Below are positions 1 to 64,000 of a DNA stretch of 64,000 nt, one piece after another. How positions within the stretch are numbered: the stretch's first letter is position 1; every line of letters starts with the position of its first letter. This DNA comes from an uncultured Pseudomonadales bacterium. Lineage in GTDB: Bacteria > Patescibacteriota > Microgenomatia > UBA1400 > UBA1396. Position numbers and translations under genes: made by a program. The notes beneath the pieces are model-generated. The model ran no database searches and was not told the origin of the DNA. It worked only from the letters and a program-made list of their open reading frames with translations. The stretch lies in NCBI GenBank assembly GCA_964519905.1, contig CAZFLN010000006.1, positions 4,058 through 68,057 on the forward strand, written 5' to 3'.

Positions 1-242
1 AGCAAATGGTTGGGGAATGTGATGTGTGTGCTCACTGTGAAATTTTGCCTAAAGAGCAGTATGATTCTTGGCAAACTCACAACAATTCTGACGTACAAGA
101 GTGGCTCAAGAGTGATTTTTCAGATGTTTCTCAAGCGATTGACTCTGGTGAACACTTTTGGAAAGTGCCAGTATCGGTAATGGTGACTGCTTTTACACCT
201 GGTGGTGCAAAAGCGTTGAATACGCCGTATGGAACACGTTAG
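1..242 (+). CDS. 3' part of an unknown protein, open to the window start
   Basis: ORF 6..242 is open upstream to position 1; no recognisable motif. Confidence 0.25.
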   Translation, partial: QMVGECDVCAHCEILPKEQYDSWQTHNNSDVQEWLKSDFSDVSQAIDSGEHFWKVPVSVMVTAFTPGGAKALNTPYGTR

Positions 243-619
243 TGTTTAATCTGTACTTTCCCGGCCAGTAAAATTTCTTGTAAAGTTGGTAAATGGAGAT
301 CATCAGTGCGGTGAAAATGTATTCCATCATTTCGCAAATCAAGCTTTTTATAACTGGTTCTGAATCCGTCTTCCAGTAATTTTTGAAGTAAAGCACTTGA
401 CTGGACAGGTGCCAAAAAGAGAATAAAGAAGTTTTTCCGAACGGAAATACTTGCTACGGTTTGGCCAGTTTTTTTAGATTGATAGAGAAGTTCGTTTTCT
501 GCCACGACTTCTTCCAGTAAGAATTGAGGAGAAAGGAGAAACGTTCGTACAAACTGTATAGTACTGCTTTGTTGGCGCGTGAATGACTGCAAAAATGACT
601 TAATTGGAGTGTTGGCCAT
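239..619 (-). CDS. small hypothetical protein (possible winged-helix regulator)
   Basis: ORF 239..691; the internal Met (MANTPIK) at 619 avoids overlap with the upstream membrane gene; only a weak wHTH-like pattern. Confidence 0.3.
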   Translation of the reverse strand: MANTPIKSFLQSFTRQQSSTIQFVRTFLLSPQFLLEEVVAENELLYQSKKTGQTVASISVRKNFFILFLAPVQSSALLQKLLEDGFRTSYKKLDLRNDGIHFHRTDDLHLPTLQEILLAGKVQIKH

Positions 620-1397
620 TTTGTTCCTCATTTTGCTTTGTTTTTTTTGATTCCAGCACTGCAAATCCGAGCCAAATAAGAGCTGTGGCAAAGGCCATTT
701 CAGCGGCTTCTTCCAGTGTGACCATCCAGAAATATGTTTGGTCAGAGAACTGACCGGTGGAGCTTAACACTTCTGTCAGAAGTATGAGAAAGAGCGAGCC
801 TGCACAAATCGCAATTATTTTAGATTGAGAAGCCAAGGTTTCTTGGAGTGATCGCACCCAATAGCCACCCCAAAAAACGAAAATAATAATTGCTGGTAAA
901 TAGTAGAGTAACCAGAGTGAAGAGCGGTATCCCATGGACAAAGAAGCGGTGACTATTCGGCTGGGGTGGAACCAGTCTACGTACTCAAATACTCGATAAA
1001 TATTTTCATGAATTTGAAGGAGCTCATCAAATCCGAGCGCCACACTGAATAGCCCCAACGGAAGTAAAAATCTTCGAGATTTCTGAGGGAGTTTGACAAA
1101 CAAAGCTATCAACGCGAAGTAGATGCCGGCCAAGATAAGTTTACTGGACTGTACGACAGTAGGCAGATTTTGCTCAACATCAACATTGAAGAACGCAAAG
1201 TGTGGTCCAAGTGTAAGGTGCAGTAAAACCATCAAGACATCGACACAAATAATCCAGCGGATAAGTATTTTGGTATTGATTGCAATCGGTAAGAATTTCA
1301 CACTGTAGTGTACCAAACATTTTGTGGTTTCGGTTACAATGCATCTATGAATGTACGAGGAATCCATCACATAACTGCTATCGCGAGTTATCCGCAA
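600..1397 (-). CDS. polytopic membrane protein of unknown function
   Basis: 265-aa ORF with multiple hydrophobic helices; start uncertain (alternative Met at 1367); diverges from the VOC gene. Confidence 0.5.
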   Translation of the reverse strand: MRITRDSSYVMDSSYIHRCIVTETTKCLVHYSVKFLPIAINTKILIRWIICVDVLMVLLHLTLGPHFAFFNVDVEQNLPTVVQSSKLILAGIYFALIALFVKLPQKSRRFLLPLGLFSVALGFDELLQIHENIYRVFEYVDWFHPSRIVTASLSMGYRSSLWLLYYLPAIIIFVFWGGYWVRSLQETLASQSKIIAICAGSLFLILLTEVLSSTGQFSDQTYFWMVTLEEAAEMAFATALIWLGFAVLESKKTKQNEEQNGQHSN

Positions 1398-2321
1398 CGT
1401 ACCTATGACTTCTATACCGGTGTTCTCGGTTTGCGACTAGTGAAGAAAAGTGTCAACCAAGATGATGTTGGTACGTATCATTTATTTTTTGGTGATAGGA
1501 CTGGCGAGCCAGGAATGGATTTGACATTTTTTACCTTCCAGCCAGCCATGCAGGGAGAGCGAGATGTTGGGCAAGTGACGATGATTTCGCTGGCGGTTCC
1601 TCTTTCCAGTCTTACTTTTTGGAGAGAGCGGTTTCAGCAGTTTTCGGTAGCGATGGAGTCACAACAGAATCGCTTTGGGTACGAGCGTTTTGTGTTCTTT
1701 GATCCAGATAATCAACAGCTCGAATTGGTTGGCGTTCCGGACGCTGAACTTCGATCCCTGGGAGCAGATAAAGATGTTTGGACAACTGAAGAGGTTGGTT
1801 TTGAGCAGGCAATTCGCTGTTTCTTCTCTGCTGGACTCTCTGTTGCTTCGGAAAGTTGGATTTCTCCAGTTTTGTCTTTACTGGGATATGAGTCAGTTGG
1901 TTCGAGAGATAACTCTGTTTCTTTATGGCGTTTACCAGAAGAAGAATTTGGTTCGCATCGCGCTGTTTTCTTAGAAGTGGAGACCACTTCACTCAACGAA
2001 AGTGGATACCCAGGAGCCGGGACAGTGCACCATATTGCCTTTTCAGTTCCAGACAAAGAGGCGCTCCGTGACTTCCAAGCGCGGTTGGTGCAAATTGGCT
2101 TACAGCCCACTCCAATTATTGATCGTTTTTATTTCCAGTCTGTGTACTTCCGTACTCGAGCTGGAATCTTGTTGGAGCTGGCAACCATGGGGCCAGGATT
2201 TGCTGTCGATGAGTCAGAATCCACGCTTGGTGAGAAACTTGCTTTACCTCCTTTCCTAGAATCTCAGCGCGCAGCGATTGAGGCGAGGTTGCCAGAGATT
2301 GTGATTTTTGATTCAAATTGA
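1347..2321 (+). CDS. VOC-family (glyoxalase / ring-cleaving dioxygenase) protein
   Basis: MNVRGIHHITAIAS N-terminus and HHIAF repeat typical of two-domain VOC/glyoxalase-fold enzymes; start taken at the internal Met of ORF 1308..2321. Confidence 0.7.
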   Translation: MNVRGIHHITAIASYPQRTYDFYTGVLGLRLVKKSVNQDDVGTYHLFFGDRTGEPGMDLTFFTFQPAMQGERDVGQVTMISLAVPLSSLTFWRERFQQFSVAMESQQNRFGYERFVFFDPDNQQLELVGVPDAELRSLGADKDVWTTEEVGFEQAIRCFFSAGLSVASESWISPVLSLLGYESVGSRDNSVSLWRLPEEEFGSHRAVFLEVETTSLNESGYPGAGTVHHIAFSVPDKEALRDFQARLVQIGLQPTPIIDRFYFQSVYFRTRAGILLELATMGPGFAVDESESTLGEKLALPPFLESQRAAIEARLPEIVIFDSN

Positions 2322-2371
2322 TATACTCTAGAGTAGAGTCAATAGTATTTGAAAAAAGAAACGAAGGAAAT

Positions 2372-2743
2372 ATGTCATTTTTTGAAGATTTGAGGAAAGT
2401 ACTCGAAGAAGCAGCTGCAGATGTACGTTTAAGACAAGAGAAGATTCATTCAGAAGGTGAAGATAGAGAGCTCAGATCAGCTGTGACGCTTATTATGGAG
2501 AAGGTTGTTGCACTTCGAAAGCAGAATTTGGTGGAGATAGTTGAACGAATTTCTTTACAGAATTTTCAAAAAATGCTCGTGAATGCGTTTCGTACACATA
2601 GTGCATTTAAAGATATTGTTGGGATTGAGATCGATGATCAGAACGCAATCAATGTTGAGGGGCAAGTTGTTTTGAAGTCAAAAATTTCTGGAAGAATTCT
2701 TTTTCAGTCAGAAATTAAGCGTTTTATGGCTGGGATTCGTTAA
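2372..2743 (+). CDS. hypothetical protein, paralog of 4170..4631
   Basis: AGGAAA precedes the ATG at 2372; C-terminal 50 aa (HSAFKDIVGIEI...SGRILFQSEIKRFMAGIR) aligns with the C-terminus of ORF 4170..4631. Confidence 0.5.
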   Translation: MSFFEDLRKVLEEAAADVRLRQEKIHSEGEDRELRSAVTLIMEKVVALRKQNLVEIVERISLQNFQKMLVNAFRTHSAFKDIVGIEIDDQNAINVEGQVVLKSKISGRILFQSEIKRFMAGIR

Positions 2744-2789
2744 CTGTTTCTGAGTAGATTTTTTGTCAGTCTTTGGTGATACTGTCTCT

Positions 2790-3410
2790 ATGAATCAATT
2801 TGTGTATCATTTTGAACCTGTGGTTGGTGCAAAAAAAACTGTTTTCTTGCTCCACGGGACAGGTGGCAATCAGTATGACCTTTTTCCTTTGATTGAAAAT
2901 ATTGGAACTCCAATTCAGAAAGTTGGTTTGCTCGGGAATGTTGTTGAGCATGGTATGCCGCGCTTTTTTGCTCGCTACCCAGATGGTACTTTTGATGAGG
3001 AAAGTATCAAACAAGAGACACAAAAGTTGGCTGATTTTCTTGAAAATTGGCAACTCGAACATGATCTTTTGGTCGACGACATGATTTTTATTGGCTACTC
3101 GAACGGGGCAAATATGATCGTGGCCTTGGGCCAGCGTTTTCCTCATTTGGTGAAAAAAGGAGCGTTGCTGCATGGGCTTTTACCACCAGGACCACGCTGG
3201 AAAGAGAATGATTTGCAAGGCGCAGATTTTTTTGTATCCTATGGATTGAATGATCGACTCATCCCCCCAGATAAATCAAAAGAATTGGTTGTTTCTCTGC
3301 AAGATTCCGGCGCCGATGTATTCGTTCTAGAGCTTCCAGGAGGTCATGAAGTTTTTCGGGATGAGATTCAGTCGCTGAGAGAATTTGTGAGTGCAGTTGT
3401 AGTAAAATAA
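2790..3410 (+). CDS. alpha/beta hydrolase, phospholipase/carboxylesterase family
   Basis: HGTGGN oxyanion region and GYSNGANM nucleophile elbow (GxSxG); about 207 aa. Confidence 0.7.
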   Translation: MNQFVYHFEPVVGAKKTVFLLHGTGGNQYDLFPLIENIGTPIQKVGLLGNVVEHGMPRFFARYPDGTFDEESIKQETQKLADFLENWQLEHDLLVDDMIFIGYSNGANMIVALGQRFPHLVKKGALLHGLLPPGPRWKENDLQGADFFVSYGLNDRLIPPDKSKELVVSLQDSGADVFVLELPGGHEVFRDEIQSLREFVSAVVVK

Positions 3411-3416
3411 ATACGT

Positions 3417-4085
3417 ATGAAAGTAGCAGTCGTCACAGGTGCCTCTAGCGGTTTGGGCAAAGCAGTTGTTGAGCTCTTGGCTCTCGATGGCTGGAAAGTG
3501 TTTGCATTGGCGCGGCGCGTAGAAAATCAGCAGTTCCCAGAGAATGTTGTTCCGATTGTGTGTAATATTCGAGATCTTGACTCGATTGATGCGGCTTTTG
3601 CCCAGATAGGCTCCGAAGTGGAAACGATCGATGTATTAGTGAACTGCGCGGGTCGAGGCTTGGTGAAACCCTTTTCCGAGACCACCCGAGAAGAAATTAT
3701 GGATGTGATTGGCGTAAATCTCAAAGGAAATATGTATATTGCGCAGGAAGTGTACAAGCGCATGATTTCACAGAAACAGGGTCACATTGTGAATGTTGGT
3801 TCGACTTCGAGTTTGCGGGCGCGCGATGCGGAAGTCGTATACGCCGCCAGTAAGTGGGGTTTACGTGGATTTACCGAAAGCCTTCGTCTCGAAGCGCGCC
3901 CGCACGGCATCTTCGTGACTGGAGTCTATCCTGGTGGAATGAGTTCCGATAACTTCTGGAGCGTCGTTCCTGGAAAAGACATGAGCGGATACATGCCCCC
4001 AGAATCAGTGGCTCGCCAAATTGTTGCTGTGGTGAGTGCTCCCAAAGATGTGTCTTTGGCTGAGGTGGTGATTGAGCGAGTGTAA
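3417..4085 (+). CDS. short-chain dehydrogenase/reductase (SDR)
   Basis: TGASSGLGKA Rossmann motif, NCAG, and YAASKWG (YxxxK) active site. Confidence 0.85.
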   Translation: MKVAVVTGASSGLGKAVVELLALDGWKVFALARRVENQQFPENVVPIVCNIRDLDSIDAAFAQIGSEVETIDVLVNCAGRGLVKPFSETTREEIMDVIGVNLKGNMYIAQEVYKRMISQKQGHIVNVGSTSSLRARDAEVVYAASKWGLRGFTESLRLEARPHGIFVTGVYPGGMSSDNFWSVVPGKDMSGYMPPESVARQIVAVVSAPKDVSLAEVVIERV

Positions 4086-4169
4086 GACTCTTACAGAGAG
4101 TCTAATTTGATTGTACTAGGAGGTTTGGCTGAATTTTTTGATATAATCATTCAAAATTATTGAGATACT

Positions 4170-4631
4170 ATGCGATTATTAGATTTACTTGTGACTTTCT
4201 CAGATTATCTTGCGCCAGGTTCTGGTGAGGGTCTTCGTTCATATCGTGTTCATAAGAAAGAACAACTCGATAAGTCTGTTTTGCTAGAAACCGTTAATAG
4301 TGTTTTGTTAGCTGTTAAAAACGCAGAAAAAGATTCTCATAAGCCAAAAATTCCAAACAACTTGCCTCAGGAACAACGTTTGAGAATGGAGAGACTTGTA
4401 GCAGCGCTTGCTGCTCAACAGCTTGAAGTACGTGTTACTGGCCTTTACGTACATCTTCTTAATGAGCTCAAGAAGCATTCTCAATTTTCGGATGTTGTGG
4501 GCCTAGAAATTTCAGCAACTGAAGTCGTTTTAGAACAAGGTGATAGAAAATCTCTTGAAGAAGCTCGTTCTTCTGGGAGAATTCTTCTCATATCAGAACT
4601 TCGTGATTTTTTTGGTCTTGGTACTCGATAA
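4170..4631 (+). CDS. hypothetical protein, paralog of 2372..2743
   Basis: C-terminus HSQFSDVVGLEIS...SGRILLISELRDFFGLGTR is homologous to the 2372 protein. Confidence 0.5.
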   Translation: MRLLDLLVTFSDYLAPGSGEGLRSYRVHKKEQLDKSVLLETVNSVLLAVKNAEKDSHKPKIPNNLPQEQRLRMERLVAALAAQQLEVRVTGLYVHLLNELKKHSQFSDVVGLEISATEVVLEQGDRKSLEEARSSGRILLISELRDFFGLGTR

Positions 4632-4772
4632 TGTTTTTTGTAAAAGATGTACGATATAATGCTCCCATGTTGTTCACGCAAAACACACATCATGCTGCTG
4701 TGCATTACGCCCCAAACGGGAGGTGTGTGTTTCTGATGTTGTAACAGCAATATAAAATAAGACTCGCACAAA

Positions 4773-4798
4773 CCTCCCCAATCGGGGAGGTTTTTTTT
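4773..4798 (+). terminator. intrinsic terminator hairpin plus T8
   Basis: cctcccc-aatc-ggggagg perfect 7-bp stem followed by tttttttt. Confidence 0.65.
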
Positions 4799-4814
4799 GT
4801 GCGGAAAGGAAAAA

Positions 4815-5891
4815 ATGAATAAACAACCAAGGACGCCAATCAGTGCGCCGCGCGGCATGAAGCAGCTCTACGCACTCGGTGAGAAGCGACCGATCGATCT
4901 ATCGTTAAGCGAGAATCCGTTAGGATGTTCTCCATTGGTTTCTGCTGCCTTTCGTGGTCTGCGGATACAAGAAGTGAGTGAGTACCCCTCCGCCAATGGT
5001 CAGCAACTCAAAGCAGGTTTGGCGGAAAAGTTTTCACTCGCTCCACAAAACTTTTTTATCGCCAATGGTTCCGAGACGATTATTAGCGTTTTGCCACGAG
5101 TTTTTGGAGAGCAAAAGGGAAAAGTTTTGGTGCCCGCTTTATCCTTCCCAATGTTTCGGATTTGCTCAGAACTGGCAGGCAAAACGGTTCAATCTGTAGA
5201 GATGGACGAAAATCTTGCCCTCAATCTCGAGGCATTTGCGAAGGCTGTCACTCCGGCTACGGAAATGATCTTCTTATGTAACCCGAATAATCCGACTGGT
5301 TCCGTGATTCCTCGTGAGCGTATTCTGCAGTTTCTCTCCAAGGTTCCATCATCCGTTATTGTTGTGGTAGACGAAGCAAACATTGAGTTTGGCGGCGAAA
5401 GCGTTCTTCAGGATGTTCGTAATTGGCCGAATCTGATTGTGTTACGTACTTTTTCGAAAGCATTTGGGCTGGCAGCACTGCGAGTTGGCTTTGCAGTATC
5501 CAATCCTGAGTTTATACAGAAGTTAGAGGAAGAAATCCCTCTTTTCCCTATCAGCCAAGTGAGTGAAGAACTTGCCTGTGTGGCACTTCAAGATGACGCA
5601 TTTTTGGAAGAAACGAAACGGTTTGTAGCTGTCCAGAGACAGTTTCTAGTTACTGGATTATCTGATCTTGGTTGCAAAGTGTTTCCGAGTGAGGCGAATA
5701 ACCTGTTCGTGCAGATTCCTGAAAAGTTTGACTCTACCCTCTTCACACAGCGACTTCAAGAACAAGGAGTCTCTGTGGTACTGGGTTCGTGCTTTGCTGG
5801 TTGGGATAATTCTGCCTTCAGAATCAGCGTGCGGGATCTTGACACCAACCAACAGTTTCTGGAGAAAATGCGTGTGGTTTTGAGGGAGTGA
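4815..5891 (+). CDS. hisC: histidinol-phosphate aminotransferase (class II aminotransferase)
   Basis: LSENP, NPNNPTG and RTFSKAFGLAALRVGFAV (PLP-lysine region) motifs; AGGAAAAAATG start. Confidence 0.8.
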   Translation: MNKQPRTPISAPRGMKQLYALGEKRPIDLSLSENPLGCSPLVSAAFRGLRIQEVSEYPSANGQQLKAGLAEKFSLAPQNFFIANGSETIISVLPRVFGEQKGKVLVPALSFPMFRICSELAGKTVQSVEMDENLALNLEAFAKAVTPATEMIFLCNPNNPTGSVIPRERILQFLSKVPSSVIVVVDEANIEFGGESVLQDVRNWPNLIVLRTFSKAFGLAALRVGFAVSNPEFIQKLEEEIPLFPISQVSEELACVALQDDAFLEETKRFVAVQRQFLVTGLSDLGCKVFPSEANNLFVQIPEKFDSTLFTQRLQEQGVSVVLGSCFAGWDNSAFRISVRDLDTNQQFLEKMRVVLRE

Positions 5892-5913
5892 TGTCTGCTG
5901 ATATAATTTATAC

Positions 5914-6393
5914 ATGCACGAAAAAAAACTGAATCTTTACCGCTTTAGTCCCATAGAAAGTGAAGATCAGTTTTTTGAAGCTCTCGAATACATTGTTTCA
6001 GCAGCAGATCAGTTGGCACAAGAAGTTCTTGGAGAATCACTCCCCATCAATACTGTGAAAGTTTTTGCTCATTATTACGATGAGTATAAGTATCTGCTTG
6101 ATCTCGTTTCCAGAATGGGAAATCGTTCGCAGCTGAGCTCAGAGACGAGTTACTATGTTGAGATTGACAAGGAGATTTCAAGACAGGCGATTCAATATCT
6201 TGGAGTGAGGATTGTTGATCCATATCGATTACATGTTGGTTGTGCAGATTATGAGATTCAGAATTACCACGATTTGAAAGATGCTTTTTTGAAAAAAGGC
6301 TCATATGTTCGAAGTATAGAAAATGGAGAGATGCTTGAGCTTTGGCATCCAGACACTGACGTGCTTGGCTATGTTGTTCCACCTTTTGTTTGA
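5914..6393 (+). CDS. hypothetical protein
   Basis: 159-aa ORF; no motif recognised. Confidence 0.4.
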   Translation: MHEKKLNLYRFSPIESEDQFFEALEYIVSAADQLAQEVLGESLPINTVKVFAHYYDEYKYLLDLVSRMGNRSQLSSETSYYVEIDKEISRQAIQYLGVRIVDPYRLHVGCADYEIQNYHDLKDAFLKKGSYVRSIENGEMLELWHPDTDVLGYVVPPFV

Positions 6394-6426
6394 GAGAGAA
6401 TGTTAGGTGATTTGGTGAGGGCACTT

Positions 6427-6700
6427 ACCCAAAGAGTATTTCTCAGGTTTGCTTCACTCCGTTTGCAAACTTATAGTGCACGAACTCTCGGATTTGCATC
6501 AAACCATAGGGTTTCAACCACAAAAAAGGCCGCTTATGCGACCTTTTTTATTGCTGTGAACCACCATTGGGCTGGTTCAAACTTTTTCTCTGATGTTTTC
6601 CAGGCGTTGGAAGACTTCCAAGCCTTCATGCTGAGCCTTGGGGAGGCGTACTCGACCGCTCCGGCTCTAGCTTACTAACTACCCAAACCATAACCCACAC
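6427..6700. repeat. copy 1 of an approximately 270-bp conserved non-coding segment (hairpin plus terminator-like stem with T-run)
   Basis: about 85% identical over the first 100 bp to 13893-13990, with weaker homology continuing to about 6700; internal hairpin aggtttgc...gcaaactt; terminator-like aaaaaaggccgcttatgcgacctttttt at 6522-6549. Confidence 0.6.
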
Positions 6701-6756
6701 CACCTCTGTGAGAAATACCCTTAAAGAGGCGACATGCAATAGTAGGCTAACTCGAT

Positions 6757-8688
6757 CTACTGACTGACTGTAGGTTCTACAATTGCGTCTGTTTGGGTAG
6801 GTGGAGAAATTTCTCCAATTATCTCAGCCACAACTTTCATCAGTTTATCCATGTTCTTCTTGGTATTATTATCAAGTTCGTTTAGAGTTATCTTCTCATC
6901 TTCGACTGCATTAAAGAAACGAACAGCTAGTAATCCTTTAGATTCCTTCTTTTTAGGTTGTTTCATATATACAGAGTTTTCTTTAGAAATATCTTTCGGA
7001 TCAACTTCTGCTATCAATTTAGCGAAGTTATCCTTGCTAAATACATCTTCAATGCCTTTGCAACCAGGAATTACTCTGAAAATTTTGTCGAGCCGATCTT
7101 TTAGGTTGTTCCCAGGGTAAACCTCTTTTCTGACCTTTTCTATTGATTTTTTACCGCTATCTTCATCGTCAACAAGAATTCCATAAGTAATGCCCCAACC
7201 AAAAAGTAACCGCGCAAGCTGAGGAACAGTGGTTGTTCCATTTGCTGGTAGCAAGTGGACATTCTTGATACCCTTCAGCTTGAAAAATGCTTGTAAATAA
7301 TAACAAACGCTTACTTCTTCAACAATGATGTTGTTCGTTCTGTCTATAACGTTTTGATTGGCAAAACTACTGCCCATACAGTCAAATATAGGTGTTAGAG
7401 TGTCTGAAGATAGCGCTCCTAATTCGTGTGCACTGAATACCATTGTGTTGGCCAACTCAGACAGACTATATTCGTCAGCCGAAATCTCTCTCTGAGCTGC
7501 AATGATTCGATACAACTTTGTCAAATCAAGTAAGTGGTGAGTATGGGTGGTGTAAATTACCTGAACGTTTTTCTTCAAGGTTTCAAAAACTCTAAGCACG
7601 TCCTCTTGGGCTTTGGCATGAAGACTACCCGCAGGTTCATCAATGAGTAAAATTAAATCTCTCTTTTCTTCGCTTCTAACAGAATTCGCTTTAAGTTGCA
7701 AATAGAAGGACAAGAACCATTGCAGTCCTTTACTTCTTTGTTCTGGAGAAAATTGCGTCCCATTTTCAACTACCCAAAAGCTGAGGTATGACTCGCCAAT
7801 ACGCTCGGTTTCTTCTTTACCGTGTCGGTGAAAAGTTACTTGAATCTCAATTTCGTCACGTTTGCCAATCTTCTGTGACCAAAACTGTCGAAAATCAGCT
7901 GTAAATGTTGTGTTTTTTCTTGTTAACTGATTATTTCGCTGCCTGTCGCCTAATTGTTCTAATTGGTCGACACTAATTCCCATAATTTCAAGTAAGTTAA
8001 GTACCCCATGCAATCCTTTTGCTTTTGGTTTTTTATTTGTGATGTCGGCAACATCCATTTTGTCTGGCAACAGACTTTCAAAATCAATAAATTTTTGAAA
8101 TTCCGGCAATGATGCAATCACTCTATCCATAAAACCCTTTGCATCAAGCGGCGATACTTGTGGTTCGGGCGAAGGCGCAGGGGTTGTCTCTGGCACGAGG
8201 CTGGGAGTGGATGCTTCTACTGTTTCACCATTGGCAGTTGGTTCAGGAGATTTCGGTAATTCTGGTGGTGCTGGCGGAGCAAATAGAGTATCTATGTCTA
8301 AAAAATTGATGGAAACATTGTTTTTTGTTGGTGCTGTCCAGGTTCTTGTAAGAGATATTTTGTTGTCTGCTTCTTTTATCTTTGCTTTTAATCCACGAGG
8401 TAATTCTCCATCTTCAAAATTTTCGTCAAACCAAGCTTTCTGTACTCTAAATACACAGGTAATCTCTGGGTAGCTGTCATCCCTAAGCGCATCCGGATTA
8501 AGTTTGCCAGTGGAAAAGATTTCTAACGCCTCAAGGATTGATGTTTTCCCTGATTCATTTTGTCCTATGATCGCAGTGATATTATCTATTGGGAAATTAA
8601 AAAACCCAGTATCCTGGATTGACTTAAAGTTCGTTATCTTACAGGAGATGAGCTGCATTCTCATATACCACCCCATTTCTTTTGTCAT
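6757..8688 (-). CDS. OLD-family ATP-dependent nuclease (AAA/ABC ATPase N-terminus plus Toprim C-terminus)
   Basis: Walker A GQNESGKTSILEAL; LLIDEPAGSLH Walker B/D-loop region; C-terminal IIVEEVS and GILVDDEDSGKK (Toprim E and DxD); start ambiguous (Met at 8688/8676/8664/8658). Confidence 0.75.
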   Translation of the reverse strand: MTKEMGWYMRMQLISCKITNFKSIQDTGFFNFPIDNITAIIGQNESGKTSILEALEIFSTGKLNPDALRDDSYPEITCVFRVQKAWFDENFEDGELPRGLKAKIKEADNKISLTRTWTAPTKNNVSINFLDIDTLFAPPAPPELPKSPEPTANGETVEASTPSLVPETTPAPSPEPQVSPLDAKGFMDRVIASLPEFQKFIDFESLLPDKMDVADITNKKPKAKGLHGVLNLLEIMGISVDQLEQLGDRQRNNQLTRKNTTFTADFRQFWSQKIGKRDEIEIQVTFHRHGKEETERIGESYLSFWVVENGTQFSPEQRSKGLQWFLSFYLQLKANSVRSEEKRDLILLIDEPAGSLHAKAQEDVLRVFETLKKNVQVIYTTHTHHLLDLTKLYRIIAAQREISADEYSLSELANTMVFSAHELGALSSDTLTPIFDCMGSSFANQNVIDRTNNIIVEEVSVCYYLQAFFKLKGIKNVHLLPANGTTTVPQLARLLFGWGITYGILVDDEDSGKKSIEKVRKEVYPGNNLKDRLDKIFRVIPGCKGIEDVFSKDNFAKLIAEVDPKDISKENSVYMKQPKKKESKGLLAVRFFNAVEDEKITLNELDNNTKKNMDKLMKVVAEIIGEISPPTQTDAIVEPTVSQ

Positions 8689-8810
8689 TTACTAATCTGG
8701 GCAGGTCACCATGAGAGATGTACCAATGAGTATAGCATTTTCGGCAGATATACCAATGACTCAAATTAGATCAAGTCAGCCGTTTTTGAAGCATTCCAAG
8801 AGGTCAAAAA

Positions 8811-11513
8811 TCAGCTTATCTCGACGAAACTTGATATTGGGCCCTTAAATACCACACCCGGCAACTGCTCAAAGTGTTTTTTGCCACACGCGATCTTCAT
8901 GAGCTCAGAAGGTCGTAGTTCTTGGTTTTTACTCTTTGTTTCTGCGACGAAGTAAATCTTGGTCTCGTTTTCTAGTATAAATGCCCAGTCAGGGTTATAT
9001 GAGCCAAGAGGAGTTTCGATTTTGAACCAACGCGGCAGTTTGAAGTAAAATTTTACATCAGGATTGCGCTCCAATTCCCCGGCGAAGTTTCTTTCTGGTT
9101 CGGAGTTGTTATCAATAAGAACATGATCGTAAAGCGTTTTTGTCTGATCTTGCACCTCTACCATGCTATTGAGATAACCCCAAAGCTCTTCGTTCTCAAA
9201 ACGCGCCATTTCCCACGCTTCCGACTCCAATTTTTCGTACTTAATACCCTCTACCATCAACTCATGCAGAACATTGATCAAACGCTTTGAAGCTTGATCT
9301 AAAAACTGTTGAGGATTTTTAAGTATTTTGCCAGCAACTTGAGCAGTATTCAAAATAGTGAGAAGTGTTTGCTTTGTTAATCTCGTGCGAGATTGTAAGT
9401 AACTCAAAACATCGGGCACTAGAACTTGCGCAGCGTTGAGGCGTTTCTCACCAGCACGTCGTACCGCTGAGCTCACCCCCTTTTTGTTCATCTCAATGTT
9501 CACGCTTACGACTCTAATGCGAGGGCTTGTTACTTCAATTGATTGAAGTTCTCTAACAGCCCGGTGAACAAGCTCATCTGTGTCATACTCCACGTTATAG
9601 CGGGTGCGATGTTTGATCTTTTCCCAGAGAGCTTGAAATTGTGGGTCAAGGTTATACCCTTTCTTAAGTTGAACACGTCGTTTTTTCTTGGCATTACTGA
9701 TACGTCCAGAAAAGTCGACGCCACATTCTTCCTGAATCTCGTTCTGTAGACCACGAGCGAAGTCATCATAGTGTTCATTAGCAACAACTGTTAGAACAGC
9801 AATGTTTTGATCGGCAACACGTTCTCCCTGTTGGTTAACTGGCAAACGCAGGCCACGACCAATCTCTTGTCGCTTCTTAATATCAGAGCTTGTTTCATTA
9901 AGAGTACAAATTTGGAAAACATTGGGACTATCCCAACCTTCGCGTAAGGTGGAGTGAGAGAAAATAAACTTAAGCGGTGTAGAGAGCGATAGAAGCCGCT
10001 CTTTATCTCTCATGATTAACTCATAGGTATCATCATCTGCCTTAGTTGTCCCGGTTGTGTCCTTGTAATGGCCACTTTTGTCTCTGGAGAAATAGCCATC
10101 ATGCAACGCACTGATAGAATTGTCTTCTTGGCGTAATGAAGCATACTTTGGATTTTGAATCAGTTCTTGATAAAGTTCCTCGAACCAAACAGCATACTTC
10201 CCGGAAGTTATTGTATTGCCTTGATATTGGCGATAATTGTCTACGCGGTCAATGAAAAAGAGTGAAAGTACTTTAATACCAAGTGGCAACAAAGAGAGTT
10301 CTTTTTCGAGGTGATTGGCAATAGTTTGCTTGATTTGGGTTTTAATCAAATCCTCGGTATAACCACCAGTCACTTGCCCGACATAAATCGTTTGTCCATT
10401 GGAAAAGCGAACATACTCGGAAAGAGTATCAATATCGTCAACCACAAAGCCACGGTATGCCTCTCGTTCTCCAGAAAGACTATATAAGTCGCTCTCTACT
10501 TTCACCGATACTGTCTTTTTTTGTACGCCGGTTGGTGTTTGGACATCTATAGCAAGTTTGGCAGAAACGGTACTTCCTTTGCTGCCTACACTGTGCAATT
10601 CAAGATATGCCTGGTTATAGCTTTCTTCTTGAATGACCGAATCAACCTCAATACGTTTTACGAGACCTAAGTCGTAGGCATCAACCGGAGTAAGTTTGTA
10701 AATAAGATTATAGTTATTGCGATGTGTGGCACTGTAGCGCAGGGTACATAAAGGATTCAGGTTTGAAATAGCTTTTTTAGCTTTCTTGGTCTCCATTGAT
10801 TGGGGTTCATCTACGATCACTATTGGATTGGTAGCTTTAATGTATTCAATTGGAGTACCCCAGTCACTATTTCGGTAAAGAATGTTACCGGAATCTTCAG
10901 AATCACGGATAAACGATTGGATGTTCATCACCATGATTTGTAATGAGTTGGCTTTAGCAAAGTTTTTTGTTTGTACGCGATTTTTTGATTCATAGACGTA
11001 AAAATCATGTTTTGGCCGGTCGTAAATAGTGGCAAAATGCTCATCAGTAATTTCTAAGTTTTTAATCACGCCTTCTTTAATGGCTATGCTCGGAACGACG
11101 ATAATGAATTTTTTGAAGCCATAGGCTTTGTGTAGTTCATAAATTGTACGCAAATATACGTAGGTCTTTCCTGTACCAGTTTCCATTTCAAGCGAGAAGT
11201 TAAGCCCATTCTTTAAACTAATAGAATCTGCTTCTCCCGGGAGCATTGATCCAACAAGTCCAGGAGTAAAAAATCCCTCAGATAAAGGAAGTTTGTACTT
11301 CGTTTGTACTTGTTTGGTGTTATCAAAAATTTGCGAATGTTCAAGAACTAGCTTGTTTGATGTGACCAGTTCAAAAAGATCAGCTTGGCCCGAAGATAAT
11401 TCAATATCATTTTCCTGCGTGCTTTCAGTCAATGGTTGACCAGTAAAGAGTTCTACCACTGAGCTAATGGCATCCAATTGATATTGTTGGTTTGGGTCAA
11501 ACTGTAATTTCAT
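8811..11513 (-). CDS. res: Type III restriction enzyme Res subunit (SF2 helicase plus PD-(D/E)xK nuclease)
   Basis: MKLQFDPNQQYQLDAI N-terminus typical of Type III Res; TGTGKT Walker A; VIVDEPQ motif II; C-terminal endonuclease region. Confidence 0.85.
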   Translation of the reverse strand: MKLQFDPNQQYQLDAISSVVELFTGQPLTESTQENDIELSSGQADLFELVTSNKLVLEHSQIFDNTKQVQTKYKLPLSEGFFTPGLVGSMLPGEADSISLKNGLNFSLEMETGTGKTYVYLRTIYELHKAYGFKKFIIVVPSIAIKEGVIKNLEITDEHFATIYDRPKHDFYVYESKNRVQTKNFAKANSLQIMVMNIQSFIRDSEDSGNILYRNSDWGTPIEYIKATNPIVIVDEPQSMETKKAKKAISNLNPLCTLRYSATHRNNYNLIYKLTPVDAYDLGLVKRIEVDSVIQEESYNQAYLELHSVGSKGSTVSAKLAIDVQTPTGVQKKTVSVKVESDLYSLSGEREAYRGFVVDDIDTLSEYVRFSNGQTIYVGQVTGGYTEDLIKTQIKQTIANHLEKELSLLPLGIKVLSLFFIDRVDNYRQYQGNTITSGKYAVWFEELYQELIQNPKYASLRQEDNSISALHDGYFSRDKSGHYKDTTGTTKADDDTYELIMRDKERLLSLSTPLKFIFSHSTLREGWDSPNVFQICTLNETSSDIKKRQEIGRGLRLPVNQQGERVADQNIAVLTVVANEHYDDFARGLQNEIQEECGVDFSGRISNAKKKRRVQLKKGYNLDPQFQALWEKIKHRTRYNVEYDTDELVHRAVRELQSIEVTSPRIRVVSVNIEMNKKGVSSAVRRAGEKRLNAAQVLVPDVLSYLQSRTRLTKQTLLTILNTAQVAGKILKNPQQFLDQASKRLINVLHELMVEGIKYEKLESEAWEMARFENEELWGYLNSMVEVQDQTKTLYDHVLIDNNSEPERNFAGELERNPDVKFYFKLPRWFKIETPLGSYNPDWAFILENETKIYFVAETKSKNQELRPSELMKIACGKKHFEQLPGVVFKGPISSFVEIS

Positions 11514-11518
11514 ATTTG

Positions 11519-13492
11519 TTACACTACCTTGAAGTCAATATCTGCTCGTTCAAGATTGAGAATAGTGTTTGTTTTTAGATCGTCATTATTCGCAAAAACG
11601 CGTTCTAAAAAGATAACCTTTGCAGGTTTTCCTCGTTCGAGAAAATCGATAAAATCTCTGGTAACTGTCCCTTTCAGGCAAACAACCAACTTATTATTTC
11701 CAACAACGAAATATGTCACGCCGGCTTGCTCTGATCGTTTAACAGGTTCAGTGAGTTCGAGGCCAGATTTAAGTATGAGTTCGTACAAGAGATTGCTCTG
11801 GTTAGCATCTGGGCTGGTGTTTTCTACTGAGAGTTTAAGTTGTTGAGTAAGTTGCATTGGATTAACAACAGATTGATTCCAGACTTCGAAGTTACTCGCT
11901 TTGAGTCTAAAAAACTTGACACCGACCTGAGATGCTATTTTTCTAATTCTTTCAATAGATATCTCAGAAATGGTTCTGTACCCCAAACGAAAAGCTTCTG
12001 AGTTTTCATCTATTTTTTCTGGAAGTTGAACCATAATAAAATTTCTATCTTGGCCATCTTTTTCATTTAGTTCTATTAAGGCGTGTGCCGTTGTGGCAGA
12101 CCCAGCAAAGAAGTCCATAACTAAGTCATTCTTACCCGATCCGATACTAATCAGATAGCTGATAAGGTCTTTAGGTTTTGGATAATCAAAAATAATTCCG
12201 TTTTTCTCCAACTCAGAGCGCATTTTCTCTGTTGTTCCAAAGTTCCTTAATACGGACAGGATATTGCGAGCTTTTTCCCTCTCTCTTCTATAATAAAGAA
12301 CACCTTTCTCAGAAAGAAAGAATGACAATCTATCACCGTTATCCATTATCGGGTTACAATTGTTTTCAATAAATTGTTTTAGTTTGTTTACATTAGCCCA
12401 ACCACTAAACAATTTGCACGGCGCAAGTAACTTGCTATTTTTTACAGTGAGTTTACCAATTCTTACTGGGTATGATGCTGACCACTTTTCAGTAATTTGC
12501 CTTGAAATATAGCCAAGCTTCTTCACATCACTGAAATAACCCTCAGGCAGATCAGAGCTTTCTAAACTAATTTCATCTATTGAACATGGGAAACCTATTG
12601 GTAACTCAATCTCGCTTGGTGGATTGGCGGGACCATTTTTTGTAATTGAATTTTCAGCATATCCCTTCCACAAATTACTATCTTTTCTTGTATTAGGATC
12701 AACAACTTGTTCCAATTTAGCCCGGTTGCTATTCTTAGCATAAAGAATGATGTACTCATGGTTTATTTTAACGTCCAGTTGATTGTCAGTATGTCCGTCA
12801 GTGTTCCAGACAAACTGTGTAATAAAGTTTTCTTCCCCAAATATCTCGTCCATTATTATTCTTAGATTGTGGACTTCATGATCATCCATGCTAATAAATA
12901 CCAGTCCGTCTTGTCGAAGCAAATTTCTGGCCAAAAATAATCGGGGATACATCATATTCAGCCAGTCAGAGTGGTAATGCCCGTTATCGCGAGTGTTACG
13001 TCGTAGGGCAGTGTCTTTTAAGAGATCGCCGTTGTCATTGCGTTGGCCAGATTCAGCTTCATAGGTTGTTTTATCTTGCTTGAAATTGTCATTATAAATA
13101 AAATCATTACCGGTGTTATATGGGGGATCAATATAAATCATCTTAATCTTGCCATAATAAGAACGCTGCAATATACGCAAAACTTCTAGGTTGTCACCTT
13201 CTATGAAAAGGTTTTTTGTGGTATCAAAGTTGACTGATTCCTGGGGAAGAGGGGCTAAAGTAGCACTGGTAGTTTTTTGAATTTCCCGGAAAACATTAGA
13301 CTTTCCCGCCCAATTCAATCCATATCTTTCTGTGCCACTGCTTACTTGTTCTCCCAGGGTTTGCTTGAGCTTATCCGGATCAATTTTACCCTCACTGAAT
13401 ACTTCTGGGAATTGTTCCTTCAGTTGTTGGAGTAATTCCTCTTGAGGATTAATTGATTTACCATTCATCTTTGGAGTGTTCATATCACTCAT
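11519..13492 (-). CDS. mod: Type III R-M Mod subunit (N6-adenine DNA methyltransferase)
   Basis: IYIDPPYNTGNDF (DPPY) catalytic motif and conserved EQFPEVF N-terminal region; ORF extends to 13525, start chosen at MSDMNTPK. Confidence 0.85.
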   Translation of the reverse strand: MSDMNTPKMNGKSINPQEELLQQLKEQFPEVFSEGKIDPDKLKQTLGEQVSSGTERYGLNWAGKSNVFREIQKTTSATLAPLPQESVNFDTTKNLFIEGDNLEVLRILQRSYYGKIKMIYIDPPYNTGNDFIYNDNFKQDKTTYEAESGQRNDNGDLLKDTALRRNTRDNGHYHSDWLNMMYPRLFLARNLLRQDGLVFISMDDHEVHNLRIIMDEIFGEENFITQFVWNTDGHTDNQLDVKINHEYIILYAKNSNRAKLEQVVDPNTRKDSNLWKGYAENSITKNGPANPPSEIELPIGFPCSIDEISLESSDLPEGYFSDVKKLGYISRQITEKWSASYPVRIGKLTVKNSKLLAPCKLFSGWANVNKLKQFIENNCNPIMDNGDRLSFFLSEKGVLYYRREREKARNILSVLRNFGTTEKMRSELEKNGIIFDYPKPKDLISYLISIGSGKNDLVMDFFAGSATTAHALIELNEKDGQDRNFIMVQLPEKIDENSEAFRLGYRTISEISIERIRKIASQVGVKFFRLKASNFEVWNQSVVNPMQLTQQLKLSVENTSPDANQSNLLYELILKSGLELTEPVKRSEQAGVTYFVVGNNKLVVCLKGTVTRDFIDFLERGKPAKVIFLERVFANNDDLKTNTILNLERADIDFKVV

Positions 13493-13591
13493 TCTAACAA
13501 CGAACGGCCTGACGTGAAAGCGCAATATGTGTCAAAGTGATATACTTCATAACTTCTTCAAAGCTTTTTAAGCTATAAGTGCAGTTTTTCA

Positions 13592-13614
13592 AATCCTAAC
13601 AATCTAATAGGATT
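13592..13614. other. 7-bp stem hairpin (aatccta...taggatt)
   Basis: inverted repeat seen upstream of the mod start. Confidence 0.3.
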
Positions 13615-13740
13615 GGTTGTAGACATAATCAAGATTTAATCATTATTTCCTTTTTAAGTAAGCGCTTGTTTGAGATATAACGAGCGGATAAGTTAGTTAT
13701 GACCTAATCCCAGTTTTTCGAAACCGGGTATGGTCAAAAA

Positions 13741-13783
13741 ACCTGAAAGATAAACAACCCTCGCTGAGGAGTATCTTTCAGGT
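13741..13783. other. 12-bp perfect inverted repeat (acctgaaagata...tatctttcaggt) with 19-nt loop
   Basis: seen directly; lies between the mod gene and the att repeat. Confidence 0.4.
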
Positions 13784-13873
13784 CATGTCAGGAAACTGGC
13801 ATGCGTGGCAATACGGTACTCGGCGGGGGCTTTTTGCCACTCCCAAACGAGTCGCCTCGAACCTTACGATACT

Positions 13874-13892
13874 TGTGACCCCACGGAGATTC
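13874..13892. repeat. attL: 19-bp direct repeat identical to the tRNA-Glu 3' end
   Basis: tgtgaccccacggagattc is identical to 24009-24027; flanking bases differ. Confidence 0.8.
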
Positions 13893-14145
13893 ACCCCAAG
13901 AGTATTTCTCAGGTTTGCTTCACTCCGTTTGCAAACTTGAAGTGCACGAACTCGCGACTTCGTATCAAACCATGAGATTTCAGCTACAAAAATAGTCGCT
14001 CAGGCGACTTTTTTTGTACCTGTGACCCAAAGGGTTTGGGATTGGAACCAGATTCTTCGTGATCTGGTCGACCTGTTCGACACCTTCCGCCAAGACGTAA
14101 TGCTACCTGATGTTAAGTACTCCGTCTAGGGAATAGAACCGGTGT
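13893..14145. repeat. copy 2 of the approximately 270-bp conserved non-coding segment with intrinsic terminator
   Basis: homologous to 6427-6700; perfect terminator agtcgc-tcag-gcgact plus T7 at 13984-14006. Confidence 0.6.
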
Positions 14146-14149
14146 AATA

Positions 14150-17100
14150 CTATCCCCATTTAGTAGCATGGAGCTCTGCCTCTTGATCTTCTCTGACGGC
14201 TTCACGGGCATAAGAATCAGCGATAGCTTTCAGAATCGAAGCTGTTATTGGCCAGTCAGGTGCTACATTTTCGCTCATCTCCTGATATTTTTCGGCAAGA
14301 GATCTTTCTTGAGTTCCACCATCATACGGACCACGTGTGGTAACGCCTCGGTTATTGTAAACGTAGCTTTGGATGTGCCGATTAATTACGCTGTTGTCGA
14401 GTTCTTCTATGATCTTTCTTGCCGCTGTGTGTGGCCAGCAACCATCAGTATCATATGGCGTCTTTGCTAGCACGCTTGCTAATTCCAAGTCGCAACCGGT
14501 TGTGAGACTCTGCTCGGCACAAGATTTTCTGGCAGTTTCAACCCAAGTAGATAGCTCCTTCGCGTCAAGAGCCCCTTCTTCATTTGTTCCAGGAAATCCT
14601 TCCCAAGAATCAAGTACGTTTTTTGCATTTCTCGCCAAGTTACTGGATTGATCAGAATTAAGACCCGCATGTTTCGGGTTGGCCTTCCTATCGTCCCTTT
14701 TGTAAACCATGCCGACAAGGTCACAAAAGAATGCCGGATCTTTTTCGAGCAGCTTGTGAATCGAGAAGGATGTTCTTTCGTTGTCCCTCATTCCTCGGAA
14801 AAGCGACGCGCAAGGCCATTCCAGCTTAGCAATCTCTTCATCCGTGAGTTCTTTGCGCTCTTGCAGCTGCCTGAAAACGTTGGATAGGTAATATTCGGTC
14901 ATGCTGTCTGCATGGCGATCTTCAGAGGGAATGGCAAGTAAATCGAGAATAATTTGTCGGAGCAGATTGCTTGGCAATGAAACAACATGATCGCCGGCGA
15001 TTTCCAATGCTGCCTGAGGTCGTTTGGCGAGAAGAAACTTTTCAGCGGCAATTTGCGCGTTCTCGTTCGAGTGACCTGGCGTATAACCTCTGGCATGTTT
15101 CCAGTATTCTGCTTCAAGATCAATTCCAGCTTTTTCGACTTTCAACCAAGTATCTGGCCCTTCAGGGAGTCCAAGATATAGTTGCGCTGCGATCTCTGGT
15201 GTGTAAATGCCCTCATCTTTCAGTTTTTGGATAGCCGCTTCAACCCAAGCCACACCTTCTTTTTCTGTTCTTCCCCAAGAATAGGAAGAGATAAGCAGAT
15301 GGTTTTTTGCGTGTTTGGCAAAGAAGAAGAGTACTCGATCGTCCTCTTCTTCATTCTTGATGGCTTTTCCCAGCGCTTGTCCCAAAACTCCAACGTATGA
15401 AATACCTGAAGAAAACTTGACGATCTCTTCAAGTGGTACTTTGTCTAGTACTTCTCTGGCAGCTTTTCCTCTTTGTACCGCAACTTCTTTGTCACCATCG
15501 GTCCGATCTCTACGACTCACCTCAGGCAAGTGTGGCCACGGATTATCTAGCAACCAACCAACTCGATCGAGTACATACTCTGGAGTAAATTTGGTGAGTA
15601 GCTTTTTGAGCGGCATGAGGTTCTTCCGCTCGGGCTTTTCGCCGTAACTACTAAGCCAATTCATTGCTTCCCGAATATGTGAACAGAGGAGTTTTACTTC
15701 ATCAGGTGAGAGTTGGTCTTTGTCCATTTGGGTGAGAGTATTCATGAGAGCGGTTTGAATGTAATCTGGAAGGCGAGTAAATTCGTCCATAGCGTCAAGG
15801 ATGTTTACTCTTGTGCACGCCAAACTCTCAAGTCTATTGACCAATTCTTTCTGATATTCCTGTGGATTTGTTTCCGGATCAAAGCCAGACCTCAAGATGC
15901 CGTAGTCCCGCCATCTGAAACGATACGCTTCAGTGAAGTGGCCCCCTGAATGATAAGACTTAGTAAAATTCCAAACGAGCTTTGCATCTTTTGATATGAG
16001 CCTGTCAATCTCTCGTATTCTTTCTGGTGCCGCTGCATAAGTTTGAGGCCAGATGGGCATGAAGATATCTGTCAAACTGTTTGCCGGTCGATTGCTGTAT
16101 CTTCCCCCTGTGTCAATTGCGGCCATTCCTCTGAGAATTTCCACTGCACGAGAGAAATATGTAGAACTCCATGCAAGCGCTTCTAGTGCCCAAAGCAACC
16201 CACTGTGATTGCAGTCTCCAAACGGGCCGCCGTCATCGTCTTTCATCAAGTCAGAAAAAACTTGAGGATGCTTGGCAAGTTGTTTGCGTACCACTTCCAG
16301 AAAAACGTCGGGCGCTGCTTCTGCTAACAGTGGGGAAATATCCTTGAGTGAGGCCCAATGCTCCATTGTGGTCGCGGCCTCCAAAACCTCAGCTACGGTT
16401 TGATTGATCGTATCTTGAAGAGAAACGAGATTTGTCGCTCGGTCTCCCAATACTGAAACCATTGCCAGAGAGCCACAAAGTCCTTCCCTCAGCCAGTCGG
16501 AATGTAGTGGGGCTTTACCATAAACGGCTGCAGCCCATCGCTGATCAGCGGGTAGCTCATATTTAGGATCTTTTTTCAGCAAGACATCCTTCACGACCTG
16601 CTGATACCTCTGAAATATCGCCTCGTCGACATAGCGAGCAATGAGAAACCATGTGTCAATCGGTGACTTCAATACCCAAACATTTCCAACCTTGAGCAAT
16701 GGCGGATCTGCCACTGTTAACAGGTTCCCCAGCTCTGAAAGATAATCCGTATACTTTTTACTAGCGATATATTCAACGATTTGTTGGTCTCCATCTTTCT
16801 TTTCATTCCATGCACCAATGAAAAGAACGGGTAAAAGCAAGTGAGTGTTTTGAGGATTCACCCAAGGTGGATCTGTTATAGCTGGTGAAGGCGACATACG
16901 ACGTCTCAAAACTGGTAGACTCCTGCCGGAATCTCTGGAAAGTTTTCGGGCCTCAACCTCTCCAACACCGATTTTTTTAAGATTCTCCTGAATAGTGCCA
17001 ATAAGTGGTCGAGGAAGGCGCCCAGCATCTCGCGTACTTGAAACGTTTGTTCCTGTACCCAGGAAGACATGATGGCCCTTTCTTACGGCCAAACCTACTA

Positions 17101-17932
17101 AATCATTGCACTCGATCGTTACGGCCAAGATGAGCGAGGTTTGGTATGTATCAAGAATATGTCGTAGATCAGCGGGGTTCTCGACGTAAAGACTTTTGGA
17201 GAGTGAGCGCAATCTCTCGTCATCTGGTAGTCTGGAGAAAGAACTGTATAGAAAAGCAAACGGTTCGTCAGCAGAATCACCTTGAAGCGACAGAATAGCA
17301 GGTGGCTTGTTGAGCCAGCCATGAACAATCTCTACATGATTGTCTCTTCCACCCAGCACAACTTCAGCCGAAAGTGGTGGGTTTGTTGATTCCGACCATT
17401 CTTCCCAAAAGCTCTCCAAGCTCCGTATTCCGCCTGCGCTCGCCTTTCCCAGGCGTTTGGCAAGCCATAAACCCACGGCAGGCGCCTGATCGAGCCAGAG
17501 TGCAAGGTCATCGGCATCGATAGCCCTTACTGATTTCCAATGGTTGGATGCAGCCTTGCTGGTTGCCCACTCATGTCGTTTTGGCCAACGTCGTGGCGTT
17601 ACAAAAACGAAAGATGTATCTTTGGGTGTCAGAGCCAACGAGTCAGCGACCCTTTTCGTGTAATCATCGTCAGCTTTTTTCTTGGGCGACTCCTTTGTGC
17701 CCATTTCCCAACCAGAAACGCCATCAGGGAGATAGGGGGATGATGATGCAATGTTCAACCTGCCGTCCCATCCGGGAGTTGCCACACTGTCTTGTTCAGG
17801 GAAAGAAACTTCACTAACAGAATTAGCTGTTGCCAAAACAAGGCGTCGTAGGAGTTGGGGCAAAAAAGAGGCGCAATCTCTTTGATTACTTTCACTCCAA
17901 GACTTGATATCACCGGCACTTATCCATTGCAT
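14150..17932 (-). CDS. 1260-aa protein of unknown function (island cargo)
   Basis: long uninterrupted ORF; no Walker A/B, no HxH, no obvious catalytic signature; weak D...ExxxK pattern (GWDGRL...WEMGTK) in the first 90 aa. Confidence 0.6.
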   Translation of the reverse strand: MQWISAGDIKSWSESNQRDCASFLPQLLRRLVLATANSVSEVSFPEQDSVATPGWDGRLNIASSSPYLPDGVSGWEMGTKESPKKKADDDYTKRVADSLALTPKDTSFVFVTPRRWPKRHEWATSKAASNHWKSVRAIDADDLALWLDQAPAVGLWLAKRLGKASAGGIRSLESFWEEWSESTNPPLSAEVVLGGRDNHVEIVHGWLNKPPAILSLQGDSADEPFAFLYSSFSRLPDDERLRSLSKSLYVENPADLRHILDTYQTSLILAVTIECNDLVGLAVRKGHHVFLGTGTNVSSTRDAGRLPRPLIGTIQENLKKIGVGEVEARKLSRDSGRSLPVLRRRMSPSPAITDPPWVNPQNTHLLLPVLFIGAWNEKKDGDQQIVEYIASKKYTDYLSELGNLLTVADPPLLKVGNVWVLKSPIDTWFLIARYVDEAIFQRYQQVVKDVLLKKDPKYELPADQRWAAAVYGKAPLHSDWLREGLCGSLAMVSVLGDRATNLVSLQDTINQTVAEVLEAATTMEHWASLKDISPLLAEAAPDVFLEVVRKQLAKHPQVFSDLMKDDDGGPFGDCNHSGLLWALEALAWSSTYFSRAVEILRGMAAIDTGGRYSNRPANSLTDIFMPIWPQTYAAAPERIREIDRLISKDAKLVWNFTKSYHSGGHFTEAYRFRWRDYGILRSGFDPETNPQEYQKELVNRLESLACTRVNILDAMDEFTRLPDYIQTALMNTLTQMDKDQLSPDEVKLLCSHIREAMNWLSSYGEKPERKNLMPLKKLLTKFTPEYVLDRVGWLLDNPWPHLPEVSRRDRTDGDKEVAVQRGKAAREVLDKVPLEEIVKFSSGISYVGVLGQALGKAIKNEEEDDRVLFFFAKHAKNHLLISSYSWGRTEKEGVAWVEAAIQKLKDEGIYTPEIAAQLYLGLPEGPDTWLKVEKAGIDLEAEYWKHARGYTPGHSNENAQIAAEKFLLAKRPQAALEIAGDHVVSLPSNLLRQIILDLLAIPSEDRHADSMTEYYLSNVFRQLQERKELTDEEIAKLEWPCASLFRGMRDNERTSFSIHKLLEKDPAFFCDLVGMVYKRDDRKANPKHAGLNSDQSSNLARNAKNVLDSWEGFPGTNEEGALDAKELSTWVETARKSCAEQSLTTGCDLELASVLAKTPYDTDGCWPHTAARKIIEELDNSVINRHIQSYVYNNRGVTTRGPYDGGTQERSLAEKYQEMSENVAPDWPITASILKAIADSYAREAVREDQEAELHATKWG

Positions 17933-18003
17933 ACGGCATCATTCTAGTCCCAATTTTCCCCGAAGTGAATCAGTAATGTTGTGCATCAAAACTGTGTAAA
18001 ATC

Positions 18004-18381
18004 TTGAGTATGCGCGTAAAACGAGGGAGACCATCCCTTCTCACGGAATCTGTCCAAAATCAATTAAAACAAGCGTTTCTGGTCGGCGCAACCGACGACG
18101 AAGCTTGTTTAGTGGTGGGAATTGCCCCAAGCACACTCTATAAATTCCAGGAGAAAAACCCGTCATTTTCGGAGCAAAAACGACTATGGAAGCGTTCTCC
18201 AGTTTTTCGCGCCAAGGCGACGATCGTCCGCAATCTCGACAATGTCGATGTGGCCAAGTGGTACTTGGAACGTAGAGCCAAAGATGAGTTTTCGACAAAA
18301 CACGAGTTGGAAGGGATTTCCGACAATACACCAATCCAAGTAATATTTAGGGGAAAAGATGAAGACAAGGCAAACGTTTAG
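18004..18381 (+). CDS. HTH protein resembling phage terminase small subunit
   Basis: KRGRPSLLTE...GATDDEACLVVGIAPSTLYKFQEKNPSFSEQ matches the conserved N-terminal pattern of P27-type TerS and related HTH proteins. Confidence 0.5.
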   Translation: MSMRVKRGRPSLLTESVQNQLKQAFLVGATDDEACLVVGIAPSTLYKFQEKNPSFSEQKRLWKRSPVFRAKATIVRNLDNVDVAKWYLERRAKDEFSTKHELEGISDNTPIQVIFRGKDEDKANV

Positions 18382-18635
18382 AAATTCACAAGATCATTGA
18401 GCGTTTTGCCCAAGGCCTTGGCGATCTTCCACAAGACAAAAACGGTTGGATGATACTTCCCGGCTTCAAGATGAGCGACGTATGCGGAATGAAGCTTGGC
18501 TCTACCGCCCAGCTCTTCCTGTGAGATACCTTTGCTTTTCCGAGCGTCACGAATATTACCAGCTAATCTTTGGGTGAATTCTTTACGGACTTTGGTGTTG
18601 TCTCCGTCTGTTTCAGGGAGATTTATCGTATTCAT
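18378..18635 (-). CDS. XRE-family HTH transcriptional regulator
   Basis: KGISQEELGGRAKLHSAYVAHLEAGKYHPTVFVLWKIAKALGKTLNDL is a classic Cro/C1-type HTH; start taken at MNTINLP (ORF extends to 18767). Confidence 0.7.
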   Translation of the reverse strand: MNTINLPETDGDNTKVRKEFTQRLAGNIRDARKSKGISQEELGGRAKLHSAYVAHLEAGKYHPTVFVLWKIAKALGKTLNDLVNF

Positions 18636-18708
18636 TTCAACAATTATTTTCCTGGTGATTAGAGGCTTACGCCATGGCGTAGTCATCAAGTTAGTGATAT
18701 GATCTCTG

Positions 18709-19590
18709 GTGATGAAGAAGACCAAAAAAGCATTCGCCCACGGTGTGAATTGGAAATCTCGGCCCATTCAGTTACGGGCAGGTTTCTTAATTCTTGTCCT
18801 CTCGCTCATTCTCTACAAAGCAGTTCCCGGAGTGGTTCGTGCCTACGACGTTCAAAAGGTAAACCAAGCCATTCAGGAAGCCGAGACATTGGCAAAAGCA
18901 GGACAAACCGAGGAAGCTGTATTGGTACTCCAATCTACGTCCTCCCGATACATGACCCAAGAACAGGCGGAGAAAATCACCTCTCAGTTTGGTGAGTTGG
19001 CAAACCCACCGGCCAAAGGTATGAGCTTCGATGATTTCGATCAAATGTTGAAAGATCGAGGAGAACCAGGAATCTTAGGCTCACCTGCGCCAAAACCGTC
19101 ACAGGTACCAAAGCAAATACCAACGCCCTTACCCACAGCGCTTCCAACCGTAAACGCCAATCCACAAGTGCGCTGCTATTACGACAGTCGCTGCGGTGGT
19201 ACGAAGATCACAACCAAAGACGAATGCCTGAATACTACCTGTTGCTATGACGGTTCAACTTGGAACATTAAATCGAAGACGGATTGCCAGAAACAATCGG
19301 ACGAGGCGGCTCAAAAACAACTCGACGCCTGGAATACATCGCAATCCCAGATGCAGGCCGAAATTGAAGCCCTACAGAAGGCCACGGAAACCATTACTCA
19401 ACAAAACGCTCAAACCCAAGCTGAGCTTCTCGAGGCATGTCGACAGCAAGCACAAAAAACCTATGCGCAACCGGCACAAGGGAGTCAAACTTCCACAACT
19501 GGTTACGTTGTTGGTGAATCACCGGAGCAGCGACAAAAGCTTAATCAAGCTATGCAGCGTTGCCTGGATCTGTATGGAGGAGGACAATGA
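18709..19590 (+). CDS. membrane-anchored, Cys-rich, Q-rich secreted protein
   Basis: N-terminal TM (FLILVLSLILY); Pro-rich linker; 8 Cys in 60 aa; divergent from the XRE gene. Confidence 0.45.
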   Translation: MMKKTKKAFAHGVNWKSRPIQLRAGFLILVLSLILYKAVPGVVRAYDVQKVNQAIQEAETLAKAGQTEEAVLVLQSTSSRYMTQEQAEKITSQFGELANPPAKGMSFDDFDQMLKDRGEPGILGSPAPKPSQVPKQIPTPLPTALPTVNANPQVRCYYDSRCGGTKITTKDECLNTTCCYDGSTWNIKSKTDCQKQSDEAAQKQLDAWNTSQSQMQAEIEALQKATETITQQNAQTQAELLEACRQQAQKTYAQPAQGSQTSTTGYVVGESPEQRQKLNQAMQRCLDLYGGGQ

Positions 19591-19826
19591 AAAAGTCGCA
19601 CCTCCTATTCATCGCAGTTGCTCTGTTGGCGTATTATCTGGGATATCGTTCAGGAATCGGCAACCAGGTGGCTCGATATGGCGATACTGGGTTGCCAAAG
19701 AATTGCCGGGCGCTAATTGCCACCAACATCAGTGGTTTTAAGTATAGCCAGTACACCGCAGAGGAAGCGCTTTACTCTATCGACCGTAACTGTGGTCCAG
19801 CTGGGCTTATTTGGAATGAACGATGA
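19587..19826 (+). CDS. small membrane/secreted protein
   Basis: GGAGGAGG RBS then ATG overlapping the upstream stop (ATGA); signal-like MKKSHLLFIAVALLAYYLG. Confidence 0.4.
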   Translation: MKKSHLLFIAVALLAYYLGYRSGIGNQVARYGDTGLPKNCRALIATNISGFKYSQYTAEEALYSIDRNCGPAGLIWNER

Positions 19827-19831
19827 TGCAT

Positions 19832-20596
19832 TCAAGCTATTTTGCCACCGACTTCTTTCCACAATTCTTGTAAACCATTTTTTACTTCTTCTGTCGTTTC
19901 CACTTCATTTGACAAGAGTAAGGCAATTTTCAAACATGCTCCATAGGAAACCATGATGCCCATATGCAAATCCAACTCTGCATAACCGTCGAGTGTGATT
20001 TGTGCCAGGTGGCCAAGAATATCACTGGGTGATGTGTGATTTTTTCTATTACCAGCAATATATATCTTAAAAAGGGTTTGCATTTCGGTTTTAGGGATGA
20101 CTTTCTCCTGAACAAGCCAAGCTACTACTTGTTCCACGCTTTGGCCAGCCCAATTATGGCGGCCATTTTTCAACTTAGCCGGAATGGCATCATATGAGTC
20201 ATTGATCCTTTTTATTTCCTCTGGTTCGATTTCTACACCTGCTGACAGTAAAAAATCCATGTCTTCTTTTTGTTCTACTGCATCAAATTGGATGAATTGC
20301 CGTGAATACGCTTCTTTTCCCTTCTTTTCAATATAAAACATATAGACCATATCCTCTAAAATCCTTCTTGATAGGTCGAGAATAGAGCCGCTGTACACAG
20401 TGCGCAGAGAGGGATCTTCTTCTGCCAGATTGGCCAAAGTGATACTGGTCTGGAGAGTTAAATAATCCTTCCGAAATACCCCCTCAAGGACTCTTCCAAA
20501 GAGGGATTTATACGTGTTTGGTCCTGTTGCCAAGGGGTAGCTAATATCAAGTAGCTGGAGGGATTTTTTACGAAAATCGACTTGTGATTTTTCCAT
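19832..20596 (-). CDS. hypothetical protein
   Basis: 254-aa ORF; no motif recognised. Confidence 0.45.
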   Translation of the reverse strand: MEKSQVDFRKKSLQLLDISYPLATGPNTYKSLFGRVLEGVFRKDYLTLQTSITLANLAEEDPSLRTVYSGSILDLSRRILEDMVYMFYIEKKGKEAYSRQFIQFDAVEQKEDMDFLLSAGVEIEPEEIKRINDSYDAIPAKLKNGRHNWAGQSVEQVVAWLVQEKVIPKTEMQTLFKIYIAGNRKNHTSPSDILGHLAQITLDGYAELDLHMGIMVSYGACLKIALLLSNEVETTEEVKNGLQELWKEVGGKIA

Positions 20597-20640
20597 TGAG
20601 AGGATTATACTCCGGCGTACGGACAGTCAGGTTCAGATAT

Positions 20641-22128
20641 ATGGCAAATTATTGGAGCAACGAGCTTTTAGGAAGGTATGACCCGCAAGATGGTTGGCTT
20701 GGGATTGATTATCGACGGCACTTTCTAAATCCACACCAAACAATGATGACTTACATCCATGAACAAGCCCACGGCATACTTTGCAACGGTACTGAATATG
20801 GGCAGGCAACGAAGACGCTTCTACGATTTCTTCCGCATGCAACAGCAATGTCTGAGGAGCAACGCGCCGCCATCTTTAAGAAACTTCATGATTCACAGTT
20901 TTATGTTCAGGAGGCAGCAGCAACTCTTGCTCCAATTTTTGGGCTGAGAGATGCCAAAGGTCCGGCGGTTGCACGCAAATGGGCCAAAGACAATTTGCCA
21001 GATGATTACTACAACCGTGTTGAGGGGCTTTTTTTTGCGTTGGAATTTGGAGCAAGATACAGAGAACTATTCCTACAACAATCATCGCATTTAGCGATGC
21101 ATACGAAGATTCGTAAAGATGTTGTTGCTTACGATCTACTAAGAAACCCTGAACAATTTATCGACTATTTGTCCCAACCAGATAATATTCCTAGTGACAG
21201 GTTTCAAAAACTTACACAGGCATTTTGGGCTAAGCCCCATCTACCAACTCGCTCAGATGAAGAAGTAGCAAAGCATGCCAACCTACCCCTTTTCGAAATC
21301 TTGACCAAAGATGAAGTCGCAAACTTCCTCAACTATGTTGCAGAGTTTTGTGGACTACCAGTTCGAACTGATGCAACACGCATAAAAGATCCATTGACAC
21401 CAGAAGCTCACGTAAAAGAACTGGCAGAAAACGTTCTTATCGCGAATATGAATTTCAACTTACCTGACCGTGCTATGTGGCTTAAACAAACAGATGATTT
21501 GAAATTTATTTCTGACAAAGTTGATGCGGTTATTATCAACAGAGTCGATCCTTCATCCAACCTCGCTGATAATTTCAAGATTGTTATGGGGCGAGAAGCT
21601 GACCTTGGAATTATTACATTCCAAAAAACGGGCGAAGTATATTTAACAGGTTTGTCTGAAATGGAAGCATCAACAATCCTTAAGCAAGAGTTAAAAAATG
21701 CGACACTTATCACCAAGTGGGGGTTATATGAGCCCGGAAATGAAAACGTTTCTTTCTTCCCAAGTATCCGTCGACCAGATGTAGTTATTTACAACACACT
21801 TGGCGACATGCGCGTGTCAATGCAAAAGTATTTGGAGCAACATGACTGTGTTTGCTTCAATGCCCAAGCTTCTCCAGGAAGCCCGATACATACTTTTGTG
21901 ATCGTAGATCAGAAAGGTACTCTTCATATGTTGAACGCCATGGGAGTTCAACCGATAAACTCCTTTTTGTCTGATAACAAAGAACATCTGCATGTTGTTC
22001 AGCCAGATCAATCAACCGTTAATCCAGCCCACTACAACAATGTCCTTTCTGTTTGGAATGACTTGCCATGGGATGTCGATTGGTATGCCTCCATGCTTGA
22101 TGGTGAAAATGTAATTAATCGCACCTAA
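20641..22128 (+). CDS. HExxH-motif protein (possible metallopeptidase)
   Basis: YIHEQAHGI near the N-terminus; start at MANYWSN within ORF 20584..22128. Confidence 0.5.
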   Translation: MANYWSNELLGRYDPQDGWLGIDYRRHFLNPHQTMMTYIHEQAHGILCNGTEYGQATKTLLRFLPHATAMSEEQRAAIFKKLHDSQFYVQEAAATLAPIFGLRDAKGPAVARKWAKDNLPDDYYNRVEGLFFALEFGARYRELFLQQSSHLAMHTKIRKDVVAYDLLRNPEQFIDYLSQPDNIPSDRFQKLTQAFWAKPHLPTRSDEEVAKHANLPLFEILTKDEVANFLNYVAEFCGLPVRTDATRIKDPLTPEAHVKELAENVLIANMNFNLPDRAMWLKQTDDLKFISDKVDAVIINRVDPSSNLADNFKIVMGREADLGIITFQKTGEVYLTGLSEMEASTILKQELKNATLITKWGLYEPGNENVSFFPSIRRPDVVIYNTLGDMRVSMQKYLEQHDCVCFNAQASPGSPIHTFVIVDQKGTLHMLNAMGVQPINSFLSDNKEHLHVVQPDQSTVNPAHYNNVLSVWNDLPWDVDWYASMLDGENVINRT

Positions 22129-22288
22129 GTTACACTTGTAAGCAATTTTGGTAACAAAATCCTGATTCAGACCCCATTTATTCCAGCAGTTTTTGCGATA
22201 ATTTCTTGTGTTGACAGATCAATCAATTTGCTCGTTTTCATTCCAATTCACACACGGTGTAAATTGACGTATATATCAATCTTTTCTG

Positions 22289-22318
22289 TTGACACCAATG
22301 GTATGCGGATGGTTATAT
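22289..22318 (+). promoter_or_regulatory. sigma70-like promoter (TTGACA-18-TTATAT) for the small-ORF/recombinase operon
   Basis: ttgaca 22289-22294, 18-nt spacer, ttatat 22313-22318. Confidence 0.45.
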
Positions 22319-22337
22319 TCGGACTAGGAAATCTACC

Positions 22338-22496
22338 GTGACCATCGCAAAAGCAAGAAAATTACTGGGAAAATCGGCGGAGCTGCTGACTGATGAACAG
22401 GTGCAGCTCAAAATTGACGTGGCTGAGCAGCTGAAGGAGTTGTTCTTTGATTTTTTGCTCAAGAGTTTAAGACAGAAAAAGGCATACCAATCTTGA
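22338..22496 (+). CDS. 52-aa small protein (GTG start) upstream of the serine recombinase; homolog of 62859..63044
   Basis: AGGAAA 6 nt upstream of GTG; IAKARKLLGKSAELLTDEQVQLKIDVAEQLKEL aligns with IEKAQAILRKSKHSFSDDQTERLIDVMEKFSSAI. Confidence 0.4.
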   Translation: MTIAKARKLLGKSAELLTDEQVQLKIDVAEQLKELFFDFLLKSLRQKKAYQS

Positions 22497-22503
22497 GGAA
22501 ACT

Positions 22504-24048
22504 ATGAAATACTTGGGTCCGATGCGAAAAAGAGTTGTTATATACATCCGAGTATCAGACCCTGGTCAAATCGATAACAATAGCCTTGAAACTCAAGAGA
22601 AATACTGTCGTAAAAAAGCCAGTGAAATGGGCGCTGAAGTTGTTGAGATATTTCGAGAGGAAGGTGTCTCTGCAAAGACAATTGACAAAAGGCCGGAACT
22701 GAGGCGACTTCTACAGTTTTGTAGCCTCAAAAAGAATGATATTCAAGCAGTTATTGTGTATAGACTGGACAGGTGGTCGAGAAATGTAACCGATGCATTG
22801 CAGGCAAAGTTTCTCCTTGCCAAGTATGGTGTTCAGCTTATTTCGGCAACTGAAGGCATAACAGACGATCCTCAAGGCGAATTTCTTGGAACGATCACTT
22901 TCGCTATGGCTCAGCTCGACAATCAACTCAAGGCCGCACGCGTCTCAGATAACATGAAGACTATGTTTCGAAATGGTTTGTGGCCATGGAAGGTCCCACC
23001 TGGTTATAAACGTCCATTCAAAACCAAAGAGGAAAGCAAAGGTAAACCAGCCATAATCGACCCCGACATCGGTCCAATTCTTCATGAGCTGTTTGTTGAG
23101 GCATCCAAAGGGATTTTTTCCAGGAAACAACTTGCTGAAAAGACAAATTTACTTGGATACGCGGATTTCAAAGGGAGGAAAATCAATGAAAAGGTAATCG
23201 TTGACATTCTTTCTGACACCTTTTACCACGGGCTTATGCATGCGCCGAGATGGGATGAGTACGCTGTCGGTTTGCATGAACCCCTGATTGATGAACTCAC
23301 TTGGAAAAAGGCGTATGCTTCAGTAATTAAGAAGCGAAAATATATGTATCAAGATACTGTGGATTACCCACTCAAGGGCACGATCAAGTGTGAGCTTTGT
23401 GACCACTTCATGACCTCGAGCAATCCCAGAGGGCGGACCAAGAACTACAAGCATTACGAATGTGGGAATCCAAAATGCCGTCGGTCACGTATCCTGGCGT
23501 CTTCAGCACATGAGCAGTTTGCATCCATTCTTTCCCGGGTCAAACCCGCTCCAGACGTCATGGTGTTGTTTACGGATATGGTATTTTCCGAATGGGATTC
23601 AGTGGTGAGTACCGTTGCGACACTCACTCAAACATTGGACAAGAGAATTGCCGACCAAAAAAAAGAACTCGATAGGATCAGTAGGTCTTGTGACCGAGGT
23701 ATATATACAGAGGCTGAGGCCAAGGAAAAAGCTGATGAAGTACGTCGAGAAATCACTATCTTGGAGGTTGAAAAAACTGACTCAGTGATAGCTGGATACG
23801 ATGCCAAGATCGTCAAGGCGTTTACCGAAAGATTCCTTGAACACTTTGACGAACTATGGAAACAACTTGATCTGCCCAAGCAGCAAGCTCTCCAGGTGAA
23901 AATATTTCCCAACGGTATCTTGTGTGACAAAAACAAGAATATTCGAACCGCAGAAATGAGCGAATGCTTCCAGCTAATTGAGGCTCTTGGAAGCGAAAAT
24001 GTCGAAAATGTGACCCCACGGAGATTCGAACTCCGGTTACCAGGATGA
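22504..24048 (+). CDS. large serine recombinase (integrase)
   Basis: VVIYIRVSDPGQ resolvase catalytic Ser region plus recombinase domain plus Cys-rich zinc-ribbon (CELCDHF...CGNPKC) plus coiled coil; last 38 nt overlap the tRNA-Glu gene. Confidence 0.85.
   Translation: MKYLGPMRKRVVIYIRVSDPGQIDNNSLETQEKYCRKKASEMGAEVVEIFREEGVSAKTIDKRPELRRLLQFCSLKKNDIQAVIVYRLDRWSRNVTDALQAKFLLAKYGVQLISATEGITDDPQGEFLGTITFAMAQLDNQLKAARVSDNMKTMFRNGLWPWKVPPGYKRPFKTKEESKGKPAIIDPDIGPILHELFVEASKGIFSRKQLAEKTNLLGYADFKGRKINEKVIVDILSDTFYHGLMHAPRWDEYAVGLHEPLIDELTWKKAYASVIKKRKYMYQDTVDYPLKGTIKCELCDHFMTSSNPRGRTKNYKHYECGNPKCRRSRILASSAHEQFASILSRVKPAPDVMVLFTDMVFSEWDSVVSTVATLTQTLDKRIADQKKELDRISRSCDRGIYTEAEAKEKADEVRREITILEVEKTDSVIAGYDAKIVKAFTERFLEHFDELWKQLDLPKQQALQVKIFPNGILCDKNKNIRTAEMSECFQLIEALGSENVENVTPRRFELRLPG
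24009..24027. repeat. attR: 19-bp direct repeat (tRNA-Glu 3' end)
   Basis: identical to 13874-13892. Confidence 0.8.
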
Positions 24049-24083
24049 GAACCTGGCGTCCTAGGCCTCTAGACGATGGGGCC
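24011..24083 (-). tRNA. tRNA-Glu (anticodon CTC)
   Basis: reverse complement folds as GGCCCCA acceptor, GTCTAGAGGCCTAGGAC D-arm, CCAGG-TTCTCAT-CCTGG anticodon arm, CGGAG-TTCGAAT-CTCCG T-arm, discriminator A; CCA not encoded. Confidence 0.85.
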
Positions 24084-24238
24084 GCGTGTGGCGCGGGAGC
24101 AATTGCTCAGACCAGACAGGATTGAATTATATCGCATCAGAGAAGGAATGTGAATTCAGGCTTTTTCCAAGATTTGAGAATTTTTGCAAGCATTTTGTTT
24201 GATTCATTTGCGATAGTGCTGGAAACAAAAGGAGGCAC

Positions 24239-24856
24239 TTGTCCAAATTCCTTACAAAATCGTTGATTCTGGGAGCAGCGTCGGTGGCGTTCTATTCATT
24301 GGTAGCAACAACGGCGCTGGCATTATTTCTGCCACAGGCCCGCGTAGAAACACTCACGTTCAGAACTGCCAAGCTGGCACTTTCGGTTTCGTCTGATCAG
24401 TCTGCTTTGCCCAATACTGCCAGTTTCCAGACAGAAGTAGCGTTTCCAGCACTCTCTTCACTCATTCCTGGCACTGAGCACGAGACGTATTTTTGGGTAA
24501 GAAACGACTCGAATCCAGTTCACACACTCCAGCTCGCTGGACAGTTCTTGTCAGGAGATCAAGCTTGGGATACGTTGCAACATCTCATAGAAGTGCAAAT
24601 TCGTGATATGTCTTCTCAACAAGTTGGCGAGTGGATGTCGCTGCATGAATGGACGAATCAAACGCATCAGTTTCCAGGAGATAAGCTTAATGATAATCAA
24701 CCGAAGCGCTACGTGTTCGCGTATCGATTGCTAGAAAACTATCCCTTGGATCCCGATGGGGATGGCCCCTTGCAAGTTGGCAGTCCGATTGGGAATGAGC
24801 TGATGAGTCAAGAAACTGCTGGAGTCGTTTTCGAGATTGATGGGAGTGTGCAATGA
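24239..24856 (+). CDS. secreted protein with signal peptide (possibly TasA/camelysin-like)
   Basis: N-terminal signal LILGAASVAFYSLVATTALA; the family call is weak. Confidence 0.45.
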   Translation: MSKFLTKSLILGAASVAFYSLVATTALALFLPQARVETLTFRTAKLALSVSSDQSALPNTASFQTEVAFPALSSLIPGTEHETYFWVRNDSNPVHTLQLAGQFLSGDQAWDTLQHLIEVQIRDMSSQQVGEWMSLHEWTNQTHQFPGDKLNDNQPKRYVFAYRLLENYPLDPDGDGPLQVGSPIGNELMSQETAGVVFEIDGSVQ

Positions 24857-25071
24857 ACTCATTCTCTTGGATTCTTCTCGGTTTTCTAAGTATCTGGGTT
24901 ACAACTCTGAGTGCGGCACTTTTATCAAGTAAAGTGTTGCTTACAGCACTGCCAAATTCTCTGGATTCTTTACAAAATGCAACAGTCTTTGCAGGTGTCA
25001 TTGGAATCCCGACTCTTTTGTGCGTCTTGATTCAACTGTGGCAGGTACGACATGTGGAAATGGCTCGATAG
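24853..25071 (+). CDS. 72-aa two-helix membrane protein
   Basis: ATGA overlap with the upstream stop; two hydrophobic segments. Confidence 0.35.
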   Translation: MNSFSWILLGFLSIWVTTLSAALLSSKVLLTALPNSLDSLQNATVFAGVIGIPTLLCVLIQLWQVRHVEMAR

Positions 25072-26359
25072 TCGATTTTTCTGGTACTGCTTGTGGGCGA
25101 CTGCTGCTTGGGTTGTCGTAAGTCTTTGGGGAGTAATGCAAGTTGGCGCGGTGTGGAGGCCACACCGCGCCAGACTCTCCGCCTTTACGTTTCGAGTTGG
25201 CGAGGCACCTGGTTTTCAATCTTTGGACTTTTCTTTACCCGCTCCACAGGACTCAATCTGCGAACCTGTTGGACTTACCCTTTTTTGGGAAGATTCAAGC
25301 CTGCAGATTCAAGAAACAGGTGGAGTTGTAAAATTTTCTCATCCAGAAAACAAAGACACGATTCGGTTTTCCATTCAAAAGCAGGCAGGTCAATTGTGTG
25401 AAGATCGAACACAGCTTGTTTTTACCTCTCCAACATTTCTGGAAAGAACACTCCCTTGGTGGGGAGCAGCATTTTCACTGCATGCAGGTGATATGAATTC
25501 TGAACCGCAGCACGCAATAGAACTTTTCCACACTCCAACAGAAGTTATTTGGTTCGCGCCGGAAGAATTTCTAGAAGTGTCTCTGCATTTGCAGCTTGCT
25601 GTGCCGGATGATACCCCTCTTGTGTCACTCCCTTTGCTCCATTCCTGGTGGCAAGGAAATCCTGCTTCAGAATTTTGTCACAATTTTGTCTCCGTATTTT
25701 TCCCACAGAGTTCTTGTTCCACTGGTTGGTGGAAAATTTGGCAAGCTCCAGAACTTCAACACGAAAATTTGGCAGAATATTCTTCACCAACACCCGGCCA
25801 AGTAGTTATTAGTGAGGTGAACTGGGCAGGTTCGTTTACCGATGCAGCGAATCTCAGCACTGACGAATGGATCGAGCTTACGAACTTGTCTGCTGAACCA
25901 GTTTCATTGCACGGAGTCTCGTTGGCGGGAGCCGGTGTAAATGGCGAAGCGTTATTAATTCCTTCTCCACTTATATTGGCACCCTATCGTCAGGTTGTTC
26001 TGTCCCGGCTGTCAGCCACCCAGTCTCAGCTTAAAGATGCGCCTGATCTCGTCTTGCCGGCCATGCGAATTTCCAATTCGAATGCGCACATACTTCTTAT
26101 TGCAGAGAGCGGAGAAATACTCGATCAAACACCCACTGGTCCTTGGCAAGTCGGAGTGAATCAAACGAGTGGTCATGCGCAGCGAGCTTCTGCACAGCGT
26201 TGGTTAAATGCGCCCGATGGCACCCAGTGGGCGGCTTGGTTTGATTGTGTTGTGATTTCCGACACTTGGTGCCAGGCACAATCTCAAAACTCTCTCCATT
26301 TTGGCGCACAAAAAAATTGGGGAAGTCCACGTCGACTTTCGCCATTCATTCCGAATTAA
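25052..26359 (+). CDS. membrane-anchored lamin-tail-domain (LTD) protein
   Basis: N-terminal TM; [43 protein letters not shown] matches the LTD signature. Confidence 0.55.
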
Positions 26360-26385
26360 GCCAACGTGTGATACTCTATGACCAT

Positions 26386-27114
26386 ATGAAGGGTATTATT
26401 CTCGCCGGAGGTTCTGGCACACGATTGCGACCATTGACCAAGATCACCAGCAAGCAGTTGCTGCCGATCTACAACAAACCAATGGTGTACTATCCGTTAG
26501 AAACGCTCCGCCAGGCAGGAATTGAAGATATTCTTATTATCATTGCCCCGGATCACGCAGGAGATTTTTTGAATCTTCTCGGCAGTGGACGAGAGTTTGG
26601 TTGTGACTTCACCTACGAAATTCAAGACAAGCCAGAAGGCTTGGCTCAGGCCTTTTTGATTGGTGAAAAATTCATCGGTGATGACTCTGTCACGATGGTT
26701 TTAGGTGACAACCTTTATGAGGACGATTTCTCTGAAGCAATCCAGACATTTCAGTCTGGGGCACGTGTGTTTGCCAAAGAAGTTTCCGATCCTGAACGCT
26801 TTGGTGTTGTAGAGTTCGATGAAAATCGTCGCGCTATCTCAATCGAAGAAAAGCCCGCGCAGCCAAAATCCAATCGTGCTGTTACCGGTCTCTATATTTA
26901 TGACAACACTGTGGTGCAGAAGGCTCGATCTTTGCAACCAAGTGCTCGCGGAGAGCTCGAAATTACTGACTTAAACAACTTGTATCTGCAGGAAGGTACA
27001 CTCGACGTGGCTTTGGTAGAAGGTCGTTGGTTTGATACTGGTACGTTTGAGTCATGGTTTGAGGCAACATCTTTTGCTCGTGATCGAGAGCTATCTCGAG
27101 CTGGGCAAGTCTAA
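26386..27114 (+). CDS. rfbA: glucose-1-phosphate thymidylyltransferase
   Basis: [18 protein letters not shown]...[16 protein letters not shown] and downstream sugar-nucleotidyltransferase motifs. Confidence 0.85.
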
Positions 27115-27180
27115 GATTGCATACAACCCTCTCAGAACTCTGCTCGGACAAGCAAGAAAAATTTTGTTACACTAAGCCAT

Positions 27181-28098
27181 ATGACGTTCCGTGGAACATC
27201 GCTCGTTATTTTTTCATTGGTGGTGTTTTTGGGAACAGGTTTTTTTCTCTTGTTTCACTCTCCCATTCGAGCTCAAGAAACGCAGCTTGAATTTTCAGAA
27301 GCAAGTTTAGTCCCAGAATCAGAACTCGAAACAGAGCCAGAATTTTCAGCGAGTTCTTCTGATTTGTCAGTCACTCCAGAAGCTATTCAAGCAGCAACCA
27401 CTCGTTACTTTGCAGCGGTGGAAACATATCGGATTGAAGAAAATCGGTACAATCTTGCTCGAGATCAATACTATCAGCTCAACACACTTACAGCACTCGA
27501 TGAAGCGATTCGCCGAAGTAAAGAGGTTTTGCGCGCTCGTTCTGAGGTGTTACACGCCTATTTTTCGTATCTGAGATTGATTTTGGAAAACACCAAGGGA
27601 ATCGAGATTAACGATAAAATTAATGCTGATCTTGATTTAGTTCGACTTCAAGAAGACCTGGAAACGTATGTGCTCCTGATTCCCAATGCGCAAGATCGAC
27701 AGCAAGTGAACGTTTTATTTGAGAACTTGAATTCACGATCACGCGAGATTCAAAGCGCTGCGTATGGCACGCTCATGCTGATTAAAATTGGAGAAATTCA
27801 AACAGCTGCTGACACAGCTGGAATTCTCCAGCAGCGGACGCAGTCCGCCATTGAACAATCCGAAACACTTTCGGCAGCTGAAGTGGAGATATCAACTCGA
27901 GGAATGAGTGAGATTTCACTGCTCTTGCAACGAGCTAACAACAATACATTCACGCTACTTGAAAATTATCGGCAACAGAAGAGCCGAGGAAATTTTTCTG
28001 AGTCCGGGTATCGCTCCTTCCAGTCGAATGCCGAATTCAGCTACTTACAACTGCGGCAGGTTGTAGATTACCTCCGGGAAATTCAGCAAGGACTCTAA
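27181..28098 (+). CDS. signal-peptide/TM protein with coiled-coil region; unknown function
   Basis: hydrophobic N-terminus then helical, charged sequence. Confidence 0.45.
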   Translation: MTFRGTSLVIFSLVVFLGTGFFLLFHSPIRAQETQLEFSEASLVPESELETEPEFSASSSDLSVTPEAIQAATTRYFAAVETYRIEENRYNLARDQYYQLNTLTALDEAIRRSKEVLRARSEVLHAYFSYLRLILENTKGIEINDKINADLDLVRLQEDLETYVLLIPNAQDRQQVNVLFENLNSRSREIQSAAYGTLMLIKIGEIQTAADTAGILQQRTQSAIEQSETLSAAEVEISTRGMSEISLLLQRANNNTFTLLENYRQQKSRGNFSESGYRSFQSNAEFSYLQLRQVVDYLREIQQGL

Positions 28099-28596
28099 AT
28101 GACGACACTTTTTTCTAGTCAAGCCCGCCAGAAATCTCGAGAAGCTTTATTGGCTCGCAGCGAGAATCAAGATACCTTGACCACTGAGTCCAATGAAGCG
28201 AATGAAATTCCTTTCGATACTCAGCAAACACAGTTTTCTGAGGACGTGATTATCTCTCAGCCAGACAAACCGATTCTTCCTGGGACGGAGCCAGTTGCAG
28301 AAACTGGTTTTTCTCAAAAAAAATATCTAACACTTGCTGGCTTGGTAACCGGTATCTTGGTGGTATTAACTTTGGGAATACTCTTCCGTCGTCCAGGTGG
28401 AAATCAGCAAAATCCAATCATTCTTCCTGGAGCTCAAACAGCCAGTTCACCAGAACTGTCAGCTTTACAGCGTGAGCTTGTGCTCCTTGAAAAAGATGTT
28501 GAAGCGGCTGATCCACTTCAAGCAAAGTTAGCTTTTCCACCAGTGAACTTTGAACTTCAACTGGAAGATGCGAACGTACGCCAACAGCGTCGCTAA
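28099..28596 (+). CDS. single-pass membrane protein; unknown function
   Basis: ATG abuts the upstream stop; TM LAGLVTGILVVLTLGILF. Confidence 0.4.
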   Translation: MTTLFSSQARQKSREALLARSENQDTLTTESNEANEIPFDTQQTQFSEDVIISQPDKPILPGTEPVAETGFSQKKYLTLAGLVTGILVVLTLGILFRRPGGNQQNPIILPGAQTASSPELSALQRELVLLEKDVEAADPLQAKLAFPPVNFELQLEDANVRQQRR

Positions 28597-28598
28597 GT

Positions 28599-29273
28599 TT
28601 AAGAAGATTTCTCAGAGTCAGTCTCTAGTCGACGTTGATTCTGTTTCCATTCCGCAATTTTAACGTGATCACCACTGAGCAGAATTTCTGGAACAGCGTG
28701 ATTTTCGTAGACTGCTGGTCGAGAATACGCTGGAACACCAAAAATACCTGGCTCATCATGAGACTCGCCTTGTAAACTGGCTTCATTTCCGAGAACCTCT
28801 GGAAGGAGTCGAACAACAGCATCTGTCATGACTGCCGCTGCTGGTTCGCCTCCAGTCAAAACATAGTCGCCAATTCTTACTTCCTGGTCGATCAAGAACT
28901 CAGCCACTCGCTCGTCAACTCCTTCGTAGTGACCGCAAATTATGCACAGTCGGTTGAGTTGTGCCCAGCTTCGAGCGGTACCCTGTTTGAACACATTTCC
29001 TTTCGCTGAAGTGAGGACGATCAATTCTTCTGGTGTGCCTTTGGCGTATCCGAGGGTTTTCAGTACACGATCAATCGGTTCAATCAGCAATACCATTCCA
29101 GGACCACCGCCGAAGGGTCGATCATCAGTCAGCGCATGCTTTCCGACGCCAAACTCTCTGAGCCCATGAACGGCAATGTTCACTTTGCTGCTGTTTTGTG
29201 CTTTGCCCAAAATGCTCGTGCTGAGCGCGGAAGAAAAGTACTCTGGGAAGATGGTGAGAATGTCAATTGTCAT
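28599..29273 (-). CDS. trmD: tRNA (guanine37-N1)-methyltransferase
   Basis: IDILTIFPEYF N-terminus, GGGPGMV and ICGHYEGVDER motifs. Confidence 0.9.
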   Translation of the reverse strand: MTIDILTIFPEYFSSALSTSILGKAQNSSKVNIAVHGLREFGVGKHALTDDRPFGGGPGMVLLIEPIDRVLKTLGYAKGTPEELIVLTSAKGNVFKQGTARSWAQLNRLCIICGHYEGVDERVAEFLIDQEVRIGDYVLTGGEPAAAVMTDAVVRLLPEVLGNEASLQGESHDEPGIFGVPAYSRPAVYENHAVPEILLSGDHVKIAEWKQNQRRLETDSEKSS

Positions 29274-29300
29274 ATGTGTGGCGATCTGTATACTGTAATT

Positions 29301-30401
29301 ATGTCAAGCGATCGTCCTCCTATTATATCCTGGTTAAACACGTTCGTCTTCGTGGTTCTGGCCGCGGTTGGCATATACTTCTTGCAGGATATTTTGTTAT
29401 TGGCATTTCTGGGGGTCATTTTGGCTTCGGCAGTGCGTCCAGCTGTTCGATTTGGGAAGAAAATTTTCTTGCCGCCAGTCGTATCGATTATCCTGACGTA
29501 TATTGGGCTTTTTGTTGTCATTTCTCTGTTGCTCTCCCTCATTATTCCGCCACTTGCCGCCGAGTCAGTGGGCTTTGTTCAAAAATTGAGTACGTTGTTG
29601 GGAATCCAAGACATGAGGTTTGTGCAAGAAATTTCATTAGATGTCAGTCAGCTTGGTCAGATCGCGCAGAACTTTGAGAGTTACAACGGATTACTGACTC
29701 AGTTGACGGGATCGGTGCAAGTTGTTCTTGGTCTGCTTGCCTCGACATTTACGCTTTTATTTGTGTTGTTTTCTCTCCTGGTGATTGCTTTCCACATGTT
29801 GAGTGACATTGATGGTTTAAGTTTGAGTTATGCATGGATTCTTCCCGGAAAAAATAGGGAAGAAAAGGCACGTTTGGCAGTCAAAATTATGGATACGCTC
29901 ACCAAGCAGCTCGGATCTTGGGTTCGCGGACAACTCTTCCTCATGTTCTTAATTGGATTCTTTACGTACATTGCTTTACTTGCTTTACAGGTTCCATACG
30001 CACTTCCACTGGCAATATTAGCTGGACTCCTTGAGTTTATTCCAAACTTAGGGCCAACAATTGCTGCTATTCCAGCTGTTTTTGTGGCCTTTTTCTTAGT
30101 GAGTCCACTTACTGGATTCCTCACCCTGGGTTTCTACATTTTATTGCAGCAACTAGAGAATAACTTTATTGTTCCGGGAATTATGAAGAATGCGGTTGAT
30201 GTCCAACCACTGACCACAATTCTCCTTCTCTTGATTGGCTTTGAGCTCAAAGGCGTACTTGGAGCTGTGGTGAGTGTTCCTCTGTATGTTGCGGTGCGTT
30301 GTGTCGCGCGCTATATCTGGCCAGATAAAGGGCCATTCGCTGATTTTTCTGAGTATCTCCCTCAGACCAAAAAACCAGCGAAAAAGACGGATTCCGCCTA
30401 G
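29301..30401 (+). CDS. AI-2E family (UPF0118/PerM) transporter
   Basis: 8 TM helices with LLEFIPNLGPTIAAIPAV signature; start chosen after the trmD start codon (ORF opens at 29136). Confidence 0.7.
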   Translation: MSSDRPPIISWLNTFVFVVLAAVGIYFLQDILLLAFLGVILASAVRPAVRFGKKIFLPPVVSIILTYIGLFVVISLLLSLIIPPLAAESVGFVQKLSTLLGIQDMRFVQEISLDVSQLGQIAQNFESYNGLLTQLTGSVQVVLGLLASTFTLLFVLFSLLVIAFHMLSDIDGLSLSYAWILPGKNREEKARLAVKIMDTLTKQLGSWVRGQLFLMFLIGFFTYIALLALQVPYALPLAILAGLLEFIPNLGPTIAAIPAVFVAFFLVSPLTGFLTLGFYILLQQLENNFIVPGIMKNAVDVQPLTTILLLLIGFELKGVLGAVVSVPLYVAVRCVARYIWPDKGPFADFSEYLPQTKKPAKKTDSA

Positions 30402-30430
30402 ATATCAAAAAATTTGCTATAATACACTCG

Positions 30431-30748
30431 AGGTTTGTTTAGACGTTCGCGTAGCTCTTTTTGGAGTTATGAGGAAAGTCCGGACAGCAGAACGCAGGGT
30501 GCCAAGTGAAAGCTTGGGGGCATGGCAACATGCAACAGTGAGAGCCACAGAAACGATCCGGGTAACGCCGGCTGAAACGCCAAGTGGTCCTTCATCGAGA
30601 GATGAATGAGGCAATCCTCCCCGCTGCAACCGCCGATTTTCACCGTGTTGGATGCGTTCCCAGCTGCTTTTGCAGCCGGTGATAAGGTTGCGGGCATCAG
30701 AGAAATGAACGTCCCCGACAGAATCTGGCTTATCGAACAGACCTCAGT
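30431..30748 (+). ncRNA. rnpB: RNase P RNA (bacterial type, reduced length of about 318 nt)
   Basis: GAGGAAAGTCCGGAC P4 5' strand; ACAGAATCTGGCTTATCG P4 3' strand; P1 pairing aggtttgtt/aacagacct; TATAAT at 30416-30421; hairpin terminator at 30754-30781. Confidence 0.8.
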
Positions 30749-30814
30749 ACATGAAACAGCAAGATCCTCAAGATCTTGCTGTTTCGGTATTCAGACTGGT
30801 GTATACTGATACAC

Positions 30815-31531
30815 ATGTACGAGTTTTTTTCTCCGCTCACTGTCCCTTCTCACTGGATTTACGCCGCTCCACTCCTTTCTTTGTGGCGCGTTTTGGCCAG
30901 TATTTTGATTGTTTTGCTTGGTATGTTGTTGGCTGGGAAAGTGACTGGTTGGTTGCGCCGGTTAGCACGATCAGCTTCTGTAGCCCCAGCCGTAAAAGAC
31001 TCTCCAGTGAGTTCACTCTGGGAAACGACACAAGGACTCAAAGGCACTGGTGTTGTGAGTACGATTATTTTTTGGATGGTGCTGCTTCCATTTATTGCTT
31101 GGGCGGGTGACGTTTTAGGGATTCGTTTCCTTTCAGAAATTGTGAACACCATTATTCGTTTGATTCCTCGCCTCTTTTCAGCGACTATTGTTTTGATCCT
31201 GGGTGTTGTCCTCGCCGGAGTTGGGGAACGACTTATCAAGCAGCAGGCTAAGCGATATGCTCCGCAGCAGTCGGTGTTAGTGGGTACTTTCTTTAGTTAT
31301 GCCATTATGATCTTATTTGGATTGATGGCGATTTCTGAATTAGGAATTGCGAGTAACTTTATTTTGCTTCTCTTCTCTGGCTGCGTATTTGCTTTTGCTC
31401 TTGCGGTTGGTTTGGCGTTTGGTCTTGGAGCAAAAGATCTTGTTGCTGAATCCTTACACGCCATGGTTTCTGATGAGCGTGCTCGTCGAACTCCTTCTGA
31501 GGCAAAGACTAAGAAGTCGAAGAAAGAGTAA
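30815..31531 (+). CDS. membrane protein with conserved TM-helix repeats (MscS-associated-like)
   Basis: 4-5 TM helices; lysine-rich C-terminal tail; start at MYEFFSP. Confidence 0.45.
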   Translation: MYEFFSPLTVPSHWIYAAPLLSLWRVLASILIVLLGMLLAGKVTGWLRRLARSASVAPAVKDSPVSSLWETTQGLKGTGVVSTIIFWMVLLPFIAWAGDVLGIRFLSEIVNTIIRLIPRLFSATIVLILGVVLAGVGERLIKQQAKRYAPQQSVLVGTFFSYAIMILFGLMAISELGIASNFILLLFSGCVFAFALAVGLAFGLGAKDLVAESLHAMVSDERARRTPSEAKTKKSKKE

Positions 31532-31533
31532 AC

Positions 31534-32361
31534 ATGATCTGGTGGCAGGCGCTTTTGCTGGGAGTGGTTCAAGGGATAACTGAGTTCTTACCGATTTCGA
31601 GTGATGGTCACTTGGTTTTGTTCCGATCTTTTCTTGATCTGCGAGAAACTCCCATAACGTTTGACATTTTTGTGCATGCCGGAACACTGGGAGTCATTCT
31701 TGTGTACTTCCGGAAACAGTTACTGGCTTTGCGTCTCTATGATTGGTTCATGTTGGGTATAGCGACTATTCCAGCCGCTTTCTTCGGTGTCTTAATTCGT
31801 GATTCTCTTTCTTCATTGCAGCAATCAGCGTATGTGGTGGCAGCATCATTTTTTATAACCGCTCTTTTTGTTTGGTTAGCTGATGCGTTATGGACACAAC
31901 ACAAAGAACATCCTTTCTCTGTCGTAAATTTTGTTGTGGAGAAAGTAGAAACTCTCGCCAAACGGTTTCATTCTCCAAACCGCGTGACAGTTACGCCACT
32001 TCAAGCCTTTTTAGTGGGACTTTTTCAAGCATTGGCAATATTACCAGGTGTTTCCCGATCTGGAAGCACGCTTTTCGGCAGTGCGGTTGTTGGCCTCAAG
32101 CGAGAAGACGCTTTCCCGTTCGCTTTTGTGGTTGGCGTTCCAGCTATTCTTGGTGCCGTGGGATACGATCTTTTGGCTGTGCTTTCGAGCGGTGAGGCGA
32201 TGCAACAGCAATGGGATATCTATCTTCTTGGAGCCCTTGCAGCCGCGGTAAGTGGGTGGTTTGCCCTCAGTTTATTAGGGAAGATTATGCAGCGAGCACG
32301 CCTGCATTGGTTTGCCATGTATTGTTTGGCTGTTAGTATTTTGTCGCTTTTTGTGGTGTAA
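31534..32361 (+). CDS. uppP: undecaprenyl-diphosphatase
   Basis: GVVQGITEFLPISSDGHLV and PGVSRSGST motifs. Confidence 0.9.
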   Translation: MIWWQALLLGVVQGITEFLPISSDGHLVLFRSFLDLRETPITFDIFVHAGTLGVILVYFRKQLLALRLYDWFMLGIATIPAAFFGVLIRDSLSSLQQSAYVVAASFFITALFVWLADALWTQHKEHPFSVVNFVVEKVETLAKRFHSPNRVTVTPLQAFLVGLFQALAILPGVSRSGSTLFGSAVVGLKREDAFPFAFVVGVPAILGAVGYDLLAVLSSGEAMQQQWDIYLLGALAAAVSGWFALSLLGKIMQRARLHWFAMYCLAVSILSLFVV

Positions 32362-32370
32362 AGTTTTTAC

Positions 32371-33771
32371 ATGATCTTTGGAAGAGTGCGAACAAGTGCT
32401 GGTGTGATTCGAGTACCAATTCGAGTGAGTATAGTCCGTTCTGGTCTGCCTCAGTTTCGGATACTTGGTATTCCCCAAGCAAGTGAGTTGGAGAAAATGA
32501 TTTTGGCAGGATTGCGGGCGGCTGATATTCATCTGCCGCCCGCAAAAATAACCATCTTTTGCGATGCTCCAACAAATCTAAAAGTGCTTTCAATACAACC
32601 TTTAGGATTAGCAATGTGTGCAGCAATTCTAAATGAGCAAAACAAATTGCCGCAGCAGCAAACAGATTTTGTTGGAAATGTTTCAATCGATGGAAGCATT
32701 TTTCTCTCACCGGATGATATCCCTCTCCTCTTTTCGTATCCAGATGTTTCTGTGAGTGGACCAAAGATATCTTCCAGAATTCATGCCGCTTTGGGAAAGG
32801 AGTATGTCGCCTGGCATTCATTGCGTGATATGAGCAAGGCTTCAGGATTTGTTTTCAAGCAAAAAGATTGGAAAGACATTGTTCCGCTACGACCAAAAAG
32901 ATCATTACCAGCGCTTGAAGAAGATCATCTCCTCGTTTTAGCACTCATTTGGGCTGGCGGACACAACACTGTATTTTTCGGGAGCCCTGGAGAAGGGAAA
33001 ACACTTTCCCGGTACTGGCTTGAGTCCCTCTCTCCCGATTTTTCATTAGAAGACTCAAGAGTTTTGGCACACTTTTTTCAGTTTCCCGATTCTGAGATGA
33101 ATCGCGTTCTTCTCCCTCCTGCCTCAGATTCTCTCACTTCTTGGCAGAAGCATTGGTCTGGTTGGTTAGCTCGTGGTTCAAAAAGAGTGCTTTGGATTGA
33201 TGAGTTGCCGCATGTTTCACCAAGTGTCCGATCAAGCCTTCGGTCCTGGATGGAATCAAGTGATCAGCAGACCGCTTCATGGAAAGACGATGGATGGAGC
33301 ACCACTTTTGTCGCAACGATGAATGTCTGCCCTTGTGGTTCATATGGAGAGCAGTCTTGCGTTTGCTCTGCAGGGGAAGTTCGCCAACACTTAAAAAAAG
33401 TTTCTTGGCCATTACTTGAGCGTTTTTCTCTTCAATTACGTATATTTAGAACTAATATTCATCAACCAGCAGATCAGATTCAACTTGATCTCAATACACT
33501 CAAAAAAAGAATTCGGCTTGCTCGGCAGTGCTCAACAACTCGAGCAGGAAAGTTGAATGCACAGTGTTCGTTTGATGAGTTATCGGCAGAAATGCGTTTA
33601 GACTCTCGATGGAAACATCGACTGCGAGGTTGGTCTCTTCGTCGGCAGCTTCAGTTTCTGCAAGTGGCTCAAACGTTGAAAGATGGTGAATGGGAGCCAT
33701 CCAAAGAACAGGCTTTTCAGCGTGCTTGGCATTTGTGTCGCGGTTTAGAAAGTATTCGCTCGAAGTTATAA
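32371..33771 (+). CDS. YifB/ComM-family Mg-chelatase-like ATPase
   Basis: Lon-like N-terminal domain (GLPQFRILGIP...KITIFCDAP); Walker A GSPGEGKT; Walker B LWIDELPH. Confidence 0.65.
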   Translation: MIFGRVRTSAGVIRVPIRVSIVRSGLPQFRILGIPQASELEKMILAGLRAADIHLPPAKITIFCDAPTNLKVLSIQPLGLAMCAAILNEQNKLPQQQTDFVGNVSIDGSIFLSPDDIPLLFSYPDVSVSGPKISSRIHAALGKEYVAWHSLRDMSKASGFVFKQKDWKDIVPLRPKRSLPALEEDHLLVLALIWAGGHNTVFFGSPGEGKTLSRYWLESLSPDFSLEDSRVLAHFFQFPDSEMNRVLLPPASDSLTSWQKHWSGWLARGSKRVLWIDELPHVSPSVRSSLRSWMESSDQQTASWKDDGWSTTFVATMNVCPCGSYGEQSCVCSAGEVRQHLKKVSWPLLERFSLQLRIFRTNIHQPADQIQLDLNTLKKRIRLARQCSTTRAGKLNAQCSFDELSAEMRLDSRWKHRLRGWSLRRQLQFLQVAQTLKDGEWEPSKEQAFQRAWHLCRGLESIRSKL

Positions 33772-35016
33772 CTCTAACACTGCTGATTCAAGCGCTTCAT
33801 CTGCTTCGGTCTCAGGGTTGTCTATCATTTCGATGTCTGGTGCAAGACCAGTGTCTTGAATGGAAGCGCCAGATGGGAGAAGCCACTTGGCAATGGTGAT
33901 GTTCACGCCTGAACCATCAGGGAGACTTTGAGCGTCCTGAACCGTTCCTTTGCCAAAAGTATTTTCTCCAACCAGTTTTGCCTGGCGACGGTCTCGGAGC
34001 GCGCCGGCTAAGATTTCCGAGGCAGAGGCACTGCCTTTGTTGACGAGGATACTCACAGGAATATTTTCAAGTCGAGGACTTCTTGTTGGCCGATAGTTTT
34101 CAGAAAGAGTTCTGCCTTGCTGTGAAACAACGATTCCACCACTAAAGAAGTCACTTCCAATCACAATTGCGTCTTGAAGGTACCCTCCAGGATTATTGCG
34201 AAGATCGAGTACTAGACCAGAGATATTTTGTCGCTGCAACTCTGTTACCGCTGTATTCCACTCATCAATGGTTTTTTCACCAAAGGTGCTGAGCGAAATA
34301 ACGCCAATTTTTTTCCCGTCTCGCTCAATAATTTCATGCTCAACAGAAGGCACAACAATTGGTTGACGGGTAATCTGAACATCTCGAGGATCTTCCCCTT
34401 TCGTGATGAGGGAGAGTGTCACTTTACTTCCTCGACGACCGCGAATCAGTGTGACTGCCTCATCGGCGCTCATTCCTACGGCATCGACATTGATATCTCT
34501 CTCAGAGTCTTGGATACGTACAATGTAATCGCCTGCTTTCACACCCGCTGCTTCGGCAGGTTGTCCTTTGAGAGGGGCGATAACTGCGAGTTGTTGATCA
34601 ATGTACCCAAGTTGAATCCCAACACCGTTAAACTCCCCGAGCAAATCTTCTTCTAAGCGAGTTTTACTGCTTGGCTCGAGAAACACTGTGTACGGATCAT
34701 CGAGGGATTGAGTCAGACCAGAAATAGCTCCATAGAGCATTTTTTGAGCGTCCAACTTGCTTGGATCATAGTAGTCTCTCTCGAGTCGCATCCACACATC
34801 CCAGAATTGCGAGAAATCAATTTCTTGCAGTTTATCTGGAGGAGTAGTATTCACCAACCGAGCAATTTGACTCCCACTCGGCTGATTGTTCCAGAGTCCA
34901 ATCATTTGACGAAATGTCAGACCAGACCCAAAACGGAGCCCAAGGAGCAAGAAAATTGCTGCCACGGCTAAGTGAGAGAGAAAATAAAATCCAGATCTGG
35001 AAGAACGTTGGTGCAT
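33766..35016 (-). CDS. ctpA: carboxy-terminal processing protease (S41 family)
   Basis: PDZ region; LVLDLRNNPGGYL and LVNKGSASASEILAGAL S41 motifs; N-terminal TM. Confidence 0.85.
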   Translation of the reverse strand: MHQRSSRSGFYFLSHLAVAAIFLLLGLRFGSGLTFRQMIGLWNNQPSGSQIARLVNTTPPDKLQEIDFSQFWDVWMRLERDYYDPSKLDAQKMLYGAISGLTQSLDDPYTVFLEPSSKTRLEEDLLGEFNGVGIQLGYIDQQLAVIAPLKGQPAEAAGVKAGDYIVRIQDSERDINVDAVGMSADEAVTLIRGRRGSKVTLSLITKGEDPRDVQITRQPIVVPSVEHEIIERDGKKIGVISLSTFGEKTIDEWNTAVTELQRQNISGLVLDLRNNPGGYLQDAIVIGSDFFSGGIVVSQQGRTLSENYRPTRSPRLENIPVSILVNKGSASASEILAGALRDRRQAKLVGENTFGKGTVQDAQSLPDGSGVNITIAKWLLPSGASIQDTGLAPDIEMIDNPETEADEALESAVLEL

Positions 35017-35081
35017 AGAATTGATAGACTCCTACTGTACCAGAACTTTGATTGTTCTACCAGATACAACCAGCTGCTCGA

Positions 35082-35276
35082 TTAGAGCATGCTGGTGTAT
35101 GGAAGCAGAGACAATTGGCGAGCGCGCTTGATCTCTCGTGAGACTTTGCGTTGGACCTTGGCTGTGACGCCAGTCTTAGCCCGTGGCATCATACTGCCAG
35201 ATGGAGTCAAGAATTGACGTAAGAGTTTTGTGTTTGTGTAGTGAACCTCATCGAGGTTAATAATTCGTTTTGCCAT
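35082..35276 (-). CDS. rpsR: 30S ribosomal protein S18
   Basis: LLRQFLTPSG...IKRARQLSLLPY. Confidence 0.85.
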   Translation of the reverse strand: MAKRIINLDEVHYTNTKLLRQFLTPSGSMMPRAKTGVTAKVQRKVSREIKRARQLSLLPYTSML

Positions 35277-35306
35277 AGTTTCTTTCTAAATTCGTAATTT
35301 GGTGTT

Positions 35307-35750
35307 TTAAAAAGGAATGTCATCAGCCAGATCGTCAATTCCTGAAGTGACACTATCGTCGATGGCGAGACCGTTGTCGTTCGGAGCGGCGTTATCTGGA
35401 GACATTCCAGCTCCGCCTCTACTATCGAGCGCAATGACGTTCTCAGCCACGATTTCAGTTGTCTGGCGCTTCTGACCCTCTTTGGTTTCCCATTCGCGGG
35501 TGCGAAGACGACCTTCAACAAAAACTTTTCGACCCTTCTGGATGATTTGGCCGACAATTTCAGCCAGCTTTCCCCAGACAACCACTCGAGAGAACTCAGT
35601 TTCTTCTTGGGTTTGACCATTTGTATCGTTCCAACTGCGGTTGGTAGCGATACTAAAGTTAGCAACTGCCGTATTTTGCGCGGTGAAGCGAACTTCTGGG
35701 TCGCGAACGACGTTGCCAATGAGAAGAACTTTGTTGAGTGATCGAGCCAT
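35307..35750 (-). CDS. ssb: single-stranded DNA-binding protein
   Basis: OB-fold N-terminus MARSLNKVLLIGNV...; acidic tail ending DDIPF. Confidence 0.9.
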   Translation of the reverse strand: MARSLNKVLLIGNVVRDPEVRFTAQNTAVANFSIATNRSWNDTNGQTQEETEFSRVVVWGKLAEIVGQIIQKGRKVFVEGRLRTREWETKEGQKRQTTEIVAENVIALDSRGGAGMSPDNAAPNDNGLAIDDSVTSGIDDLADDIPF

Positions 35751-35770
35751 GAGCTTCCTTTCGTAATCGT

Positions 35771-36061
35771 TTATTCTTCTTTGAGGGTAACCAGGTGTCG
35801 GAGGACTCCTTCAGTGAGCTTGAGTGTGTTCTCAAGTTCAGCAACCTTTGAGCCATCGAGCTCTACGGTGTAGAAGGTGTAGTAAGCCTCTGTATGGCCT
35901 GCCAATGGATAGGCGGTAGCCTTACGACCCCAAGCATCTTCTGCGGTGATGTTTCCCTCAATCTTTGAGAGCATTGCCTTGAAACTGTGACCAAATCGCT
36001 CAAATTCAGCTTCGGTCATTTCTGGAGTAACAACAATGGCTACTTCATAGGTGCGCATCAT
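35771..36061 (-). CDS. rpsF: 30S ribosomal protein S6
   Basis: MMRTYEVAIVV start within ORF 35771..36145; rpsF-ssb-rpsR gene order. Confidence 0.8.
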   Translation of the reverse strand: MMRTYEVAIVVTPEMTEAEFERFGHSFKAMLSKIEGNITAEDAWGRKATAYPLAGHTEAYYTFYTVELDGSKVAELENTLKLTEGVLRHLVTLKEE

Positions 36062-36225
36062 ATTTTCCTTTCTTTCCTTCGCGGCGCGTGTTTGGTTCGT
36101 TATGCAGGATGCAGAACGAGCGAAGGTAGCCATATTGTACCACAATCAAGTTTTTACTCTGTGTGTTTTTTAGCACACAATTCTTACAAAAAGCTTACAA
36201 AATAGAAGTTTTTTCTGGATAAGTG

Positions 36226-37308
36226 TTAGGAACCAATGAGAAACTCAACGACATCGTCTTCTTGCATACTATAGTCGCGACCTTCTTGTCTGAGTTTTCC
36301 TTGCTCTTTAGCACCTTTCCAGCCACCAACAGAGACAAAATCTTCAAACCGAACGACATTGGCTCGAATAAAATGCTTTACAAAATCTGTGTGAATGACG
36401 CCAGCAGCATCTGGCGCGAGAGTGCCACGGCGAATAGTCCAGGCTCGTACTTCTTTTTCTCCGGCAGTGTAGTAGCTCTGGAGCCCTAAGAATGAGTATG
36501 ACTTTTGAATAAGGTTCTCAAGACCAGTTTGAGTGAGTCCAGCTGCTTCCAAGAACTCAATTCGTTCTTCTGGGGAAAGTTGAACGAGTTCAGATTCGAG
36601 TTTGGCGCAAATGACAACAATTCTCTCTGGAGGAATGCTGAGTAATGTACTGAATTCTTCGACGATTTTATCAGAAGACTCGAGCTGCTCTTCACTTACA
36701 TTCAGTGCCACCATTTCTGGTTTTGCACTCAAGAGTCCAAGTTCGGTGGCCAATTTTTCTTCTTCTGGAGTTTCAATGACGCTCCGCAGCGAAGTGCCGG
36801 CTCCTAAAGTTTCTTTCCAGCGTTGAATGGTTTCCCAGCGAGCTGTCTGTTCGCGACTCACCTGACCTTTGGGGAGTGATTGTTTTTCTACGGTAGCCAG
36901 GTCAGAGAGCTGGAGCTCAGTGGTAATGGTTTCGTAATCATCCTTTGGGCTGACACTTCCCTCTTTCAAAATGTTGCTGTCCTCAAAGGCACGGACAACA
37001 TGGAGGACAAACTGCACATTTCGAATGTGTGAGAGGAACTTATTGCCAAGACCGGCGCCTTCGGCGGCACCTTTTACCAAACCAGCAATGTCAACGAACT
37101 CAATAGTGGCAGGAACAATCGTATTTGTTTTTGCAACTGCTTGGAGAGCCTCAAGTTTGGGATCTGGAACTGGAACCACGCCTACGTTCGGTTCAATGGT
37201 CGCAAAAGGATAGTTCGCGGCCAGGGCAGCTTGTTTTTGCAACAGGGCGTTAAAGAGAGTTGATTTTCCAACGTTTGGGAGACCAACAATTCCGACAGAC
37301 AGTGACAT
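36226..37308 (-). CDS. ychF: ribosome-binding ATPase YchF
   Basis: GIVGLPNVGKSTLFNAL and NYPFATIEPN motifs; C-terminal TGS domain. Confidence 0.9.
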   Translation of the reverse strand: MSLSVGIVGLPNVGKSTLFNALLQKQAALAANYPFATIEPNVGVVPVPDPKLEALQAVAKTNTIVPATIEFVDIAGLVKGAAEGAGLGNKFLSHIRNVQFVLHVVRAFEDSNILKEGSVSPKDDYETITTELQLSDLATVEKQSLPKGQVSREQTARWETIQRWKETLGAGTSLRSVIETPEEEKLATELGLLSAKPEMVALNVSEEQLESSDKIVEEFSTLLSIPPERIVVICAKLESELVQLSPEERIEFLEAAGLTQTGLENLIQKSYSFLGLQSYYTAGEKEVRAWTIRRGTLAPDAAGVIHTDFVKHFIRANVVRFEDFVSVGGWKGAKEQGKLRQEGRDYSMQEDDVVEFLIGS

Positions 37309-37323
37309 GGTGTGTATTCTACC

Positions 37324-38304
37324 CTATCTCCGGAGATATCGATTGATATTTTGCAGGTGTACCTCATAACTCGGAGTGAAGAACATTTGGCTCCCATCGA
37401 GCGTAGAGATGTAGTAAATATCTTGGCTTGGTGTTGGATTCAAAACAGCATGGAGCGCGTCTTTCCCAGGGTTAGCAATTGATCCGGCTGGCAAACCAGT
37501 ATGCATGTAGGTGTTGTATGGTGAATCGATATTCTTGTCTGCTGCGAGCGGCACCGGCCACCAAGTTTTTTTAGTCGAGTCGTATCCTTTCGCGTACTGC
37601 AGTGTAGCGTCAATTTGGAGCGGCATTCCAATTTCCAGACGATTAAAAAGGATTCCCGCCACCCGACGCATGTCCTCAGGCTTTTTTGCTTCTCTTTGAA
37701 CCAGAGCAGCAAGATTTACTAAATCGTCTTGATCCCACTGATCTCTGGCTGGACTCGTGGACAGGAGTGCTTCCCATTGCGTATCAAATTGATTCCGTAG
37801 GCGCTGACAGGCTTGTTGCAGTGTCGTTCCCGGGACAAAGCTATATGTTTCTGGGAACAAAAAACCATTGTATTGCAGACAAGTTTCTGCTCCCGCTTGA
37901 TCTGTACCAAGTTGTGTGGCAAGGATTTCCACTACTTCCTCGGCCCGGTGCCCTTCTGGAATAGTGACGCGAATATCAGAGGTATTTCGAGTGAGTTTTT
38001 GAGCAATTTCAAAGGCACTGTTATTGGGAGCAAGTTCGTATACACCAGCTTGCAAAGATCCACCGAGGTTTTGGAGCCGAACTGCCAAACGGAAGCCAAA
38101 TTCACTCTTAATGAGTTTTTTTTCTTCCAAAATGTTTCCGATTCGAGTTTGAGACGCTCCTTGCGGGATCTCTACACGAATTGTTTGCGCATCATCAGGA
38201 TTTGGTGCAGCAAAGAGCACCCAGACTCCAGCCACGACGGCAACTCCACTGGCAAAAATTCCTCCCAGCAAAACGAAAGCGAGAATTTTGAGAATCGGTT
38301 TCAT
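37324..38304 (-). CDS. mltG: endolytic murein transglycosylase MltG (YceG)
   Basis: N-terminal TM; YceG-like conserved C-terminus (LQIDATLQYAKG, PYNTY). Confidence 0.85.
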   Translation of the reverse strand: MKPILKILAFVLLGGIFASGVAVVAGVWVLFAAPNPDDAQTIRVEIPQGASQTRIGNILEEKKLIKSEFGFRLAVRLQNLGGSLQAGVYELAPNNSAFEIAQKLTRNTSDIRVTIPEGHRAEEVVEILATQLGTDQAGAETCLQYNGFLFPETYSFVPGTTLQQACQRLRNQFDTQWEALLSTSPARDQWDQDDLVNLAALVQREAKKPEDMRRVAGILFNRLEIGMPLQIDATLQYAKGYDSTKKTWWPVPLAADKNIDSPYNTYMHTGLPAGSIANPGKDALHAVLNPTPSQDIYYISTLDGSQMFFTPSYEVHLQNINRYLRR

Positions 38305-38696
38305 AGAATTTCTCCTGAGTGATCATCGAGATATCGCTCCAAAATAATGGCCGCGGCATAGTGATCAATCGGCTGATTTTTTCTGGCTTTTCCCGGGACT
38401 CTGGCTTCGCGAAGTTTTCTTTCTACTTCTACGGAACTCAGCGTTTCGTCAACAAAAATTACTGGCAGATTCAATGTTTCGGCAATTGATTCTCCCCAGG
38501 ATTTACTTTCGTCGGCCATATTTTGTTCACTCACGCCAACCACCAAGCTCTGAATATCGTATTGGCGTTGGAGAGATCGAATGAACTCAATTGTTTTTTC
38601 TGGTGAAATGACTTCAAGTGGCTCTGCAAGTGTTCCTGCGGAAAGAGCGACTCCAACCCGAGCGCGACCATAATCCAAAGCGAGAATTCTTGACAT
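38301..38696 (-). CDS. ruvX: YqgF/RuvX Holliday-junction resolvase-like pre-16S rRNA nuclease
   Basis: MSRILALDYGRARVGVALS N-terminus; start is the internal Met of ORF 38301..38792. Confidence 0.85.
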   Translation of the reverse strand: MSRILALDYGRARVGVALSAGTLAEPLEVISPEKTIEFIRSLQRQYDIQSLVVGVSEQNMADESKSWGESIAETLNLPVIFVDETLSSVEVERKLREARVPGKARKNQPIDHYAAAIILERYLDDHSGEIL

Positions 38697-38710
38697 CTCT
38701 CTATTGTACG

Positions 38711-39718
38711 CTACTCGAGAGGCGTACTCTCCATCGTTTCCAATTGTGCTAACACCACGCCGCGACGTAAGTACGTTCCTTCTGGTACGCAAGTAATGAG
38801 CTTGAGTTGGCGGGCGTTATATTCTTGTTCCAGGATGTACATATCCTCTGGTTTTACTTCTACTTTCTTCACCACTGAGTATGTGTAGCGAATTCCGTCA
38901 TAGTCTATGTAAATTTTTTCTCCAGACTGCATGGTCATAATTTTACTAAAAATTGACATGTATCGGCGTGGGTTTTTTTCACTCGGATTGTAGAACTGTC
39001 GGAGCACCGAGTGGCCAAAAATTACTGGAGCGCCAAAATCTCCTGGATCAGCGGTTCCAGGATACTGAATAAGATTGTTATCAAGATCCGTTCCGCCAAC
39101 TTTTACGACTGCGTTTTCAATGCCTAATGTTGGAATGTGGAGTGTGTACTCCTCTACTCTTTGTTGTGCGACTGCCTCATCGGCAGCATGAGCAACACCA
39201 GAAGGGAACCAATTGCTGAGGTTGGTGTAATCCAAATTATCTCGAATGATTTTAGGACGCAGTGCTTCTGGAGTGGTAACGGTGTTTTGAGCTTGTGCGA
39301 GGACACTGCTTTGTCGGATCACTGGATTGTCTGGAACGGGAGAAACGAGCTGCTGCTGCTGCAAAAATGGAGAGGTGAAGACTAAGTATGAAGCAATTGG
39401 CCAGAGTGCATTAGCCAAGATAATCGTTCCCACTCCAATAAAAGCGAGTGGAAAAAAGCGAAACATACTTTGTTTGGTATGCATTTTATTTTGCCGAAAC
39501 CAATGCTGCCGCACAAATTTTTCCCAGCGCTTACGATGCTCTTTCTCAAGACTTTCCCGGAACGCCTCTTCTCTTTGCAGCAAAACAGGGAGTTCAATGC
39601 GGATTTGAATGACATTGTGAGACTCTGGATGTATTGGCAGTTTTTGAGTTGCTGGTGTATCCAGTTCGTCTAGAAACCAGTCTCGAAGATTTCGGAGGCC
39701 AGAGAAAAAAGACAACAT
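38711..39718 (-). CDS. sortase-family transpeptidase
   Basis: N-terminal TM; catalytic His (VIFGHS), TLxTC-like LITCVP Cys, conserved Arg (RRGVV). Confidence 0.75.
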   Translation of the reverse strand: MLSFFSGLRNLRDWFLDELDTPATQKLPIHPESHNVIQIRIELPVLLQREEAFRESLEKEHRKRWEKFVRQHWFRQNKMHTKQSMFRFFPLAFIGVGTIILANALWPIASYLVFTSPFLQQQQLVSPVPDNPVIRQSSVLAQAQNTVTTPEALRPKIIRDNLDYTNLSNWFPSGVAHAADEAVAQQRVEEYTLHIPTLGIENAVVKVGGTDLDNNLIQYPGTADPGDFGAPVIFGHSVLRQFYNPSEKNPRRYMSIFSKIMTMQSGEKIYIDYDGIRYTYSVVKKVEVKPEDMYILEQEYNARQLKLITCVPEGTYLRRGVVLAQLETMESTPLE

Positions 39719-39719
39719 G

Positions 39720-41969
39720 TCAGCGATCCAATTTAATATTTACCTGAATACGATTCTGATCACTTGGAACGCTTGAGAAGAACCACTTTGCCCAGGTTGG
39801 GTGCAAAGACACTTCTTGTTTTGCAATAGCGGGTTGTTCTGCTAACAGTGTTTCAGCTCGTCCTTCGTACTGCCCGGCAATAATCTCTTTCAAGTTTTCC
39901 GCGAGCACTCGGCTTACTTTTTGTCCGCTCACCACCGCTTGCAGCGAAAAAGTTTTTCCATCCGAGGAAACTGAAATGTCTCGGGCGCTAAACTTGACAG
40001 TGTCTGGCAAGAGTTCTTCATTTTCAGACAGTTGTGTCGCCAATAATTTGTTTCCTTCTTCGAGCGTTTGCTCTGCTGTGAGATGGAGTGCATTGGTCTT
40101 AGCCTGGAGGGAGACGGTCACAAACTTTGCCTCTTCTCCGACTTTCGGAGTGGTGACTATATTCCCAAGCGTAATATTTTGATTCGGGAAAACAGTGTCT
40201 CCAGCTTTTTCTTTTTGACCAAACAGTGTCGTGAGCTCTTGCAAAGCACTCGTTCGTAACTGCGCGACTGCTTGATCTACATCCTTTTGACTGGCAGCTT
40301 GAATTTCTCGACGACTTCCTCCAGCAAATGCTTCTGTTGAAACGGCTTCATAGGTAGAAGTGTCAAAATTTGCGATGGTGAAATTCACGTCCTTTTCAAG
40401 ATTATTTTCCGGACCAATCTCAATTGCTCGTGCGCGAGCGGATGCTTTGCCAAAAATGCTGGTGCTGGAACCAGTCGATTCTTGTGTAGACGCTGAAGCG
40501 ACTTGCACCTCTTCAGTCAGTTCGAAAGTCTTTCCGCCTGTTTGTAATCGAGTTCCCGCAGTAAATGTTTTGTTCTGACCTGTTTTATTAAAGATGGTCA
40601 CTGGTCCGCTGGCGGGATCTCCAGTAAGTTTGGTTCCGGTGGTTGGTACTTCCAGTTCGAGGGATACGGTCTCGGTGATAATATTTCCTGGGAATGCTGA
40701 AGTGGTTTGTGCCGAAGGAGTGGCTGTTCCAGAAGAAAATGAAAATTCTTCTTGAAGAAGTTCCGGCTTGAGCCAAATCGTAGCGGTTGCTGAGTATGTC
40801 TGGCGAGCGTTCCAAAACAGTCCGCCACCAGTCAAAAAGAGGAGCGCAGCACTGCCTGCCAGTATCCAGACTAATTTATTTTTTCCTGATAAATTGGGTT
40901 TTCCTGGCAACGAAAATGCTGGCCAAGAAAATGCTGGAAGCAAACTTTTCTTCGGTGCTTTGAAAGGAATTTCTTCGTCCAGTTCTTCTGGAAGATTTTC
41001 CTCGTATTCCTCTTCGATTGCGTCTTGGGCTGATCGATGGATCACAAAACCGGCCGGGCTTACCTCAGTGATTCGTGAACCTTCTTGTGGTTCAACATCC
41101 CACACAGTTGGCGCATGTACAGCAGCAACTGATTCTGGCGTGCCTGAATCTGTATTCAGGTCTTCTGCTGTGAGTGCTTGGAAGTCATCGTCCGGATCAG
41201 TGAGGGATTCTTCAAGAACGACCTCAGTATCAGAAAGTTCTGCCAGGTTTTCATCTCCGGGAACTGTTTCCGCTGTTGTATCCACTCGTTGCTGAAGAAT
41301 TTCTCCTCCTCCAACTTCTACTGCAATTCTCAGGAGGTCTTCAGCAGAAATGTTTTCAGCTGAGTTTTTGGTATTTTTCGTGAGAATTTCTTCGGTTGCA
41401 CCCTGTGTGGCAGGAGAAAGTGGAACAAAGATGATACGAGGCAGGTTTCGCACTTTTTTGAGACGGCTAGAAAACTCTGCTATATCTGCGGGTAAGTCAT
41501 GACTTTTGCCCACGATCTCGAGGCTTTGTGGTTGGCCGTTTTGGATTGTCTCGATGATCCATTCGCGAGGAGAGTCATAAATGATTCCCCCATTAAATTC
41601 TTGGGTCGATTGTTTTGCCTCGTGAGCGAGGATCGTGTCACTCAACACTACGTATCCGAGTGGCTCGAGCATTAAGTCATGGGTGAGCGAAGTAAGAAAT
41701 CTTTTTTTCGTTGGTGCTAGATCATTTTGTTCCACCCACTTTGGGGAGACGATAAAAACAGCCTCCTTTACGTCCAGGGCATCTGAACCGAGTTCATCCA
41801 AAGCGGTGTCAAATCCGCGAGAGATTTCAGCATCATGGTCAGAACTGACATCGATGAGATTTGACTGCGAAAGTATTCGTATGGAGCCAGCTGTTTGTTG
41901 CCAGAGGACCACTCCAACTTTCCCAGGAAAAACAACAAAGGCGAGATAGGAACCAGCGGCAGGACTCAT
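39720..41969 (-). CDS. 749-aa membrane-anchored protein with large extracytoplasmic domain
   Basis: central TM (LVWILAGSAALLFLTGGGLFW); stop overlaps the sortase start (TGACATG); no LPxTG. Confidence 0.5.
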   Translation of the reverse strand: MSPAAGSYLAFVVFPGKVGVVLWQQTAGSIRILSQSNLIDVSSDHDAEISRGFDTALDELGSDALDVKEAVFIVSPKWVEQNDLAPTKKRFLTSLTHDLMLEPLGYVVLSDTILAHEAKQSTQEFNGGIIYDSPREWIIETIQNGQPQSLEIVGKSHDLPADIAEFSSRLKKVRNLPRIIFVPLSPATQGATEEILTKNTKNSAENISAEDLLRIAVEVGGGEILQQRVDTTAETVPGDENLAELSDTEVVLEESLTDPDDDFQALTAEDLNTDSGTPESVAAVHAPTVWDVEPQEGSRITEVSPAGFVIHRSAQDAIEEEYEENLPEELDEEIPFKAPKKSLLPAFSWPAFSLPGKPNLSGKNKLVWILAGSAALLFLTGGGLFWNARQTYSATATIWLKPELLQEEFSFSSGTATPSAQTTSAFPGNIITETVSLELEVPTTGTKLTGDPASGPVTIFNKTGQNKTFTAGTRLQTGGKTFELTEEVQVASASTQESTGSSTSIFGKASARARAIEIGPENNLEKDVNFTIANFDTSTYEAVSTEAFAGGSRREIQAASQKDVDQAVAQLRTSALQELTTLFGQKEKAGDTVFPNQNITLGNIVTTPKVGEEAKFVTVSLQAKTNALHLTAEQTLEEGNKLLATQLSENEELLPDTVKFSARDISVSSDGKTFSLQAVVSGQKVSRVLAENLKEIIAGQYEGRAETLLAEQPAIAKQEVSLHPTWAKWFFSSVPSDQNRIQVNIKLDR

Positions 41970-42026
41970 GCAGCCAGTAAAGCAAAAAAATGCCTCCGCT
42001 GCAAGATCTTCCAGAGAAATGATCTC

Positions 42027-43871
42027 TTATTTCTGAGCTGCAAAACGCAAGTACACTCGGCGCACACCCGCACTGACCGGTTTTTGTTTAAAAACCTCGA
42101 TTGGACCAATCTCTCGTGTGTTGGTCACGTGTGGTCCGCCACAGAGTTCTTTACTTACCCAGTTTCCTGGCGTACCAACAGTGTACACACTGACAATATC
42201 TGGATATTTCTCATTAAAGAAGGCCAGTGCTCCTTGAGCTAACGCAGTCTCTTTTGGCAATGTTTCTTTGCTCACTGGGAGTTCATTTTGAATTTGCTCA
42301 TTAATCCATGTTTCTACAGAGGTGAGCTGTTCCGGTGTTAAAGCCGTGTCGTGAGAAAAGTCAAAGCGAAGTCGCTCTGCCGTAATATTTGAGCCCTCTT
42401 GATGCACATGATCCCCGACAATTGTCCGGAGTGCCGCGTGCAACAAGTGAGTTGCTGTGTGGTATCGAGTGGCTTCTGCAGAGTGATCAGCGAGACCACC
42501 CTTGAATGTTTGAGCGGATTGCGCGCGAGAGAGATTCTGGTGCTGCTCAAATTGTGATCGAAACTCGCCGTCGTCTACACGCTGCCCTCTTTCGCGCGCA
42601 ATCTCTTGCGTCATCTCGAGTGGGAAACCGTAGGATTGATAAATTTGGAAGGCAACTTGTCCGTCAATTGTCTGGAACTTTTCCAGTTCGCGCAATCCAG
42701 TTCGCAGGGCACGAGTGAATTTTTCGACTTCTTCAGCCACGGTTTGAGCGATAGTATCTCTATTTTTCTCCAGCTCAGGGTACTGCATGGTGTAGGCCAA
42801 GTTACTGCAGAACTCGTTTACGATTTGTCGACTGAGAGCAGCATACTGTGTTTCTGGAATGCCAAGCTTGAACATTTCGCGGACACTTCGGCGGATGAGC
42901 CGTCGAAGAACGTATCCGCGCTCTTTATTACTTGGTTGAACTCCATCCTGTACCATGAAGACACTGGCTCGAAGGTGATCAGCGATAATGCGCAGACTCT
43001 TTTTGGCAGTTGAGTCACTGTAAGACTGCCCACTGGTTTGTTCTAAAAGATGAATGACAGGCGCGAACAACTCAGTCACGTAGGCATCTGGTTCTGAAAT
43101 GCTGCCACCAATCCAGTTCAAGATGGCGAGCATTCGCTCGAATCCCAAGCCAGTATCGACGTTATTTTTGGCGAGCTTTTCAAATGTTCCATCTGCAGTT
43201 TTGTTGTACTGCATGAAGACATTATTCCAAACTTCCACAAAATCGCTTACGTCCTTGGCGGGTTCATCTGAAAATCCGGGTGCAAATGGATTCGCATCAC
43301 CTGTGTAGTAAAAAATTTCAGTGTCTGGGCCACATGGTCCGGTTACACCTGCTGGTCCCCACCAGTTTTCGGATTTTGGATAGGCATAAATTCTTTTTTC
43401 AGGGTGTTGTACGCCTGCTTTGGTGAGAACTTCCAACCAAATGTCATACGATTCAGTGTCCTTTGGTGCGTCACTGTCGCCTTCAAAGATTGTGACAAAC
43501 AGTTTCTCGGCATCGAGTCCAAGGTATTCTGGACTAGTAAGAAAATCCCAACTCCAAGTGATTGCTTCTTTTTTGAAGTAATCACCAAGCGACCAGTTGC
43601 CGAGCATCTCAAAAAAAGTTAAGTGTGTCCGATCGCCAACTTCTTGAATATCAACGGTACGAATACACTTTTGGATATCAACCAGTCGAGTTCCCTCTGG
43701 ATGAGGTTGTCCGAGCAAATATGGCACGAGTGGGTGCATCCCAGCGGTGATAAACAAAGTCGTTGGATCGTTATCTGGAATAATACTGGCAGAAGGAATC
43801 ACCGCGTGCTTTTGCTTTCGGAAGTAATCAAGAAACAGTGTTCGAAGTTGTTGCGCAGAGATGGTCTTCAT
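42027..43871 (-). CDS. alaS: alanyl-tRNA synthetase, short form (catalytic plus editing domains only)
   Basis: FITAGMHPLVPYLLG and THLTFFEMLGNWSLGDYFK class II motifs; HTATHLLH plus CGGPHV editing motifs; start at MKTISAQQ; only 614 aa. Confidence 0.85.
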   Translation of the reverse strand: MKTISAQQLRTLFLDYFRKQKHAVIPSASIIPDNDPTTLFITAGMHPLVPYLLGQPHPEGTRLVDIQKCIRTVDIQEVGDRTHLTFFEMLGNWSLGDYFKKEAITWSWDFLTSPEYLGLDAEKLFVTIFEGDSDAPKDTESYDIWLEVLTKAGVQHPEKRIYAYPKSENWWGPAGVTGPCGPDTEIFYYTGDANPFAPGFSDEPAKDVSDFVEVWNNVFMQYNKTADGTFEKLAKNNVDTGLGFERMLAILNWIGGSISEPDAYVTELFAPVIHLLEQTSGQSYSDSTAKKSLRIIADHLRASVFMVQDGVQPSNKERGYVLRRLIRRSVREMFKLGIPETQYAALSRQIVNEFCSNLAYTMQYPELEKNRDTIAQTVAEEVEKFTRALRTGLRELEKFQTIDGQVAFQIYQSYGFPLEMTQEIARERGQRVDDGEFRSQFEQHQNLSRAQSAQTFKGGLADHSAEATRYHTATHLLHAALRTIVGDHVHQEGSNITAERLRFDFSHDTALTPEQLTSVETWINEQIQNELPVSKETLPKETALAQGALAFFNEKYPDIVSVYTVGTPGNWVSKELCGGPHVTNTREIGPIEVFKQKPVSAGVRRVYLRFAAQK

Positions 43872-43935
43872 GGTGGTGATTATATCAAGAAACGAAGGCT
43901 TGACTCGCACGCATTTTTTTGGCAATAATGGAGAC

Positions 43936-44337
43936 ATGTTCTTTAGTATTTTCGGCGGACGCAAACAAGAAACAGATCCACATTTTTCTGTGGAGTCATC
44001 AGAAGATGAAGCTGCGATTCCAACATCGTCGGTGATTGAGGCTCCTGCTGGTGAGGCTCATGGTCCAAGTATTTCGACAGAATCCCCAGTGGTGGCGAGT
44101 CCTGAAATGCCGCTTGTTGTTCAACCGACAGTTGAAGATTCTGCAGGCCCTGTTGGAGAGCGCGCTTCTTATCCTGTTCGGATGGTTGATCCTAAATCGG
44201 ATACTCCAGTTCCTGAGAATGTGATTACTATCGCGGCTCCAATTGCAGAATTTGAGAAACCTTCTATTGAAGCAGCAGATCAAAGAAGGACACCTATTGC
44301 GCAAGAATTTGTTCGAAGTCGTTTGAGTAAAGAATAA
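43936..44337 (+). CDS. hypothetical Pro/Ser-rich protein
   Basis: ORF 43861..44337 overlaps the alaS 5' end; downstream Met chosen. Confidence 0.3.
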   Translation: MFFSIFGGRKQETDPHFSVESSEDEAAIPTSSVIEAPAGEAHGPSISTESPVVASPEMPLVVQPTVEDSAGPVGERASYPVRMVDPKSDTPVPENVITIAAPIAEFEKPSIEAADQRRTPIAQEFVRSRLSKE

Positions 44338-44364
44338 TAATTAATAACTAAGTAAAGGCCTGCC

Positions 44365-44886
44365 ATGAATACCTTTTCACAAGATCTCAGAAACAAAAGT
44401 GTTTTCCAGTTGCTCGGGACGTCCGAGACCGAAAATCAAGAAGACGATCTCAAGCTCGCCGAACTTGGTACGCTCCGTCAATTGGTGCTGAATTTACAAA
44501 CCAACGGTGTGTCTGCCACTGAGTCTCAACCGCTCTCGGATGACTTGAGTGCTTTGGAGTCAGTCTCCAGTGAGGAATTTCCGACTCGTTTAGATGCTTT
44601 TTATGGCAAACTTTCAGAAAAGTACGGCGAGCAGCTTGAGTCGATGCTGGAGAAGGCTGTCGAAGATTTCAAGGTTGATGTGCTCCGCGAACGCATTCGC
44701 TTCTTGCAGGAAAGTATGCAGTCATATATTGACGGCATTTTCTCTCGTGCAAATGATTTACTCAAAGCGGAAGATCTGAATCAATTGCTCCCTTATTTAG
44801 ACGAGGTGCAAACCTATTTGAAGTCAATTGAAAAGTCTGAATCAGAGCCTACTCCAGCTGATAAGCCAGCTGAACTAAGTCTGTAG
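44365..44886 (+). CDS. hypothetical acidic protein
   Basis: 173-aa ORF, helical, Glu/Asp-rich. Confidence 0.4.
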   Translation: MNTFSQDLRNKSVFQLLGTSETENQEDDLKLAELGTLRQLVLNLQTNGVSATESQPLSDDLSALESVSSEEFPTRLDAFYGKLSEKYGEQLESMLEKAVEDFKVDVLRERIRFLQESMQSYIDGIFSRANDLLKAEDLNQLLPYLDEVQTYLKSIEKSESEPTPADKPAELSL

Positions 44887-44899
44887 TTTTCTCACCTCC

Positions 44900-45595
44900 T
44901 TACCAGAGAGTAAAAAGAAGCCAAGTACCCATAATAATCATGGTTATTCCGCCGATGATTCGCAAAGCAGATCCAAATTTCTGAATCTTCCCTTTGAGAG
45001 CTTGATTGAGCCGGTCAAAACTGATCCCAAAAAGCGTGAATGGGATGGTGATTCCAGCGCTAAATGCCAGGAGTAAGAAAATTGCATGGGCAAGATTGTT
45101 TTGATTCGCAATCCAAAATAAGATCACCGCGAGCACCGGACCAATGCATGGTGACCAGCCCCAAGCAATTCCGGCTCCAAGTAAAAAGCCACGTAACGCA
45201 ACACTTTTTTGTGCCCATTTTGGCGAAGAAAAATGATACTCCCGGAGCAGTGGTGTCCAACGAATAATTCCTAAGAACATCAATCCAATAAGGATGGTGA
45301 GTATTCCAGCGATAACATGTAGGTACACTTTATAGCTTGCGACGAGATAAGAAAACTGCGCCAGTAGGACGGCGAGCGCGGTAAAGGAGAAGAAAAAACC
45401 GAAAGAAAATGCCAAGCTCGCGATCAAAAGTGGCCGACGTTTTACAGGCATTTGTTGCGTGCTCCCCATTTCTCCGCTCAAGTATCCAAGATACATTGGC
45501 AAGAGTGGAAAAAAACAGGAGGCAAAAAACGCTCCTACTCCAGAAAAGAAGGCAATGAGAATGTTTACTTGTGAGCCATCAAAATCAAAGAGCAT
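44900..45595 (-). CDS. ccdA: CcdA/DsbD-family thiol-disulfide electron-transfer membrane protein
   Basis: six TM helices with FFASCFFPLLP and WSPCIGPVL conserved Cys motifs. Confidence 0.75.
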   Translation of the reverse strand: MLFDFDGSQVNILIAFFSGVGAFFASCFFPLLPMYLGYLSGEMGSTQQMPVKRRPLLIASLAFSFGFFFSFTALAVLLAQFSYLVASYKVYLHVIAGILTILIGLMFLGIIRWTPLLREYHFSSPKWAQKSVALRGFLLGAGIAWGWSPCIGPVLAVILFWIANQNNLAHAIFLLLAFSAGITIPFTLFGISFDRLNQALKGKIQKFGSALRIIGGITMIIMGTWLLFTLW

Positions 45596-45646
45596 ATCGG
45601 TTATTTCTTGTATTCAGTATAAATGAGTTGGTGTGTTTACGAAACA

Positions 45647-45671
45647 AGCGGGGAGCACTAAGTGCTCCCCG
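45647..45671 (-). terminator. hairpin downstream of the dsbA-like gene
   Basis: gcggggagcac-taagt-gctccccgc inverted repeat; weak T-tract. Confidence 0.35.
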
Positions 45672-45697
45672 CTTGTAGAATTGTTCAATATCTTTCA

Positions 45698-46429
45698 TTA
45701 AAGATAGCGATCAATTGCCAGCTTTACTTGGTCAATTGGGAGTGCACCGTTGATGAACTCGCCTTCACCATCTTCAGTAAGAACGATTGTTCCTGGAGTA
45801 CCAGTCACACCAGCAGCTGTTCCGTTGGCCATATCGGCAGCAACTTTTTCAGCATACTTGCCACTGTCAAGACAGGTCTGGAACTGAGCTTCATTTACGC
45901 CAGCGGTTTTGGCAGCGGACAAGATAGCAGCTGGAGTGAGTGATCCACCCAGTTTGTCTTGTTCTGCAAAGATTGCATCAGCGAATGACCAGAAGCCATT
46001 GTTTCCACGTTGTTCAGCGACACACTCTGAGGCTTCAGCCGACTTTTGAGCATTTGGGTGGAAGGACAATGGATAGTGACGGTAGACCCATCGAACGTCA
46101 TCTCCGTATTCATCCAACACTTGTTTCATGGTTGGATGGAATCGAGAACAGAATGGACACTCAAAATCAGAGTACTCAATAAGCGTGATTTTGGCGTTAG
46201 CATTTCCACGAACGTGATCAGTGTCATCAACTGGTCGAACGGCAGCCAAGTTTGCTGTTGGGGCAGCAGCAAGGTCGTCTCCGCCCACAATTTGGGTTCC
46301 AGCTCCTGTTGGGCCAGCACCTTGTTTCAGGTAACGAACCTCAGTCAGCAACATACCAATCACAAAGGCAGCCGCGACCATGAGACCAGTGGTAAGCCAC
46401 TGCTGCCATTGATTTTTAACTTCAGCCAT
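45698..46429 (-). CDS. DsbA-like thioredoxin-fold thiol:disulfide oxidoreductase
   Basis: N-terminal TM; CPFC active site in ITLIEYSDFECPFCSRF. Confidence 0.8.
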   Translation of the reverse strand: MAEVKNQWQQWLTTGLMVAAAFVIGMLLTEVRYLKQGAGPTGAGTQIVGGDDLAAAPTANLAAVRPVDDTDHVRGNANAKITLIEYSDFECPFCSRFHPTMKQVLDEYGDDVRWVYRHYPLSFHPNAQKSAEASECVAEQRGNNGFWSFADAIFAEQDKLGGSLTPAAILSAAKTAGVNEAQFQTCLDSGKYAEKVAADMANGTAAGVTGTPGTIVLTEDGEGEFINGALPIDQVKLAIDRYL

Positions 46430-46613
46430 TTTTCTCCTTTTTTTTGCTCTTTATGAGTCTTACTACGCAGTGTAGTGGACTTTCGGTTGGTTCGTCAAGC
46501 CTGACTTCTCGTGTTCTCATTTCAGAAACGACGAGCTACTGGAAACTCGCCAACACAGAGCTAGCTCAGGGCTTATAATAGGCCTAACTTAAAAACACCT
46601 GTGAAAGACGCCT

Positions 46614-48476
46614 ATGGCAAGTTCGCCCCTTCCTGCATATTCTCCATCTTTGGAGATGGTGCTGCGTACCTGGGTGCAGAGTGTTTTACAGTCGCAAGGG
46701 ATTGTGCTTGAAGATGAAAAAATTTTCTGGGAGCGACCTGCTCAAGAATCTCACGGTGATTGGGCAACTCCATTAGCGTTGCAACTTTTTCAGCAGCGAG
46801 CAAATTGGCCAGAATCTCCACTCTTTGTAAACGCCAGCTCTCCACGAGCGGTTGCTGAACAGTTGCTCCAGTTGCTTCAAGATGATCAATCTTCTTCGGT
46901 CGAGCCAACATGGATAGACTCTCTTTCGGTGGCTGGTCCTGGTTTTATTAATGTGCGTCTCAGTGAGTCCTACTGGCTGCAGATTCCGCATATGATTGTT
47001 TCTGCCGGAAACGAATTTGGCCGCTTGGATATTGGGGCTGATCAAGTGTGGGAAGTTGAGCATACTTCTCCGAATCCGAATAAAGCCATGCACCTTGGCC
47101 ATTTGCGCACCAATGTGACCGGTATGTCTCTCGCCAATATTTGGGAAGCAGTTGGTGTAAAAGTCATTCGTGAATCAGTCGATAATAATCGCGGAATTTC
47201 GATTGCGAAACTGATGTGGGGATTCTTGAAATTTGCTCGCAAGTCGACAGATACTCCAATAGACCTTGCGTATTGGTCTGAAAATCCAGAAAAGTGGATG
47301 ACTCCTGAAGAATCTGGTCAGCGACCTGATCGCTTCATGGATAATCTCTATGTTCAAGGTGCTGCTGACTGTGAGAGTTCTCCAGAATCAGAAGCGCTGG
47401 TTCGACAGTGGGTGGTAGATTGGGAAGCCAAAGATCCGCTCAATTGGAAGTTGTGGCGTCATGTTTTGGAGTACGTCTACGAGGGTCAGAATCTGACATT
47501 AGAGCGATTGCACAATCACTTTGATCATGTCTGGCATGAACACGACCATTATGAAGCTGGAAAAGAATGGGTGCAACAAGGGGTTGAATCTGGAGTGTTT
47601 CGTCAGCTGGAAGACAGCGCCATTTTGACCAATCTAGAGACGTATAAAATTCCAGATACGGTTGTTCAGAAAAAAGATGGAACCTCGTTATACATTACGC
47701 AAGATATTGCTCTTACAAATTTGAAGAATCAGGCCTATCAACCAGATCGTTTAGTCTGGGTGGTTGGTTCTGAGCAGTCGTTGGCATTGCAACAAATGTT
47801 TGCGGTCTGTGAGCAGCTGGGAATTGTGACTTTGCAGCAGTGTGAGCATATCAATTACGGCTTTATGAGTATAAAAGGCCAAGGGAAAATGAGTTCTCGT
47901 AAAGGAAATACCATTTTTATTGATGACCTTCTTGATATGGCACGAGACTCGGTGCGCAGTCGCATTCAAAATGATGATTTAAGTGAAACCGATAAAGATG
48001 CGGTAGCGGAGCTACTCGCAGAATCGGCTGTGAAGTACGCTATTCTCAAGGTTGGGCGCACGACCGATACTCAATTTGATGTTGAAACCTCGATCTCCTT
48101 GGAAGGAGATTCTGGTCCATACTTGCAGTACACGCATGCTCGCTGTTGTTCTATTTTGCGACAGGCAGAAAATGATTTAGTAGTTTCTGGAGAGTTTGAC
48201 TCATCGCTTCATCCAAGTGAAGTGGCACTGGTTCGCTGGCTTGATCGCTACCCAGAAATCGTTTCTGAGGCTGCGCATGCTGCTGCTCCAAACATGATTG
48301 CTCAATACCTGTATGAACTTGCACAGCGCTTTAATGCGTTTTACTCTCAAGTGAGTGTCCTCAATGCTGACTCGGCAGCCGCTCGAGCGCATCGTTTGCA
48401 GGAAGTTCGTAGTGTGGCTCAGGTGCTGAAATCGGGCTTTGCGCTACTTGGTTTTGCTGCGGTTGAGCGAATGTAA
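46614..48476 (+). CDS. argS: arginyl-tRNA synthetase
   Basis: class I HIGH-type KAMHLGHLRT; KMSSRKG (KMSKS); C-terminal DALR anticodon-binding domain. Confidence 0.85.
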   Translation: MASSPLPAYSPSLEMVLRTWVQSVLQSQGIVLEDEKIFWERPAQESHGDWATPLALQLFQQRANWPESPLFVNASSPRAVAEQLLQLLQDDQSSSVEPTWIDSLSVAGPGFINVRLSESYWLQIPHMIVSAGNEFGRLDIGADQVWEVEHTSPNPNKAMHLGHLRTNVTGMSLANIWEAVGVKVIRESVDNNRGISIAKLMWGFLKFARKSTDTPIDLAYWSENPEKWMTPEESGQRPDRFMDNLYVQGAADCESSPESEALVRQWVVDWEAKDPLNWKLWRHVLEYVYEGQNLTLERLHNHFDHVWHEHDHYEAGKEWVQQGVESGVFRQLEDSAILTNLETYKIPDTVVQKKDGTSLYITQDIALTNLKNQAYQPDRLVWVVGSEQSLALQQMFAVCEQLGIVTLQQCEHINYGFMSIKGQGKMSSRKGNTIFIDDLLDMARDSVRSRIQNDDLSETDKDAVAELLAESAVKYAILKVGRTTDTQFDVETSISLEGDSGPYLQYTHARCCSILRQAENDLVVSGEFDSSLHPSEVALVRWLDRYPEIVSEAAHAAAPNMIAQYLYELAQRFNAFYSQVSVLNADSAAARAHRLQEVRSVAQVLKSGFALLGFAAVERM

Positions 48477-48481
48477 GAATT

Positions 48482-49375
48482 TTATTCCTCAGAAAAAAAC
48501 CGGTGCAAGACTTCTTGGCACAGTTGAAAAGTGTTCCCAGAGAAATCTTTCTTGGGATTCAATTCCACTACATCCATCGACCAAGTGTGATTCTTTTCTT
48601 GCAGTTTTTGTCGGACAAAATCCACTACCGGCCAAATTTCTTCTGGAGAGAGACCTTTTTCATTGGGTGTTCCTGTGCCTGGGGCATATTTTTTTGCAAA
48701 CACATCAATATCGAAGGAAATATGAATGTGTTTGGTTGTGTTAAAAATAGTCTCGAGTCGAGTTTTCCAGATTTCTGGGTTCTTCAATTCCTGGCTGGTA
48801 ATGGGCGGACGATTGTGATGTTTCAGAAAGTTGATTTCTTCTTCCTCCAGCACCGGATTCCCGATAAGCTGATATTTTTGAGGAGAAATTTTATTTGGGA
48901 TGAGCGTGTTGATTTGTGGAAATGAAAACTCATCCAGTACCGCTCGTAACCACATGCCATGGAGGTTGCCACTCGGGCTGGTTTCTGGCTGATGGAGATC
49001 CCCATGAGAATCAAATTGAATGAGTCCAACCGACTCGGCTGGAAAAACGGTGAGCACGCTGGCGACAGTCATGAGACTGATACTGTGATCTCCTCCAAAG
49101 AAAACAGGCGTTGTGTCCGGTTCCCACATCTGGAGAACAGTCTTTTTCCCTTCTCGGTACTCTTCTACTACTGCCTGGAGTGACTGGGAAATGCTCTGCA
49201 GTTCCGTTTTGGGAGGAGAAAAAGCAAGGAGTTTCTTTTTTTCTGCCAAGGAAAATGTTTTAAGAAGCACTTCGGCACCTGTTTCTACTCCAAAGTTATA
49301 TTCTGTTTCGCCCAAAGAAAGGAACTCCATTCCTCGGCGAGATGCCAACCCAAATGCTTGAATTTTTTGTTCCAT
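48482..49375 (-). CDS. arginase/agmatinase/formiminoglutamase-family ureohydrolase
   Basis: GGDHSIS, DSHGD and SFDIDVFAKKYAPGTGTP Mn-binding motifs. Confidence 0.8.
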   Translation of the reverse strand: MEQKIQAFGLASRRGMEFLSLGETEYNFGVETGAEVLLKTFSLAEKKKLLAFSPPKTELQSISQSLQAVVEEYREGKKTVLQMWEPDTTPVFFGGDHSISLMTVASVLTVFPAESVGLIQFDSHGDLHQPETSPSGNLHGMWLRAVLDEFSFPQINTLIPNKISPQKYQLIGNPVLEEEEINFLKHHNRPPITSQELKNPEIWKTRLETIFNTTKHIHISFDIDVFAKKYAPGTGTPNEKGLSPEEIWPVVDFVRQKLQEKNHTWSMDVVELNPKKDFSGNTFQLCQEVLHRFFSEE

Positions 49376-49449
49376 AGTACCTCTGTGCCAAGTCTAGCAC
49401 GCGGAATTTCTTTCTTCATCTTTCGTGTTCTCTTTGGTATTCTGAATAT

Positions 49450-49725
49450 GTGGAGTACCTAATAATACACGAAGAGATATCTGTGGCTGGAGTCTTCTCT
49501 GAGGGGAAATTTTCCCCGACAGCGTTTGTGTGGTCAGGAACAAAATGGCATATTCAGGAGATTACCAGTAAAGTTTTGGAACGAGATGGTGGCGTTCCAC
49601 GTTGTTACTACAGCGTCGTAGCCAAGACTGACCAGCGGACACAAGTGTTTCGATTGCTCTTCCAGAAATGGGCCGAAACATGGTGGATTGAGGAGGTGTG
49701 GGATGAGCCGTTGGCTGCATATTGA
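49450..49725 (+). CDS. hypothetical 91-aa protein upstream of and overlapping dinB
   Basis: ORF only. Confidence 0.3.
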   Translation: MEYLIIHEEISVAGVFSEGKFSPTAFVWSGTKWHIQEITSKVLERDGGVPRCYYSVVAKTDQRTQVFRLLFQKWAETWWIEEVWDEPLAAY

Positions 49726-50938
49726 TATTAATGCTTACTTTGCCACGCTTTTACAGCAAGAAAATCCAGGATTACGGGGAAAACCAATTGGCGTTTTAAA
49801 AAGTGCTGGTCGAACGTGTGTTATCACCGCCTCAAAAGAAGCGAAGGCGCGGGGAGTTCGCACTGGTTGTTCCAAACAGGAAGCTGAGTCACTGGTTCCA
49901 GAAATAATTTTTGTACCGGCGAACTTTCCGATGTGTTTGGATGCGACCAAAGGTCTTCACAAAATTTTTACCGACACCGCGCCAACTGTGGAGATTTTTT
50001 CTTTGGATGAATCCTTTATTGATCTGGCAGATTGTCAGCGCCTCTACCCTTCTGCACGAGCGGTAGCAGAGCAAATCCAGCAAAAAATAAAAGCAGAACT
50101 CGGGGATTGGGTCACGTGTAACATTGGGATTGCCAGGAATCGTTTTCTTGCCAAATTGGCGAGTGAAGTTTCTCCAAAGGGTTCTATCACTGAAATCACG
50201 GACGAAAACCAAGATGATTACCTGAGTTCTGCTGAGTTCTCGAGTGTCTGTGGCATTGGATATCGACTGGAGCAGCGGTTGCGGAAAATGGGAGTGCAGA
50301 ATACGTACCTCATTAATTTTGTTTCGGAAGAAGATTTGTTGGGAGAATTCGGTCCATTTTGGACACAAGAATTGCTGAAAATGGCACGGGGTGACGAACC
50401 CCTTATGCTGGCGCGTGGCAGTGAACCTCCCAAACCGATTCAAAGCATTGGGAGATCTATAACTGGATACCGTTTAAATAGTGATCCAGCGACCACGCGC
50501 CGCATTCTCTACAATTTGTGTGCGGAAGTGATGTATAAAGCGCGTCGGCAAAAAGTGGTTGGGCGGCACGTGAGCGTGTATCTTTCTAATAAGCATGGTC
50601 GTTCTTGGTATCGTCACCAGACGCAATTGACTCCAATTTTTCATCTGGATGAGCTTTTTTCTGTGGTGGAGAAACTCTCTCAGTTAGAGACGAAGCCTTT
50701 TCCAGTTATAAAGTATGCGGTACGAATGAGTTTGTTGCAGTCACAGTACACAACCGTAGAGCCACTGTGGGAAGATTGGCAGCGACAAGAAAAGGTGGCA
50801 CAAGCACTTGATACACTTACTCAAAAATATGGCTTGTACAGTGTTCGATCTGGTGTGATGATGGACCGAGAAACACTGATTCGTCCAGAGGTAACTGGGT
50901 ATCTAGGCGATAAAGATTTTCAGATGAATCTGACCTGA
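49703..50938 (+). CDS. dinB: Y-family DNA polymerase IV
   Basis: LHIDINAYFATL and SLDESFIDL motifs. Confidence 0.8.
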   Translation: MSRWLHIDINAYFATLLQQENPGLRGKPIGVLKSAGRTCVITASKEAKARGVRTGCSKQEAESLVPEIIFVPANFPMCLDATKGLHKIFTDTAPTVEIFSLDESFIDLADCQRLYPSARAVAEQIQQKIKAELGDWVTCNIGIARNRFLAKLASEVSPKGSITEITDENQDDYLSSAEFSSVCGIGYRLEQRLRKMGVQNTYLINFVSEEDLLGEFGPFWTQELLKMARGDEPLMLARGSEPPKPIQSIGRSITGYRLNSDPATTRRILYNLCAEVMYKARRQKVVGRHVSVYLSNKHGRSWYRHQTQLTPIFHLDELFSVVEKLSQLETKPFPVIKYAVRMSLLQSQYTTVEPLWEDWQRQEKVAQALDTLTQKYGLYSVRSGVMMDRETLIRPEVTGYLGDKDFQMNLT

Positions 50939-50941
50939 TCT

Positions 50942-52759
50942 TTACCAGCTCCCGCCGCCACCACCACCGCCACCGCCGCCAGATGATCCTCCTCCACCAC
51001 TCCAGCCAGATGATGAACTCGATGGGGCAGAAAACCCAGCTTTGGATTGTGAACGAAAAGAGTTGACTAAGCTTTGTTGCATCAGTCCGTTTTGAACGAG
51101 TGCTTGGGCATATTCTGGGGGTTTGAGGTGCAGGTCTTTGAGGTCTTTCGTAAGTTGTCTCACAACTCCAAATGCGACCGCGAACGGAAGGACTTCTTCC
51201 ACAAAAAGGTTTTTTTCCTTAATTTCTTCTCGCCACTTCCCGCGTGAGATTGTTTGACTCAGACCTTTCATCTTCCAGGCAAGATTACTTCCGACTGCTG
51301 TTCGGCTTGGCATCGCCCAAGCACAAGCAAGGGAGAGACCAGTCGAAAATATGAAGAGTGGCCAAAGAAGCATGGGAACAAATGGCGACAAAGCATTGAG
51401 TGCGCCAACCAGAATCACGGCATTGACTCCAATTGCAGCGAATATCCAGCCGGTTCGTATATAACTGGTTCGTCCTTGGATGAGATTTTTTTCTACGAGC
51501 TGCTTTTCGATCTCTTGTCCAACTTTGTGCATTGTCATGGAAAGCTTTCCACTCAAATCTTTGAGTGAAACTTCGTCTCCCGTAGCAAAAATTCCATCGA
51601 GAAGGACTTGTTGTGCGGCAGAGATTTTCTGCTTGGTATTTATTTTTTTCTTGAACCAGTACTCATTCTTCTTTCGTCGTTCGATGGTGAGAAGTTTTTT
51701 TCTGGCTAAATCAAGAATCTCAGCCGTCACCGCTTCTTGAGAAAATTGTTCTTGGACAAGGAAACTTGCTTCGCCAGGAGTCAGCTCTTTGGGTGGTTCG
51801 TAGATGAATGGAACCGTCGGCAAGTTCCAGGGCCAGTACTGTTTTTGCTCCCCAGAAGTGTTGGGAGTATGAATATTTCCACCATACCACCAGTCGCGAC
51901 CTTTCTTTCTGTAAGCATTTACAAAGAAAAGAACTGGGCCAATGGCAAAGAAGAGTGCCCAGTTATCTTTGAGCCACCATACCCAAGTTTGCAGTGGCGT
52001 GGGAGCTTGGACTGGTCCAGATGAATCAAGAGAAATTTGAGCGGTGACATTGTCTCCAAAGTAGATTGTTTTTGGATACGTGAGTTCAGCTGTTTTTCCT
52101 GAAGCAGTAATAGTACATAAGAAGTTATTTTTTCCATACGCACCAGAGAAACACTCAGCCAGAGTGATCTCGTTTGGACTGGTAATTGTGGCAGAGGTGG
52201 AAAAGACAGGAATGCGCCAGCTTTCTCCTACAATGTCCCAGTACAACTGTGGTGTTTCTGGAGAGTCGCTGTGAGCTTGAATAGCATGATCGACTCTATA
52301 CGAAATCGTATAGGTTTTTGGTCCAGTAAAGGTGGTGATTGGGTCACCGATCTTGAGAGTCAAGAACGCCCCATCGGCTGTTTGCTCAACCGGTACCGAT
52401 CGACCATCTGCCCGGACTCGCACGTCTCGTACCTGTGCAGTAAATCGCCATCCGTCGCGGTTGTAACGGAAGGGAATTTGGCGGTAAATGCCATGACGGG
52501 GACTTGGGGCAAAGAATTCAAGTGTTTCGGTAATGATGATGTCGCCATTTTCCTGAATTTGTATATCACTGTGGAAAGAGTGAATACCTTCTTGGAGTGA
52601 GACGGTATCTTCGGTGTTTGATTGCGCGTTGATTTGGTTTGCGTGTGTGAGTGGAACTATTGTAAAAATCACTGCCAAAATCAGGTACAATGCGGTGGTA
52701 TGACAACCTCGGCACACTTGAGCGATTTGGCGGAACAGATTTGGAAAGAACTGGATCAT
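50942..52759 (-). CDS. DUF2207-like membrane protein with C-terminal poly-Gly/Ser tail
   Basis: signal peptide, central TM helices, SSSSSGWSGGGGSSGGGGGGGGGGSW C-terminus; the annotated Met start overlaps nrnA head-to-head by about 60 nt; an internal GTG/TTG start is possible. Confidence 0.6.
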   Translation of the reverse strand: MIQFFPNLFRQIAQVCRGCHTTALYLILAVIFTIVPLTHANQINAQSNTEDTVSLQEGIHSFHSDIQIQENGDIIITETLEFFAPSPRHGIYRQIPFRYNRDGWRFTAQVRDVRVRADGRSVPVEQTADGAFLTLKIGDPITTFTGPKTYTISYRVDHAIQAHSDSPETPQLYWDIVGESWRIPVFSTSATITSPNEITLAECFSGAYGKNNFLCTITASGKTAELTYPKTIYFGDNVTAQISLDSSGPVQAPTPLQTWVWWLKDNWALFFAIGPVLFFVNAYRKKGRDWWYGGNIHTPNTSGEQKQYWPWNLPTVPFIYEPPKELTPGEASFLVQEQFSQEAVTAEILDLARKKLLTIERRKKNEYWFKKKINTKQKISAAQQVLLDGIFATGDEVSLKDLSGKLSMTMHKVGQEIEKQLVEKNLIQGRTSYIRTGWIFAAIGVNAVILVGALNALSPFVPMLLWPLFIFSTGLSLACAWAMPSRTAVGSNLAWKMKGLSQTISRGKWREEIKEKNLFVEEVLPFAVAFGVVRQLTKDLKDLHLKPPEYAQALVQNGLMQQSLVNSFRSQSKAGFSAPSSSSSGWSGGGGSSGGGGGGGGGGSW

Positions 52760-53719
52760 GCTGACTCTATTCTACTGCATTTTCATCCAAATCCGGATGG
52801 CGATAGCATGGGCTCAGCGCTCGGTTTAGCGCATGTATTGCGTGATTCTGGAAAGGCGGTCACGGTTATTGCTGGCGATTCTTTGATTCCAGAGTATTTG
52901 CGCCATCTTCCGGGTGTTGAGTTGGTGCAGGAGATTCCTTTTACCTCGGTAGATCAAACTCAGTTTGATCTGTTTGTTATTCTGGATAGTGCCTCTAAAG
53001 ATCAAATTTCCAAACAAAGTGAGGTGGAGTTTTCTCCTTCTTTGCGTACCATTGTGGTTGATCATCACGCCACAAATACTGGCTACGCTGATATAAACTG
53101 GATTGACTCTTCTGCTCCAGCCACGGCCCAATTGGTGACTGAACTTGTTACTTTGAAAGACCTTTCCATTTCTACCGCGGCGGCAACTTGTTTGCTGGTT
53201 GGTCTGTACACCGATACTGGTGGATTTCAGTATCCGCCAACTGGTCCAAGAACCTTTGCGGCTGCCGCCACACTGGCTGCTGTTGCTCCAGAGTATCACC
53301 AAGCTATTTTCCCAATTCACAATCAGTTGAGTCCGCACAACGTGCAGTATCAAGGATTGGCGTTGCGGAATATTCAGTTGTTCCCACTTCCAGATGGAAA
53401 GCAGCTCGCTCTCTCGGTAGTTTCGGCGCAGGAGCGTTTAGAGGCTGGAATCACTCCGGAATTTGCAGACAAGAGTCATATTGCCAATATCCTGAAATCA
53501 GTTGTTGGTTGGGATGTAGCGGTTGGTGTGGTCGAGATTGAGCCCGGAAACGTCAAAGCCAGTTTCCGCACTCGGAATACTAAGCAGTACCATGTTGGGA
53601 ACATTGCTGCGAGTTTAGGGGGCGGTGGACATGCAGCAGCAGCAGGTTTGTCTCTGCAGGATTCTCTCCCAGAGACAGTGCAAAAGATTGTGCAAGCTGT
53701 TCAGGAGTATGTTTCCTGA
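52700..53719 (+). CDS. nrnA: DHH-family phosphoesterase (NrnA-like oligoribonuclease / pAp phosphatase)
   Basis: HFHPNPDGDSMGS, VVDHHAT (DHH) and GGGGHAAAAG (DHHA1) motifs. Confidence 0.8.
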   Translation: MTTSAHLSDLAEQIWKELDHADSILLHFHPNPDGDSMGSALGLAHVLRDSGKAVTVIAGDSLIPEYLRHLPGVELVQEIPFTSVDQTQFDLFVILDSASKDQISKQSEVEFSPSLRTIVVDHHATNTGYADINWIDSSAPATAQLVTELVTLKDLSISTAAATCLLVGLYTDTGGFQYPPTGPRTFAAAATLAAVAPEYHQAIFPIHNQLSPHNVQYQGLALRNIQLFPLPDGKQLALSVVSAQERLEAGITPEFADKSHIANILKSVVGWDVAVGVVEIEPGNVKASFRTRNTKQYHVGNIAASLGGGGHAAAAGLSLQDSLPETVQKIVQAVQEYVS

Positions 53720-54198
53720 TTTTTTACGTGTCGTCTAGAGATACATCTCCAAGCCGCCACACTGCTGAGCCCTAACATTCCGCCGAGAACGTTGAGCAGA
53801 ATATCATCTATGTCACTGGCTCCAATATGGAGAAAGTACTGCAGTATCTCAACAGTCAGACTTAAAAAAATCATGAGTACCAGATGCCGCCAGTATGGGA
53901 CGGCACGACAAATGGCTGGCAAGAGTATCCCGAGCGGAAGAAACAACAGAATGTTCCCCAGAATATTATTGAGTATTACAGTCTGAGAAACACTCGTTGC
54001 TCGCCAGTAGTTTCGGATGGTTCGAAACGGTTCAAGGTTTATGCCTTGATACGTGGTTCGCTCTTGGATCAGCAGCTCAGCAGGAGAAACATATGCCAGA
54101 AGCGTAGCGGTAATAAAGAGCACGAAGTACAGTCCAAGCAGGAGCGGGAGTGCTCGTCTCCAGAGCTGAACACTTTTTGGAGACGAAGAAACAGTCAT
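53701..54198 (-). CDS. VanZ-family membrane protein
   Basis: VanZ-like GASDIDDILLNVLGGMLG and four TM segments. Confidence 0.7.
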   Translation of the reverse strand: MTVSSSPKSVQLWRRALPLLLGLYFVLFITATLLAYVSPAELLIQERTTYQGINLEPFRTIRNYWRATSVSQTVILNNILGNILLFLPLGILLPAICRAVPYWRHLVLMIFLSLTVEILQYFLHIGASDIDDILLNVLGGMLGLSSVAAWRCISRRHVKNQETYS

Positions 54199-54226
54199 GC
54201 TGATTTTTTGCTTCTGTGCAAACAGA

Positions 54227-54760
54227 TTAGAAAGTCAGTTCCATGAATCGCACCGTGGTTGGTGGCTGGAAAGTACTATCTGGAAGAGACTCAAACGTAC
54301 AGCTGATCTGCTCTTTTACCTTTTCCATTTCCTCGATTTCTTCTTCAGTTAAGTCTGAAAGATTAAAGGGATCATTGTCTGAGTCTGAATCAGTATCTGA
54401 ACCTTCAGTTTCATACTCTACAACCGGCATCTTTATGCCTGTCTCTTCCCCACTACTCCAGATATAGGTAAACTCCCCGTCGGTGAGGATATTGGCCGTT
54501 TCGTTGAGCTCAGGGTCGACGGAAGAAATAAACTGTTTCTTTCCACTCGACTTGAATTCGGCATCACCATCTTCTGAGCGGATGGTACAAGAGATATCAT
54601 TTCCTGCCTGCAGTGCGGCATAAATTCGGCTCTGGCCAACAATGTTGTCTCCCGTTGCTTCTTGGGATTGTCCGAGACCAGGAACATTTGCAGGGATGCA
54701 AGCCGTGAGTAAAACTCCAGAGAAAATGGTGAGTGCAGTGAGGGAAATTCGATGTAACAT
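54227..54760 (-). CDS. lipoprotein, acidic; unknown function
   Basis: lipobox LLTAC after a signal peptide. Confidence 0.5.
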   Translation of the reverse strand: MLHRISLTALTIFSGVLLTACIPANVPGLGQSQEATGDNIVGQSRIYAALQAGNDISCTIRSEDGDAEFKSSGKKQFISSVDPELNETANILTDGEFTYIWSSGEETGIKMPVVEYETEGSDTDSDSDNDPFNLSDLTEEEIEEMEKVKEQISCTFESLPDSTFQPPTTVRFMELTF

Positions 54761-55108
54761 GAACGGCTCCTTTTTGGTATGAGTCGACCCCCAATTTTGA
54801 GGGCTGTATTGGTTATAGCGTGTTGAGCAGATATTTGCAATGCGGTTGGAGAGCGAGTGCGTTGATGGTGCACCTATTGTACCAAAATTGGAACACCTTA
54901 CTTGAGTACCTGAGGAAACTTACTGAAACTGTCTCACGATGGTTCGATGTGCCAGTCCCTGCCTACCAGATTTCGGTCTAAATTATTCCACCTTAGAGGG
55001 AATAGAACATTGTTAGATGCGACAAATTCTTCGGGTTATTTTATAATCAAAGTATATAAAACGGAAGATGAAAATAGAGACTTCCGTCCCAATTTGGATT
55101 GAAACACA

Positions 55109-58018
55109 ATGGCAAAATATGATTTTCTAACACCAGATGGACATAAACCAATACGAGAAGTTCGTGCCGAGTTATTACAGCCATCTACGTGGAATGGTCC
55201 AAAACTTACTGAAGATGACGTAGACGCAGTAATTGAGCTGTTTTGGTTCCGTGATGCTCACGCTGCATTTATTTCTAAGGAAGAGATTTATCCTAAGTTT
55301 CTTGAATTCCTAAAAGAAAGAAAAGGTAAGAGCTTTAGGAGAGTTGATTTTTATGACTACCTTTTCTCGAGTCACCCACTTTACAAAGAGATACTCACAC
55401 TTGCTTATATTTTTGAAGAAGGAATGAGTGACAAGATTCCAGAGCAAGAATATCAAGAACTTGAGAAAAGACTTTCATTACACACAGGTCAATTAGTTTC
55501 AGAGCATATTTTGTACATAGATGAAGAAAACGCCATCCTTTCTCACCATACTATTTCCGAATACTTCGTTTCTCGAGATTTATTGACAAAAAAGAGTCCA
55601 CTTGAAGAATTAGAAAAGTTAGCAGTTATTGATGTTCCACAAACTGGAGAGCGCTATTTCAATCCTTCGTGGTATGGGGTCGTTTATTTCTTACTCGACT
55701 CAGAGATAACTCCTAGGCTTGTAGATTTTTTTACTAGTTTGGCTGACACAAATAAAAAAGTTGTTGACCAGAATTACTCTGAAATACTCTCCCACTCTAA
55801 TCTTGACTTACTTACCACTAAGCAAAGAAAAAAACTTTTCAATCAAATTTACACAAACTCGAAAGAGTCTGGCATTTGGATTTCAGAATGGGCAGTTGCT
55901 GGTCTGGTAAACCTTTATTCTAATGAAAGTACAGAAACTCTAGAAAGAGATTTAGTTGATGAACCTAGTGAATTTCCTGACATTCTCAAAACAGCGAACG
56001 TTGTTGCTGTAATGGGAGCATTACTTGAGGAAAAAAGGATAATTGATAAAGAAACCAAAAACCGTTGGAAAGATATTTTTATCAAATATGCAACTCAAAA
56101 AATTGGCAATGGAGTTCTACAACGGCGTAGTCTAAAAGCACTAGAGAGTTTTGATGATGAATCAATTATTGACCAAGTAAAGTCGTCATTTGACTTTACA
56201 AATGAAGGAGTACTAGAACAGTTCGTTCAGGAGGCATTCCTTCGTCTCTGCTATGAAATAGCACCAAATCATCCAACAACTATTGAGTACGTTATTAGAG
56301 GTTTTGACTCTCAAGCTCGTGCTTATGCCTGGTTTGGTTTGCAAAAAATAACTAACCTTGATTCAATCCTAAAATTTCTCGAGCAGCTAAGTAATGACTC
56401 AAAGTTACTAGACTTATTTTTGGATGATGAGAGTATTTTTTTGAAAAGCGATGAAGATGACGAAGAGGAGAAAGCATTCTTGCAGAGAGTAAGAGAGTTG
56501 GCTAACTCTGAAAAATTAGAGGAATTTTTGTCTATTGCTGCCAATCTAATTGTGGAAGCTTGCGATGTTCAACGCTATTACTACATTCAAAAGAAAACAT
56601 TTGTTCCCACTGTCTTGGAAACGGCGTTAGCAGCTGAACCAGATTTTTGGAGACGATTACTTACAGCAGAACCTGGTGAAAAAAGAAACCGTGAACACTT
56701 CAACCTCATTCATTTATTAGCCTCTGTGACCAATGAAAATAACTGTCAAAGTATCAGTGGTGGTATCAGAGAACTCAAACCAGATTTATTTGATAAATAT
56801 GTTTACAACATCCCTGTGAAGCAAGTAAGGGACAAGCTTATTGAAGAGCATTCTTTGAAGCCTATTGAGACAAGAGATTGGGAGAAGGAAGAAGCTGATA
56901 GAAAGCAAAAATTTATTGATGATTTCAACTTCAAGTTAGAACCAGAACCAAAGCAGTACATTACAGACGTTTTTGATTATTATTTACGTAATAAAAAAGA
57001 AATTGGAGAGCTTACTGTAAAGCAACGAGAAAGACTACTCTTCTTAGCATATGAAGACGGAGTCAAACGACTCAATCCCCGTGATTTTACATTGAAAATA
57101 AATAAATATGGCGACGGGAAGAATTTTTCCTGGTCTAGGCAAGCCCAGTTTTATGGGGATATGGTGAGAGTTGTTCGAGAGCTTGAACCACAACTCCTAG
57201 AAAACTGCAAACAGCAGCTGATTGACTTCATTCCTTTTGCATTCAGCGATGATGCCTCGACAATCAAGGAAGTTGTAGACCGAGTAGGTGAAGAAGAGAT
57301 TGCTTACCTCAATGAAGTGTTTTCTGACGAGGAAAATGATAGACGCTACTTGATGCCTAGCTCCTACATTTACTTCGTCCGTGATATGAAAAAGAAGGGA
57401 TGTGAACTTACTACTCCCAAAGAGGTTTTGAAATCATTTATTGGCGATGAGAAAATAAGTGAATATGACCAGAGTTCGGCTTTAGAAACCCTTGAATACT
57501 TTATAAACCAATCAGACCAGGATACTAAGCAATTTCTAAAGGAAATTGAAGGCAAGGAAGATAAAAGACTATCAGAAGAGGCAAATGCTCTTCTTATCAA
57601 GATATTCAAAGATAATGATTCGATTGATTGGAGATTCTCCAGTCTCAGGAAGTTTGCGGTACCTGTAAAACCTCATCGTAGTGGTGAAGTTTACAGTGTA
57701 GCTTTCCCAGAAGAAGAGTTTATTAGTCGTCCATTTATTTCCCCGCTGGTAGATGTTGGGAGTCCTAAATTGGCTAGCAAATTTATAAACCTTCTTGATT
57801 TTAGTTTCGAATTTTCTCAAGAGAAAGATTCTGAACAATTTTGTGAGTATGTAAATAGGTCTGTTTTAGCTTATTTTGAGAAAATAGCTAAACCAGAAAA
57901 TTATAAACTCTTTCTAGAATTAGAGGAAAAAGTCCAAAATAGTGAAAGTATTTTTTGGAAATACCATCTGCCCAATCTACGCATTCTTTATTTGAATAGG
58001 AAGGTGAGCAATGCCTAG
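55109..58018 (+). CDS. 969-aa alpha-helical repeat protein of unknown function
   Basis: long ORF in the AT-rich block; no NTPase or nuclease motif seen. Confidence 0.55.
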   Translation: MAKYDFLTPDGHKPIREVRAELLQPSTWNGPKLTEDDVDAVIELFWFRDAHAAFISKEEIYPKFLEFLKERKGKSFRRVDFYDYLFSSHPLYKEILTLAYIFEEGMSDKIPEQEYQELEKRLSLHTGQLVSEHILYIDEENAILSHHTISEYFVSRDLLTKKSPLEELEKLAVIDVPQTGERYFNPSWYGVVYFLLDSEITPRLVDFFTSLADTNKKVVDQNYSEILSHSNLDLLTTKQRKKLFNQIYTNSKESGIWISEWAVAGLVNLYSNESTETLERDLVDEPSEFPDILKTANVVAVMGALLEEKRIIDKETKNRWKDIFIKYATQKIGNGVLQRRSLKALESFDDESIIDQVKSSFDFTNEGVLEQFVQEAFLRLCYEIAPNHPTTIEYVIRGFDSQARAYAWFGLQKITNLDSILKFLEQLSNDSKLLDLFLDDESIFLKSDEDDEEEKAFLQRVRELANSEKLEEFLSIAANLIVEACDVQRYYYIQKKTFVPTVLETALAAEPDFWRRLLTAEPGEKRNREHFNLIHLLASVTNENNCQSISGGIRELKPDLFDKYVYNIPVKQVRDKLIEEHSLKPIETRDWEKEEADRKQKFIDDFNFKLEPEPKQYITDVFDYYLRNKKEIGELTVKQRERLLFLAYEDGVKRLNPRDFTLKINKYGDGKNFSWSRQAQFYGDMVRVVRELEPQLLENCKQQLIDFIPFAFSDDASTIKEVVDRVGEEEIAYLNEVFSDEENDRRYLMPSSYIYFVRDMKKKGCELTTPKEVLKSFIGDEKISEYDQSSALETLEYFINQSDQDTKQFLKEIEGKEDKRLSEEANALLIKIFKDNDSIDWRFSSLRKFAVPVKPHRSGEVYSVAFPEEEFISRPFISPLVDVGSPKLASKFINLLDFSFEFSQEKDSEQFCEYVNRSVLAYFEKIAKPENYKLFLELEEKVQNSESIFWKYHLPNLRILYLNRKVSNA

Positions 58019-58877
58019 TCTCACCTCTAAACCTTCTGGAGAGCAACAAGACTATGATTTTCTGGTTTCACCAGATGTACCTGAAAGAGTTCGCTTAGCA
58101 AAAGAAAAAATCTTTGAATCATCTTCTTCAATTTTTGAAAAGATGAGTTCAATCTTCTTTATTATTTCTGAGGGATACTTGAGAGAGCTTCCACACGAGA
58201 TAGAACATTCGTTACTTGTGTGCAACTTAGTAACCCGTACTGAGCGTGGTTATGAGATAAACAAGGTAAATGGCCTCACTAGTCCTTTTTACGTTTCATT
58301 TACAGAGGTTGCTTATTTAGCAGCTGTATTTCAACCTTGTCTTTCCAGCTCAGAATACAGAGGTTTGATTGATTTTGATACAAGTCTCAACGGAGATAGT
58401 TTTTTTCTGAATAAAGACGAAATTGATAGGCTCAACTTAGTTGCTTTTATGGAGGTGCTTGGAATACTGAAAGTTGAAAAAGTATCTGGCATTAGAAAAA
58501 AGTGTGTTTTTTCGGAGGTAGGCAAACAATTTCTTAGTGAAATTAGAAATTATAAAGGTCCTGAAACAAAGGCTGAAATTATTTCTGAGCAAAGCAGTGT
58601 GGATGAAGTAGTAGAAGTTACTCAGACTTCATCTCCACCTGTGCCAAAATCAAAAAATAAGAATTTGGTAATGCAGGTTCTGCTATGGGGGAAGAACCAG
58701 GTTTGGGATAGTTTCAACGCATCAATAAAAATAGTACTAATTTCTGGATTTTTACTTACATTTGCAATGCTATTTATCTTCGTTATAAAACCTCATATTG
58801 GGCAAGGACAAATTGATTACTGGAAACCTAAAGTTGATGCGGCATATTCCTTTGTTGCAAGGCGCCTTTTCCCATAA
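58011..58877 (+). CDS. 288-aa protein with C-terminal TM anchor, translationally coupled to the 969-aa gene
   Basis: 8-nt overlap with the upstream stop; C-terminal helix IVLISGFLLTFAMLFIFVI. Confidence 0.5.
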   Translation: MPSLTSKPSGEQQDYDFLVSPDVPERVRLAKEKIFESSSSIFEKMSSIFFIISEGYLRELPHEIEHSLLVCNLVTRTERGYEINKVNGLTSPFYVSFTEVAYLAAVFQPCLSSSEYRGLIDFDTSLNGDSFFLNKDEIDRLNLVAFMEVLGILKVEKVSGIRKKCVFSEVGKQFLSEIRNYKGPETKAEIISEQSSVDEVVEVTQTSSPPVPKSKNKNLVMQVLLWGKNQVWDSFNASIKIVLISGFLLTFAMLFIFVIKPHIGQGQIDYWKPKVDAAYSFVARRLFP

Positions 58878-58881
58878 GTAT

Positions 58882-59247
58882 ATGTATAACAATCTTATTG
58901 AATATAGAAATGTTGCCATTCCAACTAATGCTTGCTTGCTTACCACAAGATATAGGTGCGGAAAGAAAAGTTGCAAGTGTAACCGTGGTTATCTACACAC
59001 AGCCAATGCTATCAAGTACAGAATTGACTCTGTTCAAAAAATGAAATACGTAAGGCAATCAGACGTTGAACGTGTTCGTAAACTTCTCTATCAAGCTAAA
59101 GGTATTGAGATATTAGAACGTGCAGATAAATACATCTTTTCTATTGCCGCAATGTTTCCAGAGCTAAGCGGTCAAGATATTCACATCAAGGCATACGAAG
59201 TTTTTGGACAACAAAAACAGCTCCCTGTCTTCTCTCCTGCCAACTGA
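58882..59247 (+). CDS. small Cys-cluster (zinc-ribbon-like) protein
   Basis: CGKKSCKCNRGYLH; start at MYNNLIE just after the upstream stop. Confidence 0.35.
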   Translation: MYNNLIEYRNVAIPTNACLLTTRYRCGKKSCKCNRGYLHTANAIKYRIDSVQKMKYVRQSDVERVRKLLYQAKGIEILERADKYIFSIAAMFPELSGQDIHIKAYEVFGQQKQLPVFSPAN

Positions 59248-59294
59248 TGATTGAAATAGCCCTGTTGTGGTATATCAGATAAAATGAATACCAG

Positions 59295-59798
59295 ATGTAT
59301 AGGGATAAAAATAAGCCACCATTATCACCACAGGATACTAAGTTTTGGAGCTATGCTGCCAAACTAAAGAAGAACGGTCACAAGACTATTGTTCACGCAT
59401 TAGCTTGGGAGTCTCCGAAAGCATATCAGTACCTACTCTCACTGTTTCGAGATAAAACTCCACTAGAACGCATCACAATTCTTCTCTGGCGTGATTATCA
59501 ATCCGTGGTCAGGAAACTTGAGATGAAAGGTTATGGCACGCTCTCACCATCCAGCCTGAGAACTTTTCGGGAAAAATACTTCCTTACTAAGGATCTTCCT
59601 AATCCTGAGTTGGATAAAAATAAGACGTCAGTAGAGGCAACACTCGCTCACCAGCTAGGCACACAACTCACCAAAATGGCTGAATCTCTCGATGAGATTG
59701 AACGAAGAGTGTATCCAACCAAAATTGGACATAATCTTCGTAAAAAAGCCTTTGATTCACTCCGAAAAGCTGTGATTTTGCAAACTCGATTGTCATAA
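59295..59798 (+). CDS. hypothetical protein
   Basis: 167-aa ORF. Confidence 0.4.
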   Translation: MYRDKNKPPLSPQDTKFWSYAAKLKKNGHKTIVHALAWESPKAYQYLLSLFRDKTPLERITILLWRDYQSVVRKLEMKGYGTLSPSSLRTFREKYFLTKDLPNPELDKNKTSVEATLAHQLGTQLTKMAESLDEIERRVYPTKIGHNLRKKAFDSLRKAVILQTRLS

Positions 59799-60068
59799 AG
59801 TGTCGGATAAGTCGGCATATTCTTGACGTACTCGGTCTGCGAGTCATACTAAGTTCATATATTCAATAAATACGGATATATCGAACTAATATGACATCAA
59901 GAAAATATAGAAATACCCCTATAAATCCTCTCAAATCAGAGCAGTTACTCACTCAAAAACAGCTCATCAGCAAGATAAATAAGCACACAGCCTTTACGTA
60001 TAGGTTTGTGGACATCCTTTCCAGACAAATTGACCAGATGGATAACAAGTACAGAAAGGATAAAGAAA

Positions 60069-60686
60069 ATGGCAGGTAAAGCTCCTTACAAACCCTCTCT
60101 AATTGGTGACTATGAATGGGACGAGGTTTCATCAGCACTCAATAAAATGATTCGCAGAAATCGTGAGTATGAAGCCTGCTTCTGGGCTTATGTCATACAC
60201 CAATCTGGTTATGGTCTGTATTTGTGGAGAAGACTTACCCTCATAGCTGCTGAAGATATTGGCAATGCTAGTCCAATGAGCCAAATCTTGGTTGATGCTC
60301 TGGCCTCAAATTGGGAACGGATGCACAAGCAAGCTAAAGAACCAACTTTAGCAAAGTTAGCTTTAGTGTTTCAGGCAATTCAAGCTCTTTGTCAGGCAAA
60401 GAAAACTCGTGAGATTGATGACCTGAGAAATCTCATTGCTCAGGAATACGAATATCTTGGTAAGAGGTTGGAAATCCCTGATGTAGCAAAAGACTGTCAC
60501 ACCGCCGTTGGCAAGGCTAAGTACGGAAAGTTTGGTGATAAAGATGGTCGTGAAGAAGAACGTCTGAGGCTCTGGAGAGCTGAATGGAATGTGGTTGAGC
60601 CAGAAGCATATAAGGGAAAGTACTTGGAGCAGCTCAAGGTAGTCGAGAAAGAAATTATCAAAAGAAAGGGAGAGGAAAAGGAGTGA
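60069..60686 (+). CDS. standalone MgsA/RarA C-terminal-domain-like protein
   Basis: MIRRNREYEACFWAY...LWRRLTLIAAEDIGNASP matches the MgsA_C signature (SIRGSDxDAALYW...RRLxxIAsEDIGlAdP). Confidence 0.5.
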   Translation: MAGKAPYKPSLIGDYEWDEVSSALNKMIRRNREYEACFWAYVIHQSGYGLYLWRRLTLIAAEDIGNASPMSQILVDALASNWERMHKQAKEPTLAKLALVFQAIQALCQAKKTREIDDLRNLIAQEYEYLGKRLEIPDVAKDCHTAVGKAKYGKFGDKDGREEERLRLWRAEWNVVEPEAYKGKYLEQLKVVEKEIIKRKGEEKE

Positions 60687-60868
60687 AAACTACTTTTTTT
60701 ATATTCGGTATTGAATATAAACCTGATTATAAATGATACGTAAAAGAATAATAAATCTAATTTTCCCAAGTATGAAATTTCTCATAATTCAGTCCCTAGC
60801 TTTTCAAATTTCTTCCCCAGATACAGTACCTATTTATATTGAACTAAATCAGGTTTAGACACACAAAA

Positions 60869-61780
60869 ATGAATATGCAAACCGCCATTACTCAGTTTCA
60901 AGATTACATAACAATACAGAAAGGTTTCTCACCAAAAACTATTGATGCTTACGTAAGTGACCTGAATAAATTTTCTGACTTTTTAGCGACTCGAAATTTT
61001 CCATTCACTGTTCACCAGATACAAGAAGAGCATATAGTGAGCTACTTAGCCTTTCTCTCACATCCTAATGATAATAAAAAGCCGAATCTCGCCACCTCAA
61101 GGGCAAGAAAATTAGCGAGTATTCGTAGTTTTTTCAATTTCTTGAGAAAAAAACACTATATTGATGTCAGTCCAGCAATAGATATTGATATTCCAAAATT
61201 ACCGCAGAAAGAACCTGACTATCTAACCATCAGTGAATACCAACATTTACTTGCCACAATTAGAGAAGTAGCTTCCCCATTTTTCAAGTTGCGTGATTTG
61301 TGTATTTTTTCGTTATTTCTTTCAACTGGAATTAGAGTTAGTGAACTAGTCAACCTTACACTCGCTGATGTTGACCTTGAATATAAGACAATAAAAATTC
61401 ATCGCAAAGGTAATAAGGAGCAAACCATACCTCTGAATGATGAAATTTCTACTCTTATTCGAGAATACCTTGCCAATCGTCCTGAAGCACAAATAAATCA
61501 GCTTTTTATTAGCAAAAAAGGTAATGGAGTCAAAGCAAATACTGTTTATTGTCTGGTAAAAAAGTACCTAAAGTTGGCAAATCTTGAGAAGAGCAAACAA
61601 GGCCCTCACATTCTAAGGCACTCCTGCCTTAGCACACTTCTCGCCAATGGTGTAAATCCAGTCATTATTCAGCAGTTAGCTGGACATAGAAGCTTCGATA
61701 CAACCAGACGTTACTTACACCTCAATAACGCTCAAATTCGTGAAGCAGTACAAACAATAAATCTGAAAGGAGATTTATGA
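60869..61780 (+). CDS. tyrosine recombinase (XerC/XerD-like integrase)
   Basis: SAM-like N-terminal domain; catalytic R (GIRVSE), HILRHS, GHRSFDTTRRYLH (H-R-Y). Confidence 0.8.
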   Translation: MNMQTAITQFQDYITIQKGFSPKTIDAYVSDLNKFSDFLATRNFPFTVHQIQEEHIVSYLAFLSHPNDNKKPNLATSRARKLASIRSFFNFLRKKHYIDVSPAIDIDIPKLPQKEPDYLTISEYQHLLATIREVASPFFKLRDLCIFSLFLSTGIRVSELVNLTLADVDLEYKTIKIHRKGNKEQTIPLNDEISTLIREYLANRPEAQINQLFISKKGNGVKANTVYCLVKKYLKLANLEKSKQGPHILRHSCLSTLLANGVNPVIIQQLAGHRSFDTTRRYLHLNNAQIREAVQTINLKGDL

Positions 61781-61926
61781 CCAAAGCAGTAAAAATTATC
61801 GCCATTGGATTGGCTGTGATAGTTGGTATCACATTTATCTCAATGATGTTTTCTGGCAAGGCTCAAGAGTCATTCCAGCAAGGAATGGATAGTGCCAAAA
61901 ATACTGTTCAAGAAGGAGGAAAATGA
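61777..61926 (+). CDS. 49-aa membrane peptide
   Basis: ATGA overlaps with both neighbours; one TM helix. Confidence 0.3.
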   Translation: MTKAVKIIAIGLAVIVGITFISMMFSGKAQESFQQGMDSAKNTVQEGGK

Positions 61927-62627
61927 AAACAGCAACGAAAAAACCAATGAAGTGGTGGATGTGGTTAGTAGCTCTCGCTTTCTTACCCATCTCGCTGAGC
62001 GTATGGGCGTGGAAAAAGGAAAACTGGTCACAATCTAAAAAACTCAAAGTTATTGCTGGTGTTTGGATAGGTTTCCTGGTGATTGGTGCTTTGAATGGTT
62101 CATTTGCTGAACCTTCCACTACATCGTCACAAAATACCGTCAACAATGCTGTTTCTCAGCCTCCTAAAGAGGAAAAAAGAGACGAAAATGCAGTCATCAA
62201 TCAAGAACTCCTTGATGAGAGAAAAACCTACGATACGCAACGTGGGAATAACTTGGAAGCTGCCAAAACTGCTCAAGCCCTCGTTGACCTAGCTCAAGCT
62301 GCTAGTCCAGGCACAGGATTTGATACATATATTCGTCTTGAAGCGCCAGATAAAGCCAGCAAAAAGTATGAGCTGGGCGGAGATGCACAAGAATATAAAA
62401 ATGAAGTTAGTTTTGTTGGCTTGACTATTGTGATTGATTCAAGTGTGTGGTCAGGTGCAAATGAAGACCAAAAAAAGAACTTGATTGCTTCTTGGGCTAA
62501 GATTATGCAAAACCAATATCCTAACGCTGGTGGCTGGATGAAAGTGACCAATGGTCTACGAGATGTGGCAGAAGCTAATTGGCTAACAGCTAAGTATGGG
62601 AAGAGTCCAGATATCAAATTGAAATAG
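61923..62627 (+). CDS. membrane-anchored secreted protein
   Basis: two N-terminal hydrophobic helices then a soluble domain. Confidence 0.45.
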   Translation: MKTATKKPMKWWMWLVALAFLPISLSVWAWKKENWSQSKKLKVIAGVWIGFLVIGALNGSFAEPSTTSSQNTVNNAVSQPPKEEKRDENAVINQELLDERKTYDTQRGNNLEAAKTAQALVDLAQAASPGTGFDTYIRLEAPDKASKKYELGGDAQEYKNEVSFVGLTIVIDSSVWSGANEDQKKNLIASWAKIMQNQYPNAGGWMKVTNGLRDVAEANWLTAKYGKSPDIKLK

Positions 62628-62858
62628 TTAGAAGAAAGTTGGTCTCAAAATTAGATTCACGCTCATTGACATTCTATTACTTTTATTGCGATACACAGAT
62701 ATATTTGCATATTTTGTTGTGTAATTGGTTGCTATAATGGCAATACGCAAAAAAGTTATTGCTAGCCACTCTGAGTGAGCTAAATCCTTCGGTACGGTGC
62801 CGAAGTCAAACAACAGTTCCGTAGTTATTTCTACTTGCGTTAGAAAGCTACGGTTGTT

Positions 62859-63044
62859 GTGAGACAAAGTTCAATTATCTCTATTGAAAAAGCCCAGGCA
62901 ATACTGCGTAAGAGCAAGCACAGTTTTTCAGATGACCAAACAGAGCGTCTGATTGATGTGATGGAAAAATTTTCTTCCGCAATTATCGACAAAATCGACT
63001 CCAAAAAAGAATCGGTTCCCCATTTGGCGGAGCGGAAAACTTAG
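62859..63044 (+). CDS. 61-aa small protein (GTG start) upstream of the second serine recombinase; homolog of 22338..22496
   Basis: about 35% identity over 36 aa (KA..L..KS....D.Q...ID....) with the small ORF preceding the first serine recombinase. Confidence 0.4.
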   Translation: MRQSSIISIEKAQAILRKSKHSFSDDQTERLIDVMEKFSSAIIDKIDSKKESVPHLAERKT

Positions 63045-63064
63045 CTATTATCTGAAGGTAAGAA

Positions 63065-64000
63065 ATGAGAGATAAAAAACCCACAGCACTAATAATGACG
63101 CGAGCATCATCTGGAAAACAGGTGATTGAAGGAGATACTATTGATGCTCAGATTGAAGATGCTAAATACTTTATAAGCCAAAATAATTGGGATTGGCATG
63201 CAAAAATATTTGAACTTGTTGAATCTGCCACTATCCCGGATAGGGAGCAATTTCAAGAGGTTTTAGACTTTTGTGAATCTCATAAAAATGAGATAGATTT
63301 TGTTGTTTTCAAAGATATTTCAAGACTAACAAGAAAAGGAACTACTGATTATTTCATACTCAAAAAAGGCCTAGCTGAGTTTGGTATAGAAATTAGAGAT
63401 ACAACTGGTGTGATTCGACCAGTTATAAACCCTTTCGAAAAATACAACCTCCAATATGACTGGGCTATGTATTCCCCCTCAGAGCGGGAAGAAGCAAATG
63501 AAGCAGAATCAGCAAGAGCTTATATGAGACAAAGTATTGGTCGAATGATTCTTGCTGAGGTGAGATATGCTAAAAAAGGTTATTGGGTTAGAAGTCCTGT
63601 TTATGGATTCAAAAACGAAAAAATAACTACCTCTGACGGAATCAGGAACATAATGGTGGAAGAACCTGATGAGGCATTTTTTGTACGATTGATTTTTCAA
63701 CTAAGGGCAGAGGGACAGTTGAATGATGTGGAAATATCAGAAAAACTCAACGGTATTGGTTTTAGAACTAGAAAAATTATAAGGAGAGATAAAAGAACCA
63801 AAGCAATTATTGGGTATGGAGGAGAAAATAAAATGACTCCTAAACTTCTTCAAAGGATGATACGAAGAACAATCTATGCTGAGGTGATTTGTGAAAAGTG
63901 GACCAAGCACAAACCAATTTTAGCTGCTTTCGATGGCTTGATTGATATTGATACATTCAACAAAGCCAATCGTGGAGCTATTGAACTTGAAATGCTAAGC
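63065..64000 (+). CDS. large serine recombinase, 5' portion (runs off the window)
   Basis: ATG at 63065 and open frame to 64000 with no stop; ALIMTRASSGKQ catalytic Ser region then recombinase domain (LRAEGQLNDVEISEKLNGIGFRTRK). Confidence 0.75.
   Translation, partial: MRDKKPTALIMTRASSGKQVIEGDTIDAQIEDAKYFISQNNWDWHAKIFELVESATIPDREQFQEVLDFCESHKNEIDFVVFKDISRLTRKGTTDYFILKKGLAEFGIEIRDTTGVIRPVINPFEKYNLQYDWAMYSPSEREEANEAESARAYMRQSIGRMILAEVRYAKKGYWVRSPVYGFKNEKITTSDGIRNIMVEEPDEAFFVRLIFQLRAEGQLNDVEISEKLNGIGFRTRKIIRRDKRTKAIIGYGGENKMTPKLLQRMIRRTIYAEVICEKWTKHKPILAAFDGLIDIDTFNKANRGAIELEMLS

What the first reader, a model, noticed from the sequence alone, without database searches (positions are those of the whole stretch)
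63065..64000. Second large serine recombinase gene missing from the ORF table (open to the window end)
From the ATG at 63065 the frame is open through 64000: MRDKKPTALIMTRASSGKQ...DFVVFKDISRLTRKGTTDY...LRAEGQLNDVEISEKLNGIGFRTRK, which gives resolvase catalytic-serine and recombinase domains. Together with the XerD-like gene at 60869 it indicates that another mobile element occupies the right end of the window.
Basis: seen in the sequence. Interest (0 to 1): 0.5.

Follow-up and report, generated by a model that had tools for sequence, protein, structure and literature searches.

The report
Serine integrase targeting a tRNA gene
The open frame at the right edge of the window is the first half of an intact 603-residue large serine integrase, which closes a roughly 10-kb foreign island next to a tRNA-Arg gene in a candidate-phyla-radiation bacterium; it is an ordinary kind of gene, but its clade is unusual in landing in tRNA genes.

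Summary
From the ATG at 63065 to 64000 there are 312 codons and no stop, with a significant Resolvase catalytic domain. The gene is not a pseudogene. A database protein (P0018, 603 aa, from a 71,067-bp NCBI contig) is 100% identical over all 312 residues. Its AlphaFold model matches full-length large serine integrases (PhiC31, Bxb1 and others).

Its last 39 residues are the antisense reading of a tRNA. By comparison with related genomes this is tRNA-Arg(UCU), which in relatives lies 9 nt after the DHH gene at 52622-53719. In the window that junction is filled by about 10-11 kb of non-syntenic DNA. Most of it is low-GC and it ends in the integrase.

Relatives show the same layout. In 32 of 55 loci the integrase frame ends inside an antisense tRNA gene. 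Two integrated elements have 19-nt repeats of the tRNA 3' end, and several contigs look like the excised form.

The left end (attL) of this island was not found, and the DNA beyond 64000 could not be read. Verdict: a new member of the large serine integrases, from a sparsely described tRNA-targeting clade centred on Patescibacteria.

The parts
63065..64000 (+). First 312 of 603 codons of a large serine integrase: catalytic domain (about residues 1-135, nucleophile S15), long helix alpha-E (about 140-170) and most of the recombinase domain (about 173-330). By arithmetic from P0018, the gene should end at 64876.
62859..63044 (+). Small ORF (61 aa, GTG start) 20 nt upstream of the integrase. It belongs to a family of 50-61-aa proteins found immediately upstream of related integrases. 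It is a candidate directionality factor or regulator; the function is inferred only.
   Evidence: Conserved in L063, L065, L066, L067, L006 and L001; dN/dS 0.073 against L063
62663..62858 (+). Conserved non-coding stretch where 85% nucleotide homology with the sister locus L063 begins. It contains an extended -10-like TGCTATAAT (62728-62736) and a leader with three hairpins (62742-62862).
   Evidence: MFE z-score -3.9 in the window, -3.0 in L063
61923..62627 (+). Cargo gene, 234 aa, with an N-terminal membrane anchor and no family match.
60869..61780 (+). XerC/D-like tyrosine recombinase (303 aa) inside the low-GC island. The catalytic R...HxxR...H...Y residues are present, but the score is below the XerD/XerC equivalog cut-offs.
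   Evidence: (XerD 217 bits against cut-off 329.6)
60006..60686 (+). Cargo gene, 226 aa, matching only the C-terminal domain of MgsA/RarA-type AAA+ ATPases.
55109..59798 (+). Cargo genes of unknown function (969 aa, 288 aa, 149 aa, 167 aa), all on the + strand, with GC 0.36-0.42.
54761..55108 (.). Intergenic zone where GC content shifts; the most likely left boundary of the island. It holds a weak candidate remnant, TGGTGCACCTA (54864-54874), which resembles the 3' end of a tRNA-Arg. This is not significant on its own.
   Evidence: negative searches
53701..54760 (-). VanZ-like gene (53701-54198) and a 177-aa gene with a lipoprotein-like N-terminus read by eye (54227-54760). They have host-like GC but no counterpart in related genomes between DHH and tRNA-Arg. 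Whether they belong to the island is undecided.
52622..53719 (+). DHH-family phosphoesterase gene, the last syntenic host gene. In relatives tRNA-Arg(tct) follows it directly on the minus strand.

Best explanation
The frame 63065-64000 is the 5' half of an intact gene for a 603-residue large serine recombinase. This enzyme is the integrase of a roughly 10-kb (at most 11-kb) island inserted at the 3' end of a tRNA-Arg(UCU) gene, which lies on the minus strand just beyond the window (predicted about 64757-64831). The integrase frame runs antisense through that tRNA and stops at 64876. The proposed mechanism is as follows. [quoted passage not shown] Integrase dimers bind attP and the tRNA T-arm/acceptor region (attB) and synapse. 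Ser15 cuts all four strands, the subunits rotate, and religation leaves the element between the host DHH gene and a tRNA whose 3' part is now supplied by the element. The 61-aa gene directly upstream may set directionality or expression. Shown here: the ORF, its catalytic domain and fold, the full-length product, the tRNA-like tail, the insertion relative to related genomes, and the att architecture in relatives and in the window's first element. Inferred: the tRNA sequence beyond the window, the crossover position, activity, and the role of the small ORF.
For: ORF and domains. The full-length product P0018 is 603 aa, 100% identical and covers 100% of the query, from a 71,067-bp NCBI contig; the neighbouring DHH product P0122 comes from a contig of the same length. 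Fold: the AF2 model has mean pLDDT 86.8, and the top Foldseek hits are full-length serine integrases (9dxd 2.6e-14, PhiC31 9tep/9rah, Bxb1 9iu2, 4bqq, 4kis). The family profile hits the TP901-1 integrase catalytic domain at 1.1e-9. Residues 325-476 match the XisF model at 1.5e-7. C348, C351 and C377 of the zinc ribbon are conserved. Tail: P0018 ends ...VRPAGVEPATCSLEGRCSIQLSYGR..., which matches the antisense translation of tRNA-Arg(tct) in related genomes (VRPAGLEPATYSLEGSCS... and ...SLEGSCSIQLSYRR). The tail has pLDDT below 50. Sister copies at least 89% identical read through tRNA-Arg(tcg) in L063 and tRNA-Arg(gcg) in L074. Synteny: ArgRS-arginase-DinB-DUF2207-DHH is conserved in L068-L073, and tRNA-Arg(tct) on the minus strand follows DHH by 9 nt in L070/L071. 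Nothing from window 53.66-64.0 kb is found in those loci. GC is 0.36-0.43 in the island against 0.46-0.48 in the host. Family behaviour: in 32 of 55 related loci the integrase frame ends inside an antisense tRNA gene (Glu 18, Arg 4, Lys 4, Gly 3, Asp 2, Trp 1). Nineteen-nt direct repeats of the tRNA 3' end bound the window's first element (13874-13892 and 24009-24027) and a 2.85-kb element in L029. Contigs L008, L064 and L065 look like attP forms, with a tRNA-like block of about 10-21 nt (about 20 nt in L008 and L064, about 10 nt in L065) and no tRNA. Purifying selection: dN/dS 0.038.
Against: The DNA beyond 64000 was never seen, so the tRNA is inferred from a protein tail and from relatives. 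No copy of a tRNA-Arg 3' end was found anywhere in the window (best 12 of 17 specified bases, which is chance level). No flanking direct repeat was found. The left att site is therefore missing or decayed, and the island may no longer be able to excise. Pfam does not detect the Recombinase or Zn-ribbon domains in this protein. Apart from the XerD-like gene, the cargo carries no recognisable mobility, phage or defence genes and is not shared with related elements. The VanZ and 177-aa genes (53.7-54.8 kb) are non-syntenic but have host-like GC, which blurs the boundary. No activity data exist.
Confidence: 0.8

Rival explanations
1. It is a grounded island. The integrase gene is intact, but the element has lost its left att site and can no longer excise. 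The gene persists either because the loss is recent or because it serves in trans for the other tRNA-borne element in the genome.
For: No tRNA-Arg 3' remnant or direct repeat was found anywhere in the window. By contrast, the window's first element and L029 keep perfect 19-nt repeats. The VanZ and 177-aa genes between DHH and the low-GC block suggest later rearrangement.
Against: dN/dS of 0.038 against a copy with dS of about 1 argues for long-term function. All catalytic and zinc-binding residues are retained. The two integrases in the window are only 22% identical, so cross-service is unlikely. The cognate tRNA sequence is unknown, so a short or diverged attL could have been missed.
Confidence: 0.3
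2. The integrase belongs to a minimal element of about 2.2 kb (leader, 61-aa ORF, integrase; 62.66 kb to the tRNA). The low-GC block 55.1-62.6 kb, with the XerD-like gene, is a separate and unrelated island lying next to it.
For: Nucleotide homology with the sister locus L063 starts abruptly at 62663, and the DNA upstream is unrelated (a GDSL lipase in L063). A 2.85-kb element consisting of little more than the integrase exists in L029.
Against: There is no tRNA remnant or repeat at 62.6 kb. L063 also has no repeat within the 1.75 kb upstream of its integrase, so the homology break looks like a cargo junction rather than an element end. All genes from 55.1 to 64 kb share strand and low GC. Other relatives carry about 10 kb of cargo.
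Confidence: 0.12
3. The protein is not an integrase but a serine recombinase with another job: DNA invertase, resolvase, developmental excisionase of the XisF/SpoIVCA type, or a TnpX-like transposase.
For: There are weak NCBIfam matches to XisF and CcrB, and PHROG phrog_125 'DNA invertase' scores 1.2e-8.
Against: Those scores are far below the family cut-offs (30.7 against 375; 20.1 and 18.0 against 900). The 603-aa length and the NTD-RD-ZD-coiled-coil fold match integrases. The consistent position on the 3' end of tRNA genes, with target repeats and attP-like forms, is integrase behaviour. No inverted repeats flank an invertible segment.
Confidence: 0.04
4. The frame is a pseudogene or a chance open frame cut by the window.
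For: Only half the gene is visible in the window, and related loci do contain disrupted copies (L026, L043, L053, L024).
Against: The source contig's own product is 603 aa and identical over the window part. dN/dS is 0.038. The structure is predicted with confidence along residues 1-564.
Confidence: 0.02

Closest known systems
Phage-type large serine integrases (PhiC31, Bxb1, TP901-1, A118/LI integrase)
   Same: The domain order is the same: resolvase-type catalytic domain with a serine nucleophile, long helix E, recombinase domain, then a zinc ribbon with a coiled-coil insert. Foldseek aligns 520-650 columns to these structures. The family profile hits the TP901-1 catalytic domain. The inferred chemistry is the same: double-strand cuts and subunit rotation.
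   Different: Sequence identity is only 10-16%. Pfam's Recombinase and Zn-ribbon models do not detect this protein, and tblastn finds no match in 50,697 phage or 72,556 plasmid records. To my knowledge, the characterised enzymes use attB sites in protein-coding or intergenic DNA. This clade sits on tRNA genes, has an identity block of about 19 nt, and its own reading frame runs into the tRNA. The cargo has no phage genes.
Tyrosine-integrase islands in tRNA genes (P4/pSAM2/Ms6 type; SSV1 type with attP inside int)
   Same: The target logic is the same. Integration is at the T-loop-to-3'-end part of a tRNA gene. The element carries a replacement copy, so the tRNA stays whole. The integrase gene lies at the tRNA-proximal end. 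As in SSV1-type integrases, attP overlaps the integrase reading frame (established knowledge; the T-loop attB of Ms6 is described in PMC1762012; tRNA attB sites as the norm for tyrosine integrases in PMC8092301).
   Different: The enzyme family and chemistry are unrelated (serine against tyrosine). Here only a dispensable tail of the protein changes on integration: 514 against 523 aa for element 1 and 577 against 578 aa for L029. The gene is not split.
PhiRSM small serine recombinase integrating at a tRNA-Ser gene (Askora et al. 2011; cited as reference 22 in PMC7192596; the details are from my own knowledge)
   Same: It is a serine recombinase that uses the 3' end of a tRNA gene as attB.
   Different: It is a small, resolvase-like protein without the recombinase and zinc-ribbon domains, from a filamentous phage of Ralstonia. 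It has no detectable specific relationship to this clade.
XisF (fdxN element excisionase) and CcrB (SCCmec recombinase)
   Same: These are the best NCBIfam matches. The XisF model aligns to residues 325-476, the zinc-ribbon/coiled-coil part.
   Different: Scores are 30.7 bits against cut-off 375 and 18-20 bits against cut-off 900. Context and targets differ.

Membership tests
Large serine recombinases (serine integrases) | N-terminal resolvase-type catalytic domain with the nucleophilic serine and the conserved arginines | tested here: met
   PF00239 scores E=2.6e-12 on residues 10-114. S15, Q19, R87 and R90 are invariant and R13 is at least 90% conserved in 75 family members. The profile aligns to the TP901-1 integrase R-V-S motif.
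Large serine recombinases (serine integrases) | Recombinase domain (Pfam PF07508) after helix E, detected at sequence level | tested here: not met
   PF07508 gives no hit at E<=1 on the 312-aa fragment or at E<=0.001 on the full P0018. About 40%-identical relatives (L013, L008) score 4.1e-10 and 5.6e-11 on the aligned region.
Large serine recombinases (serine integrases) | Recombinase domain, zinc ribbon and coiled-coil, detected at fold level | tested here: met
   The AF2 model has pLDDT 86.8, and Foldseek matches along the whole length to 9dxd, 9y66, 9tep, 9iu2, 4bqq and 4kis (E 2.6e-14 to 1.6e-7). Long paired helices span 411-489. C348, C351 and C377 are conserved. The XisF model matches residues 325-476 at 1.5e-7. 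The zinc ribbon and coiled coil lie beyond the window and are known only from P0018.
Large serine recombinases (serine integrases) | Defined attP and attB sites with a short common core; attL and attR flank the integrated element | tested here: inconclusive
   This is met for relatives: 19-nt repeats in window element 1 and in L029, and attP-like junctions in L008, L064 and L065. For this element attR lies outside the window and no attL was found.
Large serine recombinases (serine integrases) | Catalysis of unidirectional attP x attB recombination, reversed by a directionality factor | not testable with these tools
   This needs a recombination assay. The 61-aa upstream ORF is only a candidate factor.
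Genomic islands integrated in tRNA genes | Integrase gene adjacent to the 3' end of an intact tRNA gene | tested here: inconclusive
   The tRNA is inferred from the tail of P0018 and from tRNA-Arg(tct) at the syntenic place in relatives. It is seen directly in sister loci L063 and L074. The window's own DNA there is not available.
Genomic islands integrated in tRNA genes | Absent from the same site in related genomes, with deviant base composition | tested here: met
   Synteny ends at 53,659, and relatives have tRNA-Arg directly after DHH. GC is 0.36-0.43 against 0.46-0.48.
Genomic islands integrated in tRNA genes | Direct repeat of the tRNA 3' segment at the distal end | tested here: not met
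   No match better than chance to the back-translated or related tRNA-Arg 3' ends. No direct repeats in 53.5-64 kb.
XisF / CcrB equivalogs (NCBIfam) | Score above the curated cut-off | tested here: not met
   XisF scores 16.6 bits (fragment) and 30.7 bits (P0018) against cut-off 375. CcrB scores 20.1 and 18.0 bits against cut-off 900.
Small serine recombinases (resolvases/invertases) | About 180-200 aa: catalytic domain followed directly by a helix-turn-helix | tested here: not met
   The product is 603 aa with recombinase, zinc-ribbon and coiled-coil domains.
XerC/XerD (for the neighbouring gene 60869-61780) | Equivalog-level score and a chromosomal housekeeping context | tested here: not met
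   XerD scores 217.1 bits against 329.6 and XerC 211.1 against 335.15. The gene lies in the non-syntenic low-GC block. The general tyrosine-recombinase fold and the catalytic residues are present.

The most novel reading that the evidence does not exclude
The gene is one representative of a large, uncharacterised clade of large serine integrases centred on Patescibacteria, about 200 clusters at 50% identity. Their natural attB is the T-arm-to-3'-end of tRNA genes, and their attP overlaps the end of their own reading frame. Targeting has shifted repeatedly between tRNAs (Glu, Arg, Lys, Gly, Asp, Trp). Copies at least 89% identical sit on three different tRNA-Arg isoacceptors, with their differences concentrated in the zinc-ribbon domain. 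If so, this is a natural series of retargeted serine integrases with conserved, universally present landing sites.
Probability: 0.45. Interest if true: 0.6.

Novelty: new member of a known kind. Interest (0 to 1): 0.4.

Why it matters
For this window, the result settles that the right end is a foreign island closed by an intact serine integrase, and it predicts what lies just beyond the edge: a tRNA-Arg(UCU) gene read antisense by the integrase frame.

More broadly, textbook practice assigns tRNA landing sites to tyrosine integrases. Here a whole clade of serine integrases does the same job in candidate-phyla-radiation bacteria, whose mobile elements are poorly known. Serine integrases are favoured genome-engineering tools because they need short sites and no host factors. 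A family whose targets are tRNA genes could therefore be useful for choosing or redesigning landing sites, particularly as close relatives have moved between isoacceptors. The practical value depends on experiments not done here.

Tried and rejected
1. Extending the contig. Scans of genome contigs and metagenome contigs with a family alignment returned only relatives at most 47% identical. The exact product P0018 is in the protein collection, but its contig is not on record.

2. Finding the left att site. I searched for tRNA-Glu-type ends, back-translated tRNA-Arg ends with up to 3 mismatches, and the tRNA-Arg(tct) ends of relatives. I also ran a permissive Rfam scan of 53.5-64 kb and a repeat search. 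All were negative or at chance level. TGGTGCACCTA at 54864 is kept only as a weak, post-hoc candidate.

3. Assigning a function to the cargo. Pfam, NCBIfam, PHROGs and PADLOC gave nothing for the 969-, 288-, 167- and 234-aa proteins.

4. Shared cargo. The island's genes have no homologues next to related integrases, apart from the 61-aa ORF.

5. Known phage or plasmid relatives. There is no tblastn match in either collection and only one relative in IMG/VR.

6. Literature. Nine full-text searches and seven papers read gave no description of tRNA-targeting large serine integrases or of this clade. This is absence from a partial library, not proof of novelty.

7. I first assumed the target would be tRNA-Glu, as in most relatives and in element 1. 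I rejected this after reading the tail of P0018 and seeing the synteny.
Full report
Observation. A GAAGGT ribosome-binding motif precedes the ATG. The mechanical ORF list omits the frame because it does not list ORFs that run off the window. Pfam finds the Resolvase catalytic domain on residues 10-114 (E=2.6e-12, 47.5 bits against a cut-off of 23.3). PHROGs places the protein in the phage 'integrase' family phrog_95 (E=3.5e-26). The window's other gene of this type is 22504-24048, with Resolvase, Recombinase and zinc-ribbon hits, so 'second' is correct.

Is the gene whole? A single-sequence search found only three relatives, at most 47% identical. A profile search then recovered P0018. This is a 603-aa NCBI protein from a 71,067-bp contig, and it is 100% identical over 100% of the window fragment. 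The neighbouring DHH gene's product (P0122) is likewise 100% identical and comes from a contig of the same length. P0018 is therefore the window gene's full product, and 312 of its 603 codons lie inside the window. Its contig DNA could not be fetched. A copy 85% identical in nucleotides (92% in protein) on locus L063 gives dN/dS = 0.038 over the 312 codons, with dS about 1. The pseudogene scenario is excluded.

What the protein is. In a 75-member alignment S15, Q19, R87, R90, C348 and C351 are invariant, and R13, H376 and C377 are nearly so. The family profile aligns to the TP901-1 integrase catalytic domain (1.1e-9), with R-x-S on the known R-V-S motif. An AlphaFold2 model of P0018 has mean pLDDT 86.8. 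It shows the catalytic domain, a long helix at 140-170, a mixed alpha/beta domain up to about 330, a zinc-ribbon region, and two long paired helices at 411-489. Foldseek against the PDB returns full-length serine integrases first: an integrase-RDF complex (9dxd, 2.6e-14), PhiC31 (9tep, 9rah), Bxb1 (9iu2), PhiC31 NTD+RD (4bqq) and the LI integrase-DNA complex (4kis). The alignments cover 520-650 columns for the full-length structures. The NCBIfam XisF model matches residues 325-476 at 1.5e-7 but far below its cut-off. Pfam's Recombinase and zinc-ribbon models do not detect this protein, although they do detect relatives about 40% identical. It is therefore a large serine recombinase by catalytic motif and fold, from a divergent branch. 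tblastn finds nothing in 50,697 phage or 72,556 plasmid records. An exhaustive HMMER scan of 1.84 billion representatives finds 211 proteins at E<=1e-30, aligned end to end.

What lies beyond the window. P0018 ends ...KLSVLFKLKSQQNLSKDHLVRPAGVEPATCSLEGRCSIQLSYGRANTYDYACERIVQR. The segment VRPAGVEPATCSLEGRCSIQLSYGR is what one gets by translating a tRNA gene on its antisense strand. The antisense frames of tRNA-Arg(tct) genes in related genomes read VRPAGLEPATYSLEGSCS... (L068) and VRPPRFELGTYSLEGSCSIQLSYRR (L070-L072). The model gives this tail pLDDT below 50, so it is probably unstructured read-through. In the sister locus L063 the frame runs through tRNA-Arg(tcg), and in L074 through tRNA-Arg(gcg); both are seen directly in DNA. 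By arithmetic the window's gene should stop at 64876, and the tRNA should occupy about 64757-64831 on the minus strand. This is inference.

Host context. Orthologues of the DHH phosphoesterase (52622-53719), 62-72% identical, were located on six contigs. The best-named relative is a Woesebacteria genome at 60% identity. The order ArgRS-arginase-DinB-DUF2207-DHH is conserved with the window from about 44 kb to 53,659. In L070 and L071 a minus-strand tRNA-Arg(tct) starts 9 nt after the DHH stop. In L072 it follows after one extra gene. Nothing from window 53.66-64.0 kb has a counterpart on those contigs, at DNA or protein level. GC is 0.46-0.48 up to the 177-aa gene (lipoprotein-like N-terminus by eye) that starts at 54760, 0.42 in the 54761-55108 spacer, and 0.36-0.43 in every gene from 55109 to the window's end. 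All of those genes are on the + strand. The window therefore carries an insertion of 9.6-11 kb between DHH and the tRNA-Arg, ending in the integrase.

Behaviour of the family. The two collection scans gave 62 related loci, mostly from Patescibacteria genomes (Woese-, Pace-, Saccharibacteria, Nomura-, Parcubacteria). In 32 of the 55 loci where the integrase frame reaches a stop, it ends inside a tRNA gene on the opposite strand. The overlap is commonly 41 nt. The tRNAs are Glu 18, Arg 4, Lys 4, Gly 3, Asp 2 and Trp 1. The window's first integrase does the same on tRNA-Glu(ctc) at 24010-24083. That element is bounded by a perfect 19-nt repeat, TGTGACCCCACGGAGATTC, at 13874-13892 and 24009-24027. 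This repeat runs from the tRNA's 3' end into the T-loop. L029 has an equivalent 19-nt repeat bounding a 2.85-kb element in tRNA-Lys. Contigs L008, L064 and L065 carry the integrase followed by only about 10-21 nt of tRNA-like sequence (about 20 nt in L008 and L064, about 10 nt in L065) and then unrelated DNA. L008 is a circular permutation of the integrated L013. These look like the excised (attP) form. Reconstructing the circles changes only the last few residues of the protein: 514 to 523 aa for element 1 and 577 to 578 aa for L029. The family thus behaves as site-specific integrases. Their attB is the T-arm-to-3'-end of a tRNA gene, and their attP overlaps their own stop region.

The island itself. 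The cargo is as follows: 969-, 288-, 149- and 167-aa proteins without any family match; a 226-aa protein matching only the C-terminal domain of MgsA/RarA ATPases; an intact XerC/D-like tyrosine recombinase (below equivalog cut-offs, catalytic residues present); and a 234-aa membrane-anchored protein. None of these recurs beside related integrases, so the XerD-like gene's connection to the integrase is not shown. Homology with L063 begins at 62663. It covers a promoter-like TGCTATAAT, a leader with three hairpins (z = -3.9 and -3.0) and a 61-aa ORF. That ORF belongs to a family of 50-61-aa proteins placed directly upstream of related integrases, and it has dN/dS 0.073. It may be a directionality factor or a regulator. 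This is a guess based on position, size and the existence of small factors for other serine integrases.

The weak point. No copy of a tRNA-Arg 3' end was found in the window, whether with back-translated patterns, with relatives' sequences, or by repeat search. The left att site is therefore unresolved. It may be decayed, which would make the island grounded. It may be too short to recognise without the cognate tRNA sequence. Or the real element may be smaller. TGGTGCACCTA at 54864-54874 resembles the 3' end of the tRNA-Arg in L074, but I noticed it after the fact and it is not significant. The VanZ and 177-aa genes (53.7-54.8 kb) are non-syntenic yet host-like in GC, so their status is open.

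Mechanism and comparison. The most likely working is the standard serine-integrase cycle applied to a tRNA target, as set out under best explanation. The fold, catalytic residues, target association and att architecture are shown. The chemistry, crossover position and directionality control are inferred from the family (established knowledge on PhiC31, Bxb1 and the LI integrase). In target logic it works like tyrosine-integrase islands at tRNA genes, but it is not a member of that family. Three copies at least 89% identical sit on three tRNA-Arg isoacceptors. Their least conserved part is the zinc-ribbon domain: 79% identity for P0018 against each of the other two copies, against 85-100% in the other domains (P0022 and P0121 are 93% identical to each other there). 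This hints that the domain tracks the target. That is a lead from three sequences, not a result.

Novelty. Nine full-text searches and the papers read gave no description of large serine integrases with tRNA attB sites or of this clade. They do confirm that tRNA sites are regarded as typical of tyrosine integrases (PMC8092301). One paper's reference list cites a small serine recombinase (PhiRSM) (reference list of PMC7192596); that it uses a tRNA-Ser site is from my own knowledge. Large island databases (TIGER/Islander, PMC12424338) may already hold such cases. I therefore rate the gene as a new member of a known kind, with a moderate chance that its clade is a new and useful variant.

Noticed in passing
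window 13874-24083: The first integrase's element is precisely delimited. A perfect 19-nt direct repeat, TGTGACCCCACGGAGATTC, lies at 13874-13892 and 24009-24027. The integrase at 22504-24048 reads 39 nt into tRNA-Glu(ctc) at 24010-24083 (minus strand). The element is about 10.1 kb, and its cargo includes a 1260-aa and a 514-aa protein without family matches and a DUF5677 protein.
   Followed up: partly
window 6757-13525: A low-GC block lies directly left of element 1's left repeat. It holds a type III restriction-modification pair (methylase 11519-13525, Res helicase-endonuclease 8811-11513) and an AAA_15/AAA_21 ATPase (6757-8688). It may be an older island at the same tRNA-Glu site or a defence island.
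   Followed up: no
window 62742-62862 and L063 1428-1548: A conserved 5' leader with three hairpins lies upstream of the 61-aa ORF and integrase. The folding energy z-scores are -3.9 and -3.0, the stems are kept while the loops differ, and an extended -10-like TGCTATAAT precedes it at 62728-62736. No Rfam family matches.
   Followed up: partly
window 62859-63044; L063 1545-1730; L065 7625-7777; L066 8077-8247; L006 9807-9989; L001 9817-9996: A family of 50-61-aa proteins always sits immediately upstream of the integrase. The shared motif is roughly x[EK]A[RQ]xxL...[YF]SD[ED]Q. It has no Pfam, PHROG or PADLOC match and is under purifying selection.
   Followed up: partly
L063 3442-3518; L074 1792-1868; beyond window 64000: Integrases at least 89% identical are found on three different tRNA-Arg genes (tcg, gcg and, by inference, tct), whose acceptor and T-stem sequences differ. 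The zinc-ribbon domain is the least conserved part of the proteins: 79% identity between P0018 and each of the other two copies.
   Followed up: partly
L065 9536-17991; L013 8885-9664: Some relatives carry transfer genes. L065, an attP-like contig without a tRNA, has VirB4/TraG-like, TraC-like, TrbC and pilin genes. Saccharibacteria elements have a Replic_Relax (replication-relaxation) gene next to the integrase. At least part of the clade therefore rides on conjugative or mobilisable elements.
   Followed up: no
L040 about 11650-11762: A partial copy of a tRNA-Glu 3' end (GTGACCCCACAGCGATTCGAACTCGAG) lies directly before an intact tRNA-Glu, and the integrase frame ends in the partial copy. 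It looks like the trace of a repeated or imprecise integration.
   Followed up: no
L005 9923-12727: A 934-aa frame continues 1.1 kb past an antisense tRNA-Trp instead of stopping in it. This is unexplained; it could be a fusion, an assembly artefact or an alternative genetic code.
   Followed up: no
L008 3343-3364 and L009 3198-3210: Two Saccharibacteria contigs are 99.9% identical through the integrase and diverge completely within the tRNA-like block, right after TTGGTGA. This is as expected if recombination at the att site has exchanged what lies downstream.
   Followed up: partly
window 60006-60686: A 226-aa protein matches only the C-terminal domain of MgsA/RarA AAA+ ATPases, and no ATPase domain is detectable in the ORFs upstream. 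It may be a gene fragment or a stand-alone domain.
   Followed up: no
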